Positions 1 to 49,690 of a stretch of DNA of 49,690 bases are shown here, in pieces. The first letter of the stretch is position 1. Every line of letters starts with the position of its first letter. The stretch covers positions 1 to 49,690 of the forward strand of contig DAOQNK010000005.1 of the NCBI GenBank assembly GCA_035332045.1. Reading direction: 5' to 3'. Source of the DNA: Thiobacillaceae bacterium (GTDB lineage Bacteria > Pseudomonadota > Gammaproteobacteria > Burkholderiales > Thiobacillaceae). Position numbers and translations under genes: made by a program. The notes under the pieces were generated by a model, which was not told where the DNA came from, made no database searches, and was given only the letters and a program-made list of their open reading frames with translations.

Positions 1-584
1 CGGTGGACGTAGACCTCGATGGCGTTGGCGCTGACTTCCTCGCCGTAGCCGCAGAGGCTTTCGATGAGCTGGTCCTTGCTGACCACCTTCCCCAGACGGA
101 ACAGCAGGGCCTCCAGGACCGACAGTTCGCGCTGGGACAGCTCCAGGGCCTCGCCGTGGACGCTGGCGCGGCGGCCCACGGTGTCGTAGTCCAGGGCGCC
201 GCACACCAGATGGGGACTGCCGCCCTGGCCCCGGCGCAGCAGAGCCCGGGCCCGGGCCTCCAGTTCCGCCAGGTTGAAGGGCTTGGTGAGATAGTCGTCG
301 GCCCCCAGGTCCAGGCCCTTGACCCGATCCTCGACGCCATCCCGGGCCGTCAGGATGAGGACGGGGGTCAGTTGCCCGGCGGCCCGCAGCCGGCTGAGGA
401 CCTGCAAGCCGTCCAGACGGGGCAGCCCCAGGTCCAGGATCACCAGGTCGAAGCCGCCGCCCCGCAGCAGGCCCAGAGCCGTCTCGCCATCGCCGGCCTG
501 GTCGGTGGCATAGCCGGCGGCCCGCATGGCGCGGTTCAGGCTGTCTTGCAGGATGGGATCGTCCTCGACGATGAGCACGCGCAC
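1..584 (-). CDS. OmpR/PhoB-family response regulator; the C-terminal end runs off the window
   Basis: Not in the ORF track, because there is no stop inside the window. The reverse complement from the GTG at 584 reads (M)RVLIVEDDPILQDSLNRAMRAAGY..DLVILDLGLPRLDG..ILTARD..GLDLGADDYLTKPF, followed by a winged-helix part (LELSQRELSVLEALL..SANAIEVYVH). The + ORF 3..686 is its antisense shadow. Confidence 0.85.
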   Translation of the reverse strand, partial: MRVLIVEDDPILQDSLNRAMRAAGYATDQAGDGETALGLLRGGGFDLVILDLGLPRLDGLQVLSRLRAAGQLTPVLILTARDGVEDRVKGLDLGADDYLTKPFNLAELEARARALLRRGQGGSPHLVCGALDYDTVGRRASVHGEALELSQRELSVLEALLFRLGKVVSKDQLIESLCGYGEEVSANAIEVYVH

Positions 585-681
585 GGGTGGGGTCCTGAAA
601 GCGGCAAGACTCGGGGCCGGATTGGGTGGCTAGGATACCCCATGGCGGCGGGCCGGATATTCCCACCACGGTGTCCTCTTT

Positions 682-702
682 TGTAAGGGACGTGTAAGTC
701 CC
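682..702. promoter_or_regulatory. Candidate operator between the divergent response regulator and yjcH-actP
   Basis: TGTAAG occurs at 682-687 and again at 693-698, an 11-bp register. This overlaps the inverted repeat GGGAC(687-691)/GTCCC(698-702). It lies about 75 bp upstream of the yjcH ATG. Confidence 0.25.
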
Positions 703-773
703 CGCGCGTAGCATCCCGCCACCGCTCGCGGCGGGATCGCGGGCGCCTTCCTTTTGCGACCAAGGAGCATGCC

Positions 774-1091
774 ATGTCAAAAGCCGAGATGAACTGGGCG
801 GCCATCGATGCCGACCCGCGTTTCCAGGCACTGCACAAGAAGAAGACCACGTTTCTCTGGGGTCTGATGATCTTCTCCGTGATCTATTACTTCCTGCTGC
901 CCATCGGCGCGGCCTACTACCAGGACCTCTTCAAGATCAAGGTCTGGGGCCCGGTCAATGTCGGCATCGTGTTCGCCATGTCCGAATTCATCGTTGCCTG
1001 GACCATCGCCGGCGTGTATGCCAAGCGGGCCAACCGGGACTTCGATGCCATGGCCGCCGAGATCATCAAAGACGCTCACAACATCAAGTAA
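774..1091 (+). CDS. yjcH: DUF485 (YjcH-like) small inner-membrane protein, the usual partner of acetate permease
   Basis: 105 aa with two hydrophobic helices. The sequence ..RFQALHKKKTTFLWGLMIFSVIYYFLLP.. is typical of DUF485. The gene sits immediately upstream of actP. Confidence 0.85.
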   Translation: MSKAEMNWAAIDADPRFQALHKKKTTFLWGLMIFSVIYYFLLPIGAAYYQDLFKIKVWGPVNVGIVFAMSEFIVAWTIAGVYAKRANRDFDAMAAEIIKDAHNIK

Positions 1092-1101
1092 GGAAGACGC
1101 C

Positions 1102-3180
1102 ATGAACCTGAAACTGATTGGCGGCACCGCCGCCCTCGCCGTGGTGAGCTCGCTGGCTTACGCCGGCGCCGGCGCCGTGGCCGACGAATTCAAGTGGATG
1201 ACCTTCGCGGTCTTCGGCGCCATCATCGCCGTGACCATGTACATCACCTACTGGGCCGCCCGGCAGACCCACTCCACCTCGGAGTTCTACGCCGCCGGAC
1301 GTTCCGTCACCGGTGTCCAGAACGGCTGGGCCATCGCCGGCGACTACCTGTCCGCCGCCTCCTTCCTGGGCATCGCGGGCCTCATCTCCCTGTACGGCTA
1401 CGACGGCTTCATGTACTCCGTGGGCTGGCTGGTGGCTTACATCACCGTGCTGCTGGTGATCGCCGAGCCCTGCCGGAACATCGGCAAGTACACCCTGGGC
1501 GACGTCCTGGCCTTCCGCAACAATCCCAAGGCCTCCAAGACCGTGGCCGCCCTGTCCACCATCACCGTGTCCACCTTCTACCTGACCGCCCAGATGGTCG
1601 GGGGCGGCGTGCTGATCAAGACCCTGATCGGCATCGACTACCAGGTGTCCGTGATCGGCGTGGGCATCCTGATGCTGGCCTACGTGGTGTTCGGCGGCAT
1701 GAAGGCCACCACCTGGGTGCAGATCATCAAGGCCATCCTGCTGGTGACCGCCTCCATCCTGCTGGTGATGTTCACCTGGGGCCAGTACGGCTTCAGCCTG
1801 CCCGGCTTCCTCCAGGCCGTGGTGGACAACCCCGGCGTGCAGAAGCAGGTGGCCAAGGTCATCGGCGATGCCGCCCTGAACATGACGCCCCAGGAACTGG
1901 GCCAGCGCTTCCTGGAGCCCGGCCTGTTCCTGAAGAACCCCATCGACCAGATCTCCCTGGGCATGGCCCTGGTGCTGGGCACCGCCGGCATGCCGCACAT
2001 CCTGATGCGCTTCTTCACCGTGCCGACCGCCCAGGACGCCCGCAAGTCCGTGATCTGGGCCATGGCCATCATCGGCGGCTTCTACGTCCTGACCCTGTTC
2101 CTGGGTATGGGCGCCGCCATCAACGTGGGTTCCGGCACCATCGCCGGCCTGGACAAGGGCGGCAACATGGCCGCGCCCCTGCTGGCCCAGTTCGTCGGCG
2201 GCGGTCCCCAGTCCATGCTCGGCAACCTGTTCCTGGCCTTCGTCGCGGCCGTGGCCTTCGCCACCATCGTCGCGGTGGTGGCTGGCCTGGTGCTGGCAGC
2301 GGCTTCCGCCATGGCCCACGACATCTACGTGGGCGTCATCAAGGGTGACCACGCCTCTCCCCAGGAGCAGGTGATCGCCGCCCGGGTGTCCTCCATCATC
2401 GTCGGCATCCTGGCCATCTACGTGGGTATCGCCGCCGAGGGCCAGAACGTGGCCCACCTGGTGGCCCTGGCCTTCGCCGTGGCCGCCTCCAGCAACCTGC
2501 CGGCGGTGTTCCTGACCCTGTACTGGAAGCGGGCCAACACCTACGGCATCGTGATGGGCATGCTGGTGGGCGCCATCACCGCCATCGCCCTGGTGATGAT
2601 CTCTCCCAACATGACCTACCCCCTGGCCGAGATCAAGGCCGCCAAGAAGGTCCTGGAAGGCGAACCCGCCCAGCCCGCCAAGGAAGCCAAGCCCGCCGTG
2701 GCCGCTTCCAGCTTCATGTGCGAGCTCTTCGCCATGGAAGGCTGCGTGAAGTCCGAGCCGGCCAAGCCCGCCTCTCCCGAGAAGCCCGCCAAGCCGGGCG
2801 CCGCCGAGAAGCTGGCCAAGCTGGGTGAGAAGCTCGCGGGCCTGGAAGCCGCCAAGGCGACCCTGACCGATCCCGCCGCCATGAAGAAGGCCGAGGATGA
2901 CATCGCCGCCGCGAAGAAGGACATCGCCGGCACCGAGAAGGCCAAGGCCAAGGCCGAGAAGGATCTGAAGACCTTCGAAGGCCAGACCACCAGCATGACC
3001 GGTCTGGAGAAGCCCTACTTCCTGCTGAAGAACCCCGGCCTCATCTCCATTCCCCTGGGCTTCCTCTGTGTGATCGTCTTCTCGCTGCTGTTCCGCGACA
3101 AGCGTTCCGAGGAAATGTGGGACGAACTCTACGTGCGCCAGAACACCGGCATCCACGCGGAAGGCGCCACCGCCCACTGA
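1102..3180 (+). CDS. actP: Cation/acetate symporter ActP (SSS family) with a large extra loop
   Basis: An ATG at 1102 follows AAGGAAG. The N-terminus is signal-like (MNLKLIGGTAALAVVSSLAYA). SSS/ActP blocks are present (EFYAAGRSVTGVQNGWAIAGDYLSAASFLGIAGL, GTAGMPHILMRFFT). The 958 start in the track would overlap yjcH and is rejected. Confidence 0.9.
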   Translation: MNLKLIGGTAALAVVSSLAYAGAGAVADEFKWMTFAVFGAIIAVTMYITYWAARQTHSTSEFYAAGRSVTGVQNGWAIAGDYLSAASFLGIAGLISLYGYDGFMYSVGWLVAYITVLLVIAEPCRNIGKYTLGDVLAFRNNPKASKTVAALSTITVSTFYLTAQMVGGGVLIKTLIGIDYQVSVIGVGILMLAYVVFGGMKATTWVQIIKAILLVTASILLVMFTWGQYGFSLPGFLQAVVDNPGVQKQVAKVIGDAALNMTPQELGQRFLEPGLFLKNPIDQISLGMALVLGTAGMPHILMRFFTVPTAQDARKSVIWAMAIIGGFYVLTLFLGMGAAINVGSGTIAGLDKGGNMAAPLLAQFVGGGPQSMLGNLFLAFVAAVAFATIVAVVAGLVLAAASAMAHDIYVGVIKGDHASPQEQVIAARVSSIIVGILAIYVGIAAEGQNVAHLVALAFAVAASSNLPAVFLTLYWKRANTYGIVMGMLVGAITAIALVMISPNMTYPLAEIKAAKKVLEGEPAQPAKEAKPAVAASSFMCELFAMEGCVKSEPAKPASPEKPAKPGAAEKLAKLGEKLAGLEAAKATLTDPAAMKKAEDDIAAAKKDIAGTEKAKAKAEKDLKTFEGQTTSMTGLEKPYFLLKNPGLISIPLGFLCVIVFSLLFRDKRSEEMWDELYVRQNTGIHAEGATAH

Positions 3181-3227
3181 GGGTCAACGGTCCTCCCCCC
3201 GTCGGCTTCCTCGCGAGGCCGACACTC

Positions 3228-3260
3228 AAACCCCCGGCTCGTCCGGGGGTTTGTTTTTTC
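3228..3260 (+). terminator. Rho-independent terminator after actP
   Basis: Stem CCCCCGG(3231-3237)/CCGGGGG(3243-3249) with a 5-nt loop, followed by TTTGTTTTTT. Confidence 0.8.
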
Positions 3261-3371
3261 TGGTACGAAAATACGCGGGTGATTAAGTGTTCGTTAAGTC
3301 TGGCTATGGACAATGCCAGCAAGCCAAACGAATTCGTGCGGCCCGTTCCCAAACCCTACTAGGAGATATCC

Positions 3372-3614
3372 ATGAACAAGACCCTGATCGCTCTGCTGGC
3401 CGCCGCTTCCGTTTTCGCTTTCGGTTCCGTCCAGGCTGCTGACGCCGCCAAGCCCGCCGACAAGCCCGCCGCCGAAGCCGCCAAGCCCGCTGACAAGCCC
3501 GCCGAAGCCGCCAAGCCCGCGAAGAAGGCCAAGAAGGCCAAGAAGGCTGAAGCCAAGAAGGAAGAAGCCAAGAAGGAAGAAGCCAAGCCCGCCGCTGACG
3601 CCGCCAAGAAGTAA
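3372..3614 (+). CDS. Small secreted Ala/Lys/Pro-rich low-complexity protein
   Basis: SD AGGAG lies 7 nt before the ATG. The signal peptide is MNKTLIALLAAASVFAFGSVQA|AD. The mature part is built of AKPADKPA, KKA and EAKKE repeats. The gene is bracketed by two clean terminators. Confidence 0.7.
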   Translation: MNKTLIALLAAASVFAFGSVQAADAAKPADKPAAEAAKPADKPAEAAKPAKKAKKAKKAEAKKEEAKKEEAKPAADAAKK

Positions 3615-3632
3615 TTGGCTTAGCGCGCATGG

Positions 3633-3666
3633 AAAAGCGGGGCTTGCCCCGCTTTTCTTTTTTCTT
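3633..3666 (+). terminator. Rho-independent terminator
   Basis: Stem AGCGGGG/CCCCGCT with loop CTTG, followed by TTTCTTTTTTC. Confidence 0.85.
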
Positions 3667-3692
3667 CCGATTCCGCGCAACATAATCTGGCC

Positions 3693-4370
3693 ATGAAGCT
3701 GCTATTGGCTGAAGACGATCCCATGATCGGCGAGAGCGTGGTCCGAGGACTCAAGCTCGCCGGCTTCGCCGTGGACTGGGCCCAGGATGGACGCGCGGCG
3801 CGGACCGCCCTGGAAACCGGGGACTATGGCCTTCTGCTCCTGGATCTGGGTCTGCCCCAGATGGACGGCCTCACGCTGCTGAAGGAATTGCGGCGCACCA
3901 ACCTGCCCATCCCGGTTCTGATCGTGACCGCCCGGGACAGCGTCGCCGATCGCATCGCCGGCTTGAACCTGGGCGCCGATGACTACCTCACCAAACCCTT
4001 CGACCTGGACGAGTTGATCGCCCGGGTCCACGCCTTGACGCGACGGCATGTAGGCCGCTCCCGGCCGGAAATGCACCTGGGCGCCCTTTGTGTGAATCCC
4101 CTGACCCGGGAAGCGAATCTGGCCGGCAGGCCCTTGCCCCTCTCCCAGCGGGAATTCGCCCTGCTCTCCGCCCTCTTGGAGCAACCCGGGGTGGTGCTCT
4201 CCAAGGAGCAACTGGAAGACCGCCTCTACGGCTGGGATGAGGAAGTGGCCAGCAACGCGGTGGAAGTCCACCTTCACAACCTGCGCCGCAAGCTGGGCGC
4301 CGAGTGGATACGCAGCGTCCGCGGCGTCGGCTACAAGCTGGTGGAACCGGCGCCCCTGCCCGCTTCGTGA
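3693..4370 (+). CDS. OmpR-family response regulator (QseB/PmrA-like)
   Basis: The receiver domain reads MKLLLAEDDPMIG..LLLLDLGLPQMDG..LIVTARD..DDYLTKPF. The winged-helix output domain contains ..VEVHLHNLRRKLG..IRSVRGVGYKL. Confidence 0.9.
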   Translation: MKLLLAEDDPMIGESVVRGLKLAGFAVDWAQDGRAARTALETGDYGLLLLDLGLPQMDGLTLLKELRRTNLPIPVLIVTARDSVADRIAGLNLGADDYLTKPFDLDELIARVHALTRRHVGRSRPEMHLGALCVNPLTREANLAGRPLPLSQREFALLSALLEQPGVVLSKEQLEDRLYGWDEEVASNAVEVHLHNLRRKLGAEWIRSVRGVGYKLVEPAPLPAS

Positions 4371-5662
4371 ACTCCATCCGCGGTCGGCTCCTGCTCTGGC
4401 AGATCAGCGCCCTGCTGCTGACCGGGTTCATCGTCAGCCTCATCACCTACCTGCTGGCCTGGGATGCCTTCAATCGCATCCGCGACTACGGCCTCGAGCA
4501 GATCGCCTATTCCGTCGTCCGCCATGGGGTCGAGTACGACGACGACGAAGAGGTCCGCAACGACCGGGGCCAGTTCGTCAGCCAGATCTGGGCCGCCGAC
4601 GGCAGCCTGTTCTACTCTTCCCTGGATGACGTGGGGCCGCCGCCCCAGTCCCCCGGACTGCACATCATCCAGTGGAAGAACACCGAATGGCGCGTGTTTA
4701 CCATCCAGGAAGGCGGCCTGACCATCCAGGTGGCCACCACATCCGCCAACCGGGCCCGCAAATTCGCGGAAATCATTCCCTGGCTGCTGATTCCCCTGGG
4801 GGTGCTGGTGGTCATGCTGGGGCTGCTTATCCGGGCCGCGGTGGGCCGGGCCCTGGCCCCCCTGCGCCAGGTCAGGAACGAGATCGGCCAGCGGGGCGCC
4901 ATGCGCCTGCACGCCTTGGAAACTCAGGGCATGCCTGAGGAGGTGGCCCCCCTGGTGGACACCCTGAATGACCTCCTCGGCCGCCTGGACCAGGCCATGC
5001 TGGGCCAGCGCCGCTTCATCGCCGACGCCGCCCACGAACTGCGAACCCCTCTTACCGCCGTCAAGCTGCAAACCCAGATCGCCATGCGCACCGGGGATGC
5101 CGGCGAACGGGAGGCCGCGCTGGCCCGTTTGTCCGAGGGAGTGGATCGGGCCGCCCACCTGGTGGACCAACTGCTGGGCATGGCCCGCCTGGAGCCGGAG
5201 GCCCGCCAGACCGCCTTCACCACCGTCCACCTTGATGAACTGGTCAAGGCGACGGTGGCCCGGTTCTCGGATCAGGCCGAAGCCCGCCATATCGACCTGG
5301 GCGTTGGCGACTGTGCCGCCCTGACCCTCCCGGGTCAGCCGGAGAACCTCCGCATCCTGTTGGAGAACCTGGTGGACAACGCCTTGCGCTACACCCCCGG
5401 CGGCGGCCGGGTGGATGTGGAGCTGGCCAGCCGCGATGGGTTCGCCGAACTCAGCGTGCGCGACACCGGCCCGGGCATTCCGGCCGAGGCGCGGGAAAGG
5501 GTATTCGAACGCTTTCAGCGCCTGGCCGGCGCCGACACCCGGGGTAGCGGCCTGGGGCTGGCCATCGTCCGGCAGGTGGTCCGCATCCATGGCGGTGACA
5601 TCGAACTTCTCGACGCCCCCGGCGGCGGCCTGCTGGTCCGGGTCTGGCTGCCCCTGGCCTGA
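4367..5662 (+). CDS. Sensor histidine kinase (QseC-like), partner of the preceding regulator
   Basis: The GTG start overlaps the regulator stop (GTGA at 4367-4370). The protein has two TM segments, an H-box FIADAAHELRTPLTA, an N-box LLENLVDNALRYTP and a G-box DTGPGI..GSGLGLAIV. Confidence 0.9.
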   Translation: MNSIRGRLLLWQISALLLTGFIVSLITYLLAWDAFNRIRDYGLEQIAYSVVRHGVEYDDDEEVRNDRGQFVSQIWAADGSLFYSSLDDVGPPPQSPGLHIIQWKNTEWRVFTIQEGGLTIQVATTSANRARKFAEIIPWLLIPLGVLVVMLGLLIRAAVGRALAPLRQVRNEIGQRGAMRLHALETQGMPEEVAPLVDTLNDLLGRLDQAMLGQRRFIADAAHELRTPLTAVKLQTQIAMRTGDAGEREAALARLSEGVDRAAHLVDQLLGMARLEPEARQTAFTTVHLDELVKATVARFSDQAEARHIDLGVGDCAALTLPGQPENLRILLENLVDNALRYTPGGGRVDVELASRDGFAELSVRDTGPGIPAEARERVFERFQRLAGADTRGSGLGLAIVRQVVRIHGGDIELLDAPGGGLLVRVWLPLA

Positions 5663-5724
5663 AGCCGCTCCTCGGCGGCGGCGGAATGCAATAAGCTACG
5701 GGCTTTGCCCGTCCAGCGAATTTC

Positions 5725-7614
5725 ATGGCCGCCCCCAATTCCCTCATCGTCGCCACCGCCGAGCATCTCGCCCGTTTCGCGCCTTTCGACAGCATGGCCA
5801 GGGAACACCTGATATGGCTGGCCGAGCGCTTGAAGATGGGTTATTACGGCAAGGGCGAGGCCCTGCTTTCTCCCGAGCACGGCGACGTCAAGCGCTTCTA
5901 CATCATCAAGCAGGGCGCCGTGCAGGTGACCCAGTCCAACAGCGGCGACGCCTGGCTGGAACTCCACGAGGGCGAGGCCTTCCCCCTGGGTGCCCTGCTG
6001 GGCGGCCGGGTCGCCATCTCCCGCTTCTCGGCCCTCAACGACGTGTTCACCTACGAGCTGGACGTGGAGGATTTCCATGCCCTGTTCAAGCTCTCTCCCG
6101 CCTTCCAGGATTTTTCCACCCGGCGCATCGCCACCCTGCTTGAACGTTCCCAGCGCGGCGTCCAGGCCCGCTATGCGGCCAGTTCCAGCGAACAGCAGTC
6201 GCTGCGCAGTCCGTTGTCCAGCCTCGCCCGGCGCAAGCCCATCACCTGCACGCCGGACACGCCCCTGCGGGTCGCCCTGGAAACCATCCAGGAAGGCCGG
6301 ATCAGCGCCATCGTGGTGGTGGAAGGCGAGGATCGGCCGGTGGGGGTGTTCTCGGTACGCGACCTGATCAGCCGGGTCATCCTGCCGGGCACCTCCCTGG
6401 ATACGGCCATGGGCGAGGTCATGACGCCCAACCCGGTGTCGCTGCCCTCCACCGCCCACGCATTCGAGGCCGCCATGCTCATGGCCCGGCATGGCTTCCG
6501 CCACGTCCTGGTGGCGGACGGCGGCCGCCTGACCGGGGTGATTTCCGAGAAGGATCTTTTCTCCCTGCAACGGGTGGGCGTCACCCAGATTTCAGCCACC
6601 ATCCGCAGCGCCATGGACCAAGGCACCCTGGTCAAGGCCGCCGAGGATATCCGCCAACTGGGCCATAACATGATGGCCCAGGGCGTGGCCGCCGAGCAGC
6701 TCACCCAGATCCTCTCCACCCTTAACGATCTGCTCACTCAGCGGGTCATCGAGCTGGAATGCTCCGCCACCAAGGACTGCCGCTTTGCCTTCTGCTGGCT
6801 GGCCTTCGGCTCCGAGGGCCGGCTGGAACAGACCCTGTCCACCGATCAGGACAACGGCATCATCTTCACCGTCCCCGAGGGTGAAACCGAGGATCAGGTC
6901 AGGGCCTGCCTGTTGCCCCTGGCCGAGCGCATCAACCGCGCCCTGGACGCCTGCGGCTTCCCCCTCTGCAAGGGCGGGATCATGGCCATGAACCCCAAGT
7001 GGTGCCTGTCCCAGGAGGAATGGAAGGCCACCTTCGCCCGCTGGATCGAGGCGGGCGACCCGGAATCCCTGCTCAACGCCAGCATCTTCTTCGACTTCCG
7101 GCCTTTGCTGGGCCAGGAGAAACTGGCCGAGGAACTGCAAGCCTGGCTGCTCGCCAAGACCACCGCCAACCCCCGCTTCCTCCATCAGATGGCCGCCAAC
7201 GCCCTGCGCAACCGGCCGCCCCTGGGCCTGGTGCGGGACTTCGTTGTGGATGGCGAAGGCGAACTGGCCAACACCCTGGACCTGAAGCTCAACGGCACCA
7301 CGCCTTTCGTCGACGCGGCCCGGGTGTTCGCCCTGGCCACCGGGGTGGCGGCCACCGGCACCGCGGCGCGACTGCGGGGCGCCGGACCGAAACTGAACAT
7401 ACCGGAACCCGAGATCGAAGCCTGGCTATCGGCCTTCTTCTTCATCCAGATGTTGCGGCTACATGGCCAGCACGAGGAAATGCAGGCGGGCAAGGCCATG
7501 GACAACCGCATCAACCCGGACGAGTTGAACGACCTGGACCGCCGCATCCTCAAGGAATCCTTCCGTCAGGCGCGCAAGGTCCAGGCCAGGTTGGCCCTGG
7601 ACTACAAGGTCTAG
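5725..7614 (+). CDS. cNMP-binding + tandem CBS + DUF294 nucleotidyltransferase-domain signalling protein
   Basis: The N-terminus has a cyclic-nucleotide-binding fold (..FYIIKQGAVQV..). Two CBS-like repeats follow (ISAIVVVEGEDRPVGVFSVRDL; FRHVLVADGGRLTGVISEKDL). A pol-beta-type NTase motif FGSEGRLEQTLSTDQDNGIIF is present, followed by a C-terminal helical domain. Confidence 0.85.
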   Translation: MAAPNSLIVATAEHLARFAPFDSMAREHLIWLAERLKMGYYGKGEALLSPEHGDVKRFYIIKQGAVQVTQSNSGDAWLELHEGEAFPLGALLGGRVAISRFSALNDVFTYELDVEDFHALFKLSPAFQDFSTRRIATLLERSQRGVQARYAASSSEQQSLRSPLSSLARRKPITCTPDTPLRVALETIQEGRISAIVVVEGEDRPVGVFSVRDLISRVILPGTSLDTAMGEVMTPNPVSLPSTAHAFEAAMLMARHGFRHVLVADGGRLTGVISEKDLFSLQRVGVTQISATIRSAMDQGTLVKAAEDIRQLGHNMMAQGVAAEQLTQILSTLNDLLTQRVIELECSATKDCRFAFCWLAFGSEGRLEQTLSTDQDNGIIFTVPEGETEDQVRACLLPLAERINRALDACGFPLCKGGIMAMNPKWCLSQEEWKATFARWIEAGDPESLLNASIFFDFRPLLGQEKLAEELQAWLLAKTTANPRFLHQMAANALRNRPPLGLVRDFVVDGEGELANTLDLKLNGTTPFVDAARVFALATGVAATGTAARLRGAGPKLNIPEPEIEAWLSAFFFIQMLRLHGQHEEMQAGKAMDNRINPDELNDLDRRILKESFRQARKVQARLALDYKV

Positions 7615-7618
7615 CTCC

Positions 7619-8323
7619 GTGGGCCTCTTCGATCGCCTGTTCAAACCCCGGGTCAAGCTTGACCCGGACACCACCGCCCGCCTGGAAGACTGGCGCCGCC
7701 GTCCGGACAGCCGTCTGGCCGATGACTTCGGGGCCAGCCGCTACGTGGTGGTGGACGTGGAAACCACCGGCCTGGATCTGGTCCGCGACCGCCTCATCGC
7801 CATTGGCGCCTGCGCCGTGGAAAATGGCCGGGTGGTCATGGCGGAAAGCTTCGAAATCGTTCTGCGCCAGGATCAGGTCAGCACCAAGGACAACATCCTC
7901 ATCCACGGCATCGGCGGCGAGGCCCAGCGGGAAGGGGTGGAGCCGGTGGAGGCCCTGGTGCGGTTCCTGGACTTCCTGGGCAAATCGCCCCTGGTGGCCT
8001 TCCACGTCACCTTCGACCAGACCATGATCAAGAAGGCGATGAAGGAATACCTGGGCTTCGAGTTCAAGCACCCCTGGCTGGACCTGGCCTACGTCATGCC
8101 CGGCCTCCTGCCGGAGTATGCCCGGCGCTACCGGGCCCTGGACGACTGGTCCGGCCATTTCCGGATCAGCAACTTCGCCCGCCACAGTGCCTTGGCCGAT
8201 GCCCTGGCCACGGCCCAGTTGCTGCTTTGCGCCCTGCCCCTGGCCAAGGCCAAGCATTCCACCTGCTACCAGAACCTCCAGGATCTGGAAAAAGCCCAGC
8301 GCTGGGTGAATTGGGCGGGTTGA
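7619..8323 (+). CDS. DnaQ-like (DEDDh) 3'-5' exonuclease-domain protein
   Basis: Exo I is VVVDVETTGL, Exo II is AFHVTFDQTMI and Exo III is HSALADALATAQL. The GTG start is 4 nt after the stop of the DUF294 gene. Confidence 0.85.
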   Translation: MGLFDRLFKPRVKLDPDTTARLEDWRRRPDSRLADDFGASRYVVVDVETTGLDLVRDRLIAIGACAVENGRVVMAESFEIVLRQDQVSTKDNILIHGIGGEAQREGVEPVEALVRFLDFLGKSPLVAFHVTFDQTMIKKAMKEYLGFEFKHPWLDLAYVMPGLLPEYARRYRALDDWSGHFRISNFARHSALADALATAQLLLCALPLAKAKHSTCYQNLQDLEKAQRWVNWAG

Positions 8324-8467
8324 CCCCGCGGGTGGGGGTCGACCCGTGGTATCGGCTTCCTGTCTTCCTCCGGCCAGTGCGTTCGATCTATCCTCGTGCC
8401 TGTGGCCCCCGGCCTGTACCGGGGACTTGAACCGACGACTTCTTCGGGTTTGCCTTGGAGACGCGTG

Positions 8468-8731
8468 ATGCAACTGACGGACAAGCACCGGGAGTATTGG
8501 CGAAGGAACCTGCTGCTCAGCGCGACATTGCTAGCCATCTGGTTCCTGGTGACCTTCGTGGTCATCTGGTTCGCCAGGGGGCTAAACGAAGTGGTCATCG
8601 CGGGATTTCCCTTTGCCTTCTACATGGGTGCCCAGGGGGCGCCCATCGTCTATGTCCTGATCATCTGGTTCTATGCCCGGCGCATGAACCAGCTCGACCA
8701 GGAATACGATGTCCACGAAGGGGAAGGCTGA
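8468..8731 (+). CDS. DUF4212 protein (putative small subunit of a solute:sodium symporter)
   Basis: 87 aa with two TM segments. The sequence reads MQLTDKHREYWRRNLLLSATLLAIWFLVTFVV..GFPFAFYMGAQGAPIVYVLIIWFYARRMNQLD. I chose the ATG at 8468 over the 8396 start in the track. Confidence 0.8.
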   Translation: MQLTDKHREYWRRNLLLSATLLAIWFLVTFVVIWFARGLNEVVIAGFPFAFYMGAQGAPIVYVLIIWFYARRMNQLDQEYDVHEGEG

Positions 8732-8958
8732 CTACCCAACCGCCCCTGGCCACCACTCGAGTCGTCTTCGTGTAGCATCCACCCAAGGGTGTCCGGGGCG
8801 TGCCACATGCCCGGGCAGGATTCGTGCCGGTCGGGCCGCCGCACGCTTTTCGAGGACACCCATGCGCCCCCTTCGCGTTTACCACGGCGCCCACCGCGCG
8901 CCTGACAAACCTGCCCGGTCTTCATCTTTTCCCCGCGTCGCGCGACGAGGTGCCTGAG

Positions 8959-10230
8959 ATGGCGACCGCGATCATCCTCGTCTTCATCCTGGCCTACGCA
9001 GCCATCGCCCTGGAACACCCCCTCAAGGTCAACAAGTCCGCGTCGGCCCTGGTGGGGGCGGGCCTGCTATGGACCCTGTATGCCTTCGGCCAGGGCGACC
9101 CCCAGCTGGTAAGCGAACAATTGGCCGAATCGGTCTCGGCTACCGCGCAGATCGTCTTCTTCCTGATGGGGGCCATGACCATCGTGGAGGTGGTGGACGC
9201 CCATAACGGCTTCGAGGTCATCACCCGGCGCATCCGCACCACCACCTTGTCCGGCCTGCTCTGGCTGGTGGGCTTCGTCACCTTCTTCCTCAGCGCCATC
9301 CTGGACAACCTGACCACCACCATCGTCATGGTCTCGCTCATGCGTAAGCTGCTGGCCAACCACGATGACCGCCTGCTCTTCGCCGGCATCATCGTCATCG
9401 CGGCCAATGCCGGCGGCGCCTGGTCCCCCATCGGCGACGTGACCACCACCATGCTCTGGATCGGCGGGCGCATCACCGCTCCGAATATCGTTATGTCGAT
9501 CTTGCCACCCGCCCTGGTGAGCCTGGTCGTACCCCTGGGCATCACCGCCTACGCCCTGCGCGGCCGGCCGGTCCTGGCCCTGGCCGGGAGGGAGGACGAC
9601 CATGGCCTGGGCACCACCGAGTTCGAACGCAACCTCATGTTCCTGCTGGGGCTGGGCATCCTGGCGGCCGTGCCGGCCTTCAAGACAGCGACCCACCTGC
9701 CACCTTTCATGGGCATCCTGTTCGGCCTGGGTATCCTATGGCTGGTGGGCGACCTGGTGCACCGGCGCAAGGAGGACGCCTTCAAGCTGCCCCTGACCCT
9801 GGCCCACGCCCTGAGCCGCATCGATATGAGCTCCATCGTATTTTTCACCGGCATCCTCCTGGCCGTGGCCACCCTGGAGCACTCCCATGTCCTGGCCGCC
9901 CTGGCTGGCTGGCTTGATCGGAGCATTGGTCACCTGGACATCATCGTGGTGGCCATCGGCCTGGCCAGCGCGGTGGTGGACAACGTACCCCTGGTGGCCG
10001 CATCCATGGGCATGTACGACCTGGCGAAATACCCCGCCGACCACTTCCTCTGGGAGTTCCTGGCCTATTGTGCAGGCACCGGGGGCTCCATCCTGGTCAT
10101 CGGTTCCGCCGCCGGCGTCGCCGCCATGGGCCTGGAGAAGATCCACTTCTTCTGGTACGCGCGAAAAATCAGCGGACTGGCGTTGATCGGCTATTTTGCC
10201 GGGGCGGCGGTCTACCTGGCTCTACGGTGA
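8959..10230 (+). CDS. nhaD: NhaD-type Na+/H+ antiporter (ArsB/NhaD permease superfamily)
   Basis: A polytopic membrane protein of 423 aa. Blocks MGAMTIVEVVDAHNGF, FFLSAILDNLTTTIVM and ANAGGAWSPIGDVTTTMLW are typical of NhaD. I chose the ATG at 8959; the upstream part of the track ORF looks non-coding. Confidence 0.85.
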   Translation: MATAIILVFILAYAAIALEHPLKVNKSASALVGAGLLWTLYAFGQGDPQLVSEQLAESVSATAQIVFFLMGAMTIVEVVDAHNGFEVITRRIRTTTLSGLLWLVGFVTFFLSAILDNLTTTIVMVSLMRKLLANHDDRLLFAGIIVIAANAGGAWSPIGDVTTTMLWIGGRITAPNIVMSILPPALVSLVVPLGITAYALRGRPVLALAGREDDHGLGTTEFERNLMFLLGLGILAAVPAFKTATHLPPFMGILFGLGILWLVGDLVHRRKEDAFKLPLTLAHALSRIDMSSIVFFTGILLAVATLEHSHVLAALAGWLDRSIGHLDIIVVAIGLASAVVDNVPLVAASMGMYDLAKYPADHFLWEFLAYCAGTGGSILVIGSAAGVAAMGLEKIHFFWYARKISGLALIGYFAGAAVYLALR

Positions 10231-10398
10231 TTGGCAGGCTGACGGACATGCCCCATCGAGCCGATAGGCTGCAAGAAACGCCCCGACCAGGATATAGGCC
10301 GGTCGTGTATTCCGCCCGGGCATAGACGTGGTTTTTCGGATGCGGCGCCAGGCCGCAAGATAATATCCTCGGTGTTCAGGGCCCAATGCGTGGATTTC

Positions 10399-10698
10399 AT
10401 GCCCCTCGACCTGCTGCTGGTCTCCGTCCTCCGCGTCCTCGTCGAAGTCGCCGGCTACGCCCTGCTGGGCCAGGGCGTCCTCGCCCTGCTGGCGGGCAAG
10501 CACCGCCAAAACAACCCGTTCTACAAAATCCTCCAGACCATCACCAACCCGGTGGTGAAAGCGGTGCGTTTCATCACCCCCCGCTTCATCCTCGACGCCC
10601 ACGTGCCCATGGTGACTTTTTTTCTGCTGTTCTGGCTGTGGATCGCGCTGGCCTTCGCCAAGCGCCATCTGTGCGGCGTGCATGGCCTGGCCTGCTGA
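10399..10698 (+). CDS. Small integral membrane protein (possibly YggT-like)
   Basis: Hydrophobic segments flank ..NPFYKILQTITNPVVKAVRFITPRF... The start is uncertain (GTG 10372 or ATG 10399). Confidence 0.5.
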   Translation: MPLDLLLVSVLRVLVEVAGYALLGQGVLALLAGKHRQNNPFYKILQTITNPVVKAVRFITPRFILDAHVPMVTFFLLFWLWIALAFAKRHLCGVHGLAC

Positions 10699-10712
10699 TT
10701 GCGGGGCCTGGA

Positions 10713-11660
10713 TCAACCCCCTTGCCGGCGCCAGTCGCCATCCCGCCACACCACTTCCTGGCGCGCCCACCTGGCGAAGTCTTCCAGGGCCATGTCTCCC
10801 CGTTCGCCCTGGGGCAGGGACTCATAACGGACCCGGATGCCCGATGCCTCCGTCTCCAGGCCCAGAACCCGCCGCACGGCGAAGTTGGGTCCGAAGCCCG
10901 CGTTGGTATAACAGCCCCCGACGCTGACATCTTCCGGCCCGACCCGGTCCCGCTGGGCGTATTCCATGGCGCTGCTGAACAAGGCGCTGAGGTCCCCCTC
11001 GGTGATTTCCAGGGGCGTTTCCATGCGGCTCAGGGCGTAGCGCAGATCCTCATGGGTGAGCCGCGCCACGGGCGTCGCGGCCGGGGCCGGGACAGCCTTG
11101 GGCGCCAAGGCGGCGGGATAGCGGCGCCAGGGAAACAGGCCATTGAGCAGGAAGCCCAGCAGCACCAGGATGGCGGCATTGAGCAGCACGGGCACCAGTA
11201 CGAAGGAGAGGCCCAGGGATTGCACCCCGGCCCCACCCAACACCGGCACCAGCGTGGTACCGCCCCCTGAGGGATGCAGGCAGCGCAACGCCAGGGACAT
11301 GGCGATGCTGGCGCCCACCGCCACGGCGCAGGCCAGTTCCATGGAAGGGATGAACATGGCGCTCAGCACACCGCAAAGCGCGGATACCCCATGCCCCCCC
11401 AGCACCGCCCAGGGCTGGGAAAAGGCACCATGGGGCACGGCGAAGACCAGGATGGCCGAGGACCCCATGGAAGCCACCATGAGGGGCGCGTCGGTGCGGC
11501 CCAACACGGCGTGGCTGATGGCATAGACCGCCGCCATCGCAAGAGCCGCGGTGACCGTGGAAACCAGTATTTCCCGAAGGCTGACGCTCTGCTGGATGCC
11601 CAGCAAGGCGGCCAGTCTCTCGGCCCGGCCCCAGGTGGAGGAATGCTTGTGATCATGCAT
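10713..11660 (-). CDS. HPP-family membrane protein with a soluble C-terminal domain of about 120 aa
   Basis: Four hydrophobic helices contain ..VFAVPHGAFSQPWAVLGGH.. and ..CLHPSGGGT.. (HPP-type motifs). The C-terminal part is not obviously CBS. Confidence 0.8.
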   Translation of the reverse strand: MHDHKHSSTWGRAERLAALLGIQQSVSLREILVSTVTAALAMAAVYAISHAVLGRTDAPLMVASMGSSAILVFAVPHGAFSQPWAVLGGHGVSALCGVLSAMFIPSMELACAVAVGASIAMSLALRCLHPSGGGTTLVPVLGGAGVQSLGLSFVLVPVLLNAAILVLLGFLLNGLFPWRRYPAALAPKAVPAPAATPVARLTHEDLRYALSRMETPLEITEGDLSALFSSAMEYAQRDRVGPEDVSVGGCYTNAGFGPNFAVRRVLGLETEASGIRVRYESLPQGERGDMALEDFARWARQEVVWRDGDWRRQGG

Positions 11661-11760
11661 GGTGCGATGATATCGGACCCGCCCCGGACCGCCATACTCG
11701 GTCGGCGAATCCGCCGGAATTCACTATGCTTTCCATGAGTGATCACGTCGAGGAGACATC

Positions 11761-12603
11761 ATGTCGGCCCAGCTTTCCCCCATCGCCCGCTTCGACCACA
11801 TCCTGCTCGCCACCGATGGCAGCACTGTCAGCGCCGGCGCCGTGCGCGTGGCCTTGCACCTGTCCGACCGCTGCGGCGCCCGCCTCACGGTCATGCACAT
11901 GGCCAAGACCGATCCCAGCTATGCCATGTTCAACCCGGGTGGCGTTGAGCAGGTGGAGGAACAGGGCAGGGCCGTGCTGCGCCAGGTGGAGGAGCAGGCC
12001 GGCACCGCCTGCGTGAACTGCGCCCCGGTGCTTCGTTATGGCGAGGAACCGGTGAAGGAGATCGCCAGCCAGGCGGAGGAGAGCCAGACCGACCTGGTGG
12101 TCATGGGCCGGCGTGGCGTGCACTGGCTGGAGCGCCTGGTCCTGGGCGAGGCCGCCGCCCGTGTGGTGGGCCACGTGAAGTGCAGCGTGCTGGTGGTGCC
12201 CCAGGATTCAAAAATGTGGGAAAACGGCATCCTGGTGGCGGTGGATGGTTCCCGCTATGCCGACATGGCGGCGGTGGCCGCCGGCCACCTGGCCAAGCGC
12301 TGCGGCCTGCCGCTCACGGTGCTGGCGGTATGCGCCAGCGACGACCTCTCCTGCGAACTGGTCAAACCCCTGGCCGACCGGGTCCGGGACCTGCTGCGCC
12401 AGGATGGCGTGGCCGCCGACAGCGTGGCCCTGGAGGGCAAGCCTGCCGACACCATCATCCAGGCCGCCCGGGATTACGACTGCGACCTCATCGTCTTGGG
12501 CAGCCACGGCCGCACCGGCCTGGACCGCATCCTGATGGGCAGCGTCTCCCAGCAGGTGATCACCCACGCCAAGTGCCCCATCCTGGTGGTAAAGGGGGGG
12601 TGA
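11761..12603 (+). CDS. Tandem universal stress protein (2 x UspA domain)
   Basis: Two repeats each end in a ..DL(V/I)V(M/L)G..G...L.LGS/E...V......VLVV pattern. The sequences are DLVVMGRRGVHWLERLVLGEAAARVVGHVKCSVLVV and DLIVLGSHGRTGLDRILMGSVSQQVITHAKCPILVV. Confidence 0.85.
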   Translation: MSAQLSPIARFDHILLATDGSTVSAGAVRVALHLSDRCGARLTVMHMAKTDPSYAMFNPGGVEQVEEQGRAVLRQVEEQAGTACVNCAPVLRYGEEPVKEIASQAEESQTDLVVMGRRGVHWLERLVLGEAAARVVGHVKCSVLVVPQDSKMWENGILVAVDGSRYADMAAVAAGHLAKRCGLPLTVLAVCASDDLSCELVKPLADRVRDLLRQDGVAADSVALEGKPADTIIQAARDYDCDLIVLGSHGRTGLDRILMGSVSQQVITHAKCPILVVKGG

Positions 12604-13794
12604 TCAGCGCCCGGCCTGGTGGCGCCGGAAGGCCCGCCAGAGCAGGAGGTCGTAGCCGATCTTCAATGCCCCGCAGGCCACCAGGGGCGCCGCCAGCCAG
12701 CCCGCCGCCAGCAGGGCGCCACCCAGGGAGGGGCTCAACGCCGCCGCCAGGCTGCGCGGCACCGCAGTAAAGCTGGCCGCCGCCGTCCGCTCGGGTGGCG
12801 TCACCACCGCCATGACGAAGGCCGAGCGGGTGGGCACATCCATCTGGGACAAGGCCGCCCGGGCCAGCAGCAGGCCCAGAGCCCAGGGAAGGCTGTCGGC
12901 CAGGGCGGCCAGGATGAGGAAGACGCTGGACGGAATGTGGGTGAACACCATGGTGTTCACCAGGCCGATGCGCTTCGCCACCCAAGGCGCCAGCAGTTGC
13001 GAAAAGGCGGACAGCAGGCCCGCCCAGAAGAAAAAGGCCCCCGCCGCGGTCAGGGACAGGCCAAAACGCTGAAATAGCCAGAGGGCCAGCAAGGAGTTCA
13101 ATACCAGACCGCCGGCGAAGGCATCGATGGAGAATAACGCGGCCAGGCGGATGACGATGCCCCGGGATTCCCGCAGCGCCGCCGGGGGCGCCGCCCGCTC
13201 ATGGGGCGCCGGCTCGGGAATCCGCCGGTACAACAGCCAGACCAGCCCTCCGGCCAGCGCATAGAGCAGGAACATGACCCGCAAGGGATCCGCCTGACCC
13301 CACCCCAGATTCCGCAACAGATCGGGCACGCCGGCCGCCAGGGAGCCCAGGGCGGCGAACAGGGCGCCAGCCAGGGTATAGCGGGCGAACAGGGTGGTCC
13401 GGGCCTCGCCGTGGGCGGCTTCGGCCAGGCGGGCGTGTTCCAGGGGCAGGAATACGCTGACATCGCCGGAGCTGGGGTTGAGGGTCCCCACGAAGGCCAC
13501 CAGCAGCAGCGGCCAGAAAGAGGACAGTCCGGCAAACAGCACGCCGGTGATCGCCATGAGCAGCGCCGCGCCCAGCAGCAGGGGACGATGGTGGAAACGG
13601 TGGCCGTGGGCCCCCAGCAGCAGGGTCAGGCTGGCGGAACCCAGCAGGGTGGCGGCGCTGACCACGCCCACCTCCAGGGGGCCCAAGCCCAGCGCCAGCA
13701 GATAGGCCGGCAGCAAAATACAGATGAAGCCATCGACAAAAGCCCGGAGCGCCCGGGCGACCAGCAGCAGTCTGGCCTCGGCCGGGACGTTCAT
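12604..13794 (-). CDS. MFS transporter, substrate unknown
   Basis: 396 aa from the ATG at 13794, with about 12 hydrophobic segments. The upstream 129 codons of the track ORF overlap the TonB-like gene in another frame and are Arg/Pro-rich junk. Confidence 0.8.
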   Translation of the reverse strand: MNVPAEARLLLVARALRAFVDGFICILLPAYLLALGLGPLEVGVVSAATLLGSASLTLLLGAHGHRFHHRPLLLGAALLMAITGVLFAGLSSFWPLLLVAFVGTLNPSSGDVSVFLPLEHARLAEAAHGEARTTLFARYTLAGALFAALGSLAAGVPDLLRNLGWGQADPLRVMFLLYALAGGLVWLLYRRIPEPAPHERAAPPAALRESRGIVIRLAALFSIDAFAGGLVLNSLLALWLFQRFGLSLTAAGAFFFWAGLLSAFSQLLAPWVAKRIGLVNTMVFTHIPSSVFLILAALADSLPWALGLLLARAALSQMDVPTRSAFVMAVVTPPERTAAASFTAVPRSLAAALSPSLGGALLAAGWLAAPLVACGALKIGYDLLLWRAFRRHQAGR

Positions 13795-13807
13795 CCCGGT
13801 GCCTGCC

Positions 13808-14584
13808 TCAACGTGCCCAGCGCCACTGGTCCATCTGCCGCTTGAAGGATTGCTCCTCTTCCTCGATGGTGTCCGCCGTGGAATCGGGGGGACAACCTTC
13901 GGGTGGTGGTGGCCGGTGTTCCCGAGGTACCACCTTGGGCGGCGCCCCCCCATCCCATACGAAGGGGTTCCTGAAGGGCGCGGGCTCCGGCAGGCAATCC
14001 AGCTTGTAGCTCGGCGGCCAGCCCGTTTCGTAGGGCAGGAAGGAAATCGTCTGCTCGAACACCAGGGGTTTGCCGTTGGGCGTGGGGGGCAGCGGCGGCA
14101 ATTTGCGGATGGCCTGCCAGGCAAGCTGGGAGGCCTTCTCCGAGGTGGACCAGAGTTCCTCCACCCGGGCCACCTTCCCATCCGGGGAGATCTCGATGCG
14201 AAACCGGACCATCCCCTGGTCCGGCCCCGCCACCGCCGTACCCATCATGCTGCGCACCTGCTGGCCCCAGGCATTGCGGTAGCGCTTGCCATTCCTGGGG
14301 GCATAGGTCGACGCGAGAGCCCATTCCTCGGCCGTGGGGGCGGACGGTGCCGCCAGGGACTGCGGCGGCGTTTCCGGCGCGGCTTCCACCGGCTGGGGCT
14401 GTTTCGCGGCGCGGCGTGGACGCGGGGGCGTGGGTTCCGCCACCGGTTCCGGACTCACGATGCGGATTTCCAGGGGCTTGGGCACCACCGGCGGGGCGTG
14501 GATCGACCAGGGCGCCAGCAGGCCCCCGTGCAATCCCAGGGACAACGCCAGGGCCAGGGGAAAACGGATACGGCAGCGGATCAT
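13808..14584 (-). CDS. TonB-like energy-transducer-family protein with a C-terminal extension
   Basis: An N-terminal anchor (RFPLALALSLGLHGGLL) is followed by a Pro-rich spacer. A TonB_C-like block follows (GMVRFRIEISPDGKVARVEELWSTSEKASQLAWQAIRKLPPLPP), then an extra Pro/acidic tail. Confidence 0.6.
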   Translation of the reverse strand: MIRCRIRFPLALALSLGLHGGLLAPWSIHAPPVVPKPLEIRIVSPEPVAEPTPPRPRRAAKQPQPVEAAPETPPQSLAAPSAPTAEEWALASTYAPRNGKRYRNAWGQQVRSMMGTAVAGPDQGMVRFRIEISPDGKVARVEELWSTSEKASQLAWQAIRKLPPLPPTPNGKPLVFEQTISFLPYETGWPPSYKLDCLPEPAPFRNPFVWDGGAPPKVVPREHRPPPPEGCPPDSTADTIEEEEQSFKRQMDQWRWAR

Positions 14585-14628
14585 CGTGATGGCTCAGTCC
14601 CATTCCGGACCCGCTCCCGCCGGCCGGG

Positions 14629-15084
14629 TCACGCCAGTCCGAGAATCCGCCCCAGCTTGCGCAGGGGCGTGTCGGCGCAACAGGCATACAGGGCGTCGTA
14701 GATCACCATGCCCTGCTTCAGCATCTCGTGGTCGTCCTCGAAATTGAGGGACAGTCCCCTGGAGATGGCCAACAGGCCTGCGGCCTCCTTGGCCAGGTGG
14801 GGCGCGCCGCAGTCGGCACCGCGGACGATCAGGGCCAGCTTGGCAAGGGCGGGGTCCGTCAGCCGATGGCGCTCGATGAACGCATCGAAACTGCACCGGT
14901 CGCCATGGTGGCCATATTCCACACCAGGGATGTCATAGGGCGTGGCCCCGGTCTCCGCCGCCACCTTGAGGACATCGCCGCCCGGAACATAGAGGAACTC
15001 CGGCGCGGGGTCGATGAAGCGGGCGATAAGCCAGGGACAGGCGATGCGGTCGATCTTGGGACGCTCGCGGGTAACCCATTTCAT
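14629..15084 (-). CDS. Stand-alone chromate-resistance (ChrB C-terminal type) domain protein
   Basis: MKWVTRERPKIDRIACPWLIARFIDPAPEFLYVP..RCSFDAFIERH aligns by eye with the C-terminal half of the full-length ChrB at 16865..17797 (WVDRLASAWLIRRHIDPAARFLWL..RVSFETLLASF). Confidence 0.8.
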   Translation of the reverse strand: MKWVTRERPKIDRIACPWLIARFIDPAPEFLYVPGGDVLKVAAETGATPYDIPGVEYGHHGDRCSFDAFIERHRLTDPALAKLALIVRGADCGAPHLAKEAAGLLAISRGLSLNFEDDHEMLKQGMVIYDALYACCADTPLRKLGRILGLA

Positions 15085-15199
15085 AGTGACTTCCTTTGCT
15101 TGGCGGCTCCACCGCGCCAGCCGAACCGGCCGGGGAGCCCGGGGAGAACTTACCTGTGGCGGCCCATGTCACCCATGGCACAAACGTGTCGTCCGGCGG

Positions 15200-15514
15200 T
15201 TACTTTTCTACCACCATGCCGCCCGCCATCTTCCAGCCCTCGATGCCACCCTCGATGAACCGGGCCCGCAGGCCCTTGGCCTGGAGGGCGTCCACCACAC
15301 TGTTGGAGACACCACCGCCGCGCACGCAGTACAGCACGATATCCTGGTCTTTCGGCAGACTGTCGGCCCATTCCCCGAGCTGGGCCGGGTCTTTCCAAAG
15401 GGCGCCGGCCAGCTGCTCGCTGGAGGCGGCGCGGTCATCGGCGCGGCGCACGTCCAGGATGAACTTGCCGGCCAGTTCGGATTTGAGGGTTTCAGGCTTG
15501 ATGGTACGGTCCAT
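15200..15514 (-). CDS. Single-domain rhodanese-like protein
   Basis: 104 aa from the ATG at 15514, which is 2 nt after the chrA stop. The active-site loop is LYCVRGGGVS (CRxGxR/S type). Confidence 0.8.
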   Translation of the reverse strand: MDRTIKPETLKSELAGKFILDVRRADDRAASSEQLAGALWKDPAQLGEWADSLPKDQDIVLYCVRGGGVSNSVVDALQAKGLRARFIEGGIEGWKMAGGMVVEK

Positions 15515-15516
15515 GC

Positions 15517-16863
15517 TCAGGCTCCGATGAGGGTGTAGACAAGGCCCACCGCCGCGCAGGCAGCGATGACTTTCATGATGTCCTGCTTGTATTTCCAAAG
15601 GGCGAGGAAGGCGGCGACGGAAATTACCGCGTAGAACCATTCAAACCCGCCGGAGAAAGGCGCGGCCTCGCTGGCGCGGGGCCAGATCACGTGCCAGCCG
15701 AAGAACAGGGCCAGATTCAGCACCACCCCCACCACCGCGGCGGTGATGCCGGTCAGCGGCGCCGTGAACTTCAGGTCGCCGTGGGTAGACTCCACCAGGG
15801 GGGCGCCGGCCAGGATGAAGACGAAGCTGGGCAGGAAGGTGAAGAAAGTGGCCACGCTGGCGCCAACGAAGCCGGCCAGGAACAGGGCGTCGGGGCCGAA
15901 GATCTGCTTGCTCCAGGCACCCACGAAGCCGACGAAGGACACCACCATGATCAGCGGCCCCGGCGTGGTCTCGCCCAGGGCCAGGCCGTCGATCATCTGG
16001 GTACCGGTCAACCAGCCGTAGTGCTCGACCCCGCCCTGATAGACGTAGGGCAGCACAGCGTAGGCGCCACCGAAGGTGACCAGGGCGGCCTTGGTGAAGA
16101 ACTCGCCCATGTCCTTCAGCACCGGATGACCCAGGGCCAGCATGGCCGCGGCCCAGATCGCCAGGCCCGCCACCAGCAGGGTGGCCAGATACGCCCAGTT
16201 GAACCGGGTATGGGGCAGGGACGGCGTGTCGTCGTCGATGAGGGCCGGGCCGTAGTCCTTGTCCGAGGCGCCGTGGCCGCCGCCCACCTTGAACTTGTCG
16301 GGCATCAGCTTGCCGCCCATGAAACCCAGGACGCCCGCGCCGATGACGATGTACGGAAAGGGCACCTTGAGCGCGAAGATAGCGATGAAGGACAGGGCGG
16401 CAATGGCCCACAACACCTTGTTCTTCAGCGCCCGGGAACCGATGCGCCAGGCGGCGAACACGACGATGGCCACCACCGCCGGCTTGATGCCGTTGAACAC
16501 GCCCTGGACGAAGGTGACGTCGCCGAAGGCCATGTAGACGTAGGTCAGCGCGGCAAGAATGAACAGGGAGGGCAGCACGAACAGGGTGCCGGCCACGATG
16601 CCGCCCCAGGTCCGGTGCAGCAGCCAGCCGATGTAGATGGCGAGCTGCTGGGCTTCCGGTCCCGGCAGCACCATGCAGTAGTTGAGGGCGTGCAGGAAAC
16701 GGTGTTCGGAGATCCAGCGGCGCTTCTCCACCAGCTCCTGGTGCATGATGGCGATCTGCCCGGCCGGCCCGCCGAAGCTGATGAAGCCCAGTTTCAGCCA
16801 GTAGGCGAAAGCCTCCCAGAAGGAGGGGTGAGGGGGTCTTTCCTGGGTCGGGACGTCGGTCAC
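15517..16863 (-). CDS. chrA: Chromate ion transporter ChrA (CHR family, two-domain)
   Basis: The duplicated CHR signature appears as LKLGFISFGGPAGQIAIM and AALVTFGGAYAVLPYV. I preferred the GTG at 16863, which has GGAG 6 nt upstream and lies 1 nt after the chrB stop. The ATG at 16905 is the alternative. Confidence 0.9.
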   Translation of the reverse strand: MTDVPTQERPPHPSFWEAFAYWLKLGFISFGGPAGQIAIMHQELVEKRRWISEHRFLHALNYCMVLPGPEAQQLAIYIGWLLHRTWGGIVAGTLFVLPSLFILAALTYVYMAFGDVTFVQGVFNGIKPAVVAIVVFAAWRIGSRALKNKVLWAIAALSFIAIFALKVPFPYIVIGAGVLGFMGGKLMPDKFKVGGGHGASDKDYGPALIDDDTPSLPHTRFNWAYLATLLVAGLAIWAAAMLALGHPVLKDMGEFFTKAALVTFGGAYAVLPYVYQGGVEHYGWLTGTQMIDGLALGETTPGPLIMVVSFVGFVGAWSKQIFGPDALFLAGFVGASVATFFTFLPSFVFILAGAPLVESTHGDLKFTAPLTGITAAVVGVVLNLALFFGWHVIWPRASEAAPFSGGFEWFYAVISVAAFLALWKYKQDIMKVIAACAAVGLVYTLIGA

Positions 16864-16864
16864 A

Positions 16865-17797
16865 TCAGGCTCCGTCGGTTGGCGAAAAGGCAAGGTAAAG
16901 GTCATCCAGCAGCCGGCCGCCTTCTTCCAGCAGCCGATCATCGTCATCGATCCGCGCCTTAAGCCCCCTCAGCAGGGCCTCGAAGCCCGCCGCCTCGGGC
17001 GCGACGCCGCCCACATCCAGGGTATGGACGATGCCGCCGATGCGCGCCAGGGCCGCGTCGCCCTCCAGGCCGAAGCTGGCCAGCAGCGTCTCGAAGCTCA
17101 CCCGTTCGCCCACATGGGTGAAGGGCGCGCCATCGAAGTCGAAGCCCAGGGCATCTTCGGGGCAGTCTTCGGGATGCGTCAGCCAGAGGAAGCGTGCCGC
17201 GGGATCGATATGGCGGCGGATCAGCCAGGCCGAGGCCAGCCGGTCCACCCAAAGGCTGCGCCGGGTCGCCCACAGGCGGCCTCGGTAATGCGCCCGATCC
17301 AGGCGTTCGATGGTCGCCGCCTGGGCCTGGGGCTCCCCATGATTGATCCGGGCCCGGACCAGGCGAACCACCCGCTCCAGCCGTTCGGCGCTGGACCGCC
17401 GGGCGGCACCGGGAAAATAGTCGATGCCGGAAAGCTGCTCGAAGTGGCGGCGCAGGCCGCGCAGTTCCTTCATCTGGACGGCGGCGCCCTCCCGGGATTC
17501 AGCCAGCCGTTCCAGGTCCCGATCCAGCTCAGCGTACTCCCCGGAGCGGTCGAACAGGGCGGCCAGCGCGGCGTCCTCGGCTTGGCTTCCCAGGCGCAGC
17601 AGCCAGGCGCTTCCCTCCGCCGCGCGGGCATCTTCAGCCTGTTGAATGAGTACCCGCTCCAGATCGTCCCTTTGGGGCAGCAGCCAGGCGCCGTCGCGCA
17701 GGCTGGTGCAACCCACGGCCTTCAGCGCTCGCCAGATGCGAGTCCTCGCCGTGGCATTGGCGTGGGGAAGAGAGAGGACCAACAATGACCAATACAT
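16865..17797 (-). CDS. chrB: ChrB chromate-resistance regulatory protein
   Basis: The N-terminus reads LLVLSLPHANATARTRIWRALKAVGCTSLRDGAWLLP. A C-terminal Chrome_Resist-type domain is present. The gene is directly upstream of chrA. Confidence 0.85.
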   Translation of the reverse strand: MYWSLLVLSLPHANATARTRIWRALKAVGCTSLRDGAWLLPQRDDLERVLIQQAEDARAAEGSAWLLRLGSQAEDAALAALFDRSGEYAELDRDLERLAESREGAAVQMKELRGLRRHFEQLSGIDYFPGAARRSSAERLERVVRLVRARINHGEPQAQAATIERLDRAHYRGRLWATRRSLWVDRLASAWLIRRHIDPAARFLWLTHPEDCPEDALGFDFDGAPFTHVGERVSFETLLASFGLEGDAALARIGGIVHTLDVGGVAPEAAGFEALLRGLKARIDDDDRLLEEGGRLLDDLYLAFSPTDGA

Positions 17798-17903
17798 AAC
17801 GATAGTGACATTTTTATGTACTTACTGTTATGGATACTATCACTTAAGTTCAATTTTTTCCTGGGCCGGCCGATAACAGATCGCCCTGCCATCCCTGGAA
17901 TCC

Positions 17904-20900
17904 ATGAACCGCTTTCCCACCCCGGATCGTGACCTGCTCGATACCTTGCGGGAAATGGTCCTATGCTGGCGCCCGGATGGCGTCGTGCTCTTCGGCAACC
18001 GACCCTGCGCCTCGCTGTTCGGCCTGGAGCCCGACGCCATGGCGGGACAGCCCCTGGACCGCCTCCTGGAGGAGCCGTGGCGCGCCCTGGCCCTGGAACG
18101 ATTCCAGGCGGCCCTGGCGCACTTGATGGGCGACCGCCGCCTCCATGAAGACGAATGGCCTGTGGAAACAGGCGACGGGCCGCGCTGGTACGCCTGGCGC
18201 CACTTGGGCGTCTTCGATGCCACGGGGGGGCTGGTGGAGGTGCGCAGCTTCGGCATGGACGTCACCGAATGCCGGCTGCGGGAACGCACCCTGCGGGCGG
18301 GCGAATCGCGCTTCCATGCCCTGTTCCAGCACCACGATTCCGTCATGCTGCTGGTGGACCCGGAATCCGGCGCCATCCTGGATGCCAATCTCGCGGCCTG
18401 CCGCTTCTACGGCCACGACTGGGCCGGCATGACCAGCCAGCGCATCCAGGACATCAATACCCTGCCCGCCGAGCAGGTGCGCGCCGAACGGCAACGGGCC
18501 CTGTCTGAGGCGCGCAACTATTTCGTCTTTCCCCATCGCCTGGCCTCCGGCGAGGTCCGCACGGTGGAGGTGCACTCCTCCCCCATGGCCGTCGATGGCC
18601 GCGACGTGCTGTTCTCCATCATCCACGACATCACGGACCGCATCCGCGCCGAGACCGCCGTGCGGGAAAGCGAGGCCCTTTACCGGCGCATCATCGACAC
18701 CGCCGCCGAGGGCTTCTGGCTGATCGACCGCGACCGTCGGACCGTGGATGTGAACGAGGCCCTGTGCCAGATGCTGGGCTTCACCCGGGACGAGATGCTG
18801 GGCAAGCTTCCGACGGATTTCACGGATGAGGCCAACCGGGCCATCTTCAGCCAGCAGATGTCACGGATTTCCTCCTCCTATCATCGCGACTACGAGATCA
18901 GCCTGACCCGCAAGGACGGCTCGCCACTCCAGACCTTCTTCCACGCCACCACCCACCGGGACGCCCAGGGCAGGCCCGAGAGTTCCTTCGCCTTCGTCAG
19001 CGACCTGTCAGGCATCAAGGAGGTGGAAGCCGCCCTCAAGGCCAGCGAGTCCCGCTGGCAGTTCGCCCTGGAGGGCTTGGACCAGGGCGTCTGGGACTGG
19101 AACGTGGAAACCAACCAGGTGTATTTCTCGCCCCGTTGGAAATCCATGCTGGGCTTCGGCGAGACGGAAATCCGCGACGAATTCGAGGAATGGCGGCAGA
19201 GAGTCCACGAAGACGACCTGCCCAAGGTCTTTTCGGCCCTGGAGGCCCACTTCCGGGGCGAGCAGCCGATCTTCGAGATCGAGATGCGTATGCGCCGCAA
19301 GGACGGCGCCTGGCGGTGGATCCTGTCCCGGGGCAAGGTGGTGGAACGCCTGGCCGACGGCAATCCCCGGCGCATGATCGGCACCCATGCCGACGTCACC
19401 GAGCACCGCCTGAAGGAAGAGAAACTCCGGCAAGCCGCCGCTGTGTTCGAGAACACCGTGGAAGGCGTGGTCATCACCGATGCCGAGAACCGCATCATCG
19501 CCATCAACCGTGCCTTCACCGACATCACCGGCTATAGCGAAGCGGAAATCCTCGGCAAGAAGCCCAACATGATGCAGTCCGGCCGGCACGACGCCGAGTT
19601 CTACAAGACCATGTGGGAGGATCTGGTCCAGCGAGGCAGCTGGCGGGGAGAAATCTGGAACAAGCGCAAATCCGGCGCCGTTTTCCCCGAGTGGCTCACC
19701 ATCAGCGTGGTCCTCGACGAACACAACCGGATCAGTCATTACGTGGGCGTCTTCGCCGACATCACCAAGGTCAAACGTTCCGAAGAGGAGCTCAACCGCC
19801 TGGCCTACCACGATGCCCTGACCGGCCTGCCGAACCGGCTGCTGCTGCTGGACCGCATCGACCACGCGATCCGCCGCTCGGTCCGCTCCAGCGCCCGTTT
19901 CGCCCTGCTGTTCATCGATCTGGACCGGTTCAAGAACATCAACGACACCCTGGGCCACCAGACCGGGGATGAATTGCTCAAGGCGGTGGCGGAGCGCATC
20001 CAGAAACGCCTGCGGGCGGAAGACACCCTGTCCCGCCTGGGGGGCGACGAATTCATTCTGCTCATGGAGGACATCACCAACGAGCAGCGCGCCGCCAATT
20101 TGGCCCGGGAGTTGCTGCGCCTGCTGGGCAAGCCCTACCACATCGCCGGCCATGACATCTTCCTCTCCGCCAGCATCGGCATCAGCCTGCATCCCGAGGA
20201 CGGCAACGACGCGGAAACCCTAATCAAACATGCCGACACGGCCATGTACCGGGCCAAGGAAGGGGGCCGCAACGGCTATCAGTTCTATACCCGGGAGCAA
20301 TCCGTCGCCGCCTTCCAGCGCTTCAGCCTGGAAGCGGCCCTGCACCGGGCCCTGGCCCGGGGCGAATTCGAGCTGCACTATCAGCCCCAGTATTCCATGG
20401 AAGAAGGCAGGATCACCGCCGTGGAAGCCCTGCTGCGCTGGCGGCATCCCGACCTGGGCCTCATTCCGCCCGATCAGTTCATCCCCCTGGCCGAGGAAAC
20501 CGGCCTCATCCTACCCATCGGCGAGTGGGTCCTGGACACGGCCTGCCGCGAAATCCTCCACTGCCAGGCCCATTGCGGGGAAGCCCTGGCGGTGGCGGTG
20601 AATCTCTCGCCCCTGGAGCTACAGCGCGGCGATCCGGTCCAGCGCGTCAAGCGGGTGCTGGCGGAAACCGGTCTTGAGGCCCATCGCCTGGAACTGGAAA
20701 TCACCGAGAGCTCCGCCATGCGCCGAGGCGAGGAAAGCATCGCCATGCTGCATGAACTGAAGGGCTTGGGCATCCGCCTGGCCATCGACGATTTCGGCAG
20801 CGGCTATTCCAACCTGGGCTACCTGAAAAGCCTGCCCGTCAGCACCCTCAAGATCGACCGGGTGTTCGTCCGCGACCTGCCGAACGACAACGAGGACGCC

Positions 20901-21098
20901 GCCATCACCCGGGCCATCATCGCCCTGGGGCATTCCCTCAACCTGAGCGTGCTGGCGGAGGGTGTCGAATCCCAGGCCCAGCGGGAATTCCTGCTCGCCC
21001 AGGGCTGCGACATGTTCCAGGGCTTCCTGCTGTCCAGGCCTCTGCCCGCCGCGGATGCCTGGCGGCTGATACGGGGGGTCAACCAGGCCCCGCGCTGA
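17904..21098 (+). CDS. Multi-PAS GGDEF-EAL signalling protein (c-di-GMP turnover)
   Basis: About four PAS/PAC repeats are followed by an intact GGDEF (SRLGGDEFILL). EAL motifs are also intact (EALLRW, DDFGSGYSNL, EGVES..Q..GC...QG). Confidence 0.9.
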   Translation: MNRFPTPDRDLLDTLREMVLCWRPDGVVLFGNRPCASLFGLEPDAMAGQPLDRLLEEPWRALALERFQAALAHLMGDRRLHEDEWPVETGDGPRWYAWRHLGVFDATGGLVEVRSFGMDVTECRLRERTLRAGESRFHALFQHHDSVMLLVDPESGAILDANLAACRFYGHDWAGMTSQRIQDINTLPAEQVRAERQRALSEARNYFVFPHRLASGEVRTVEVHSSPMAVDGRDVLFSIIHDITDRIRAETAVRESEALYRRIIDTAAEGFWLIDRDRRTVDVNEALCQMLGFTRDEMLGKLPTDFTDEANRAIFSQQMSRISSSYHRDYEISLTRKDGSPLQTFFHATTHRDAQGRPESSFAFVSDLSGIKEVEAALKASESRWQFALEGLDQGVWDWNVETNQVYFSPRWKSMLGFGETEIRDEFEEWRQRVHEDDLPKVFSALEAHFRGEQPIFEIEMRMRRKDGAWRWILSRGKVVERLADGNPRRMIGTHADVTEHRLKEEKLRQAAAVFENTVEGVVITDAENRIIAINRAFTDITGYSEAEILGKKPNMMQSGRHDAEFYKTMWEDLVQRGSWRGEIWNKRKSGAVFPEWLTISVVLDEHNRISHYVGVFADITKVKRSEEELNRLAYHDALTGLPNRLLLLDRIDHAIRRSVRSSARFALLFIDLDRFKNINDTLGHQTGDELLKAVAERIQKRLRAEDTLSRLGGDEFILLMEDITNEQRAANLARELLRLLGKPYHIAGHDIFLSASIGISLHPEDGNDAETLIKHADTAMYRAKEGGRNGYQFYTREQSVAAFQRFSLEAALHRALARGEFELHYQPQYSMEEGRITAVEALLRWRHPDLGLIPPDQFIPLAEETGLILPIGEWVLDTACREILHCQAHCGEALAVAVNLSPLELQRGDPVQRVKRVLAETGLEAHRLELEITESSAMRRGEESIAMLHELKGLGIRLAIDDFGSGYSNLGYLKSLPVSTLKIDRVFVRDLPNDNEDAAITRAIIALGHSLNLSVLAEGVESQAQREFLLAQGCDMFQGFLLSRPLPAADAWRLIRGVNQAPR

Positions 21099-22608
21099 CC
21101 TCCGCACCCCGCTCCCGCTGCGGGCTGGCCAGCCACGTATCGGGCTCGGGCGAGCCATGGTGGGGGAAACGCAGCGTGAACAGGGCGCCCCGGTCGCCGG
21201 CCCCCTCGTCGATCTCCACGGTCGCGCCATGGCGGAGCGCCACTTCCTGGACGATGGCGAGCCCCAGGCCGCTGCCGGGCTGGCCGCTGCCGGGTATCCG
21301 GTGAAAGCGCTCGAATACCTGCTGCCGCTGGTCCGGCGGTATGCCCGGACCGTCGTCCTCCACCTGCAGCCACGCGGAATCGCCATAGCCGACCCGGACG
21401 GTGATGTGCCCACCCGCCGGGGTGTAGCGGATGGCGTTGTCCAGCAGATTGTCGATGAGGTCCCGCAGCCCAGCCTCGTGGCCCTTGATGGGCAGCTTCA
21501 GGTCCTGCCCCTCGAAGCCCAGGTCGATATCCTTGCGCAAGGCCTCGGGTGCCCAGTGGGCGGCGGTCTCCTGGGCCACCCGATGCAGGTCCAGCAGCTC
21601 CAGGGGCGCGTTCAGGCGGGCCTCCGGTTCGTTCCGGGCCAGGGTCAGCAACTGGTTGACCAAGTGGCTGCAACGCTGGGCGCCATCGCAGATGCGCGCC
21701 AGGGACTCCCGGATCGGATCGGCGAGGGGCTCCCGCTTGGCCAGTTCGGCCTGGGACTTGAGGCCGGCGAAGGGGGTGCGCAACTGGTGGGCGGCGTCGG
21801 CCACGAAGCGGCGCTGGGCATCCATCATGGCCTTGAGGCGCTCGATCAGGGCGTTCACCTCCAGGATCAGGGGCCGCACCTCCCCCGGCGCCCGTGTTGC
21901 GTCCAGGGGGCGCAGGTCATTGCGAGGCCGGCCGGCCACCTCCCGGCGCAGCCGCTCCAGGGGCTCGAAGCCCCGTTTCAGACCGATCCACACGGCGATG
22001 CCGGCGATCACGATGAACATGAACTGGGGAATGACGATATTGCCCAGGATGCTGCGGCCCAGGCTGAGCCGGGCGTCCACCGGCTCGGCGGCCTGGACCA
22101 GCACCGATTCGCCGGTGGCCAGGGTGACCTGGAGGGTCACCAGGCGCAGCTTGCGCCCCTGGAACTGGGTGTCCCGCAACTGGGGTGTGGCCTGGAGATA
22201 GTCGGCGGGGCGGGGCGTGGGCAACTGGCCGCTGGCGGCGATCTTGCGTCCCCATTCATCATGCAGGGAGAAACGGAATTCCCCTTCGCTTTCTGGAAAC
22301 AGGCGAGATAGGCCGGTCGTATCCTGGTATGGATGCAAGGCATAACGGCTGGCCAGCAACCTGGCCCGTTCCAAGAGCACCAGGTCATAGGGCTTGTTGG
22401 ACAGGGTGACGGCGGCCATGTAGCCGGTCACCGTGGAGAACAGGAGCAGTAGAAACAGGGGGGTGAACAGCCAGTTGACGAGCTGGTGCCTCAGGGAGAG
22501 GGTGTCCACCTCGGAAGCGTCGGCATGGCCCCCGGCTCCCGGCGACCCGGCTGCCCCGACTTGCTCAGCCGCCGGTAACCGGGGGGAAGATCGCCACTTC
22601 ATCGCCAT
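21079..22608 (-). CDS. Orphan sensor histidine kinase (periplasmic-sensor, TctE/QseC-like architecture)
   Basis: Two TM segments flank a loop of about 150 aa. The H-box is FVADAAHQLRTPFAGL, the N-box LIDNLLDNAIRYTP and the G-box DDGPGI..GSGLGLAIV. The start overlaps the moaD 3' end, and the 3' end overlaps the GGDEF-EAL gene by 20 nt. Confidence 0.85.
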   Translation of the reverse strand: MAMKWRSSPRLPAAEQVGAAGSPGAGGHADASEVDTLSLRHQLVNWLFTPLFLLLLFSTVTGYMAAVTLSNKPYDLVLLERARLLASRYALHPYQDTTGLSRLFPESEGEFRFSLHDEWGRKIAASGQLPTPRPADYLQATPQLRDTQFQGRKLRLVTLQVTLATGESVLVQAAEPVDARLSLGRSILGNIVIPQFMFIVIAGIAVWIGLKRGFEPLERLRREVAGRPRNDLRPLDATRAPGEVRPLILEVNALIERLKAMMDAQRRFVADAAHQLRTPFAGLKSQAELAKREPLADPIRESLARICDGAQRCSHLVNQLLTLARNEPEARLNAPLELLDLHRVAQETAAHWAPEALRKDIDLGFEGQDLKLPIKGHEAGLRDLIDNLLDNAIRYTPAGGHITVRVGYGDSAWLQVEDDGPGIPPDQRQQVFERFHRIPGSGQPGSGLGLAIVQEVALRHGATVEIDEGAGDRGALFTLRFPHHGSPEPDTWLASPQRERGAEVSAGPG

Positions 22609-22819
22609 CGCCCAGAGGCGTCTCCGCCACGGCGATATCCTGGTTCACCGCCAAGCGAAAATTCCGCCCCTCTCCCAACTCCTCGGCCCAGGCGCCGCCC
22701 CGGGCCCGCAAGACCGCGAGCAGATCGGCCAGGCAGGCGGCATCCTCCAGATCCAGGGATTCCCGGTCCAGGCCGAGGGCCTCTCGCAGGCGGGCAAAAT
22801 AAAGCAGTCGGATGTGCAT
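22565..22819 (-). CDS. moaD: MoaD/ThiS-type sulfur-carrier protein (molybdopterin synthase small subunit)
   Basis: 84 aa, MHIRLLYFARLREALG...GDEVAIFPPVTGG, with the C-terminal Gly-Gly. Confidence 0.85.
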   Translation of the reverse strand: MHIRLLYFARLREALGLDRESLDLEDAACLADLLAVLRARGGAWAEELGEGRNFRLAVNQDIAVAETPLGDGDEVAIFPPVTGG

Positions 22820-22875
22820 GGCTTCGATTCCTTGGGAGCGGCAAGGGTAACAGTTCGCCGGCCGGGCTGGCAGGG

Positions 22876-23367
22876 TCAGGCCCGGAGCCAGGCCAGGATG
22901 AACGCCGCGATGCCCGCGTGGTCATCCAGATCCAGCCAGGGCGGGCCGTCCGCCGGCCGCTGGTCGGCGGCCACGGCGATGAAGCGGGCATCGTCCGGAT
23001 AGAGCCACGGCTTGTGGTTGGCGGCACGCCAGATCTCGATCTTGGCCAGGTCGGCATGCTTGTAGCCTTCCACCAGGACCAGATCGCAGGGCGCCAGGCG
23101 GTCCAGGTGCGCTTCCAGGTCCGGTTCCGGCCCACCCCGCAATTCGCCCACCAGCATCCAGCGGTGAGGCGAGGTGAGCAGCACTTCCCGGGCCCCCGCC
23201 TGGCGGTGGCGCCAGGAATCCTTGCCTGGCGTGTCCACCTCGAAATCGTGATGGCTCTGCTTGACCACCGATACGGCGAGGCCGGCGGCCGCCAGCCTGG
23301 GCAGCAGGCGCTCGATGAGGGTGGTCTTGCCGCTGCCGCTATAACCGGCGATACCCAGGACTTTCAT
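22876..23367 (-). CDS. mobB: Molybdopterin-guanine dinucleotide biosynthesis adapter MobB
   Basis: P-loop GYSGSGKTTLIERL and ..VKQSHHDFEVDTPGKDSWRH..VLVEGYK. Confidence 0.9.
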   Translation of the reverse strand: MKVLGIAGYSGSGKTTLIERLLPRLAAAGLAVSVVKQSHHDFEVDTPGKDSWRHRQAGAREVLLTSPHRWMLVGELRGGPEPDLEAHLDRLAPCDLVLVEGYKHADLAKIEIWRAANHKPWLYPDDARFIAVAADQRPADGPPWLDLDDHAGIAAFILAWLRA

Positions 23368-23568
23368 CGCGATGCTTTCGGGAATACCCTGCGGGGTTCA
23401 TGGGTGAAGGATGGGAATTCGTGTTGTATCTTGGGGAAGGTGTGGCGTCGATCTCATGATCGATATCAAGGCGATGACGGATGTTCTTGCCGAAGATCAA
23501 GGTCCAAGCTTTTCTCGACGCCCCCAAGCCTCTACATTCTGCCTGCCTGATGGACAGACCGAAACTTC

Positions 23569-24543
23569 ATGAACAACTTGGTTGACCGCTTCGGACGACG
23601 CATCGAATACCTCCGGCTTTCCGTCACGGATCGCTGCGACCTGCGTTGCGCCTACTGCATTCCCGAAGGCTTCAAGGGTTTCGAGGAGCCGGAACACTGG
23701 CTCACCTTCGATGAAATCGCGCGGCTGATGGGCCTGTTCGCCGGCCTGGGCCTCAAACGGCTGCGCCTGACCGGCGGCGAGCCGCTGTTGCGGCGGAACA
23801 TCGTGGACCTGAGCAGACGCTTGGCGGCGATCCCCGGCATCGAAGACCTGTCCATCTCCACCAATGCCACCCAGCTGGCGGGCATGGCCCATGACCTGAA
23901 GGCGGCCGGCGTCACCCGCCTCAATGTCAGCCTGGATTCCCTGCGCCCCGAAGGCGTGGAGAAGATCAACGGCCGCCCGGTTCTGGACAAGATCCTGGAT
24001 GGCCTTGAGGCCGGCCGGGCGGCGGGCTTCAACCCCATCAAGATCAACATGGTGGCCATGCGCGAGAACGCCGACGAGATCGACGCCATCGTCAGCTACT
24101 GCATGGAAAAGGGCTTCGTGCTGCGGCTCATCGAGGTCATGCCCATGGGCGACACCGCCCGCAAGATGGGCTACGTGGACCTGCAACCGGTGAAGGCCCA
24201 ATTGAAGGAACGTTTCGGACTGGTGGATACGGTCATGCCTGGCGGCGGCCCCGCCCGCTACCTGGGCACCCCCGATGGCCGGTTCACCGTGGGCTTCATC
24301 ACCCCCATCTCCCAGCATTTCTGCGAAACCTGCAACCGGGTCCGCCTCACTGTGGATGGCACCCTGCACCTGTGCCTGGGCCAGGAAGAGCGCATGGATT
24401 TCCGTGCCCTGCTGCGCGGCGGTGCCAGCGATGGGGACATCGTGGAGGCCATCCGGCAGGCCATCGACCTCAAGCCGGAACGCCACGAGTTCGTGGAAGC
24501 GCCGCGCAAGCTGGTGCGCTTCATGAACATGACCGGCGGCTAA
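23569..24543 (+). CDS. moaA: GTP 3',8-cyclase MoaA (radical SAM)
   Basis: The radical-SAM cluster motif is CDLRCAYC. The C-terminal cluster is CETCNRVRLTVDG..HLCL, and the protein ends in ..MNMTGG. Confidence 0.95.
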   Translation: MNNLVDRFGRRIEYLRLSVTDRCDLRCAYCIPEGFKGFEEPEHWLTFDEIARLMGLFAGLGLKRLRLTGGEPLLRRNIVDLSRRLAAIPGIEDLSISTNATQLAGMAHDLKAAGVTRLNVSLDSLRPEGVEKINGRPVLDKILDGLEAGRAAGFNPIKINMVAMRENADEIDAIVSYCMEKGFVLRLIEVMPMGDTARKMGYVDLQPVKAQLKERFGLVDTVMPGGGPARYLGTPDGRFTVGFITPISQHFCETCNRVRLTVDGTLHLCLGQEERMDFRALLRGGASDGDIVEAIRQAIDLKPERHEFVEAPRKLVRFMNMTGG

Positions 24544-25493
24544 GCGCCTCTTTCAGCAGGAAATAGGCTCTGAGCGAGCTTCTTGCCCCGTAGCGGCAGC
24601 AGGTGCGCCCGCTTCCAGGCTCCAATTGCCCACCCCCAGAATTCCGCCAGGGAGGTGAAACCCTCTTTCGGCGTCGGCATGCCGAGAAAATCCGCCGCCC
24701 GCAACAAGGCCGGCAAGGGATCGGCGGCCTCCACGGGTGCCGCCAGGGTCTGCTTGGAGAGCTTGTCCCCCGCCCCATCCAGCACCACCGGCAGGTGCAG
24801 GTACGTGGGAGTGGGCAGCCCCAGTGCCCGCTGAATTGCGATCTGGCGCGGCGTGGAGGCCAGCAGGTCGGCGCCGCGCACCACATGGGTGATGCCTTGC
24901 TCAGCGTCGTCCACCACCACGGCGAGCTGGTAGGTGAACACCCCGTCCGCCCGCTTCAGCACGAAATCCCCGCATTCACGGACCAGGTCGCAGGCAATGC
25001 GGCCCAAGAGACGATCGCTGAAGACTACCCGCGCCTCGGGTACCCGGAAGCGCCAGGCCGGCTCCCGGGCAGCATCACCCCGCCAGCCTCGGTCCCGGCA
25101 AGTGCCCGGATATACCGGCCCATCCACCCCGCGCCGCCCAATTTCGGCAATGTCCTTGCGGCTGCAGCGGCAGCCATAGATCAGGTCCTGGGCATCCAGC
25201 CGGTCCAGGGCGGCCTGGTAGGCCGCGCCCCTTTCGCCCTGGAAGGCCACCGGCCCATCCCACTCGAAGCCGAAAGCCTCCAGGCCTCGCAGGATGTCCG
25301 CCGCCGCCCCCGCCACCACCCGGGGCGGATCCACGTCCTCGATGCGCAACAGCCACTTGCCGCCCGCGGACTTGGCGTCGAGGTAGCTGCCCAGTGCCGC
25401 CACCAGGGACCCGAAGTGCAAGGGGCCGGAAGGCGTGGGCGCGAAACGGCCCCGATAAGCCTCCTGGGCGGCGAAGCCGGGTGCCGAGAGCAT
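24540..25493 (-). CDS. gluQ: Glutamyl-Q tRNA(Asp) synthetase
   Basis: 317 aa from the ATG at 25493. Motifs: RFAPTPSGPLHFGSL (HIGH-like), CRCSRKD..YPGTC (Zn site), TYQLAVVVDD and KLSKQ. The 697-aa track ORF is this gene plus out-of-frame junk. Confidence 0.9.
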   Translation of the reverse strand: MLSAPGFAAQEAYRGRFAPTPSGPLHFGSLVAALGSYLDAKSAGGKWLLRIEDVDPPRVVAGAAADILRGLEAFGFEWDGPVAFQGERGAAYQAALDRLDAQDLIYGCRCSRKDIAEIGRRGVDGPVYPGTCRDRGWRGDAAREPAWRFRVPEARVVFSDRLLGRIACDLVRECGDFVLKRADGVFTYQLAVVVDDAEQGITHVVRGADLLASTPRQIAIQRALGLPTPTYLHLPVVLDGAGDKLSKQTLAAPVEAADPLPALLRAADFLGMPTPKEGFTSLAEFWGWAIGAWKRAHLLPLRGKKLAQSLFPAERGA

Positions 25494-25522
25494 GGCGTGC
25501 GGCCGGCGCGAGACCGAAGCGC

Positions 25523-26479
25523 TCAGGGGCAGAATCGGCAGTAGGGGTTGGGCTTCTTCTCGGCGTCGGGGGCCGGACTGGCTTCCACCGGAGGGAAGGC
25601 CGTCGCGCCGGATGCCGGGGTCTCCGGAGCGGTCTGGGGCGGCGCCTGGGGCGTGGGCGGCGGAGCGGGTGCCGGGGTAGCCGGCACCGGCGCGGGCGTC
25701 GACGGCGGGGTGGGGACGACGGCCGCATCCTGGACCGGCGGTTTTTCCGGGGCCCCTTGCTCCGCGGGGCCCTGCGCTTTCACCGGGGCCGGCTGGGTGG
25801 GCGCCGGCTTGGCCGGCGCGGGCGGCGGCTCCGGGACCTTGATCCCGTACTTGGCGGCCCGCCTGGCCAGGGCACGCGAGGTCGGGTCGGCGGCCAGGCC
25901 GTCCTGGATGGTTTTCTTGGCCTTTTCCTTGTCGTTCATGGCCTGGTAGGTATCCGCCAGGAGCACGTAGGCGTCCGCGTAGGTGCGGTCCTGGTTGATG
26001 GCGTTGTTGGCGGACAGGATGGCCTTGCGGTAGTCCTGCTCGTAGAGGGCGAACTGGCCGATTTCGGTATGGATCTGGGGCAGGAAGCGCCAATCCTTGG
26101 GCGCGTTTTGCAGCACGTAGTTCATGTCGCCGTAGAAGGACGCCCGGTTCTCGTCCCGCTTGGCCTTGTCGCGCTCGGCGAAATAACGATGCTTGGCGAT
26201 GATGGCCCAGCAGCGGTGGTGGATGTAGCCCGCATCCTTGGCCATCAGGTATTCGGGCCGGCTGAGGAGTTCCACGTTCTCCTTCTGCTGGTTGAAACCG
26301 TGGGCGAAGGGTTTGTCCACTAGGATCAGGCGGCAGACGGGATCCATGGCCGCATATTCGGCCGAGGAGATCTTCTGGTTGTTGACGACACCCTGGTTCA
26401 CGTCGCTCAGGGCCAGGGCCTGGGTCACGCCCATCAGAGCCGCCAGGGCCGCGGCGGCGAGCAGCAGAATAGGCTTCAT
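25523..26479 (-). CDS. Secreted TPR-like protein with a long Pro-rich tail ending in a CxxC
   Basis: The ATG at 26479 overlaps the upstream stop (ATGA). The signal peptide is MKPILLLAAAALAALMGVTQALA. A helical-repeat region follows (..DYRKAILSANNAINQDRTYADAYVLLADTYQAMNDKEKAKKTIQDGL..). The P/A/T-rich tail of about 110 aa ends in NPYCRFCP. Confidence 0.6.
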   Translation of the reverse strand: MKPILLLAAAALAALMGVTQALALSDVNQGVVNNQKISSAEYAAMDPVCRLILVDKPFAHGFNQQKENVELLSRPEYLMAKDAGYIHHRCWAIIAKHRYFAERDKAKRDENRASFYGDMNYVLQNAPKDWRFLPQIHTEIGQFALYEQDYRKAILSANNAINQDRTYADAYVLLADTYQAMNDKEKAKKTIQDGLAADPTSRALARRAAKYGIKVPEPPPAPAKPAPTQPAPVKAQGPAEQGAPEKPPVQDAAVVPTPPSTPAPVPATPAPAPPPTPQAPPQTAPETPASGATAFPPVEASPAPDAEKKPNPYCRFCP

Positions 26480-27396
26480 GACGTCTTCCCCTCCGCATGG
26501 CCGCTGAGGACCCAGTCCAGGGTGAGCTGTTCCACCCGGGCGGCCTCCCGGTGATGGGAAAAGGTGTGGTCCGCCTCGGGCAGGTGGACGATGCGGATCG
26601 CGGAATTGCGCATGGCTTTCTTCCAGCCTCCATGGTTCTTCATCAAGGCATTGAACTGGCTGGCCACGAGATCGTTCCCGCTGAGCAGGGTCAGCACCCG
26701 CCCCCGGTAGGCGCCCAGGCCGGCCAGCATGCGGTCGATGTAGCCATCCTGGCCATGGCGCGGGTCCAGGGCTGGCGCCTTGACCTCGCCGCCGCCCGCG
26801 GCCACGGCCGCCTCGCGAAAACCGCCGGCGGAATCCTTCAAATTTACGCCGCCGCTCAGCAACTTCTTCCAGAAGGCGGGCTGGAGGATACGACGCAAAT
26901 AGTAGTGCCGCAGCCGGGAACTGGCGGCGCCCTGGGGTGAATGCACCCAGGGATTGAGGAGGACCAGGGACGCCACCCGGGCATCGCCGGCGGCGTAGTA
27001 GAGGAGGGCGGAGGCGGCGTCGCACAAGCCCCACAGGGTCAGGTGCCGGACTTCCGGCGCAGCCGCGAGGAAGGCGTCGATGGCGGCCCGGAGGTCGGCG
27101 TCCACCGCCTCGAAATTGCGGAACTCGCCGCTGGCATCCCCCATGCCCCGGTAGTCGAAGCGGAAGGTGGTCACGCCTCGGCTGGCCAGGGCCCGGGCCA
27201 GCAGGGTGAACTGGCGGTGGCTGCCGGCCCGGTACTGGGGCCCCCCCACCACCACCAGGAGACCGTGGCCCGAGGGGGTGGCGGGCCGGGAAACGATCCC
27301 CGTGAGCGCCTCGCCTTCGCAGGCGAAGACCACGGGCCTTTCCCGGAAGGGCTCTCCACCCAGCCGGGCGGCGGGGAGCAGGGCATCAGCGGTCAT
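26476..27396 (-). CDS. Alpha/beta-fold protein of the 'hydrolase 1, exosortase A system-associated' type
   Basis: The sequence reads HGLLVVVGGPQYRAGSHRQF..FRFDYRGMGDASG..LTLWGLCDAASAL..LLNPW. The ATG at 27396 overlaps the upstream gene by 11 nt. Confidence 0.8.
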   Translation of the reverse strand: MTADALLPAARLGGEPFRERPVVFACEGEALTGIVSRPATPSGHGLLVVVGGPQYRAGSHRQFTLLARALASRGVTTFRFDYRGMGDASGEFRNFEAVDADLRAAIDAFLAAAPEVRHLTLWGLCDAASALLYYAAGDARVASLVLLNPWVHSPQGAASSRLRHYYLRRILQPAFWKKLLSGGVNLKDSAGGFREAAVAAGGGEVKAPALDPRHGQDGYIDRMLAGLGAYRGRVLTLLSGNDLVASQFNALMKNHGGWKKAMRNSAIRIVHLPEADHTFSHHREAARVEQLTLDWVLSGHAEGKTS

Positions 27397-28231
27397 GGCC
27401 GGTCTCCGTCGCCACCCCCAGGGCCGCCAGGGTAGGGGCCTCGAGGGCTTCGCATTCACAGATTTCCTGGGTGCCCCAGAACGGGTCGCCAGCCACCGTC
27501 GCGGTCTCCACCATCACCCCCGCGGAGCGCCAGGCCTCCACCACCCGCCGGCCAGCCGGGGCGATGTCGGGTCCCGCCTTCGCGCCCACCTCCAGCCAGG
27601 TCACCGCGCCGGCAGGGTGGATGTCAGCCAGGCGCAATCCGGCCAGGTCGCGGGCCATGGCGGGCGACAGGCCATAGCCACCCACTTCGATGACCGCACC
27701 GCCTTCGAGACTCTCGCGCAGGGCCCGGGTATCGGCCTGGGCCTTGCCGTCGGCCAGCATTTCGGACGCCAGCTTGATGCGCAGGAATTGGTTGAGGAAC
27801 AGTTCGCCGGCGGGCACGGGCTGCCAGAGCACCAGAGTCCGGGTGCCAGCCTCGGCGGCCAATTCCGCCGCCAGGGTGGCCCCCAGGCGCAGGCCCCACA
27901 AGGCCGGGGGCTCCGGCACCCTGTCCGCCAGCCAGGCCAGGGCCCGTTTGGCATCGGTGCGCCATAAACCCAGGTTGGCATCGGAGAAATCGCCGGCGCT
28001 GTCGCCACAACCCGTCAGGTCCGGCTGCAGGACGGCGAAGCCGGCGGCAGCCAGGGCGCGGGCCATTCTGGCCGCCATGCGCCGCGACTTGTGCATCTCC
28101 TCGGCGAAGGGATGCAGGTAAAGCACCGCGCCCCGGGGCGTCGTGCCGGCCGGCACGGTGTACTGGCAGAACAGCGGACCTTGGGAACCCTCCAGGAAAA
28201 AAGGCTCGATCCGGAGGCCCTCGGAGGACAC
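27386..28231 (-). CDS. Alpha/beta-fold protein of the 'hydrolase 2, exosortase A system-associated' type
   Basis: The GTG at 28231 is 1 nt after the ACP stop. The sequence reads AVLYLHPFAEEMHKSRRM..LQPDLTGCGDSAGDF..ALWGLRLGATLAAEL. Confidence 0.8.
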   Translation of the reverse strand: MSSEGLRIEPFFLEGSQGPLFCQYTVPAGTTPRGAVLYLHPFAEEMHKSRRMAARMARALAAAGFAVLQPDLTGCGDSAGDFSDANLGLWRTDAKRALAWLADRVPEPPALWGLRLGATLAAELAAEAGTRTLVLWQPVPAGELFLNQFLRIKLASEMLADGKAQADTRALRESLEGGAVIEVGGYGLSPAMARDLAGLRLADIHPAGAVTWLEVGAKAGPDIAPAGRRVVEAWRSAGVMVETATVAGDPFWGTQEICECEALEAPTLAALGVATETGHDR

Positions 28232-28232
28232 G

Positions 28233-28484
28233 TCAGCCGCCCAGCTTCTGTTCCGCGAAATCCACCAGGGTGCCCAGGGTGGCGAAGGTTTCGGCGCTGA
28301 TCTCGTCATCGCCCACGGTGATGCCGAAGTAGTCCTCCATGGCGGTGAGGATGCCCACGACCGCCATGGAATCCAGTTCGGGAATGGCGCCCAGCAGGGG
28401 CGAATCGGGAGTGAGCGCGTCGGCGCGGGGCCCCAGCTGGAGGGTCTGGGCAAGCAGGTTCCGGACGTCTTGGATGACGGACAT
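28233..28484 (-). CDS. Acyl carrier protein (phosphopantetheine-binding), exosortase-A-associated type
   Basis: 83 aa. The sequence ..LGAIPELDSMAVVGILTAMEDYFGI.. carries the DSx attachment-serine motif. Confidence 0.8.
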   Translation of the reverse strand: MSVIQDVRNLLAQTLQLGPRADALTPDSPLLGAIPELDSMAVVGILTAMEDYFGITVGDDEISAETFATLGTLVDFAEQKLGG

Positions 28485-28624
28485 GGCGGGATCGGGCAGG
28501 TTCTGGAAGGGGAAAGTGTATGCTACCGGCGCCTTCCCCCGCTATGCGGGCGGTGAGGCCCGGGCCGCCGTCGCCTACAATGCGCCCGGGGCGCCCGTGT
28601 GGCGCGCATCGAGGATTGCACGAG

Positions 28625-30211
28625 ATGACAGGTCTGGTTCACGAATTGATCTACGCCGGCGCGGCCCGCACGCCGGCGGCCCCCGCCCTGCAGGATGGCA
28701 AGACGACCCTGGATTACGCCGGGCTGGCCGGCGAGGTCTCGGCCGCCGCGAATTTCTACCTGGGCCTGGGCCTGGAGCGCTTCGAGCGCGTGGCGGTCTA
28801 CCTGGAAAAACGCCTGGACACCGTCACGGCCCTGTTCGGCGCCGCCGCCGCCGGAGGGGTGTTCGTCCCGGTGAACCCCCTGCTCAAGCCGGAACAGGTG
28901 GGCCATATCCTGGCCGACTGCAATGTCCGCATCCTGGTCACTTCACCGGAACGCCTGGAGTTGCTCCGGCCCATCCTGCCCCATTGCCGTGACCTGCGCG
29001 CCCTGGTGCTGGTGGGGGACAAGCCGGCGGCGCCGGTGGACGGTCTGGCCCTGGCCCACTGGCGGGACCGCCAAGGCGCCCCGGCGTCGGCCCCTCACCG
29101 GGTCATCGACGGCGACATGGCCGCGATCCTCTACACCTCGGGCAGCACGGGCCGGCCCAAGGGCGTGGTGCTGTCCCACCGCAACGTGGTGGCCGGCGCC
29201 GAGAGTGTCTCCCAATACCTGGAGAACACCCCGGAGGACCGTATCCTTTCCGTCCTGCCCCTCTCTTTCGATTACGGCCTGTCCCAGCTCACCACCGCTT
29301 TCCGGGTGGGCGCCTGCGCCGTGTTGATGAACTACCTCCTGCCCCGGGACGTGATCCGGGCCGTGGAGCGGGAAAGAATCACCGGTTTGGCCGCCGTTCC
29401 GCCCCTTTGGGTGCAGCTGGCCCAGCTGGACTGGCCGGCCGGGGTGACCGAGCACCTGCGCTACTTCACCAACTCCGGGGGCCACATGCCCAAGCCCACT
29501 CTGGATGGGCTGCGCGCCCGCTTGCCCAAGACCCGGCCCTTCCTCATGTACGGCCTCACCGAGGCCTTCCGGTCCACCTACCTGCCGCCCGAGGAGGTGG
29601 ACCGGCGTCCGGATTCCATGGGTAAGGCCATCCCCAACGCCGAGATCCTGGTGGTCCGGGAGGACGGCACCCCCTGCGCGCCGGGCGAGCCGGGCGAACT
29701 GGTGCATCGGGGCATCCATGTGGCCCTGGGCTACTGGAACGACCCGGAAAAGACCGCCGAACGCTACCGGCCGGCGCCGGGCCAGCTGGCCGGCCTGGTC
29801 ATTCCGGAGCTTGCCGTGTGGTCCGGCGATACGGTGCGCAAGGACGAGGATGGCTACCTCTATTTCATCGGCCGGCGCGACGAGATGATCAAGACATCGG
29901 GCTACCGGGTGAGCCCCTCCGAGGTGGAAGAGGTGGTGTATGCCACCGGCCTGGTGGCCGAGGTGGCCGCCACCGGCATCGCCCACGCCCAGCTCGGCCA
30001 GGCCGTGGTCCTGGTGGTGTACGACCCCTCGGGCGGCGCCGATGTCGCGGCCCGGCTGCTGGCGGAATGCAAGAACAAGCTGCCAGGCTTCATGGTGCCC
30101 ACCCACATCGAGGTCCGGGAAGAACCGCTGCCCCGCAACCCCAACGGCAAGATCGACCGCAAGCGCCTGGCCGGCGAACTGGCGGGCCTGTTCGAGGAGG
30201 CCGCGCCATGA
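28625..30211 (+). CDS. AMP-forming acyl-CoA/ACP ligase, exosortase-A-associated type
   Basis: I chose the ATG at 28625. The AMP-binding core is ILYTSGSTGRPKGVVLSH. Other blocks are YGLTEAF, SGDTVRKDEDGYLYFIGRRDEMIKTSGYRVSP and PRNPNGKIDR. Confidence 0.85.
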   Translation: MTGLVHELIYAGAARTPAAPALQDGKTTLDYAGLAGEVSAAANFYLGLGLERFERVAVYLEKRLDTVTALFGAAAAGGVFVPVNPLLKPEQVGHILADCNVRILVTSPERLELLRPILPHCRDLRALVLVGDKPAAPVDGLALAHWRDRQGAPASAPHRVIDGDMAAILYTSGSTGRPKGVVLSHRNVVAGAESVSQYLENTPEDRILSVLPLSFDYGLSQLTTAFRVGACAVLMNYLLPRDVIRAVERERITGLAAVPPLWVQLAQLDWPAGVTEHLRYFTNSGGHMPKPTLDGLRARLPKTRPFLMYGLTEAFRSTYLPPEEVDRRPDSMGKAIPNAEILVVREDGTPCAPGEPGELVHRGIHVALGYWNDPEKTAERYRPAPGQLAGLVIPELAVWSGDTVRKDEDGYLYFIGRRDEMIKTSGYRVSPSEVEEVVYATGLVAEVAATGIAHAQLGQAVVLVVYDPSGGADVAARLLAECKNKLPGFMVPTHIEVREEPLPRNPNGKIDRKRLAGELAGLFEEAAP

Positions 30212-31434
30212 ACGCGCCGGTCCACGCTCCCCATCTTTTCCAGGTACGGGACAACGAACTCCTCATCGGCGGCGTTCCCGTCACCCGCCTGGCCGAAAGA
30301 GCCGGACGGACGCCCTTCTATGCCTACGACCGGGCCATGCTCGGCGGCCGTGTCGCCGAATTGCGGGCAGCCCTGCCCCGGGACATCCACCTGCACTACG
30401 CCATCAAGGCCAATCCCATGCCCGCCCTGGTCCAGCACATGGCCGGGCTGGTGGATGGCTTCGACCTGGCCTCGGCGGGGGAGATGAAAATCGCCCTGGA
30501 CACCCCCATGCCGGCGGACAAGATCAGCTTCGCCGGCCCGGGCAAGTCCGAGGCCGAACTGCGCCAGGCTGCCGCGGCCGGCGTGGTGGTCAACCTGGAA
30601 TCCGAACTGGAGATGGAACGCCTGGCCCGGGCCGGCGAGGCCCTGGGACTCCGGCCCAAGGCGGCGGTCCGGGTGAACCCGGATTTCGAACTCAAGTCCT
30701 CGGGCATGAAGATGGGGGGCGGCCCCAAGCAGTTCGGCGTCGACGCCGAGCGGGTCCCCGCCATGCTGGCCCGCATGGCCGAGCTGCCCCTGGAATTCCA
30801 GGGTTTTCACATCTTCTCCGGCTCCCAGAACCTGAAGGCCGACTCCCTGATGGAGGCCCAGCGCAACACCTTCGACCTGGCGCGACGGCTGGCCGCTGCA
30901 GCGCCCGGGCCGGTGCGCCTCCTCAACCTGGGCGGCGGCTTCGGCATTCCCTACTTCCCCGGGGAACGGCGCCTGGACCTGAAGGCGGTGGGTGACCACC
31001 TGGCCGGCTTGATGCCGGCGGCCCGGGCGGACTTCCCCGAGGCGGAATTCGTCATCGAACTGGGCCGCTACCTGGTGGGCGAAGCGGGCCTCTACGTCAC
31101 CCGGGTGGTGGACCGCAAGGAATCCCGGGGACAGGTGTTCCTGGTGACCGATGGCGGCCTGCATCACCATCTGTCGGCCTCCGGCAATTTCGGCCAGGTC
31201 ATCCGCAAGAACTATCCGGTGCTGGTGGGCAACCGGGTGAACGCCGAGCAACCCGGCCAGGCCAGCGTGGTCGGCCCCCTTTGCACGCCCCTGGACCTGC
31301 TGGGGGAACGCATGGACCTGGGCCACGCCCAGGTGGGCGACCTCATCGTCGTCTTGCAATCCGGCGCCTACGGCCCCACCGCCAGCCCGGCGGCTTTCCT
31401 GGGCCACCCGCCGGCCCAGGAACTGCTGGTCTGA
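30208..31434 (+). CDS. PLP-dependent decarboxylase (Orn/DAP/Arg decarboxylase fold-III family), exosortase-A-associated type
   Basis: The start overlaps the ligase stop (ATGA). The PLP-lysine motif is HYAIKANP, the Gly-rich loop is LNLGGGFGIPY, and ..GPLCTPLD.. and SGAYG are present. Confidence 0.85.
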   Translation: MNAPVHAPHLFQVRDNELLIGGVPVTRLAERAGRTPFYAYDRAMLGGRVAELRAALPRDIHLHYAIKANPMPALVQHMAGLVDGFDLASAGEMKIALDTPMPADKISFAGPGKSEAELRQAAAAGVVVNLESELEMERLARAGEALGLRPKAAVRVNPDFELKSSGMKMGGGPKQFGVDAERVPAMLARMAELPLEFQGFHIFSGSQNLKADSLMEAQRNTFDLARRLAAAAPGPVRLLNLGGGFGIPYFPGERRLDLKAVGDHLAGLMPAARADFPEAEFVIELGRYLVGEAGLYVTRVVDRKESRGQVFLVTDGGLHHHLSASGNFGQVIRKNYPVLVGNRVNAEQPGQASVVGPLCTPLDLLGERMDLGHAQVGDLIVVLQSGAYGPTASPAAFLGHPPAQELLV

Positions 31435-31456
31435 ACCGATAACGGCCTCGACCAGC

Positions 31457-32557
31457 ATGAATAGCGGGCCGGTCCGCCGCGCGTCGGGGAAGATGGCCTC
31501 CATCGAGGGGGCCCGGGGTATCGCCGCGATCCTGGTCGTGCTCATGCACTGCACCCACCTGATGCGGGTGGAGCAGTTCAGCGGCCATGTGGGGCTGGGC
31601 GGCATTTTCGACTTCGGTTACGTCGGGGTGGATTTCTTCTTCGTTCTCAGCGGTTTCATCATCACCTTCGTGCACCACCCCGACCTCGGGCGCTGGCAAA
31701 GCCTGCCCGTCTACCTGTGGCGACGGCTGACGCGCATCTATCCCATCTACTGGATCAGCCTGGGCATCTATATCGCGGTGGCCCTGCTGGGCCGCCTGGC
31801 CCTGGGCAAGCCCCCCGCCCTGGACATGGGCTGGTCAGACTTTCCCGCCACCGTGCTCCTCGCCATGACCGGCGAGCCCAAGTACGTGGGGGTGGCCTGG
31901 TCCCTGCAATATGAAATCGTCTTCTACCTGGCGTTCTGCCCGCTGATCCTCAGCGCCCGCCTGGGTTTCACCCTGTTCGCGGTCTGGGCCTTGGCCATCC
32001 TCCTGGCGTTGGCGGGGGGCTTCGACCCTGGCAGGGCCGGTTTCCTGTTCAATGGCCACTGCCTGGAATTCCTGATGGGGGTAGGCATCGGTCTGGCCGC
32101 CCGGAGGCTCAGGCACCGCCCTGCCTGGGCGGGGATGCTGCCGCTGGCGCTGGGCGCCTTTGTCCTGGCCGTCGTCTACGAGATGCTTCTGAGCCCGGCA
32201 CGGCATGGCGCCGATGGCCGCATTTTGTTGGGCGCCGCCTCGGCCGCCATTCTCTGGTGCCTGATCCGGCTTGAAACCGGGGGCGGCATTCGCACACCCG
32301 CCTGGCTCGGCGCGCTGGGCTCGGTGTCTTATTCGATTTACCTGACCCATGTGGTCTTCATCAACGCGACATTCAGTGTGCTCAACCTGGCCCATCTGTA
32401 TCACGCCCTTCCGGACTGGGCCGTCTTTCTGATCGGCCTGGCCGGCGGCTTGGCGGGGGCCGGCATCGTGGGATATTTCCTCGAGCTTCCCCTGGTCCGC
32501 CGCCTGAAACACCTGGTGAAGTCCCCCAGGCCCGGGCACGCGGCGGGGCGAGGCTGA
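31457..32557 (+). CDS. Acyltransferase family 3 (AT3) integral membrane O-acyltransferase
   Basis: IEGARGIAAILVVLMHC...GVDFFFVLSGFIITF...RIYPIYW, with about 10 TM segments. Confidence 0.85.
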   Translation: MNSGPVRRASGKMASIEGARGIAAILVVLMHCTHLMRVEQFSGHVGLGGIFDFGYVGVDFFFVLSGFIITFVHHPDLGRWQSLPVYLWRRLTRIYPIYWISLGIYIAVALLGRLALGKPPALDMGWSDFPATVLLAMTGEPKYVGVAWSLQYEIVFYLAFCPLILSARLGFTLFAVWALAILLALAGGFDPGRAGFLFNGHCLEFLMGVGIGLAARRLRHRPAWAGMLPLALGAFVLAVVYEMLLSPARHGADGRILLGAASAAILWCLIRLETGGGIRTPAWLGALGSVSYSIYLTHVVFINATFSVLNLAHLYHALPDWAVFLIGLAGGLAGAGIVGYFLELPLVRRLKHLVKSPRPGHAAGRG

Positions 32558-32573
32558 GTCCGGGGAGCCCAAG

Positions 32574-33347
32574 GTGCGGCTCTCCAGCCTGTCCCGGCGC
32601 GTCGCCGTGGCCATGACTGCGGCGGCTTTGCTGGCACTCCCGCAGGCTTGCCATCAAGCCTGTCCCCCCGCGCCCCGTCTGCTGATCCTGGGGGACTCCA
32701 CGGCGGCACCGCTCTCCAGGGAACCCTCCGGCCATTTTGGCTGGGGCGAGGTCCTGCCCGCCTTGCTGAACGGCGTTGCCGTGGAGAACAGGGCTCTGCC
32801 AGGGGCCAGCGCGAAAAGCTTCCTGGCGGAAGCCTGGCCCGGGATTCATGCCGGGCTCCGGCCTGGCGACGTCGTCCTCGTGCAATTCGGACAGAATGAT
32901 CCCGCGCCGGATAGCCGTCGCCATGGCGAGCCTTACGGCGCTTACCGGGAGGCCCTGGCCCGCTTCGTGGAGGACATCCGCCGGGGAGGCGGGTTGCCCG
33001 TGCTCCTCACACCGCTCGCCCGCTACCGCTTCGAAGACAACCGGCTCCAGCCGGTCCACGGCCGCTACCCCGATGCCACCCGGGCGTTGGCCGCCGATCT
33101 GCGGATCCCCCTCATCGACCTCGGCGCCTGGAGCGAGTCGGAACTGGCCAAGCTCGGTCCCGCAGGGGCCAGGGCCTGGTTCCTTAGCGAGGATGGCCGC
33201 ATGGACGGTGTCCATTTCGGCCGAACGGGCGCCCAGGCGATCGCGCTGAAAATCCAGGCGAGCCTGGCGCAACTGGCCGGGACCCATGTCCTTGTCGATC
33301 GACTCCTCCACCCTCCCGGCCGGGCCGGCGCAAGCTGCGCCCCATGA
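32574..33347 (+). CDS. SGNH/GDSL hydrolase (rhamnogalacturonan-acetylesterase-like), exported
   Basis: GTG start after GGGGAG, with an N-terminal signal. SGNH blocks: LILGDSTA (I), LPGASAKSF (II), QFGQNDP (III) and DGVHF (V). Confidence 0.8.
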   Translation: MRLSSLSRRVAVAMTAAALLALPQACHQACPPAPRLLILGDSTAAPLSREPSGHFGWGEVLPALLNGVAVENRALPGASAKSFLAEAWPGIHAGLRPGDVVLVQFGQNDPAPDSRRHGEPYGAYREALARFVEDIRRGGGLPVLLTPLARYRFEDNRLQPVHGRYPDATRALAADLRIPLIDLGAWSESELAKLGPAGARAWFLSEDGRMDGVHFGRTGAQAIALKIQASLAQLAGTHVLVDRLLHPPGRAGASCAP

Positions 33348-33362
33348 CGCGTGGCCGGGGTA

Positions 33363-35162
33363 TCAGAGGCCCCGGTGGGCCAACCATTCCTCCAGGGTGA
33401 GCATCAACCAGATGGAGCGGCCGAAGTAGGTGGCGTGGCCGGTCATATGCTCGGACCGCACCAGGTCGATATAGGCCGGCTGGAGGATGCCCCGTCGGCG
33501 CAGGCTGGCCAGGCGGTCCTCGATGCGCTCCCGCAGCGGGGCGTAATCCCGGGCCCAGACGCCGAAGGGCAAGCCGAAGCCGTGCTTGCTCTTGTTGATG
33601 ATCTCGTCGGGCAGGAAGCCCGTCAGGGCCTTCTTGAAGAACCAGCGCAGGTACTGGCCCTTGACCTTCCAGTCGGGGGGCACCTCGCCGGAGAAGTCCA
33701 CCATGTCGTCATCCAGCAGGGGATAGCGGACTTCGATGCCGGCCGCCTCGGTCATGCCGCCCACCTTGCGCAGATCGTTGTCGGCCAGGGTGAATTTCAG
33801 GTCCAGGTGCAGCATGCGGTTGATGAAGGAATCCGAATCGGTCCGGTCGTAGACCTCCTTCAGCCATTCGGCGGGCTGGCCGGTCCTCACCGAGGCGAGG
33901 AATTCCGGCATGAACATCTCCGCCAGGGGCTGGCGGTAGATGTAGTTGTAGGACTCCATTCGCTCCGGCAGGGGAATGTTGGCCTGGCGGATGTAGCTTT
34001 GGGCCTTGCGCACCGGCGGCAGGGCCGACAGGCCGGGCAGGTTGGCCAGGGGTTCCAGCAGGCCCTTGCGCAATCCTTCGGGAATGAGCTGGTAGCGCTC
34101 GAAGACCTTCTGCTTGGCGTAACGCTCGTTGCCGCCGAAGATCTCGTCGCCGCCGTCCCCCGCCAGCATGGCACCGTAGCCGTCGGCCGCGGCCAGCCGG
34201 GCGCAGAAATAGGTGGGCACCGCCGATTCGTTGGCAAAGGGCTCGTCGTAGTGGCGCGCGATGAGGGGAATCGCCTCCAGGATGTCGGCCGGTTTCAGGT
34301 AGTACTCCCGCATGTCCAGGCCAAAGCGCCGGGCCGCGATGCGGGCATATTGAATCTCGTCGAAGCCGTTGGCGTCGAAGCCGATGGAGTAGGTCCTGGC
34401 CTGGCCGGACAGTTCCTTGAGCACGCCGCATACCGTGGAGCTGTCGGTGCCGCCGGACAGGAAGGCGGCCACCCGGCCTCCGTCCCGTGCCCGGTCCACC
34501 GACTCCCGCAGCAGGGCGTGGAAGCGTTCCGACTGGGAATCGAAGTCATCGCGGGGCTCGTCCCGATAGCGCAGGGCCCAATGGAAGCCCCGGCTGACGG
34601 TGCCGTCCTGCCACCAGGCCCATTGGCCGGGCAGGAGCTTTTCCACGCCCCGGAAAACGGCCCCGGGCGCGGGCACCTCGAAGAAATACAGATAGTTGAA
34701 GAGCCCTTGCGGATCCAGTCCGCGGCCCACCGCCGGGTGGGCCGCCACCATGTCCGCCTGGGTCGAAAACACGACGCCGGACGGGCCCGGCGCGAAGCAC
34801 AGCCGCTCGGCGCCGATCCGGTCGAGGGCGAGGAACACGCCCCGCTGGCGGCGATCGACGATGGCCAGGGCATAGTTGCCGCGCAGGTGCCGGGGCGTAT
34901 CCCGGCCGTGCCGGCGCCACAGTTCCAGCAGGGCGGCGGCCGAAACCGCGTCCTGGCGCTCCCCCGCCGGAAAGCGGGGGCGGCCGGCAACGACCGCGGC
35001 CAGTTCGCCCTCCACCGCCAGGCTGTGGCTGGCGGCCAGCCCCAGGCCGGAGTCGGCGTGGCTGTGGCCCGGGCGCGCCACGGCGCAGGTGGAAAGCATG
35101 GCGTCGAGGGTACGCGCGGCATCATCCGTGCCGTGCCCGTACCAGCCGGCGAGGCGGTGCAT
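33363..35162 (-). CDS. Asparagine-synthetase-B-family protein with a degenerate glutaminase N-terminus
   Basis: The PP-loop AFLSGGTDSS and AsnB synthetase blocks are intact (YDEPFANESAVPTYF, MLAGDGGDEIFGG, LRKV..MTEAAGIEVRYPLLD). The protein starts MHRLAGWYG instead of the MCG(I/L) nucleophile. Confidence 0.85.
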   Translation of the reverse strand: MHRLAGWYGHGTDDAARTLDAMLSTCAVARPGHSHADSGLGLAASHSLAVEGELAAVVAGRPRFPAGERQDAVSAAALLELWRRHGRDTPRHLRGNYALAIVDRRQRGVFLALDRIGAERLCFAPGPSGVVFSTQADMVAAHPAVGRGLDPQGLFNYLYFFEVPAPGAVFRGVEKLLPGQWAWWQDGTVSRGFHWALRYRDEPRDDFDSQSERFHALLRESVDRARDGGRVAAFLSGGTDSSTVCGVLKELSGQARTYSIGFDANGFDEIQYARIAARRFGLDMREYYLKPADILEAIPLIARHYDEPFANESAVPTYFCARLAAADGYGAMLAGDGGDEIFGGNERYAKQKVFERYQLIPEGLRKGLLEPLANLPGLSALPPVRKAQSYIRQANIPLPERMESYNYIYRQPLAEMFMPEFLASVRTGQPAEWLKEVYDRTDSDSFINRMLHLDLKFTLADNDLRKVGGMTEAAGIEVRYPLLDDDMVDFSGEVPPDWKVKGQYLRWFFKKALTGFLPDEIINKSKHGFGLPFGVWARDYAPLRERIEDRLASLRRRGILQPAYIDLVRSEHMTGHATYFGRSIWLMLTLEEWLAHRGL

Positions 35163-35179
35163 GGGGTGCTCCAGGAAGG

Positions 35180-35659
35180 TCAGGGTTTTGGAGGAAGCAG
35201 GGGGGTCTTGGGATAGCCCGCCACGTCCAGGATATTGTCCCAGGTGACGGACTCGAACCCTTTCACGTGGCTCTTGCCCACCCGGATGACCGGCACCTCG
35301 ACACTGCCGATCAGTTTTTTGAGTTCCACGGCGATCTCCACGTCCTTGGCCGGATCCCGGATGGTGAAGGGCACGCCCCGCTGGGTGAGATGGTCCCGGG
35401 CCTGGTCGCAGACCGGTCCGCAGTTGGTCGTATAGAGCACCACGGGGTTGGTCTCCCGGGCCAGCCGGGTTTCATAGGATTCCTTGTCCACTTCCACCAC
35501 GTTGCCCTTGCCCTGGACCTTCTGGGCGGGCTTGACGCTGCCCGGTGGAGGCTGGTCGGAATAGATCACCGCTCCCTTGGAATCCACCCAGCGATACACC
35601 TCGCCGGCATGGAGCATCGGGCTGGCGAGCAGCACGAATAGCAGAAGTCCCCTGGTCAT
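35180..35659 (-). CDS. Exported DUF4124 + glutaredoxin-fold protein
   Basis: A signal peptide (MTRGLLLFVLLASPMLHA) is followed by DUF4124-like EVYRWVDSKGAVIYSDQPP. The Grx-like part is VVLYTTNCGPVCDQARDHL..VPVIRVG. Confidence 0.75.
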   Translation of the reverse strand: MTRGLLLFVLLASPMLHAGEVYRWVDSKGAVIYSDQPPPGSVKPAQKVQGKGNVVEVDKESYETRLARETNPVVLYTTNCGPVCDQARDHLTQRGVPFTIRDPAKDVEIAVELKKLIGSVEVPVIRVGKSHVKGFESVTWDNILDVAGYPKTPLLPPKP

Positions 35660-35777
35660 GGTGGCTCTCCTCGTCGATGCCGGGAATTCTAGCAGCCCGC
35701 GTGCAAATGAATCGCAGCCTTTACCCTTGGTGGAGGCTGATTTTCACCTCCCCGCCGCCTTCACTCCGGTGCTGGAT

Positions 35778-37796
35778 TCAGGCCATGCCGTTGTGCCGCA
35801 AGAGCGCATCGATGGTGGGCTCCCGGCCGCGGAAGGCCTTGAAGGATTCGATGGCCGGCCGTGCCCCGCCCTGGGCCAGGATCTCGCTCCAGAAGCGGTG
35901 GCCGATGTCCGGGTTCAGGCCGCCGTTCTCCTCGAACAGGCTGTAGGCGTCCGCCGACAGCACCTCGGCCCACTTGTAGCTGTAGTAGCCCGCCGCGTAG
36001 CCCCCGGCGAAGATGTGGGAGAAGTTGTTGGGGAAGCGGTTGTATTCCGGCGGCCGCACCACCGCCACCCGGGCACGGATGTCCCGCAGCAGGTCCAGGG
36101 CGGTCTTGCCGGACGGCAGGTCGTGATGGAGATGCATGTCGAACAGGGCGAACTCGATCTGGCGCACGGTCTGCATGCCGGCCTGGAAGTTCTTGGCCGC
36201 CAGCATCTTGTCGAACAGGTCCTTGGGCAGCGGCGCGCCGGTGTCCACGTGGCCGGTCATGTGCTTCACCACGTCCCATTCCCAGCAGAAGTTCTCCATG
36301 AACTGGGAGGGCAGTTCGACGGCATCCCATTCCACGCCATTGATGCCGGACACGCCCAGGTCCTCCACCTTGGTGAGGAGATGGTGCAGGCCGTGGCCGA
36401 ACTCATGGAACAGTGTGATGACATCGTCGTGGGTGAGCAGGGCGGGCTTGCCGCCCACGGGTCGGGCGAAGTTGCAGTTGAGATAGGCCACCGGAGTCTG
36501 GATGCCATCGCCCTTGCGCTTGCGGGTGATGGCGTCGTCCATCCAGGCGCCGCCACGCTTGGTGTCCCGGGCATAGAGGTCCAGGTAGAACTGGCCGATC
36601 AATTGGCCTGCCCGGTCCTTGATCGCATAGAACTTCACGTCCTCGTGCCAGACCGGCGCGCTGTCCTCGCGAATCTCCAGGCCATACAGGGTTTCGATGA
36701 CCCGGAACAATCCGGCCAGGGTCTTGGGTTCGGTGAAGTACTGCTTCACCTCGTTTTCCGAGAAGGCATAGCGGGCTTCCCGCAGCTTCTCGCTGGCATA
36801 GGCCACGTCCCAGGCCTGAAGGTCGGGGAGGCCCAGCTCGGCGGCGGCGTATTCCCGCAACTCCACCATGTCCCGTTCCGCGTAGGGCTTGGCCCGGACG
36901 GCCAGATTGTCGAGGAAGTCCAGTACCTCTGCCGGGGTTTCCGCCATCTTGGGTTCCAGGGAAACCTGGGCGTAGGACGCGAAGCCCAGAAGCTTCGCCG
37001 CCTCGGCGCGCAACGCCAGGATGCGGGCGATGAGGGACGTGTTGTCCAGGTTTTCCGGCCCGAACTCCGAGGCCCGGGTGGTGTAGGCCCGGTACATCTC
37101 CTCCCGCAGGGCCCGGTTCTCGCAGAACTGCATCACGGGCAGGAAGGAGGGGGCCTGGAGATTGAGCTTCCAGCCGGCCTGGCCATCCGCTTCGGCCATT
37201 TCCCTGAACATGGCCTTGGCGTCGTCGGGCAGACCCGCCAGCTCGGCCTCGTCGACGATGAACTTGCTCCAGGCGTTGGTGGCGTCCAGCAGGTTCTCCT
37301 CGAACTTGGCGGAAAGCTTGGACAGCTCCTCCTGGATGGCCATGAAGCGGGGCTTGTCCGCGTCGGGCAACTCGGCGCCGCCCAGGCGGAAGTCGCGCAG
37401 CTCGTTGTCCACGATCTTGCGCCGGGCCGGGCTCAACGCCGCGTACTCGTCGGCGGCGGCCAGGGCCTTGTACTTGAGGAACAGGCCTTCGTGCTGGCCC
37501 AGTTCGGCGTAGTACTGGGTGATCTTGGGCAGGTTGGCGTTGTAGGCCTCCCGCAGTTCCGGGCTGTCCAGCACCGAGTGCAGATGGGAAACCTGGCCCC
37601 AGGCCCGGGACAGCCGTTCGTTGGCGTCCTCCAGGGGCTGGACGAAGGCCGCCCAGGTGGGCCGGGTGGCGGGACCGCAAAGGGTGTCCACCAGAGCGCG
37701 GTTCTCGGCCAGCAACTGCTCCACCGCCGGGGTGACGTGTTCGGGTTGGACTTCGCTGTAGCGGGGCAGGCCGGAAAAATCGAGCAGAGGATTCAT
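35778..37796 (-). CDS. prlC: Oligopeptidase A (M3 family zinc metallopeptidase)
   Basis: 672 aa from the ATG at 37796. The Zn motif is LFHEFGHGLHHLL, with a long M3 architecture. Confidence 0.92.
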   Translation of the reverse strand: MNPLLDFSGLPRYSEVQPEHVTPAVEQLLAENRALVDTLCGPATRPTWAAFVQPLEDANERLSRAWGQVSHLHSVLDSPELREAYNANLPKITQYYAELGQHEGLFLKYKALAAADEYAALSPARRKIVDNELRDFRLGGAELPDADKPRFMAIQEELSKLSAKFEENLLDATNAWSKFIVDEAELAGLPDDAKAMFREMAEADGQAGWKLNLQAPSFLPVMQFCENRALREEMYRAYTTRASEFGPENLDNTSLIARILALRAEAAKLLGFASYAQVSLEPKMAETPAEVLDFLDNLAVRAKPYAERDMVELREYAAAELGLPDLQAWDVAYASEKLREARYAFSENEVKQYFTEPKTLAGLFRVIETLYGLEIREDSAPVWHEDVKFYAIKDRAGQLIGQFYLDLYARDTKRGGAWMDDAITRKRKGDGIQTPVAYLNCNFARPVGGKPALLTHDDVITLFHEFGHGLHHLLTKVEDLGVSGINGVEWDAVELPSQFMENFCWEWDVVKHMTGHVDTGAPLPKDLFDKMLAAKNFQAGMQTVRQIEFALFDMHLHHDLPSGKTALDLLRDIRARVAVVRPPEYNRFPNNFSHIFAGGYAAGYYSYKWAEVLSADAYSLFEENGGLNPDIGHRFWSEILAQGGARPAIESFKAFRGREPTIDALLRHNGMA

Positions 37797-37889
37797 GGTG
37801 GGGCGGAAATTAGAGTGAGTAAGGAGTATCGGAGCAATGACGTGTATTTCAAGGCATAGTTTCAAGCATTGCCATCGCGATTATCGATC

Positions 37890-38417
37890 ATGGCCATCGA
37901 ACGTTACCGAGAACAGCTTCCCCGCCTGTGCCAGGAGGTCTATGTCCATCCCTCCGCCACCGTCATCGGCGACGTGGAACTGGGGGACCAGGTTTCCGTC
38001 TGGCCCGGCGTGGTCATCCGGGGCGACGTGAGCCACATCCGCATCGGCCCCCGCAGCAACATCCAGGACGGCTCCATCCTGCACGTGAGCCGCCCCAGCG
38101 AGCGCAACCCGGGCGGCGCGCCCCTCCTCCTTGGCCACGACGTTACCGTGGGCCACGCGGTGGTCCTGCATGGCTGCGAGATCGGTGACGAATGCCTCAT
38201 CGGCATGGGCGCCCTGGTCATGGACCGGGCGGTGCTGGAACCCCGGGTGCTGCTGGGGGCGGGGAGTCTGGTGCCGGAAGGCCGGGTGCTGCAATCCGGC
38301 TGGCTTTATCTGGGTCGACCCGCCAAGCCCTTGCGGCCGCTGACGCCGGAGGAACTGGCCCATTTCGCCCGGCAAGCCGAGAACTACGTCAGGCTGGCGG
38401 CGGAATACCGGGGCTAA
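37890..38417 (+). CDS. Gamma-class carbonic-anhydrase-like / hexapeptide-repeat protein (YrdA/PaaY-like)
   Basis: Left-handed beta-helix repeats (VIGDVELGDQVSVWPGVVIRGDV..IRIGPRSNIQDGSILH..) with conserved His residues. The ATG at 37890 is preferred over the TTG at 37869. Confidence 0.85.
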   Translation: MAIERYREQLPRLCQEVYVHPSATVIGDVELGDQVSVWPGVVIRGDVSHIRIGPRSNIQDGSILHVSRPSERNPGGAPLLLGHDVTVGHAVVLHGCEIGDECLIGMGALVMDRAVLEPRVLLGAGSLVPEGRVLQSGWLYLGRPAKPLRPLTPEELAHFARQAENYVRLAAEYRG

Positions 38418-39163
38418 TGCCCCCGCTCCAGCCGCTTGGTATGCCGGTTCAGGCTGCCGGTGAGCTCGGAAATGATCTCTCCGGCGGCATGGATGATCTG
38501 GTTGGGCGTAAAGCCGCAATGGCGCATTTCCTTGTAGAAGCCCTTGGCCAGCATTTTCGCCACCTTGTCGGGATCGTGGGCGGACAGGGAGGTGACGGTG
38601 TAGGCGCTCGCTGGACCGGCCAAGGTCAGGGCCATCTGGGCAAACCGTGAGTCCAGCATGCGTGCCAGGCGGCCTATCTGGATGGCGCGAGCCACCAGCG
38701 CCGCAGCCAGTTCCGCCGTGTCCTGGTCGTCCTGACTGAAACTCTTCCGGACCTGGGGGAGGCTGATGTTCAGGACACCCGCCGGCTTGGCCGCCAGGAA
38801 TACCGGACAGGCGATGAATCCGCCTTCCTCGGCCCCGCGGCGCGCCATCGCGCTCCAAGGCGTGTTCCCGAGGCGGCCTACCCGCAGGCTCACACCGCTT
38901 TTCAGGACATGGCCGGCGATACCCTGACCGGGCGCTGGCTCTTCTTTCCAGGCTACTTCGGGGAGCTCGCCATAGAGCGAGGCCAACTTGAGCCGGGCGC
39001 CCTTGCCATGGTCGGAATCCAGCAGCATGAGGGAAACCCGGCCGGCCTCCATGAGCTCTCCCACCAGGCTCGTGAGGCGGTAGAGGTCATCCTCGAAGCC
39101 GCCGCAGGCTTCGAATTCCGCGAGTTCCTTGAGCTTGGCCTGACGTGTAAGACGAAGTGCCAC
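38414..39163 (-). CDS. GAF-domain protein with an uncharacterised C-terminal helical region
   Basis: The GAF-like core is RVSLMLLD..GQGIAGHVLKSG.SLRVG..GFIACPVFLAAKPAGVLNISL. I chose the GTG at 39163, which has GGAGG 6 nt upstream. The track start is the TTG at 39181. Confidence 0.6.
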   Translation of the reverse strand: MALRLTRQAKLKELAEFEACGGFEDDLYRLTSLVGELMEAGRVSLMLLDSDHGKGARLKLASLYGELPEVAWKEEPAPGQGIAGHVLKSGVSLRVGRLGNTPWSAMARRGAEEGGFIACPVFLAAKPAGVLNISLPQVRKSFSQDDQDTAELAAALVARAIQIGRLARMLDSRFAQMALTLAGPASAYTVTSLSAHDPDKVAKMLAKGFYKEMRHCGFTPNQIIHAAGEIISELTGSLNRHTKRLERGH

Positions 39164-39169
39164 CGTAAT

Positions 39170-39193
39170 CCTCCCCCGCAAAGCAGGGGGAGG
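39170..39193 (-). promoter_or_regulatory. GC-rich hairpin between the PEP-CTERM gene and the GAF gene, containing the GAF gene's Shine-Dalgarno
   Basis: The minus strand reads CCTCCCCC-TGCTTTGC-GGGGGAGG, an 8-bp perfect stem. The 3' arm GGGGGAGG is the only SD for the GTG at 39163. Confidence 0.5.
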
Positions 39194-39244
39194 ATATGCC
39201 AGGGTGAGAGGGACCGCTACGGGGATTCCAACCAGTCCGGCGAC

Positions 39245-40324
39245 TTAGACGTTCCGGCGACGGCGGGCCGCCAGGCTCAGAAGCCCCAGGCCGGCCAGCA
39301 TGAGGGCATAGGTCTCAGGCTCGGGCACGGCGGCCACGTTGAGGTTCACCGCGCCGTTCTGGGCGCCAAGATAGGTGCCGATCTCGCTGTCCAGGGGATT
39401 GGAATCGCTGCTGACCAGGGCCTCGTGGGTCTCGGAATCGTATTCGCCGGCATAGGCATAAAACTCGTAGCGACGCAGGATGGAGGCGGCGTTGGGGCCA
39501 ACGGGCACGCCATAGCCGCTTTCCAGCTGGCCGGCCAGGGGGTTGCCCGGGTCGGTCTGCAACAGCTGCCATTCGATCTCGGTCACCGCCTGCTCCACCT
39601 TGGGGTTGCCGCCCACCAGTTCTTCCAGCTTGATGGGGTCTTCCAGTTCGGTGGTGAATACCTTGACCCAGATGGCATCGCCGAACTGGCTTTCCACCTC
39701 GGGCGCGGGGGCCTGGATCTGGGCCACCACCACCGGCGGCGCCCCGACCACGGGCGAGGGCGTCACGGTCCAGCTGGGCGCCGGCAGGGCCACCAATCCA
39801 TTGGTGAGCTGGCCCGGCGTGCCCGTCTCCAGCAGCCAGCTGTAGGTGGTCTTTGTAGCATTGGCGCTGGTCCCGACGCCGAAGTGGTCGCAAGGCGTGC
39901 TGGCGCTGTAGCCCAAGCCACCGCCCGACCAGCAGTTGTCGCCCGGCGTGATGAAGGTGCCGCTGGGGGTGCCGAAGGCCCAGGATTGCGTGGCGTTATC
40001 GAATGCGCTGATATAGGTCACCTTGGTGCCGAAGGTGGTGCCGTTGTTGTATTCGGTCAGGATGGGGGAGCCATAGCGTTCGACGCTGGTGGCCGGGTCG
40101 AAGCCGGTGCCCGTGGGGAAACCCCGGCCAGGACCACCGAAGGTGTCGGTGATGTCGGTGATGTGCAGGCCTTCCAGCTCGATCTCGAAACCGTGGGCAA
40201 CGGACCCCGTATCGTTGATCACATCGAAGTTGCCGAGGATGCCGATGACCTGGGCGGAAGCATGCTGGGCCGCGAAAGCCAGAGTCGCGGCGAGAGCGAG
40301 CTGGGAAAGTTTGGGCGTTTTCAT
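39245..40324 (-). CDS. PEP-CTERM-anchored secreted protein, unrecognised mature domain
   Basis: The signal peptide is MKTPKLSQLALAATLAFAAQHASA. The C-terminus VPEPETYALMLAGLGLLSLAARRRRNV has a PEP motif, a TM helix and an Arg cluster. Confidence 0.85.
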   Translation of the reverse strand: MKTPKLSQLALAATLAFAAQHASAQVIGILGNFDVINDTGSVAHGFEIELEGLHITDITDTFGGPGRGFPTGTGFDPATSVERYGSPILTEYNNGTTFGTKVTYISAFDNATQSWAFGTPSGTFITPGDNCWSGGGLGYSASTPCDHFGVGTSANATKTTYSWLLETGTPGQLTNGLVALPAPSWTVTPSPVVGAPPVVVAQIQAPAPEVESQFGDAIWVKVFTTELEDPIKLEELVGGNPKVEQAVTEIEWQLLQTDPGNPLAGQLESGYGVPVGPNAASILRRYEFYAYAGEYDSETHEALVSSDSNPLDSEIGTYLGAQNGAVNLNVAAVPEPETYALMLAGLGLLSLAARRRRNV

Positions 40325-40354
40325 GGGGGGGCCTTTTGTGTGCTGCGGGGAATA

Positions 40355-40375
40355 TTGTGTACATATTTTACACAA
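40355..40375. promoter_or_regulatory. AT-rich perfect palindrome upstream of the PEP-CTERM gene
   Basis: TTGTGTA-N7-TACACAA lies 31-51 bp upstream of the ATG, inside the only AT-rich patch of this neighbourhood. Confidence 0.3.
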
Positions 40376-40417
40376 AAATTCCCTCCTAGCAACCCCGGCA
40401 TTCCCCCCGGAGGGGGC

Positions 40418-41275
40418 TCAGTTGAGGGCGGAGGCAAGCTTGCGCCGGTAGGCGGCCACCAGCTCTCCCTGTCCTCCGAGCATGTTGAACACCGCCAGCA
40501 TGGTCTTGCGCGGCGCCTCATCGTTCCAGGACCGGTCGGTGCCCACCATCGTCAGGAGTTCGTCCAGCCCCTCCTGGTGGCGGCCGGCGGCCACCAGGAG
40601 GTTGGCCAGATTCATGCGGGCTTCCATGTCCTTGGGATCGGCCGCGATGCGCCGCCGCAACCCCTCCTCGTCGCCACCATGCTGGCCGCCCAGGGCGAAC
40701 GTCAGCCTGGCAAGCACACGCTGAACCCGGTCGTCCATGCGGGTGTTGGCGGAGAGGCTGTCCAGCAAACGCTTGGCTTCCTCCGCCTGATTCAGGTCCA
40801 GCAGAATGTCGGCCGCGTCGAGGCGTACCCATTCATTTCCCGCATCCAGCTTCGAGGCTTCGGCGAGCAGTTGCAGGGCCTTGGCCGCATCGCCCGCTTC
40901 CCGGGCCAGGCCCGCCTGGACCCGCAGCTCTTCCGCCGGCGAGGGGATGATCCGGTCCAGGAAGGCCCTGAGCTGAGCCTCGGGTATCGCGCCGGAAAAC
41001 TCCTCGACGATCTCGCCGTTGTAGACCGCCTTGACGCTGGGAATACCGCGCACCCCGAACTGGGCCGCCAGTTCCTGGTTATGGTCGGCATTGATCTTCG
41101 CCAGGATGAACTTGCCCTGGTACTCCTCCGCCAGCTTTTCCAGAAGGGGTTTGAGCGTTTTGCAGGGGCCGCACCACTCGGCCCAGAAATCCATGACCAC
41201 CGGGGTATGTTTGGAATTCTCGAAGACGATCTGCTCGAAGTTGCTGGCGTCGATGTCGAAAGCGTGGGCGGTCAT
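40418..41275 (-). CDS. Thioredoxin-domain protein with a TPR-like C-terminal domain (YbbN/CnoX architecture)
   Basis: The active site VVMDFWAEWCGPCK is intact, and the C-terminal half is helical-repeat. Confidence 0.85.
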   Translation of the reverse strand: MTAHAFDIDASNFEQIVFENSKHTPVVMDFWAEWCGPCKTLKPLLEKLAEEYQGKFILAKINADHNQELAAQFGVRGIPSVKAVYNGEIVEEFSGAIPEAQLRAFLDRIIPSPAEELRVQAGLAREAGDAAKALQLLAEASKLDAGNEWVRLDAADILLDLNQAEEAKRLLDSLSANTRMDDRVQRVLARLTFALGGQHGGDEEGLRRRIAADPKDMEARMNLANLLVAAGRHQEGLDELLTMVGTDRSWNDEAPRKTMLAVFNMLGGQGELVAAYRRKLASALN

Positions 41276-41434
41276 GGGAGGCGCGGATTCGGGAAAAGGA
41301 AAATATCTCCGGCTTGCACGTCCAAGTAAAGCCTCTTACCGGGAAAAGCTGACTGGATACCGAGGGCCCATACGGACCGAAGCTCCGGGGCATTCAACCC
41401 GATTGGGTGGGGTATATCCCCCGTTTCCCCAGGC

Positions 41435-41457
41435 ATTACCCGGGAATACAGGGTAAT
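41435..41457. promoter_or_regulatory. Inverted repeat upstream of the sigma-54-like promoter
   Basis: ATTACCC-N9-GGGTAAT, with its 3' end 27 bp upstream of the -24 element. Confidence 0.3.
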
Positions 41458-41483
41458 CCCCCCCAAATTCGGGGCTTTGGAAC

Positions 41484-41498
41484 TGGCATGCCGCTTGC
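41484..41498 (+). promoter_or_regulatory. Candidate sigma-54 (-24/-12) promoter
   Basis: TGGCATGCCGCTTGC compares with the consensus TGGCAC-N5-TTGC with correct GG/GC spacing. It ends 48 bp upstream of the ATG at 41547. Confidence 0.6.
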
Positions 41499-41546
41499 GC
41501 AGAGGTCCGGGCAGTTCCCACCTTCACATACGCTTTGGAGAGCACC

Positions 41547-41990
41547 ATGACCCACTTCGCCAAACTCTTTGCCCTCGGCCTGGCCGCGCTTTGCACAATG
41601 CCGACCGCCCAAGCCGCCGGCACCCTGTCCGCCAACTGCAATGTGACTGTGGACTACCTCTACAACGGCGCCCTGGTGGAGGAATACGTCAAGGCGTTCG
41701 TGGTCCAGCAAGGGGTCGCTTTCGTGGACGACTTCTCTACCACCACCCGCGCCAAGGTGTTTACCGCCAACATGCTGCGGGAAGGCGGCAAGCCCGTGGT
41801 GGCCATCGATTACTTCAATGACGTCGGCGTGTTCGTCTCCATCGGCTTCGACGCCAAGCTGGTCCTGCATGGCGCCACCAGCGAAAGCACCACGGGCAGC
41901 CACGCCACCTACATCTCCACCGGGGTTGCGCCCACTTCCGTAGGTGGCACTCACGAGACCGCCTACACCCTGGTGTGCACCCGGGCCTAA
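41547..41990 (+). CDS. Small secreted protein of unknown function
   Basis: GGAGAG lies 6 nt before the ATG. The signal peptide is MTHFAKLFALGLAALCTMPTAQA. The mature part is about 124 aa with two Cys (one near each end) and no motif I recognise. Confidence 0.6.
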   Translation: MTHFAKLFALGLAALCTMPTAQAAGTLSANCNVTVDYLYNGALVEEYVKAFVVQQGVAFVDDFSTTTRAKVFTANMLREGGKPVVAIDYFNDVGVFVSIGFDAKLVLHGATSESTTGSHATYISTGVAPTSVGGTHETAYTLVCTRA

Positions 41991-42009
41991 GCGGGTAAGA
42001 AGGCACCCC

Positions 42010-44924
<2,915 letters not shown>

Positions 44925-44936
44925 GCCGGCTTCGCG

Positions 44937-45530
44937 CTACACCGCCCGCCGATCCAGCAGGGCCTGGGCGATGGTCATGCCATCCACGTGTTCCAGCTCG
45001 CCCCCCGCCGGCAGGCCCCGGGCAATGCGGGTGACCTTCAGTCCCCGGGCCTTCAGCAGTTCTCCGGCATAGTGGGCCGTGGCTTCGCCCTCGGCGGTGA
45101 AATTGGTGGCCAGGATGACCTCCTCGGTGTCGCCGTCCCGGGCCCGCTCGATGAGCCGCTCCAGCCCGATCTCCCTGGGGCCGATGCCATCGAGGGGAGA
45201 AAGGCGGCCCATCAGCACGAAATAGAGCCCCCGGTAGGCCTGGGTCTCTTCAAGCCGGTTCAGGTCGGCGGGCATTTCCACCACGCACAGCTGCCGGGCA
45301 TCCCGGCGGGGATTGGCGCAGGTATCACAGACGGCGGTCTCGCTGAAGTTGTTGCAGCGTTCGCAATGATGCAATTTTTCCAGGGCGGCGGTGAGGGCCA
45401 GGGACAACCGGGCCGCGCCGTTCCGGTCCCGTTGCAACAAGTGATAGGCCATGCGGGCGGCGGACTTGGGGCCCACGCCCGGCAGGACGCGCAGGGCATC
45501 GATGAGGGCACCGAGGGGAGAGGGAAGCAC
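44937..45530 (-). CDS. recR: Recombination protein RecR
   Basis: The sequence [17 protein letters not shown] is present, with a C4 zinc finger ([16 protein letters not shown]) and a Toprim region. Confidence 0.95.
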
Positions 45531-45606
45531 TGTCGGCGAGGCGCGGGGGGTGAGGAGCGGGGAGCGGGCTTTCCCTCACTCCTTGCTCCTCATCCCATTC
45601 CGCCTT

Positions 45607-45933
45607 TCAGAAAGGCAGCTTGAAACCGGGGGGCAGGGGCAAGCCGGCGGTGGCGGCGGACATCTTCTCCTGCACCATGGCCTCCACCTTGCGCACCGCG
45701 TCATTGACGGCGGCGGCCACCAGGTCTTCCAGCATGTCCTTGTCGTCGGCCAGCAGGGAAGCGTCGATGCTGATCCGCCTGACGTCGTGCTTGCCGGTCA
45801 TGACCACCTTGACCAGGCCGGCGCCGGCGGCGCCCTCTACTTCCATCTCCGCGATCTTGGCCTGGAGCTTCTGCATGTTCTCCTGCATCTGCTGGGCCTG
45901 TTTCATCAGGTTACCGATTCCGCCTTTGATCAT
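45607..45933 (-). CDS. ybaB: Nucleoid-associated protein YbaB/EbfC
   Basis: 108 aa, ..[44 protein letters not shown].., in the conserved dnaX-ybaB-recR order. Confidence 0.9.
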
Positions 45934-46024
45934 TCTGGTTTCCTTGCAGCGTTAAGGTGAAATTCCCATGGGAGCCTCCAAGCCGCATCCCCGTCTGGCT
46001 CGCCCGGGGCACGGCCTCGCCCGC

Positions 46025-47683
46025 TCATTGGCCCGTTCCCGTGCGGCGCTCGCCGGTGGCCAGGGGACGGATGTTGCCGGGCGTCGCCTCGCATTCGCGG
46101 ACCAGCGCCTGGATGAAAGGGTCGCTCCGGATCGCCGCCTCGGCCTCGCCCTGGCGTTCGGCCTGTTCCCGGGCCCTGGCAGCCGCCGGCGAGGCCGCCG
46201 TATCGGCCGCCAGCTCAAAGTCCAGTTTGACGGCTCCCCCCAGCTTGTCGGCCAGGGCGTCGCGCAGCTTGTCGCTCATGCCGGCGTTCATCAAGGTTTT
46301 CTGGCTTTCCGGCAGCCGCAAACGGAGATGATTACCGACCCGCGACACCAGTTCGCATTGCATGGCCAGTTGCCGCGCCAGGCCGGGCAGGCTTTCCGCC
46401 AGGGCGCGCCATTCGGGCGCCGGCACCGGCGTGGACTCCACCGCACCGCAGGAAACGGGGAGGGGACCTTCGTTGGCGGCAACCTGGACGCCGGCCGCTG
46501 GGCGGGTGGGCACCGCCGCGGCCAGGGCGGCTTTCGCCCCGACGCCCGGGGGCGGGCTCGAGTCCCGCCGCCGGTCGCCGCCCGGCGGGGAAGGCCCGTC
46601 GCCGGGGACGAAGGCCAGCATGCGCAGGAGGGTCATGCTGAAGCCCGCCAGCTCGTCGGGGGCCCACTCCAGGTCCCTGCGGCCCAGGGTTGCGATCTGG
46701 TATTGCAACTGCACTGTCTCCGGATCCAGGCATTCCGCCAGGGCAAACAGCCTGTCCCGCTCCGGCACATCTTCGGCCACGGCCTCGGGCACGGCCTGGG
46801 CCAGGGCAATCTGGTGCAGCAGGCCGGCCATATCCTGGAGGGCGGCATCAAAGGAAAAACCCCGGGCCGCCAGTTCGCCGGCCTCGTTCATGAGGCGGGG
46901 GCCGTCTCGCCCGGCCAGGGCTTCCAGAACCGGCAGGAGATAGGCCTGATCGATGACCCCCAGCATGGCCCGGGTGTCCGCTTCCCTGACCTGGCCGCCG
47001 CCATAGGCGATGGCCTGGTCGGTCAGGGACAGGGCGTCGCGCATGCTGCCGGCGGCCGCCCGGGCCAGCAAGGCAAGGGCGCCGGACTCGTGGGGCACCT
47101 GTTCCGTCTCCAGCACCTGTTTCAGGTGGCCCGCCACCTGACCGGGCGGCATTTGCTTGAGATTGAACTGGAGGCAGCGGGAAAGGACCGTCACCGGCAC
47201 TTTCTGGGGATCAGTGGTGGCGAGGATGAACACCACATGGCTGGGCGGCTCCTCCAGGGTCTTCAACATGGCGTTGAAGGCATTCTTGGAGAGCATGTGG
47301 ACTTCATCGATGATGAAAACCTTGTGGCGGCCCGTGGTGGGCGCGTACTGGGCGTTCTCCAGGATGTCCCGCATGTTGTCCACGCCCGTGTTGGAGGCGG
47401 CATCCAGCTCGATGAGATCCACGAAGCGGCCGCCATCGATCTCCCGGCAGGCCGAACACGTGCCGCAGGGCTCGGGTGTGACCCCCGTCTCGCAGTTCAG
47501 GCACTTGGCCAGAATGCGCGCCAGGGTGGTCTTGCCCACTCCTCGGGTGCCGGTGAACAGGTAGGCATGGTGCAGCCGGCCCCCGGCCAGGGCGTTGGAG
47601 AGCGCCCGCACTACATGCTCCTGCCCGACCAGCTGGTCGAAGCGCTTGGGACGCCATTTGCGGGCGAGGACCTGATGACTCAT
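46025..47683 (-). CDS. dnaX: DNA polymerase III subunit gamma/tau
   Basis: MSHQVLARKWRPKRFDQLVGQEHV..GTRGVGKTT..CGTCSACREI..IIDEVHMLS.. Confidence 0.95.
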   Translation of the reverse strand: MSHQVLARKWRPKRFDQLVGQEHVVRALSNALAGGRLHHAYLFTGTRGVGKTTLARILAKCLNCETGVTPEPCGTCSACREIDGGRFVDLIELDAASNTGVDNMRDILENAQYAPTTGRHKVFIIDEVHMLSKNAFNAMLKTLEEPPSHVVFILATTDPQKVPVTVLSRCLQFNLKQMPPGQVAGHLKQVLETEQVPHESGALALLARAAAGSMRDALSLTDQAIAYGGGQVREADTRAMLGVIDQAYLLPVLEALAGRDGPRLMNEAGELAARGFSFDAALQDMAGLLHQIALAQAVPEAVAEDVPERDRLFALAECLDPETVQLQYQIATLGRRDLEWAPDELAGFSMTLLRMLAFVPGDGPSPPGGDRRRDSSPPPGVGAKAALAAAVPTRPAAGVQVAANEGPLPVSCGAVESTPVPAPEWRALAESLPGLARQLAMQCELVSRVGNHLRLRLPESQKTLMNAGMSDKLRDALADKLGGAVKLDFELAADTAASPAAARAREQAERQGEAEAAIRSDPFIQALVRECEATPGNIRPLATGERRTGTGQ

Positions 47684-47773
47684 GCGGGTAGCGAGGCGTT
47701 AGGCGTGAAGCGCGAGGCGGCAAGACCGCGGGTCGTTCCACCCGCTCTTGACGCCTTGCCCCTCACCGAATTC

Positions 47774-47875
47774 GGGGTGGCGAGCCTGACCCCCGGCACT
47801 GGCATCGATCGCTGTGGCTGCTTCCTTCCGGACCTGACCAGGTTCACGACTTAGCCATGCGGGGAGACCCGCCAC
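47774..47875 (-). ncRNA. ffs: Signal recognition particle RNA (4.5S type)
   Basis: The minus strand contains CCUGGUCAGGUCCGGAAGGAAGCAGCCACAGC, the universally conserved SRP domain IV. The 5' GUGGCGGGUCUCCCCGCAUGGC pairs with the 3' GCCAGUGCCGGGGGUC..CUCGCCAC. A TAGAAT -10 box lies just upstream, and the position upstream of dnaX is classical. Ends are +/- 5 nt. Confidence 0.85.
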
Positions 47876-47921
47876 GGGGCATTCTAGCATGGCCCGGCGG
47901 GCCGCCGCCCCGGGCGTCGCC

Positions 47922-48998
47922 CTATTCGTCCTCGGCCGGGGTGGTGACCCGCCGGGCCCGCACGGCCTCGGCCAATTGGCGCAGCAGGGGCTCGGTGGCA
48001 TCCCAGCCGACGCAGGCATCGGTGACCGAAACGCCGTAGGCCAGGGCCTTGCCCGGCTGGGCATCCTGCCGGCCGGGATTGAGGTGGCTTTCGATCATCA
48101 CGCCCATGATCCGGCGGTCGCCGCCGGCGATCTGGCCGGCCACGTCGGCCCCCACGTCCACCTGGCGCTGGTATTGCTTGCTGGAGTTGGCATGGGAGAA
48201 GTCGATCATCACCACCTGCCGCAAGCCGGCGTTGGCCAGTTCCCCGCAGGCGGCGTTGACGCTGGTGGCGTCGTAGTTGGGCTGCTTGCCGCCGCGCAGG
48301 ATCACGTGGCAGTCCTCGTTGCCGGCGGTCTTGAACACCGCCACGTGGCCGGACTTGGTGATGGAGATGAAATGATGGCGGGCGGCGGCGGCCTTGATGG
48401 CGTCGACGGCGATCCTCAGGTTGCCGTCGGTACCGTTCTTGAAGCCCACCGGGCAGGACAAACCCGAGGCCAGCTGACGGTGGGACTGGGATTCGGTCGT
48501 GCGGGCGCCGATGGCCCCCCAGGCCACCAGGTCGGCGATGTACTGGGGCGAGATCAGGTCCAGGAATTCCGTGCCGCAGGGCAATCCCGTTTCGTTGATT
48601 TCGAGCAGGAGCTTGCGGGCCAGGCGCAGGCCCTCGTTGATGTCGAAGCTCTCATCCATGTGGGGATCGTTGATGAGCCCTTTCCAGCCCACCGTGGTGC
48701 GGGGCTTCTCGAAGTAGACCCGCATGACCACGATCAGGTCCCGTTCCAGCTCATCGGCCAGGGCCTTGAGGCGGCCGGCATAGTCCAGGGCGGCCTTGGG
48801 GTCGTGGATGGAGCAGGGCCCCACTACCACCACCAGGCGATCGTCGGCGCCCCGCAATACGTCGTGGATGCGGTTGCGGGCCTGGAAGGTGGTGCGCAGG
48901 GCGGTTTCGCTGGCCTTCAGCTCGCGCATCAGTTGCATGGGAGCGAGGAGTTCGTCGCCCTGCTCGATGCGGGTGTCGTCGGTACGGAAATGGGTCAT
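47922..48998 (-). CDS. aroG: Class I 3-deoxy-7-phosphoheptulonate (DAHP) synthase; feedback specificity not determinable from sequence by eye
   Basis: LVVVVGPCSIHDP, VMRVYFEKPRTTVGWKGLINDPHMD, WGAIGARTTESQSHRQLASGLSCPVGFKNGTDG and IDFSHANS are present. The protein is collinear with E. coli AroG. Confidence 0.95.
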   Translation of the reverse strand: MTHFRTDDTRIEQGDELLAPMQLMRELKASETALRTTFQARNRIHDVLRGADDRLVVVVGPCSIHDPKAALDYAGRLKALADELERDLIVVMRVYFEKPRTTVGWKGLINDPHMDESFDINEGLRLARKLLLEINETGLPCGTEFLDLISPQYIADLVAWGAIGARTTESQSHRQLASGLSCPVGFKNGTDGNLRIAVDAIKAAAARHHFISITKSGHVAVFKTAGNEDCHVILRGGKQPNYDATSVNAACGELANAGLRQVVMIDFSHANSSKQYQRQVDVGADVAGQIAGGDRRIMGVMIESHLNPGRQDAQPGKALAYGVSVTDACVGWDATEPLLRQLAEAVRARRVTTPAEDE

Positions 48999-49030
48999 GT
49001 GAGGTTCCTTGTCGATGCCGGCCCTGAAAC

Positions 49031-49057
49031 GAAAAACCGCCAGGGTCCTGGCGGTTT
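49031..49057 (-). terminator. Rho-independent terminator / candidate attenuator upstream of the DAHP synthase gene
   Basis: The minus strand reads ACCGCCAG-GACC-CTGGCGGT followed by TTTTTCGTTTC. An 8-bp stem ends about 35 nt before the aroG ATG. Confidence 0.75.
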
Positions 49058-49086
49058 CACGGGGGGCAAGCTACGACTGCAGTGGA

Positions 49087-49155
49087 TCAGCGCCTCCCGG
49101 CCGCCTGGGCCAGGAAGAGGGTAAATCGAAAAAAGCGCTGATGAATCAGGGTCAT
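49087..49155 (-). CDS. Candidate 22-codon Phe-rich leader peptide
   Basis: ATG ACC CTG ATT CAT CAG CGC TTT TTT CGA TTT ACC CTC TTC CTG GCC CAG GCG GCC GGG AGG CGC TGA translates to MTLIHQRFFRFTLFLAQAAGRR. It ends about 30 nt before the terminator. There is no convincing SD. Confidence 0.4.
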   Translation of the reverse strand: MTLIHQRFFRFTLFLAQAAGRR

Positions 49156-49211
49156 GGGCCGGATGCTAACAGAGCGTGTTGCGCCGCCACAAGCCGGCCC
49201 CTTGATCCCGA

Positions 49212-49690
49212 TCAACCCACCTTGGGCAGGCGATGCAGCGCCGCCTCGATCTCGTGCTCCGGATAGGCGTAGTCCTCGAGCTTGCCGGCGAAGTAGGCAT
49301 CGTAGGAGGCCATGTCGAAGTGGCCGTGGCCCGACAGGTTGAAGAACAGGGTCTTCGGCTCGCCGCTCGCCTTGCAGCGCAGGGCCTCGTCGATGCAGGC
49401 GCGGATGGCATGGCAGGATTCTGGCGCGGGGATGATGCCCTCGGCCCGGGCGAAGGTGACGCCGGCCTCGAAGGTGGCCAGTTGCGGCACCGCCACCGCC
49501 TCGATGAGTCCTTCCTTGTAGAGCTGGGACACCAGGGGGGAGTCGCCGTGGTAGCGCAGGCCGCCGGCATGGATGCCCGGCGGCACGAAGTCGTGGCCCA
49601 GGGTGTACATGAGCATCAGCGGGGTGTAGCCGGAAGCGTCGCCGTAGTCGTAGGCGTAGTGGCCCCGGGTCAGGGTGGGGCAGGAATCCG
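49212..49690 (-). CDS. TrpB-like PLP-dependent enzyme (tryptophan synthase beta-chain-like, TrpB2 type); the N-terminal part lies outside the window
   Basis: The C-terminal sequence reads ..[62 protein letters not shown].. The reading frame stays open to the window edge. Confidence 0.85.

What the first reader, a model, noticed from the sequence alone, without database searches (positions are those of the whole stretch)
26476..31434. Exosortase-A-type ACP / acyl-ligase / PLP-decarboxylase / two-'hydrolase' cassette, detached from any exosortase or EPS genes
Two tightly coupled operons diverge from a 140-bp intergenic region (28485-28624).

- Minus strand: ACP, then 1 nt to the GTG of 'hydrolase 2', then an 11-nt overlap into 'hydrolase 1', then an ATGA overlap into a secreted TPR-like protein.
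- Plus strand: AMP-forming ligase, then an ATGA overlap into a fold-III PLP decarboxylase, then an AT3 acyltransferase and an SGNH esterase.

From memory, this five-gene set (ACP, ligase, decarboxylase, hydrolase 1, hydrolase 2) was defined purely by comparative genomics as 'exosortase A system-associated' (Haft and co-workers, PEP-CTERM/EpsH work, and the TIGRFAMs families of that name). I know of no described product or biochemistry.

No xrtA/epsH, glycosyltransferase, Wzx/Wzy or chain-length genes occur in this 49.7-kb window. The cassette is flanked by housekeeping genes (gluQ/moaA on one side, prlC on the other). One PEP-CTERM protein gene lies 8 kb away.

Hypothesis (inference): the ligase loads a carboxylic acid onto the ACP and the decarboxylase makes an amine from an amino acid. 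The Cys-containing alpha/beta protein then transfers the acyl group, giving an N-acyl-amine or lipid-amine. Such a product could serve as an acceptor or modifier in exosortase-mediated sorting.
Basis: partly seen in the sequence, partly recalled or inferred. Interest (0 to 1): 0.75.

Follow-up and report, generated by a model that had tools for sequence, protein, structure and literature searches.

The report
Exosortase-associated aminoacyl carrier-protein cassette
This is an ordinary member of a widespread, already-named but never-studied gene set; its enzymes most likely attach aspartate or glutamate to a small carrier protein, remove CO2 from it there and pass the product on, probably to a sugar polymer, and this can be tested directly.

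Summary
All genes, start codons, overlaps and flanks are as described. Ligase, decarboxylase, hydrolase 1 and hydrolase 2 score well above the NCBIfam cut-offs for TIGR03098-03101. No xrtA or polysaccharide (EPS) gene lies in the 49.7-kb contig. That is a minority arrangement: 50 of 54 other genomes have EPS genes within 10 kb.

- The decarboxylase's closest solved relative is BtrK, which decarboxylates glutamate already tethered to a carrier protein (264 bits, against 156 for the best DAP decarboxylase).
- The ligase's substrate pocket is closest to VinN. It keeps VinN's three aspartate-binding residues (D216, S284, R316), which are conserved across the family.

The likeliest chemistry is therefore Asp or Glu loaded through its side-chain carboxyl onto the ACP, then decarboxylated there to beta-alanyl- or GABA-S-ACP. 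Hydrolase 1 has an invariant Cys-Asp-His triad. "Hydrolase 2" has Arg at the nucleophile position in 76 of 76 sequences, so it is a pseudoenzyme. Together they probably hand the aminoacyl group on; the acceptor is unknown.

AT3 and SGNH are lineage-specific additions. The families are already catalogued, and the function is a testable prediction.

The parts
25523..26479 (-). Secreted small TPR protein (318 aa) with a signal peptide, a Pro/Ala-rich tail and a C-terminal ...NPYCRFCP. It is the fourth gene of the ACP operon.
   Evidence: Pfam hits TPR_19 and TPR_8. ATGA overlap with hydrolase 1. Small TPR proteins of 200-330 aa lie just downstream of hydrolase 1 on the same strand in 24 + 14 other loci (clusters C7 and C14). 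The CRFCP ending is shared with the nearest relatives L005-L011.
26476..27396 (-). "Hydrolase 1" (306 aa): an alpha/beta-fold enzyme with a Cys125-Asp242-His277 triad. Proposed aminoacyl transferase or thioesterase acting on the ACP thioester.
   Evidence: TIGR03100, 328.6 bits (cut-off 168.45). GLC125DA, D242 and H277 are invariant in 20 diverse homologues. Cys125 aligns with the nucleophile Ser of feruloyl-esterase-like hydrolases. AF2 model pLDDT 81.5, with only generic alpha/beta-hydrolase neighbours.
27386..28231 (-). "Hydrolase 2" (281 aa, GTG start): a paralogue of hydrolase 1 with Arg115 at the nucleophile position and no conserved His. Predicted non-catalytic partner.
   Evidence: TIGR03101, 267.1 bits (cut-off 202.75). 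WGLR115LGA has Arg in 76 of 76 sequences and aligns to the GLSMG of esterases and to the GLCDA of hydrolase 1 (hhalign probability 97%). AF2 pLDDT 86.5, TM 0.73 to the PET46/feruloyl-esterase fold. The 11-nt overlap with hydrolase 1 is confirmed.
28233..28484 (-). Dedicated acyl/aminoacyl carrier protein (83 aa), with phosphopantetheine attachment at Ser39.
   Evidence: PF00550. D38-S39 are invariant in 75 of 75 sequences. It directly precedes hydrolase 2 in 74 of the 80 loci from other species. Best solved relative is 2lki, 85.9 bits.
28485..28624 (.). 140-bp divergent intergenic region between the ACP operon and the ligase operon.
   Evidence: Sequence read. GAGGA lies 8 nt before the ligase ATG. 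No sigma-70-type or TGGC-N8-TGC (sigma-54-like) match occurs in it.
28625..30211 (+). Stand-alone adenylation enzyme (528 aa), VinN-like. Predicted to load Asp (or Glu/3-methyl-Asp) through its side-chain carboxyl onto the ACP.
   Evidence: TIGR03098, 803.2 bits (cut-off 592.35). Best solved relatives are NRPS adenylation (A) domains and VinN. In the pocket core, VinN ranks first (78.8 bits, 34% identity), followed by other beta-aminoacyl-ACP synthetases. D216, S284 and R316 align to VinN Asp230, Ser299 and Arg331. They are conserved in 34/34, 33/34 (S/T) and 33/34 family members, and K509 in 34/34.
30208..31434 (+). Fold-III PLP decarboxylase (408 aa), BtrK-like. Predicted to decarboxylate the ACP-tethered amino acid.
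   Evidence: TIGR03099, 614.1 bits (cut-off 478.45). BtrK (7ru7, 'L-glutamyl-[BtrI acyl-carrier protein] decarboxylase') scores 263.7 bits, E 2.7e-77, 38% identity over 388 residues. The best DAP decarboxylase scores 156 bits. The PLP lysine K67 is invariant. ATGA coupling to the ligase is confirmed, and the pair is always adjacent in other loci.
31457..32557 (+). AT3-family integral-membrane acyltransferase (366 aa). A lineage-specific addition to the ligase operon.
   Evidence: PF01757, 127 bits. It lies 22 nt after the decarboxylase. A homologue next to the cassette is found only in the same-species loci L001 and L002, and in 0 of 80 other loci.
32574..33347 (+). Secreted SGNH/GDSL esterase or transferase (likely start 32607, 246 aa), partner of AT3. 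Lineage-specific.
   Evidence: PF13472 and PF00657. Independent call of 246 aa. Alternative starts listed. Found next to the cassette only in L001 and L002.
33363..35162 (-). AsnB-like adenylating enzyme (599 aa) with a degenerate glutaminase domain that lacks the N-terminal Cys. A recurrent companion of ligase-decarboxylase, and not the XrtA amidotransferase TIGR03108.
   Evidence: PF00733, 275 bits; TIGR03108 only 282 bits (cut-off 817), matched from profile position 103. N-terminus is MHRLAGW, against MSGICGW in relatives and MCGI in true TIGR03108 members such as L072 (1025 bits). A homologue at 39-66% identity lies within 10 kb in 25 other loci, often directly after the decarboxylase. The SGGxDS motif is conserved.
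39245..40417 (-). PEP-CTERM protein (context only): evidence that the organism uses an exosortase system.
   Evidence: C-terminal hits to several NCBIfam PEP-CTERM models. The tail is VPEPETYALMLAGLGLLSLAARRRRNV.

Best explanation
The locus is a genuine, intact copy of the catalogued "exosortase A system-associated" cassette. It is built from two modules.

**Module 1: ligase, ACP and decarboxylase.** This is a carrier-protein-tethered amino-acid decarboxylation unit of the VinN/VinL/VinO and BtrI/BtrK type.
1. The adenylation enzyme activates the side-chain carboxylate of an acidic L-amino acid and thioesterifies it to Ser39-phosphopantetheine of the ACP. Aspartate is most likely; glutamate or 3-methylaspartate is possible.
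2. The PLP decarboxylase then removes the free alpha-carboxylate while the substrate is still on the carrier. The product is beta-alanyl-S-ACP, or gamma-aminobutyryl-S-ACP.

**Module 2: hydrolase 1 plus hydrolase 2.** These genes are always fused to the ACP gene in one operon. Module 2 takes the aminoacyl group onto Cys125 of hydrolase 1 and passes it to an acceptor. The Arg115 pseudo-hydrolase 2 serves as a non-catalytic partner.

**Acceptor and accessory genes.**
- Elsewhere the cassette sits inside Wzy-type/XrtA polysaccharide loci, so the acceptor is most likely a cytoplasmic sugar intermediate of an exopolysaccharide.
- In this Thiobacillaceae lineage the cassette has been moved to a housekeeping neighbourhood.
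- Here it has also gained an AT3 membrane acyltransferase plus a periplasmic SGNH protein, the standard pair for acylating extracytoplasmic glycans.

**Status of the steps.** Gene content, family membership and residue conservation are shown. The substrate, the on-carrier decarboxylation, the transferase role of hydrolase 1 and the acceptor are inferred.
For: **Membership.** Four proteins score above the curated cut-offs.

**Decarboxylase.**
- BtrK is by far the best solved relative: 264 against 156 bits, 38% identity end to end, with the PLP lysine conserved.
- BtrK decarboxylates gamma-glutamyl-S-BtrI. VinO decarboxylates 3-MeAsp-S-VinL only after thioester formation. Deleting bolN could not be rescued by free beta-alanine.

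**Ligase.**
- In the pocket core it is closest to VinN and the other stand-alone beta-aminoacyl-ACP synthetases.
- VinN residues Asp230 (amino group) and Ser299/Arg331 (alpha-carboxylate), as cited in PMC7756342, align to D216, S284 and R316.
- These are conserved in 33-34 of 34 family members and in the alphaproteobacterial copies.

**Gene linkage.**
- Ligase and decarboxylase are translationally coupled here and adjacent in every locus that has them.
- In S. meliloti pSymB-type megaplasmids and an Aureimonas plasmid, ligase, decarboxylase and ACP form a trio without either hydrolase, inside polysaccharide loci.
- ACP-hydrolase 2-hydrolase 1 is a near-invariant operon.

**Hydrolases.**
- Hydrolase 1 has an invariant Cys-Asp-His triad.
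- Hydrolase 2 has Arg at the nucleophile position in 76 of 76 sequences and is a paralogue of hydrolase 1.
- In one genome the pair sits beside a C-A-T-TE NRPS module instead (L059), again a carrier-protein context.
- Alpha/beta-fold enzymes such as CmaE and SyrC are known to shuttle aminoacyl groups from carrier proteins. That they use an active-site Cys is from my memory.

**Context.**
- 50 of 54 full-flank loci carry EPS genes within 10 kb, and 23 of 54 carry XrtA-system markers (PrsK/R/T, TIGR03013, TIGR03097, HprK-related kinase A).
- DegT aminotransferases and GNAT/FemAB-like acyltransferases often lie between the two operons in the nearest relatives.
- One locus has a DltB-like MBOAT directly after the decarboxylase (L034).
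Against: - There are no experimental data for any member of these four families.
- Over the full length, an alpha-amino-acid A domain (LgrA, 254.7 bits) outscores VinN (229 bits). Side-chain rather than alpha-carboxyl activation therefore rests on three residues and on the pocket-region ranking.
- Identity to the characterised enzymes is only 34-38%.
- In 45 of 83 loci the ligase-decarboxylase pair is not within 10 kb of ACP-hydrolase 2-hydrolase 1. The link between the two modules partly rests on co-occurrence that I could not test genome-wide.
- Structure searches give only generic esterase neighbours for both hydrolases, so transferase versus thioesterase is undecided.
- No acceptor pathway is nearby in this genome.
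- AT3/SGNH pairs normally use acetyl-CoA and may be unrelated O-acetylation genes.
Confidence: 0.55

Rival explanations
1. The ligase loads a fatty or other carboxylic acid onto the ACP, the decarboxylase makes a free amine from a free amino acid, and the Cys enzyme condenses the two into an N-acyl-amine or lipid-amine.
For: - Generic ANL (adenylate-forming) ligase hits include long-chain fatty-acid-CoA ligase models (294 bits, below cut-off).
[quoted passage not shown] 2011, cited).
- Hydrolase 1 has a Cys nucleophile suited to acyl transfer.
Against: - The ligase has the invariant amino-group-binding Asp (SFD216) and VinN's carboxylate-binding Ser and Arg. Its best solved relatives are amino-acid adenylation enzymes, not fatty acyl ligases.
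- The decarboxylase is BtrK-like, a type that acts on a carrier-tethered substrate.
- No N-acyl amino acid synthase (TIGR03694-type) gene is in the window.
Confidence: 0.08
2. A Dlt/Alm-like aminoacylation system without on-carrier decarboxylation. The ligase loads an ordinary alpha-amino acid through its alpha-carboxyl onto the ACP for transfer to an envelope polymer. The decarboxylase works separately on a free substrate, such as a DAP-, Orn- or Lys-type amino acid, to supply a precursor.
For: - The best full-length solved hit is an alpha-amino-acid A domain (LgrA, 254.7 bits), and DltA is also detected (111.5 bits).
- The window has a membrane acyltransferase (AT3) plus a periplasmic SGNH protein, analogous to DltB plus DltD.
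- L034 has a DltB-like MBOAT after the decarboxylase.
- The decarboxylase also hits lysA at 230 bits.
Against: - The decarboxylase is much closer to BtrK than to any free-substrate decarboxylase (264 against 156 bits).
- Ligase and decarboxylase are translationally coupled and always adjacent.
- VinN's alpha-carboxylate-binding Ser and Arg are conserved, which makes sense only if a free alpha-carboxylate remains on the loaded substrate.
- AT3, SGNH and MBOAT are rare add-ons: 0, 0 and 1 of 80 other loci.
Confidence: 0.13
3. The same carrier-tethered logic with a different substrate. meso-Diaminopimelate, or another long diamino-dicarboxylate, is loaded by one end and its distal centre is decarboxylated, giving lysyl-S-ACP or a related basic aminoacyl-ACP.
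For: - After BtrK, the decarboxylase's next relatives are all DAP decarboxylases. These act on the distal D-centre of DAP (general knowledge).
- An Arg at Stachelhaus-type pocket position 330 could bind a distal carboxylate (inference).
Against: - The pocket region is most like VinN, whose Ser299 and Arg331 bind the carboxylate on the same carbon as the amino group.
- No evidence bears on pocket depth, and the point cannot be settled from sequence.
Confidence: 0.07
4. The cassette supplies a beta-aminoacyl starter unit to a polyketide or non-ribosomal assembly line encoded elsewhere, as in vicenistatin or bolagladin. Its link to polysaccharide and exosortase genes is incidental.
For: - All characterised relatives (Vin, Bol, Btr) feed secondary-metabolite pathways.
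- One locus (L059) has hydrolase 1 and hydrolase 2 next to a C-A-T-TE NRPS module.
Against: - No PKS or NRPS gene is in the window. Among the large ORFs tested near the cassette, only L059 was an NRPS.
- 50 of 54 loci are polysaccharide loci.
- There is no VinM-like second adenylation enzyme and no VinK-like acyltransferase.
Confidence: 0.05

Closest known systems
NCBIfam/TIGRFAMs "exosortase A system-associated" set: TIGR03098 ligase, TIGR03099 decarboxylase, TIGR03100 hydrolase 1, TIGR03101 hydrolase 2, plus an adjacent ACP
   Same: All four proteins exceed the curated cut-offs. The operon structures ACP-hydrolase 2-hydrolase 1 and ligase-decarboxylase match 70+ and 30+ other loci. NCBI already gives these names to near-identical (cluster-mate) proteins in Thiobacillaceae MAGs.
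   Different: Here the set is not embedded in an XrtA/EPS locus, unlike 50 of 54 other genomes. It lacks the DegT/GNAT genes that separate the two operons in its nearest relatives. It has gained AT3 and SGNH genes. These are 'hypothetical equivalog' families with no assigned chemistry.
VinN / VinL / VinO (vicenistatin) and BolO / BolC / BolN (bolagladin): beta-aminoacyl-ACP starter-unit modules
   Same: All have a stand-alone adenylation enzyme, a stand-alone ACP and a PLP decarboxylase. VinN's Asp230, Ser299 and Arg331 are conserved as D216, S284 and R316. In those systems decarboxylation happens on the carrier.
   Different: Identity is only about 34% in the pocket core. There is no VinM, VinK or VinJ equivalent and no PKS/NRPS acceptor. 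Instead there is a Cys alpha/beta enzyme with a pseudo-hydrolase partner, and the usual context is polysaccharide genes.
BtrI / BtrJ / BtrK (butirosin side-chain pathway)
   Same: BtrK is the closest solved relative of the decarboxylase (263.7 bits, 38% identity over 388 residues). It decarboxylates an amino acid thioesterified through its side-chain carboxyl to an ACP. The final acceptor in butirosin is a sugar-derived molecule (an aminoglycoside).
   Different: From memory, BtrJ is an ATP-grasp ligase and not an ANL adenylation enzyme. The transfer enzymes BtrH and BtrG have no counterpart here.
Dlt (DltA/DltC/DltB/DltD) and AlmE/F/G: carrier-protein-dependent aminoacylation of envelope polymers
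   Same: All pair a DltA-like adenylation enzyme with a small carrier protein. In this window there is also a membrane acyltransferase plus a periplasmic SGNH-type protein downstream. L034 has a DltB-like MBOAT in that position.
   Different: Dlt and Alm have no decarboxylase. The membrane enzyme here is AT3, not MBOAT. AT3 and SGNH are absent from all 80 other loci. The resemblance is functional and does not amount to membership.
CmaE / SyrC aminoacyl shuttles (alpha/beta-hydrolase fold)
   Same: Both are alpha/beta-fold enzymes that take an aminoacyl group from a carrier-protein thioester and pass it on rather than hydrolysing it. From memory, they use an active-site Cys, as hydrolase 1 does (Cys125).
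   Different: Those enzymes transfer to a second carrier protein, and no second carrier is present in this locus.
Exosortase-linked N-acyl amino acid synthases (Craig, Cherry and Brady 2011)
   Same: This is another small-molecule acyl/amino-acid enzyme family found by genomics next to PEP-CTERM/exosortase loci.
   Different: It is a different protein family (GNAT-like synthase using acyl-ACP). None is present in this window. That paper was not readable here.

Membership tests
Exosortase A system-associated cassette (TIGR03098-03101) | Ligase scores above the TIGR03098 curated cut-off | tested here: met
   803.2 bits against 592.35, full-length match 1-516/517.
Exosortase A system-associated cassette (TIGR03098-03101) | Decarboxylase scores above the TIGR03099 cut-off and lies next to the ligase | tested here: met
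   614.1 bits against 478.45. ATGA overlap with the ligase.
Exosortase A system-associated cassette (TIGR03098-03101) | Hydrolase 1 and hydrolase 2 score above the TIGR03100 and TIGR03101 cut-offs and follow an ACP gene in one operon | tested here: met
   328.6 against 168.45 and 267.1 against 202.75 bits. The order ACP-hydrolase 2-hydrolase 1, with a 1-nt gap and an 11-nt overlap, is confirmed. The same order occurs in 74-76 other loci.
Exosortase A system-associated cassette (TIGR03098-03101) | The genome encodes exosortase A (XrtA) and PEP-CTERM proteins | tested here: inconclusive
   One PEP-CTERM protein lies at 39245-40417. No xrtA is in the 49.7-kb contig or within 10 kb in the same-species 892-kb contig. 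The rest of the genome could not be read.
Exosortase A system-associated cassette (TIGR03098-03101) | Usual location inside or beside the XrtA/EPS gene cluster | tested here: not met
   None of 18 EPS/XrtA marker proteins is found in the window, L001 or L002. By contrast 50 of 54 other loci have at least one marker, and 23 of 54 have an XrtA-specific one. This is a context feature and not an HMM criterion.
VinN/VinL/VinO-type carrier-tethered amino-acid decarboxylation module | Stand-alone adenylation enzyme with VinN's Asp230, Ser299 and Arg331 equivalents | tested here: met
   D216, S284 and R316 align to these residues (residue roles from PMC7756342). They are conserved in 34/34, 33/34 and 33/34 family members.
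VinN/VinL/VinO-type carrier-tethered amino-acid decarboxylation module | Stand-alone carrier protein with a phosphopantetheinyl serine | tested here: met
   PF00550. D38-S39 are invariant in 75 of 75 sequences.
VinN/VinL/VinO-type carrier-tethered amino-acid decarboxylation module | BtrK/VinO-type PLP decarboxylase | tested here: met
   BtrK scores 263.7 bits, E 2.7e-77, 38% identity. The next best solved hit is a DAP decarboxylase at 156 bits. K67 is invariant.
VinN/VinL/VinO-type carrier-tethered amino-acid decarboxylation module | Decarboxylation takes place on the ACP-bound substrate | not testable with these tools
   Requires an in vitro assay with loaded ACP.
VinN/VinL/VinO-type carrier-tethered amino-acid decarboxylation module | Downstream second adenylation enzyme, VinK-type acyltransferase and a PKS/NRPS acceptor | tested here: not met
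   None is in the window. Among the large ORFs tested in related loci, only L059 has an NRPS module.
Dlt-type D-alanylation system | DltB MBOAT and DltD next to the DltA/DltC pair | tested here: not met
   The window has AT3 (PF01757) and SGNH, not an MBOAT. The only MBOAT seen (L034) scores 178.6 bits, below the DltB cut-off of 375.
XrtA/PEP-CTERM system amidotransferase (TIGR03108), for the AsnB-like gene 33363-35162 | Score above the cut-off and an N-terminal Cys nucleophile (MCG...) | tested here: not met
   282.2 bits against 816.9, and the match starts at profile position 103. The N-terminus is MHRLAGW. A true member, L072, scores 1024.8 bits and is only about 30% identical.
CmaE/SyrC aminoacyl-shuttle alpha/beta enzymes, for hydrolase 1 | Sequence or structural relatedness to CmaE or SyrC | not tested
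   No CmaE or SyrC sequence or structure was available in the tools. Only the shared fold class and the Cys nucleophile are known.

The most novel reading that the evidence does not exclude
The cassette installs an omega-aminoacyl group (beta-alanyl or gamma-aminobutyryl) on the exopolysaccharide repeat unit. Its free primary amine is the nucleophile that exosortase A uses to attach cleaved PEP-CTERM proteins covalently to the polymer. That would make it the Gram-negative counterpart of the FemXAB-built pentaglycine bridge used by sortase. It would also explain why these genes track XrtA genomes, and it would identify the long-sought acceptor of exosortase.
Probability: 0.1. Interest if true: 0.9.

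Novelty: new member of a known kind. Interest (0 to 1): 0.45.

Why it matters
The exosortase/PEP-CTERM system has been known from genomics since 2006. It is needed for floc and biofilm formation in wastewater and environmental bacteria, yet neither its chemistry nor its acceptor molecule is known.

This cassette is one of its most widespread accessory modules. Hydrolase 1 relatives occur in at least 594 species-representative genomes. So far the module has been only a set of names.

The homology found here turns those names into a concrete experiment that takes days rather than years: load aspartate or glutamate on the ACP, then watch for a 44-Da loss.

It also shows that "hydrolase 2" is misnamed, because it has no nucleophile. 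And it shows that ligase, decarboxylase and ACP form a self-standing unit that also serves polysaccharide loci with no exosortase gene nearby, as on *S. meliloti* pSymB-type megaplasmids.

For this particular window the result is modest. It is a normal, intact copy in an unusual neighbourhood.

Tried and rejected
1. **Exact-sequence look-up of the window's decarboxylase.** Nothing was on record. I switched to the 99%-identical hydrolase 1.
2. **Promoter search in the 140-bp spacer.** There was no sigma-70-type hit and no TGGC-N8-TGC match. The TGGCGC...TTGCA just before the ligase ATG has the wrong spacing for sigma-54.
3. **Structure prediction and Foldseek for both hydrolases.** The models are good, but only generic feruloyl-esterase, lipase or PET46-like neighbours came back (TM 0.55-0.73). 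This gives no functional clue beyond the fold.
4. **Literature.** No paper with biochemistry for TIGR03098-03101 was found. Haft 2006 does not mention the cassette. Craig 2011 and Miyanaga 2014 are not held, so VinN residue roles are taken from PMC7756342.
6. **First ORF clustering of related loci.** Some genes in high-GC loci were mis-called as shadow ORFs, including the window's decarboxylase. Counts for cassette genes therefore come from tblastn.
7. **TIGR03108 membership of the AsnB-like gene.** Considered and rejected.
8. **Horizontal-transfer island.** Considered and rejected as unsupported. GC content is uniform, there is no tRNA, and no integrase or transposase family was hit in the ORFs scanned with NCBIfam.
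9. **The unknown 250-aa family C16 and the alphaproteobacterial hypothetical upstream of the ligase.** No significant Pfam hit was found. C16 has only a faint GNAT match at E 0.049.

Full report
**1. What is in the sequence**

The window has about 67% G+C. It is a complete 49,690-bp contig of a Thiobacillaceae metagenome-assembled genome.

Minus strand:
- The ACP lies at 28233-28484 (ATG to TGA).
- One base then separates it from the GTG of hydrolase 2 (27386-28231).
- Hydrolase 2 overlaps hydrolase 1 (26476-27396) by 11 nt.
- The hydrolase 1 stop overlaps the ATG of a signal-peptide-bearing TPR protein (25523-26479) as ATGA.

Plus strand, after a 140-bp spacer:
- The ligase lies at 28625-30211 and overlaps the decarboxylase (30208-31434) by ATGA.
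- An AT3 acyltransferase (31457-32557) follows after 22 nt.
- An SGNH protein comes next.

Independent gene calls on two other assemblies of the same species give identical lengths. The exception is SGNH, called at 246 aa from GTG 32607.

**2. Family membership**

Against NCBIfam:

| Protein | Model | Bits | Cut-off |
|---|---|---|---|
| Ligase | TIGR03098 | 803.2 | 592.35 |
| Decarboxylase | TIGR03099 | 614.1 | 478.45 |
| Hydrolase 1 | TIGR03100 | 328.6 | 168.45 |
| Hydrolase 2 | TIGR03101 | 267.1 | 202.75 |

The ACP matches only the generic PF00550. NCBI already gives the names "hydrolase 1/2, exosortase A system-associated" to near-identical proteins (same 90%-identity clusters) in Thiobacillaceae MAGs.

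**3. Surroundings in the window**

I scanned all sizeable ORFs of the window with NCBIfam.
- On one side lie gluQ, moaA, mobB, a histidine kinase, a PAS-GGDEF-EAL protein and chrBA.
- On the other side lie a DUF4124-glutaredoxin, prlC, a gamma-carbonic anhydrase, a PEP-CTERM protein (39245-40417, tail VPEPETYALMLAGLGLLSLAARRRRNV), a thioredoxin-TPR protein, purB, recR and dnaX.

There is no xrtA, glycosyltransferase, flippase, polymerase, chain-length regulator or PrsK/R/T.

It is an asparagine-synthetase-like protein of 599 aa (PF00733, 275 bits). It hits the XrtA amidotransferase model TIGR03108 at only 282 bits (cut-off 817), and it lacks the N-terminal Cys.

**4. How unusual the detachment is**

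Hydrolase 1 belongs to a very large family. Of 8000 scored candidates, 7992 reached E <= 1e-10. I fetched 80 loci with up to 10 kb on each side.

tblastn with the window's proteins gave these counts over all 83 loci, three of which (L001-L003) are same-species copies:
- ACP-hydrolase 2-hydrolase 1 is a near-invariant trio (hydrolase 2 in 79 and ACP in 77 of 83).
- Ligase and decarboxylase are always adjacent to each other, and lie within 10 kb of the trio in 36-38 of 83.
- A homologue of the AsnB-like protein is nearby in 27.
- AT3 and SGNH homologues occur only in the same-species loci.

I clustered the neighbouring ORFs and annotated representatives. The usual company is:
- TIGR03013 glycosyltransferase
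- PrsK, PrsR and PrsT
- the TIGR03097 O-antigen-ligase-like protein
- HprK-related kinase A
- MOP flippases
- GT4 and GT2 enzymes
- polysaccharide deacetylases
- DegT aminotransferases
- GNAT (Acetyltransf_6) proteins
- rmlB and UDP-sugar dehydrogenases

Of 54 loci with full flanks:
- 50 carry at least one such marker.
- 23 carry an XrtA-system-specific marker.
- 4 carry none (L019, L020, L060, L074).

The window and its two same-species relatives also carry none. xrtA itself (TIGR03109, 336 bits) lies within 10 kb in only two loci. Detachment is therefore real and uncommon (about 7% of the sampled species) but not unique. The Zoogloea locus L060 sits between a molybdopterin oxidoreductase and a CHAT protein, and L074 sits next to a PAS-GGDEF-EAL protein.

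**5. The decarboxylase**

Against all solved structures, the best match by a wide margin is BtrK, deposited as "L-glutamyl-[BtrI acyl-carrier protein] decarboxylase". It scores 263.7 bits, E 2.7e-77, aligned over residues 18-407 at 38% identity. The best diaminopimelate decarboxylase scores 156 bits. The PLP lysine (K67) and the HHH and CTP motifs are invariant in the family.

BtrK decarboxylates an isoglutamyl thioester on its ACP. VinO, the PLP-dependent decarboxylase of vicenistatin biosynthesis, acts on 3-methylaspartyl-VinL and requires the thioester to be formed first. In bolagladin biosynthesis, deleting the BtrK-like bolN could not be rescued by free beta-alanine (PMC7756342 and PMC11284099).

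**6. The ligase**

Over its full length the best solved relatives are NRPS adenylation domains (LgrA, 254.7 bits) and a 541-aa stand-alone enzyme, 3wvn (229 bits).

I then searched only the substrate-pocket core (ligase residues 169-345). There 3wv4/3wvn rank first (78.8 bits, 34% identity). They are followed by "putative ATP-dependent beta-aminoacyl-ACP synthetase" entries and two further stand-alone enzymes.

I take 3wvn to be VinN from memory. An internal check supports this. With a constant offset of 16 residues for an expression tag, the published Asp230, Ser299 and Arg331 fall exactly on D, S and R of the chain.

According to PMC7756342, Asp230 recognises the amino group and Ser299/Arg331 recognise the alpha-carboxyl group of beta-methylaspartate, whose beta-carboxyl is the one adenylated. 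These three residues align to D216, S284 and R316 of the window's ligase.
- Across 34 family members they are D in 34/34, S or T in 33/34, and R in 33/34.
- The catalytic K509 is present in 34/34.
- The same motifs occur in the alphaproteobacterial copies.

A carboxylate-binding Ser/Arg pair next to the amino-binding Asp makes sense only if the loaded substrate keeps a free alpha-carboxylate. That is exactly what a BtrK-type decarboxylase needs.

**7. The two "hydrolases"**

- Hydrolase 1 has an invariant GLC125DA nucleophile elbow, D242 and H277. Cys125 aligns with the serine of feruloyl-esterase-like enzymes.
- Hydrolase 2 is a paralogue of hydrolase 1 (hhalign probability 97%). Its elbow reads WGLR115LGA, with Arg in 76 of 76 sequences. 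It has no conserved histidine in the C-terminal half.
- Both fold confidently as alpha/beta hydrolases (pLDDT 81.5 and 86.5). Their neighbours are only generic esterases.

"Hydrolase 2" therefore cannot work as a canonical hydrolase. Translational coupling to hydrolase 1 suggests an active/inactive heterodimer.

A Cys nucleophile on this fold, encoded in one operon with a carrier protein, fits an aminoacyl-transfer role of the CmaE/SyrC kind (the Cys in those enzymes is from my memory). In locus L059 the pair sits next to a C-A-T-TE NRPS module instead of the ACP, which again places it in a carrier-protein context. Transfer versus simple thioester hydrolysis remains undecided.

**8. Modularity**

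A tblastn of the ligase against plasmids found 285 records. They include 76 Sinorhizobium records; those listed are megaplasmids of 1.6-2.0 Mb (59% identity). An Aureimonas plasmid matches at 60%.
- In *S. meliloti* the order is hypothetical, ligase, decarboxylase, ACP, GT2, polysaccharide deacetylase. This lies inside a cluster of glycosyltransferases, glf, a sulfotransferase and a type I secretion system.
- In Aureimonas the trio sits in a Wzz/tyrosine-kinase, translocase and O-antigen-ligase-family locus.
- Neither locus has hydrolase 1 or hydrolase 2.

Ligase, decarboxylase and ACP are thus a self-standing unit plugged into polysaccharide loci. The hydrolase pair is an additional handler typical of the XrtA-type loci.

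In the window's nearest relatives, a DegT sugar aminotransferase and multi-GNAT/FemAB-like proteins lie between the two operons. That hints at an amino-sugar acceptor. One locus has a DltB-like MBOAT directly after the decarboxylase.

In the window that position is taken by AT3 plus a signal-peptide SGNH protein, the usual two-part machine for acylating glycans outside the cytoplasm. Whether it handles the ACP-borne group or simply acetylates is unknown.

**9. The AsnB-like gene**

This gene belongs to a paralogue family distinct from TIGR03108. True members start MCGI and score above 1000 bits. The companion type starts MSGICGW, or MHRLAGW here with the Cys lost. It scores 234-294 bits.

It follows the decarboxylase on the same strand in at least eight loci and keeps the SGGxDS ATP-pyrophosphatase motif. 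I read it as an amide-forming adenylating enzyme whose role in the pathway is unknown.

**10. Verdict**

- The family assignment and the detachment are correct.
- The proposed N-acyl-amine mechanism is not supported.
- The best-supported mechanism is on-carrier decarboxylation of side-chain-tethered Asp or Glu to beta-alanyl- or GABA-S-ACP. The Cys enzyme and its pseudoenzyme partner then hand the group off, most likely to a polysaccharide intermediate.

Everything beyond gene content, scores and residue conservation is inference from enzymes that are 34-38% identical.

The families are already catalogued and this copy is a normal member, so novelty is low. The value lies in a sharp, cheap experimental test for a widespread unknown module. 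There is also a small chance that the module supplies the amine acceptor for exosortase.

Noticed in passing
window 25523-25550 (C-terminal end of the TPR protein gene, minus strand); L005-L011: The secreted TPR protein ends in ...NPYCRFCP after a long Pro/Ala/Gln-rich linker. The same CRFCP ending is kept in the nearest relatives (L005, L006, L007, L008, L010, L011) but not in the other small TPR proteins downstream of hydrolase 1. It is a conserved terminal CxxC-type motif of unknown role.
   Followed up: partly
L084 (S. meliloti RCAM1750 plasmid p_2, 78789-104264) and L085 (Aureimonas sp. AU20 pAU20a, 181968-207521): Ligase, decarboxylase and ACP occur as a trio without hydrolase 1 or hydrolase 2 in polysaccharide loci of Alphaproteobacteria. 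76 Sinorhizobium plasmid records match; those listed are 1.6-2.0-Mb megaplasmids. A conserved unannotated protein of 228/289 aa (62% identical between the two, no Pfam hit) sits directly upstream of the ligase. In this S. meliloti strain the decarboxylase matches in two reading frames.
   Followed up: partly
L007, L015, L017, L025, L028, L034, L035, L054, L057, L076, L080 and others (cluster C16): An unknown protein family of about 250 aa lies directly next to the cassette in 12-15 loci, either heading the ligase operon or preceding the ACP. It has no significant NCBIfam or Pfam hit, only a faint GNAT match at E 0.049. It is absent from the window.
   Followed up: partly
L059:3091-6942: In one uncultured proteobacterium, hydrolase 1 and hydrolase 2 lie beside a single-module NRPS (C-A-T-TE, 1283 aa) instead of the usual ACP.
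   Followed up: no
L034:3333-4859: A DltB/AlgI-like MBOAT (178.6 bits to the DltB model, below cut-off) directly follows the decarboxylase. This is the same position as AT3 in the window.
   Followed up: no
window 33363-35162 and L006, L011, L026, L033, L060, L077 and others: The AsnB-like companions form a family with no NCBIfam model of their own. Their N-terminus is M-x-G-(I/L)-C-G-W, with Cys at position 5 rather than 2. In the window's branch the Cys is replaced by Ala or Trp.
   Followed up: partly
window 8787-8843 (+): An nhaA-I RNA (Rfam RF03057, 45.4 bits) lies at the 5' end of the NhaD-type Na+/H+ antiporter ORF (8776-10230).
   Followed up: no
window 47776-47873 (-): A bacterial small SRP RNA (RF00169, 76.3 bits) lies just upstream of dnaX (46025-47698).
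   Followed up: no
window 35660-35777 versus L001:230-1669: The same-species 892-kb contig has a 479-aa FG-GAP_2 protein gene between prlC and the DUF4124-glutaredoxin gene. The window has only a 118-bp spacer there, so this is a strain-level insertion or deletion.
   Followed up: no
window 40418-41335 (-) and 39245-40417 (-): A thioredoxin domain fused to a TPR region, with a weak match to the PrsT model, lies immediately upstream of the PEP-CTERM gene with no gap between them. The two may be co-transcribed.
   Followed up: no
window 17877-21098 (+); L074:13442-17794: A large multi-PAS GGDEF-EAL protein lies about 4.4 kb from the TPR gene at the end of the ACP operon. Another 'detached' copy of the cassette (L074) is also flanked by a PAS-GGDEF-EAL protein. 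This may be coincidence.
   Followed up: no
window 43404-44936 (-), 10713-11720 (-), 14629-15168 (-): These ORFs have strong coding signal (GC3 0.79-0.86) but no NCBIfam match at the thresholds used.
   Followed up: no

What the first reader, a model, noticed from the sequence alone, without database searches (positions are those of the whole stretch)
48999..49211. Phe-rich leader ORF plus terminator upstream of the DAHP synthase gene: candidate translational attenuator
A 22-codon ORF lies between the TrpB-like gene stop (49212) and the DAHP synthase ATG (48998), on the same strand. It encodes MTLIHQRFFRFTLFLAQAAGRR, with 4 Phe within 8 residues (codons TTT TTT CGA TTT ACC CTC TTC).

About 30 nt after its stop comes a strong intrinsic terminator (ACCGCCAG-GACC-CTGGCGGT-TTTTT). 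The aroG SD (AAGGAA) follows.

This is the architecture of pheL/pheA-type attenuators. The first committed enzyme of aromatic amino acid synthesis is a logical target. E. coli aroG is TyrR-controlled, not attenuated.

Possible alternative pairings are visible. The leader segment CCAGGCGG is complementary, with one A.A mismatch, to the 5' terminator arm CCGCCAGG. CGGGAGGC at the leader end is complementary, with one mismatch, to GCCCCCCG just before the terminator.

Caveats: there is no obvious SD for the leader, and the hairpin could simply be the terminator of the upstream TrpB-like gene.
Basis: partly seen in the sequence, partly recalled or inferred. Interest (0 to 1): 0.62.

Follow-up and report, generated by a model that had tools for sequence, protein, structure and literature searches.

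The report
Phenylalanine leader-peptide attenuator before aroG
A 22-codon mini-gene rich in phenylalanine codons, followed by a switchable transcription stop signal, sits in front of the first gene of aromatic amino-acid synthesis in this Thiobacillus genome. It most likely turns that gene up when phenylalanine runs short: a textbook mechanism, but a widespread family I found in no catalogue or paper.

Summary
The only change is that the leader ATG is at 49155, not 49154. The interpretation as a pheL-type, ribosome-mediated transcription attenuator is supported.

- **It travels with aroG.** 21 of 24 Thiobacillus genomes with readable upstream sequence have it, including nine where the upstream gene is not TrpB-like. 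So the hairpin is not just that gene's terminator.
- **It is a family.** A covariance model gives full-length matches in about 73 of 301 sampled Burkholderiales genomes, and exactly one in this genome. Other members carry 5-8 mixed Phe/Tyr/Trp codons. This clade is Phe-only.
- **The missing SD is explained.** A conserved extended -10 box (TGTTAGCAT) ends 7 nt before the ATG, and 6-9 nt in 36 of 44 leaders. The leader is probably translated from a leaderless mRNA.
- **The geometry and energies fit.** The last aromatic codon lies mostly 14 nt before an invariant GGCGG, and the stop codon mostly 16 nt after it. Energies here are 1:2 -17.8, terminator -20.5 and antiterminator -25.9 kcal/mol.
- **Weak points.**
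  - No transcription start or phenylalanine response was measured.
  - Strict covariation within the genus is not significant.
  - Some congeners keep only one Phe codon.
- **Catalogues.** Rfam, Pfam, NCBIfam and the searchable papers hold nothing. The closest precedents are E. coli pheL-pheA and Corynebacterium aroR-aroF.

The parts
49187..49192 (-). Probable -35 element TTGTGG
   Evidence: TTG is conserved across the genus. The spacer to the -10 box is a constant 17-18 nt with variable sequence. It matches only 3 of 6 consensus positions, and the promoter scan did not call it. Inferred.
49163..49171 (-). Probable extended -10 element TGT-TAGCAT
   Evidence: It is nearly invariant in 21 Thiobacillus genomes. 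A TAnnnT box ends 6-9 nt before the leader ATG in 36 of 44 unique leaders, with no SD. Inferred; no transcription-start data.
49087..49155 (-). Leader ORF of 22 codons plus TGA: MTLIHQRFFRFTLFLAQAAGRR. The predicted transcript 5' end is at or 1 nt before the A of the ATG.
   Evidence: The ORF is conserved at 19-27 codons, with indels in multiples of 3. The model R1 match starts exactly at 49155.
49114..49134 (-). Regulatory codons TTT TTT CGA TTT ACC CTC TTC (F8, F9, R10, F11, F14), the proposed ribosome stall sites
   Evidence: TTT is 10.7% of Phe codons and CGA 3% of Arg codons in this genome. FFRF is kept through synonymous TTT/TTC changes in relatives. CGATTT is near-invariant in the genus.
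49108..49117 (-). Region 1 (CUUCCUGGCC), the 5' arm of the 1:2 anti-antiterminator hairpin
   Evidence: It forms a 10-bp hairpin with 49093-49102, at -17.4 kcal/mol and z = -2.35. It lies inside the footprint of a ribosome with a Phe codon in its A site.
49088..49107 (-). Region 2, with GGCGG at 49105-49101 followed by CCGGGAGGCGCUG. It pairs either with region 1 or with region 3.
   Evidence: GGCGG is invariant in the genus. It is kept in the family even where its reading phase differs. A ribosome at the stop codon covers it.
49047..49067 (-). Region 3 (GCCCCCCGUGAAACCGCCAGG). It is the 5' arm of the terminator and also the partner of region 2.
   Evidence: The constrained fold gives the antiterminator when region 1 is masked. 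Its energy is -25.9 against -20.5 kcal/mol for the terminator. Cognate pairs beat non-cognate pairs.
49027..49057 (-). Intrinsic terminator: stem AAACCGCCAG / CTGGCGGTTT, loop GACC, tail TTCGTTT
   Evidence: The stem is invariant in the genus. A compensatory A-U to G-C change occurs in L056 and L089.
49013..49026 (-). Conserved block CAGGGCCGGCATCG (genus consensus GGGCTGGCAC) between the terminator and the SD. Role unknown.
   Evidence: Conserved columns in alignment A1. Not explained.
49005..49010 (-). aroG Shine-Dalgarno sequence AAGGAA
   Evidence: It lies 6 nt before the ATG.
47922..48998 (-). aroG, the regulated gene: a class I DAHP synthase of 358 aa
   Evidence: NCBIfam NF006723 AroG equivalog, 579.2 bits against a cut-off of 568.

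Best explanation
This is a ribosome-mediated (leader-peptide) transcription attenuator of aroG that senses charged tRNA-Phe.

**Proposed mechanism**
1. Transcription starts from its own promoter: TTGTGG, an 18-nt spacer, then TGT-TAGCAT. The start falls at, or one base before, the A of the leader AUG, so the 22-codon leader is read from a leaderless mRNA.
2. With ample Phe-tRNA, the ribosome runs to the UGA. There it covers region 2 (GGCGGCCGGGAGG). Region 3 then pairs with region 4, and RNA polymerase stops at the U-tract.
3. With no ribosome on the RNA, regions 1:2 and 3:4 form and transcription also stops.
4. With scarce Phe-tRNA, the ribosome stalls on the rare UUU UUU CGA UUU ... UUC codons. 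It covers region 1 and leaves region 2 free. Region 2 pairs with region 3 before region 4 is made, and polymerase reads on into aroG.

**Shown here**
- the sequence features;
- their conservation and fixed geometry in relatives;
- the energy order of the three structures.

**Inferred**
- the transcription start;
- translation of the leader;
- stalling of the ribosome;
- the response to phenylalanine.
For: **Linkage to aroG**
- The full element is present in 21 of 24 Thiobacillus genomes with readable upstream sequence.
- Nine of these have a different upstream gene.

**Family**
- I collected 44 unique leaders upstream of aroG from Thiobacillaceae, Usitatibacteraceae, the Burkholderia cepacia complex, Pararobbsia and other Burkholderiales.
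- Model R1 gives full-length matches in about 73 of 301 genomes of the order and only one in this genome, at 97.7 bits.
- Five of five matches that could be cross-checked lie just upstream of the aroG hits.

**Coding signals**
- The ATG is invariant, ORFs are 19-27 codons, and indels are in threes.
- Aromatic codons average 4.98 in the ORF frame against 2.68 and 1.80 in the other two frames.
- TTT outnumbers TTC 102 to 53, although TTT is 10.7% of Phe codons in this genome.
- Close relatives show synonymous TTT/TTC changes.

**Geometry**
- The last aromatic codon lies 14 nt before GGCGG in 20 of 41 leaders (range 11-20).
- GGCGG lies 16 nt before the stop codon in 32 of 41.
- A stalled ribosome therefore uncovers region 2, and a terminating ribosome covers it.

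**RNA-level constraint**
- GGCGG is kept even where its codon phase differs, in L034 and L040.

**Structures**
- Constrained folds switch from 1:2 plus terminator to the antiterminator when a ribosome is placed on F11.
- Energies are 1:2 -17.8, terminator -20.5 and antiterminator -25.9 kcal/mol.
- Region 2:3 duplexes average -19.1 kcal/mol against -13.7 for shuffles.
- For the variable inner part of 2:3, cognate pairs average -10.7 and non-cognate pairs -9.0 kcal/mol (permutation p = 0.0004).
- For 1:2, the cognate against non-cognate test gives p = 0.02.
- The matched helix strands change together between lineages: CCC/GGG, CUC/GAG, UUUUC/GAAAG and UUUCC/GGAAG.

**Leaderless start**
- The -10 box ends 6-9 nt before the ATG in 36 of 44 leaders, with no SD.
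Against: - There are no experimental data. Metatranscriptome contigs are too sparse to show a 5' or 3' end. One contig runs from the TrpB-like gene through the leader into aroG; this could be read-through transcription or DNA carry-over.
- The consensus scanner called neither the promoter nor the terminator. The -35 element matches only 3 of 6 positions.
- A fixed-column covariation test within the genus is not significant. 76% of cells pair, but the covariation score is reached by 52 of 500 shuffles, and the core helix never varies.
- RNAalifold gave no consensus antiterminator.
- For this sequence alone the 2:3 duplex is only z = -1.43 against shuffles, because the region is very GC-rich.
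- The cognate against non-cognate statistics ignore phylogenetic relatedness.
- Five congeners keep only one Phe codon, and one genome (G015) has lost the ORF but kept the promoter and terminator. The codon run is therefore not indispensable everywhere.
- In this sequence the T-run also gives 4 aromatic codons in the +1 frame.
Confidence: 0.82

Rival explanations
1. The hairpin is simply the terminator of the upstream TrpB-like gene, and the mini-ORF is a chance reading frame in a spacer.
For: The hairpin lies 155 nt downstream of the TrpB-like stop codon on the same strand. One metatranscriptome contig is continuous from that gene into aroG. For this sequence alone the statistics are modest: P = 0.006 for the Phe count, and 4 aromatic codons also in the +1 frame.
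Against: The promoter-ORF-terminator block is kept upstream of aroG in nine Thiobacillus genomes with other upstream genes, and in other families. A conserved promoter-like block lies between the TrpB-like stop codon and the ORF. The start codon, the reading frame and the stop position are all conserved.
Confidence: 0.03
2. The element is a real attenuator, but the signal is read by the RNA itself or by a bound protein (riboswitch-like or TRAP/PyrR-like), not by a translating ribosome. On this view the U-rich tract is conserved as RNA.
For: CGAUUU and GGCGG are conserved as nucleotides. The UUUUUUCG run is complementary to the CGAGAAA linker before the terminator, and it pairs with it in some truncated folds. 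Five congeners keep one Phe codon only. There is no SD.
Against: The ATG is invariant at a fixed distance from the -10 box. Indels occur in threes inside the ORF only. The stop codon lies 16 nt after GGCGG in 32 of 41 leaders. Changes inside the run are synonymous (TTT/TTC). In distant members the nucleotide sequence differs completely but still encodes F/Y/W runs in that one frame. No Rfam family matches.
Confidence: 0.07
3. The arrangement is a decaying or constitutive remnant in this genus. Termination is partial and fixed, so it sets the aroG level without sensing phenylalanine, and real control is by feedback inhibition of the enzyme.
For: Aromatic codons fall from 5-8 in the outgroups to 1-2 in several Thiobacillus species. 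G015 lost the ORF, and G003 and G020 lack the element altogether.
Against: This genome's clade keeps 4-6 aromatic codons in rare synonymous forms, with a strong 1:2 hairpin and an antiterminator more stable than the terminator. A neutral remnant would not keep that.
Confidence: 0.08

Closest known systems
E. coli pheL-pheA attenuator (Rfam Phe_leader RF01859) and pheM-pheST
   Same: Both have a short leader ORF with a run of Phe codons, followed by mutually exclusive 1:2, 2:3 and 3:4 hairpins and an intrinsic terminator. Both sense charged tRNA-Phe through ribosome stalling (summarised in PMC11802643).
   Different: - There is no sequence or structure homology: no Rfam match at E up to 10.
- The gene controlled is the first common-pathway enzyme (aroG), not the Phe branch.
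- There is no SD, and the start is probably leaderless.
- The host is a betaproteobacterium.
- E. coli aroG itself is controlled by TyrR, not by attenuation (my own knowledge).
Corynebacterium glutamicum aroR-aroF attenuator (Neshat et al. 2014, as summarised in PMC11802643)
   Same: A leader peptide with aromatic residues (Phe-Tyr-Phe) lies upstream of a DAHP synthase gene. Transcription rises when ribosomes stall under Phe limitation.
   Different: The host is an actinobacterium and the origin is presumably independent. The aromatic motif is shorter. I could not compare sequences, because the original paper is not in the held library.
Leaderless leader peptides: Sinorhizobium meliloti trpL and the 14 predicted leaders of Deinococcus deserti
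   Same: The transcript 5' end coincides with the leader start codon, or lies 1 nt before it, so the attenuator ORF is read without an SD (PMC7298713; PMC4007540).
   Different: In those cases the start was mapped experimentally. Here it is inferred from the -10 to ATG spacing only. They also sense other amino acids and control other genes.
Aromatic (Phe/Tyr/Trp) aroG leaders of other Burkholderiales, uncatalogued. Examples: Burkholderia MSAKFYFYFFWHLRPLADREG and Usitatibacter MRRFPLPFYWFCFYLTPEAVERV.
   Same: The GGCGG box, the CCGCC...GGCGG terminator, the ORF length and the spacing are all shared, and all lie upstream of aroG. They are homologous by model R1.
   Different: - Those leaders mix Phe, Tyr and Trp (5-8 aromatic codons), which suggests a response to several amino acids. 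This clade is Phe-only (4 codons).
- Burkholderia and Pararobbsia have a 5' UTR of about 30 nt.
- L061, L063 and L090 have an SD.

Membership tests
Ribosome-mediated (leader-peptide) transcription attenuators | A short ORF upstream of a biosynthetic gene, enriched in codons for the pathway's end product | tested here: met
   4 Phe in 22 codons against 3.5% genome-wide (P = 0.006). The enrichment is conserved and frame-specific across the family.
Ribosome-mediated (leader-peptide) transcription attenuators | An intrinsic terminator between the leader ORF and the structural gene | tested here: met
   An 11-bp GC-rich hairpin at -18.8 kcal/mol, followed by UUUUUCGUUU. It is invariant in the genus. 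The simple consensus scanner did not list it.
Ribosome-mediated (leader-peptide) transcription attenuators | An antiterminator that uses the 5' arm of the terminator and excludes it | tested here: met
   Constrained folds. Energy -25.9 against -20.5 kcal/mol. Cognate pairs beat non-cognate pairs, p = 0.0004. Strict covariation within the genus is not significant.
Ribosome-mediated (leader-peptide) transcription attenuators | An anti-antiterminator (1:2) whose 5' arm a ribosome stalled at the regulatory codons would cover, with the stop codon placed so that a terminating ribosome covers region 2 | tested here: met
   The 1:2 hairpin is present in all 41 leaders; here it is -17.4 kcal/mol. The spacings of 14 nt and 16 nt are conserved.
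Ribosome-mediated (leader-peptide) transcription attenuators | The leader is translated, and read-through responds to the level of charged tRNA | not testable with these tools
   Only sparse metatranscriptome contigs are available. Reporter fusions, term-seq or ribosome profiling are needed.
Rfam Phe_leader (RF01859) | A match to the family covariance model | tested here: not met
   No Phe_leader match at E up to 10 in the window region, and none at E up to 1 in seven related loci. The element works like pheL but is not a member.
Betaproteobacterial aroG aromatic-leader family (defined here by model R1) | A full-length match to the model, lying directly upstream of an aroG homologue | tested here: met
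   Window 49032-49155(-), 97.7 bits, E = 1.5e-22, the only full-length match in the genome. This sequence was part of the seed alignment, so the match is by construction. Membership rests on the alignment with relatives.
Leaderless mRNAs | The transcript 5' end lies at the start codon or within a few nt of it, with no SD | tested here: inconclusive
   The -10 box ends 7 nt before the ATG, and 6-9 nt in 36 of 44 leaders, with no SD. No 5' end data exist. The promoter scanner was negative.

The most novel reading that the evidence does not exclude
Entry into the shikimate pathway in a large part of the Burkholderiales is governed by a so far uncatalogued family of leader-peptide attenuators. Their leader is translated from a leaderless mRNA, so a 70S ribosome has to load on the 5' AUG while polymerase is only a few dozen bases ahead.

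Within Thiobacillus this sensor has narrowed from a mixed Phe/Tyr/Trp read-out to Phe only. In some species it has narrowed further, to a single invariant rare-codon pair (CGA-UUU). That would mean one slow codon pair, or the nascent peptide, is enough to set the switch.
Probability: 0.3. Interest if true: 0.62.

Novelty: new member of a known kind. Interest (0 to 1): 0.45.

Why it matters
DAHP synthase commits carbon to all three aromatic amino acids. In textbooks its genes are controlled by repressors (TyrR, TrpR) and by feedback inhibition.

- **New control point.** A conserved attenuator at aroG in roughly a quarter of the sampled Burkholderiales would add a transcriptional control layer that current annotation misses. 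This includes well-studied Burkholderia.
- **Annotation.** It would explain an unannotated conserved intergenic block. It would also supply a covariance model that could go into RNA family catalogues.
- **Evolution of specificity.** The family offers natural variants for studying how sensor specificity evolves: Phe-only, mixed Phe/Tyr/Trp, single-codon leaders and ORF-deleted forms.
- **Leaderless coupling.** It gives a proteobacterial test case for coupling transcription with translation that starts on a leaderless mRNA.
- **Strain engineering.** For engineering of aromatic-compound production in these bacteria, the terminator would be an obvious element to remove.

Tried and rejected
- **Rfam.** Searches of the region (E up to 10), of seven related loci and of the whole window found no leader family.
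- **Protein families.** NCBIfam and Pfam scans of six leader peptides gave nothing.
- **Literature.** Five full-text searches and four papers read found no description of an aroG leader in Betaproteobacteria. Subscription-only papers, such as Vitreschak 2004 and Panina 2001, could not be checked.
- **Consensus scan.** The promoter and terminator scan found no sites.
- **Metatranscriptomes.** Contigs from four runs have depth 0-5 over the leader. They give no usable 5' or 3' ends.
- **RNAalifold.** On 41 truncated sequences it gave no consensus antiterminator, because the inner helix sits in different registers in different lineages.
- **Fixed-column pair count.** The covariation score is not above the shuffles.
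- **Second DAHP synthase.** The paralogue on contig C8 has a tRNA-like sequence, not a leader, upstream.
- **Phe-only leaders and the second isozyme.** I dropped the idea that Phe-only leaders go with possession of a second isozyme. Two sister genomes, G021 and G024, have the Phe-only leader but a single DAHP synthase.
- **Sigma-54 promoter.** I considered the conserved TGGCAC-like block after the terminator as a sigma-54 promoter. I rejected this because no -12 GC element follows at the right spacing.
Full report
**1. The observation**

- The TrpB-like ORF, cut by the window end, stops at 49212. It matches NCBIfam NF009057.
- The DAHP synthase gene starts at 48998. It is 358 aa and matches the AroG equivalog NF006723 with 579 bits against a cut-off of 568.
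- Between them lies ATG 49155-49153, followed by 22 codons (MTLIHQRFFRFTLFLAQAAGRR) and TGA 49089-49087.
- The Phe codons are TTT TTT (CGA) TTT at 49134-49123 and TTC at 49116-49114.
- Twenty-nine bases after the stop comes AAACCGCCAG-GACC-CTGGCGGTTT (49057-49034) with the tail TTCGTTT. This is an 11-pair hairpin of -18.8 kcal/mol.
- AAGGAA (49010-49005) lies six bases before the aroG ATG.
- The whole 226-nt spacer folds better than all 200 shuffles (z = -3.9).
- The simple consensus scanner lists neither a terminator nor a promoter here. I record that as a caveat.

**2. More than chance?**

The genome has 66% G+C.
- In 963 long, high-GC3 ORFs, Phe is 3.5% of codons. TTT is 10.7% of Phe codons and CGA is 3% of Arg codons.
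- Four Phe in 22 codons has P = 0.006. Three TTT among four Phe codons has P = 0.0045.
- These numbers are post hoc, so I did not rest the case on them.
- A crude genome-wide scan looked for mini-ORFs enriched in one residue upstream of perfect-stem terminators. It returned 60 hits, mostly C-terminal ends of real genes. Only this one is Phe-enriched.

**3. Conservation and linkage to aroG**

The genome is a Thiobacillus MAG from activated sludge (record titles; runs).
- I searched 24 congeners for the AroG protein and aligned the 306 nt upstream.
- Of the 24 genus genomes with readable upstream sequence (this genome plus 23 of those congeners; G016's contig is cut at the gene), 21 carry the full element.
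- G015 keeps the promoter and terminator but has lost the ORF. G003 and G020 lack the element.
- In nine genomes the upstream gene is not TrpB-like, yet the element is there. It therefore belongs to aroG, not to the gene before it.
- The conserved blocks, in order, are:
  - cTTGTtGc;
  - a 17-18 nt spacer of variable sequence;
  - TcTGtTAGCAT;
  - 7-9 nt;
  - ATG and an ORF of 21-27 codons;
  - GGCGG(Y)(Y)GG;
  - the stop codon;
  - a variable spacer;
  - (U)CCCCGAGAAACCGCCAG, a loop, CTGGCGGTTTTT;
  - GGGCTGGCAC;
  - the SD and aroG.

**4. It is a family**

A scan of one genome per species with the AroG protein brought in 80 more loci.
- The same arrangement stands upstream of aroG in other Thiobacillaceae, Usitatibacteraceae, unnamed Burkholiales MAGs, Pararobbsia and the Burkholderia cepacia complex.
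- Those leaders are far richer in aromatic codons, and the residues are mixed. Examples:
  - MNKLFAYFFYFFFPTPLAVGRE;
  - MRRFPLPFYWFCFYLTPEAVERV;
  - MNIRAFYFWYFYFSKPLAEKG;
  - MSAKFYFYFFWHLRPLADREG.
- I built covariance model R1 from 31 leaders and ran it on 301 evenly drawn genomes of the order. It gives full-length matches in about 73 of them, spread over many families.
- In the window's own genome there is one full-length match, at 49032-49155. This sequence was in the seed alignment.
- Five matches could be checked against the AroG hits (G028, G033, G037, G038, G039). All five lie directly upstream of the gene.

**5. Evidence that the ORF is read**

Over 41 unique leaders:
- ORF length is 19-27 codons.
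- Indels inside the ORF are multiples of three, while those after the stop are not.
- Aromatic codons average 4.98 in the ORF frame against 2.68 and 1.80 in the other frames.
- TTT outnumbers TTC 102 to 53, and TAT outnumbers TAC 24 to 15. This is against the codon preference measured in this 66% G+C genome.

Within the genus the FFRF run changes by synonymous TTT/TTC swaps at three different positions. In G018 and G010 the nucleotides differ widely, but F-L/Y-F-T-F is kept.

In this sequence alone the frames are not distinguishable (4, 4 and 2 aromatic codons), because a T-run reads as Phe in two frames.

**6. Why there is no Shine-Dalgarno sequence**

- In 36 of 44 unique leaders a TAnnnT box, mostly preceded by TGn, ends 6-9 nt before the ATG, and there is no SD (four cases corrected by hand).
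- Here TAGCAT is at 49168-49163, TG at 49171-49170, and seven bases precede the ATG.
- With the usual spacing between the -10 box and the start, the transcript begins at the A of the AUG or one base before it.
- The leader is then a leaderless ORF.
- This has precedents. S. meliloti trpL RNA starts with the ATG (PMC7298713). Fourteen predicted leader peptides in Deinococcus deserti are also leaderless (PMC4007540).
- Burkholderia and Pararobbsia instead have a 5' UTR of about 30 nt. L061, L063 and L090 have GGAGA before the ATG.
- The start site is inferred. Metatranscriptome contigs cover aroG at depth 3-7 but are too sparse over the leader.
- One contig, from a variant strain, runs from the TrpB-like gene through the leader into aroG. 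This could be read-through transcription or DNA carry-over.

**7. The switch**

Free RNA folds into a 10-bp hairpin of region 1 (CUUCCUGGCC, 49117-49108) with region 2 (GGCCGGGAGG, 49102-49093), plus the terminator.
- I masked the bases a ribosome would cover with F11 in its A site and cut the RNA before the 3' arm of the terminator. The best fold then pairs GGCGGCCGGG...GGCGCUG with the spacer, CCCC and CCGCC.
- A ribosome at the UGA covers region 2, and the terminator forms.
- Evaluated alone, the structures score 1:2 -17.8, terminator -20.5 and antiterminator -25.9 kcal/mol.
- So 1:2 plus 3:4 (-38.3) beats 2:3. Once region 1 is blocked, 2:3 beats 3:4. That is the logic of a classical attenuator.
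- The spacing supports it. The last aromatic codon starts 14 nt before GGCGG in 20 of 41 leaders (range 11-20). GGCGG starts 16 nt before the stop codon in 32 of 41.

**8. How strong is the structural evidence?**

- GGCGG, which has the same sequence as the core of the terminator's 3' arm, is invariant in the genus. It is kept in L034 and L040 in a different codon phase, which points to a constraint on the RNA.
- Region 2:3 duplexes average -19.1 kcal/mol against -13.7 for dinucleotide shuffles. The mean z is -2.06. For this sequence alone z is only -1.43.
- For the variable inner part, cognate pairs are more stable than pairs taken from different lineages: -10.7 against -9.0 kcal/mol, Wilcoxon p = 4e-5, permutation p = 4e-4.
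- The same test for 1:2 gives p = 0.0024 and 0.02.
- The matched strands differ between lineages: CCC/GGG, CUC/GAG (Usitatibacter, Burkholderia), UUUUC/GAAAG (L052, L056) and UUUCC/GGAAG (L054).
- These tests ignore relatedness between the sequences.
- The stricter tests did not pass. RNAalifold found no consensus.
- A fixed-column count within the genus shows 76% pairing against at most 49% for slid partners. Its covariation score is reached by 52 of 500 shuffles.
- I therefore call the antiterminator well supported by design and energy, and only moderately supported by covariation.

**9. Rivals**

- The reading "terminator of the upstream gene" is excluded by section 3.
- An RNA-only or protein-read switch is unlikely given section 5. 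Two facts keep it alive at a low level: CGAUUU is invariant as nucleotides in the genus, and UUUUUUCG is complementary to the CGAGAAA linker.
- A decayed, constitutive remnant is conceivable for the congeners with one Phe codon (G006, G019, G004, G001, G022). It is much less likely for this clade.

**10. Comparison with what is known**

- The element works like E. coli pheL-pheA and pheM-pheST. It is not a member of Rfam Phe_leader.
- The nearest functional precedent for the target is the Corynebacterium glutamicum aroR leader (Phe-Tyr-Phe) upstream of the DAHP synthase gene aroF. That leader responds to Phe limitation (PMC11802643).
- Pfam and NCBIfam have no family for these peptides.
- Five full-text searches found no paper on an aroG leader in Betaproteobacteria. 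A survey of attenuators does not mention aro genes (PMC2965389). A regulon survey of Proteobacteria names only pheA and trp attenuation (PMC5343134).
- Papers behind paywalls could not be checked.
- Earlier AI notes of this scan describe the same family in other genomes. I consulted them only after forming my reading. They agree with it, and they are not independent evidence.

**11. Verdict**

This is a real, conserved, phenylalanine-type leader-peptide attenuator of aroG, probably with a leaderless leader. The mechanism is textbook. The family is widespread and, as far as I could check, uncatalogued. It is a new member of a known kind and of moderate interest.

Noticed in passing
window 47776-47873 (-): A bacterial small SRP (4.5S) RNA gene lies between aroG and dnaX (76 bits). 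The same RNA follows aroG in L035 and L037. It is the most deeply covered stretch in the metatranscriptome contigs.
   Followed up: partly
window 8787-8843 (+): A match to the nhaA-I RNA (Rfam RF03057, typed there as a cis-regulatory riboswitch), 45.4 bits, above the gathering score.
   Followed up: no
window 49013-49026 (-): A conserved block (genus consensus GGGCTGGCAC) lies between the terminator and the aroG SD. It is not a sigma-54 promoter, because no -12 element follows. Its role is unknown.
   Followed up: partly
L019 (G015), upstream of aroG: A natural deletion variant. The promoter box and terminator are kept, but the aromatic leader ORF is gone and a 37-nt segment with a small hairpin stands in its place.
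   Followed up: no
L016, L021, L022, L023, L024 (G006, G004, G001, G019, G022): These Thiobacillus leaders keep the frame, the GGCGG box and an invariant CGA-TTT pair. They have only one Phe codon, in three of them with one or two Tyr or Trp codons. They are Pro-rich (PPP or PPPP) just after it.
   Followed up: partly
window 49126-49137 vs 49055-49061 (-): The GCGCUUUUUUCG stretch of the leader resembles the 3' half of the terminator (GGCGGUUUUUCG). It can pair with the CGUGAAA linker before the terminator. In the truncated folds of three sister genomes this pairing appears as the best structure.
   Followed up: no
own genome, contig C8 14794-15834 (-): A second DAHP synthase paralogue (65% identity) lies directly downstream of what looks like a tRNA gene. 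It has no leader ORF or terminator. I did not run a tRNA finder on it.
   Followed up: partly
G060:C14:58404-58511 and G289:C97:53795-53907: Two genomes of the order have a second full-length match to the leader model, besides their best-scoring match. It could be a second attenuated gene.
   Followed up: no
window 48977-49277: A metatranscriptome contig of run X28 comes from a variant strain, with 8 substitutions and one extra base next to 49155. That gives an 8-nt spacing between the -10 box and the ATG, as in sister genomes. The contig is continuous from the TrpB-like gene into aroG.
   Followed up: no
window 45968-47854 (+) and 47889-49124 (+): Long open frames of 628 and 411 aa run antisense to dnaX and aroG. 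They are probably the usual GC-rich shadow frames, not genes.
   Followed up: no
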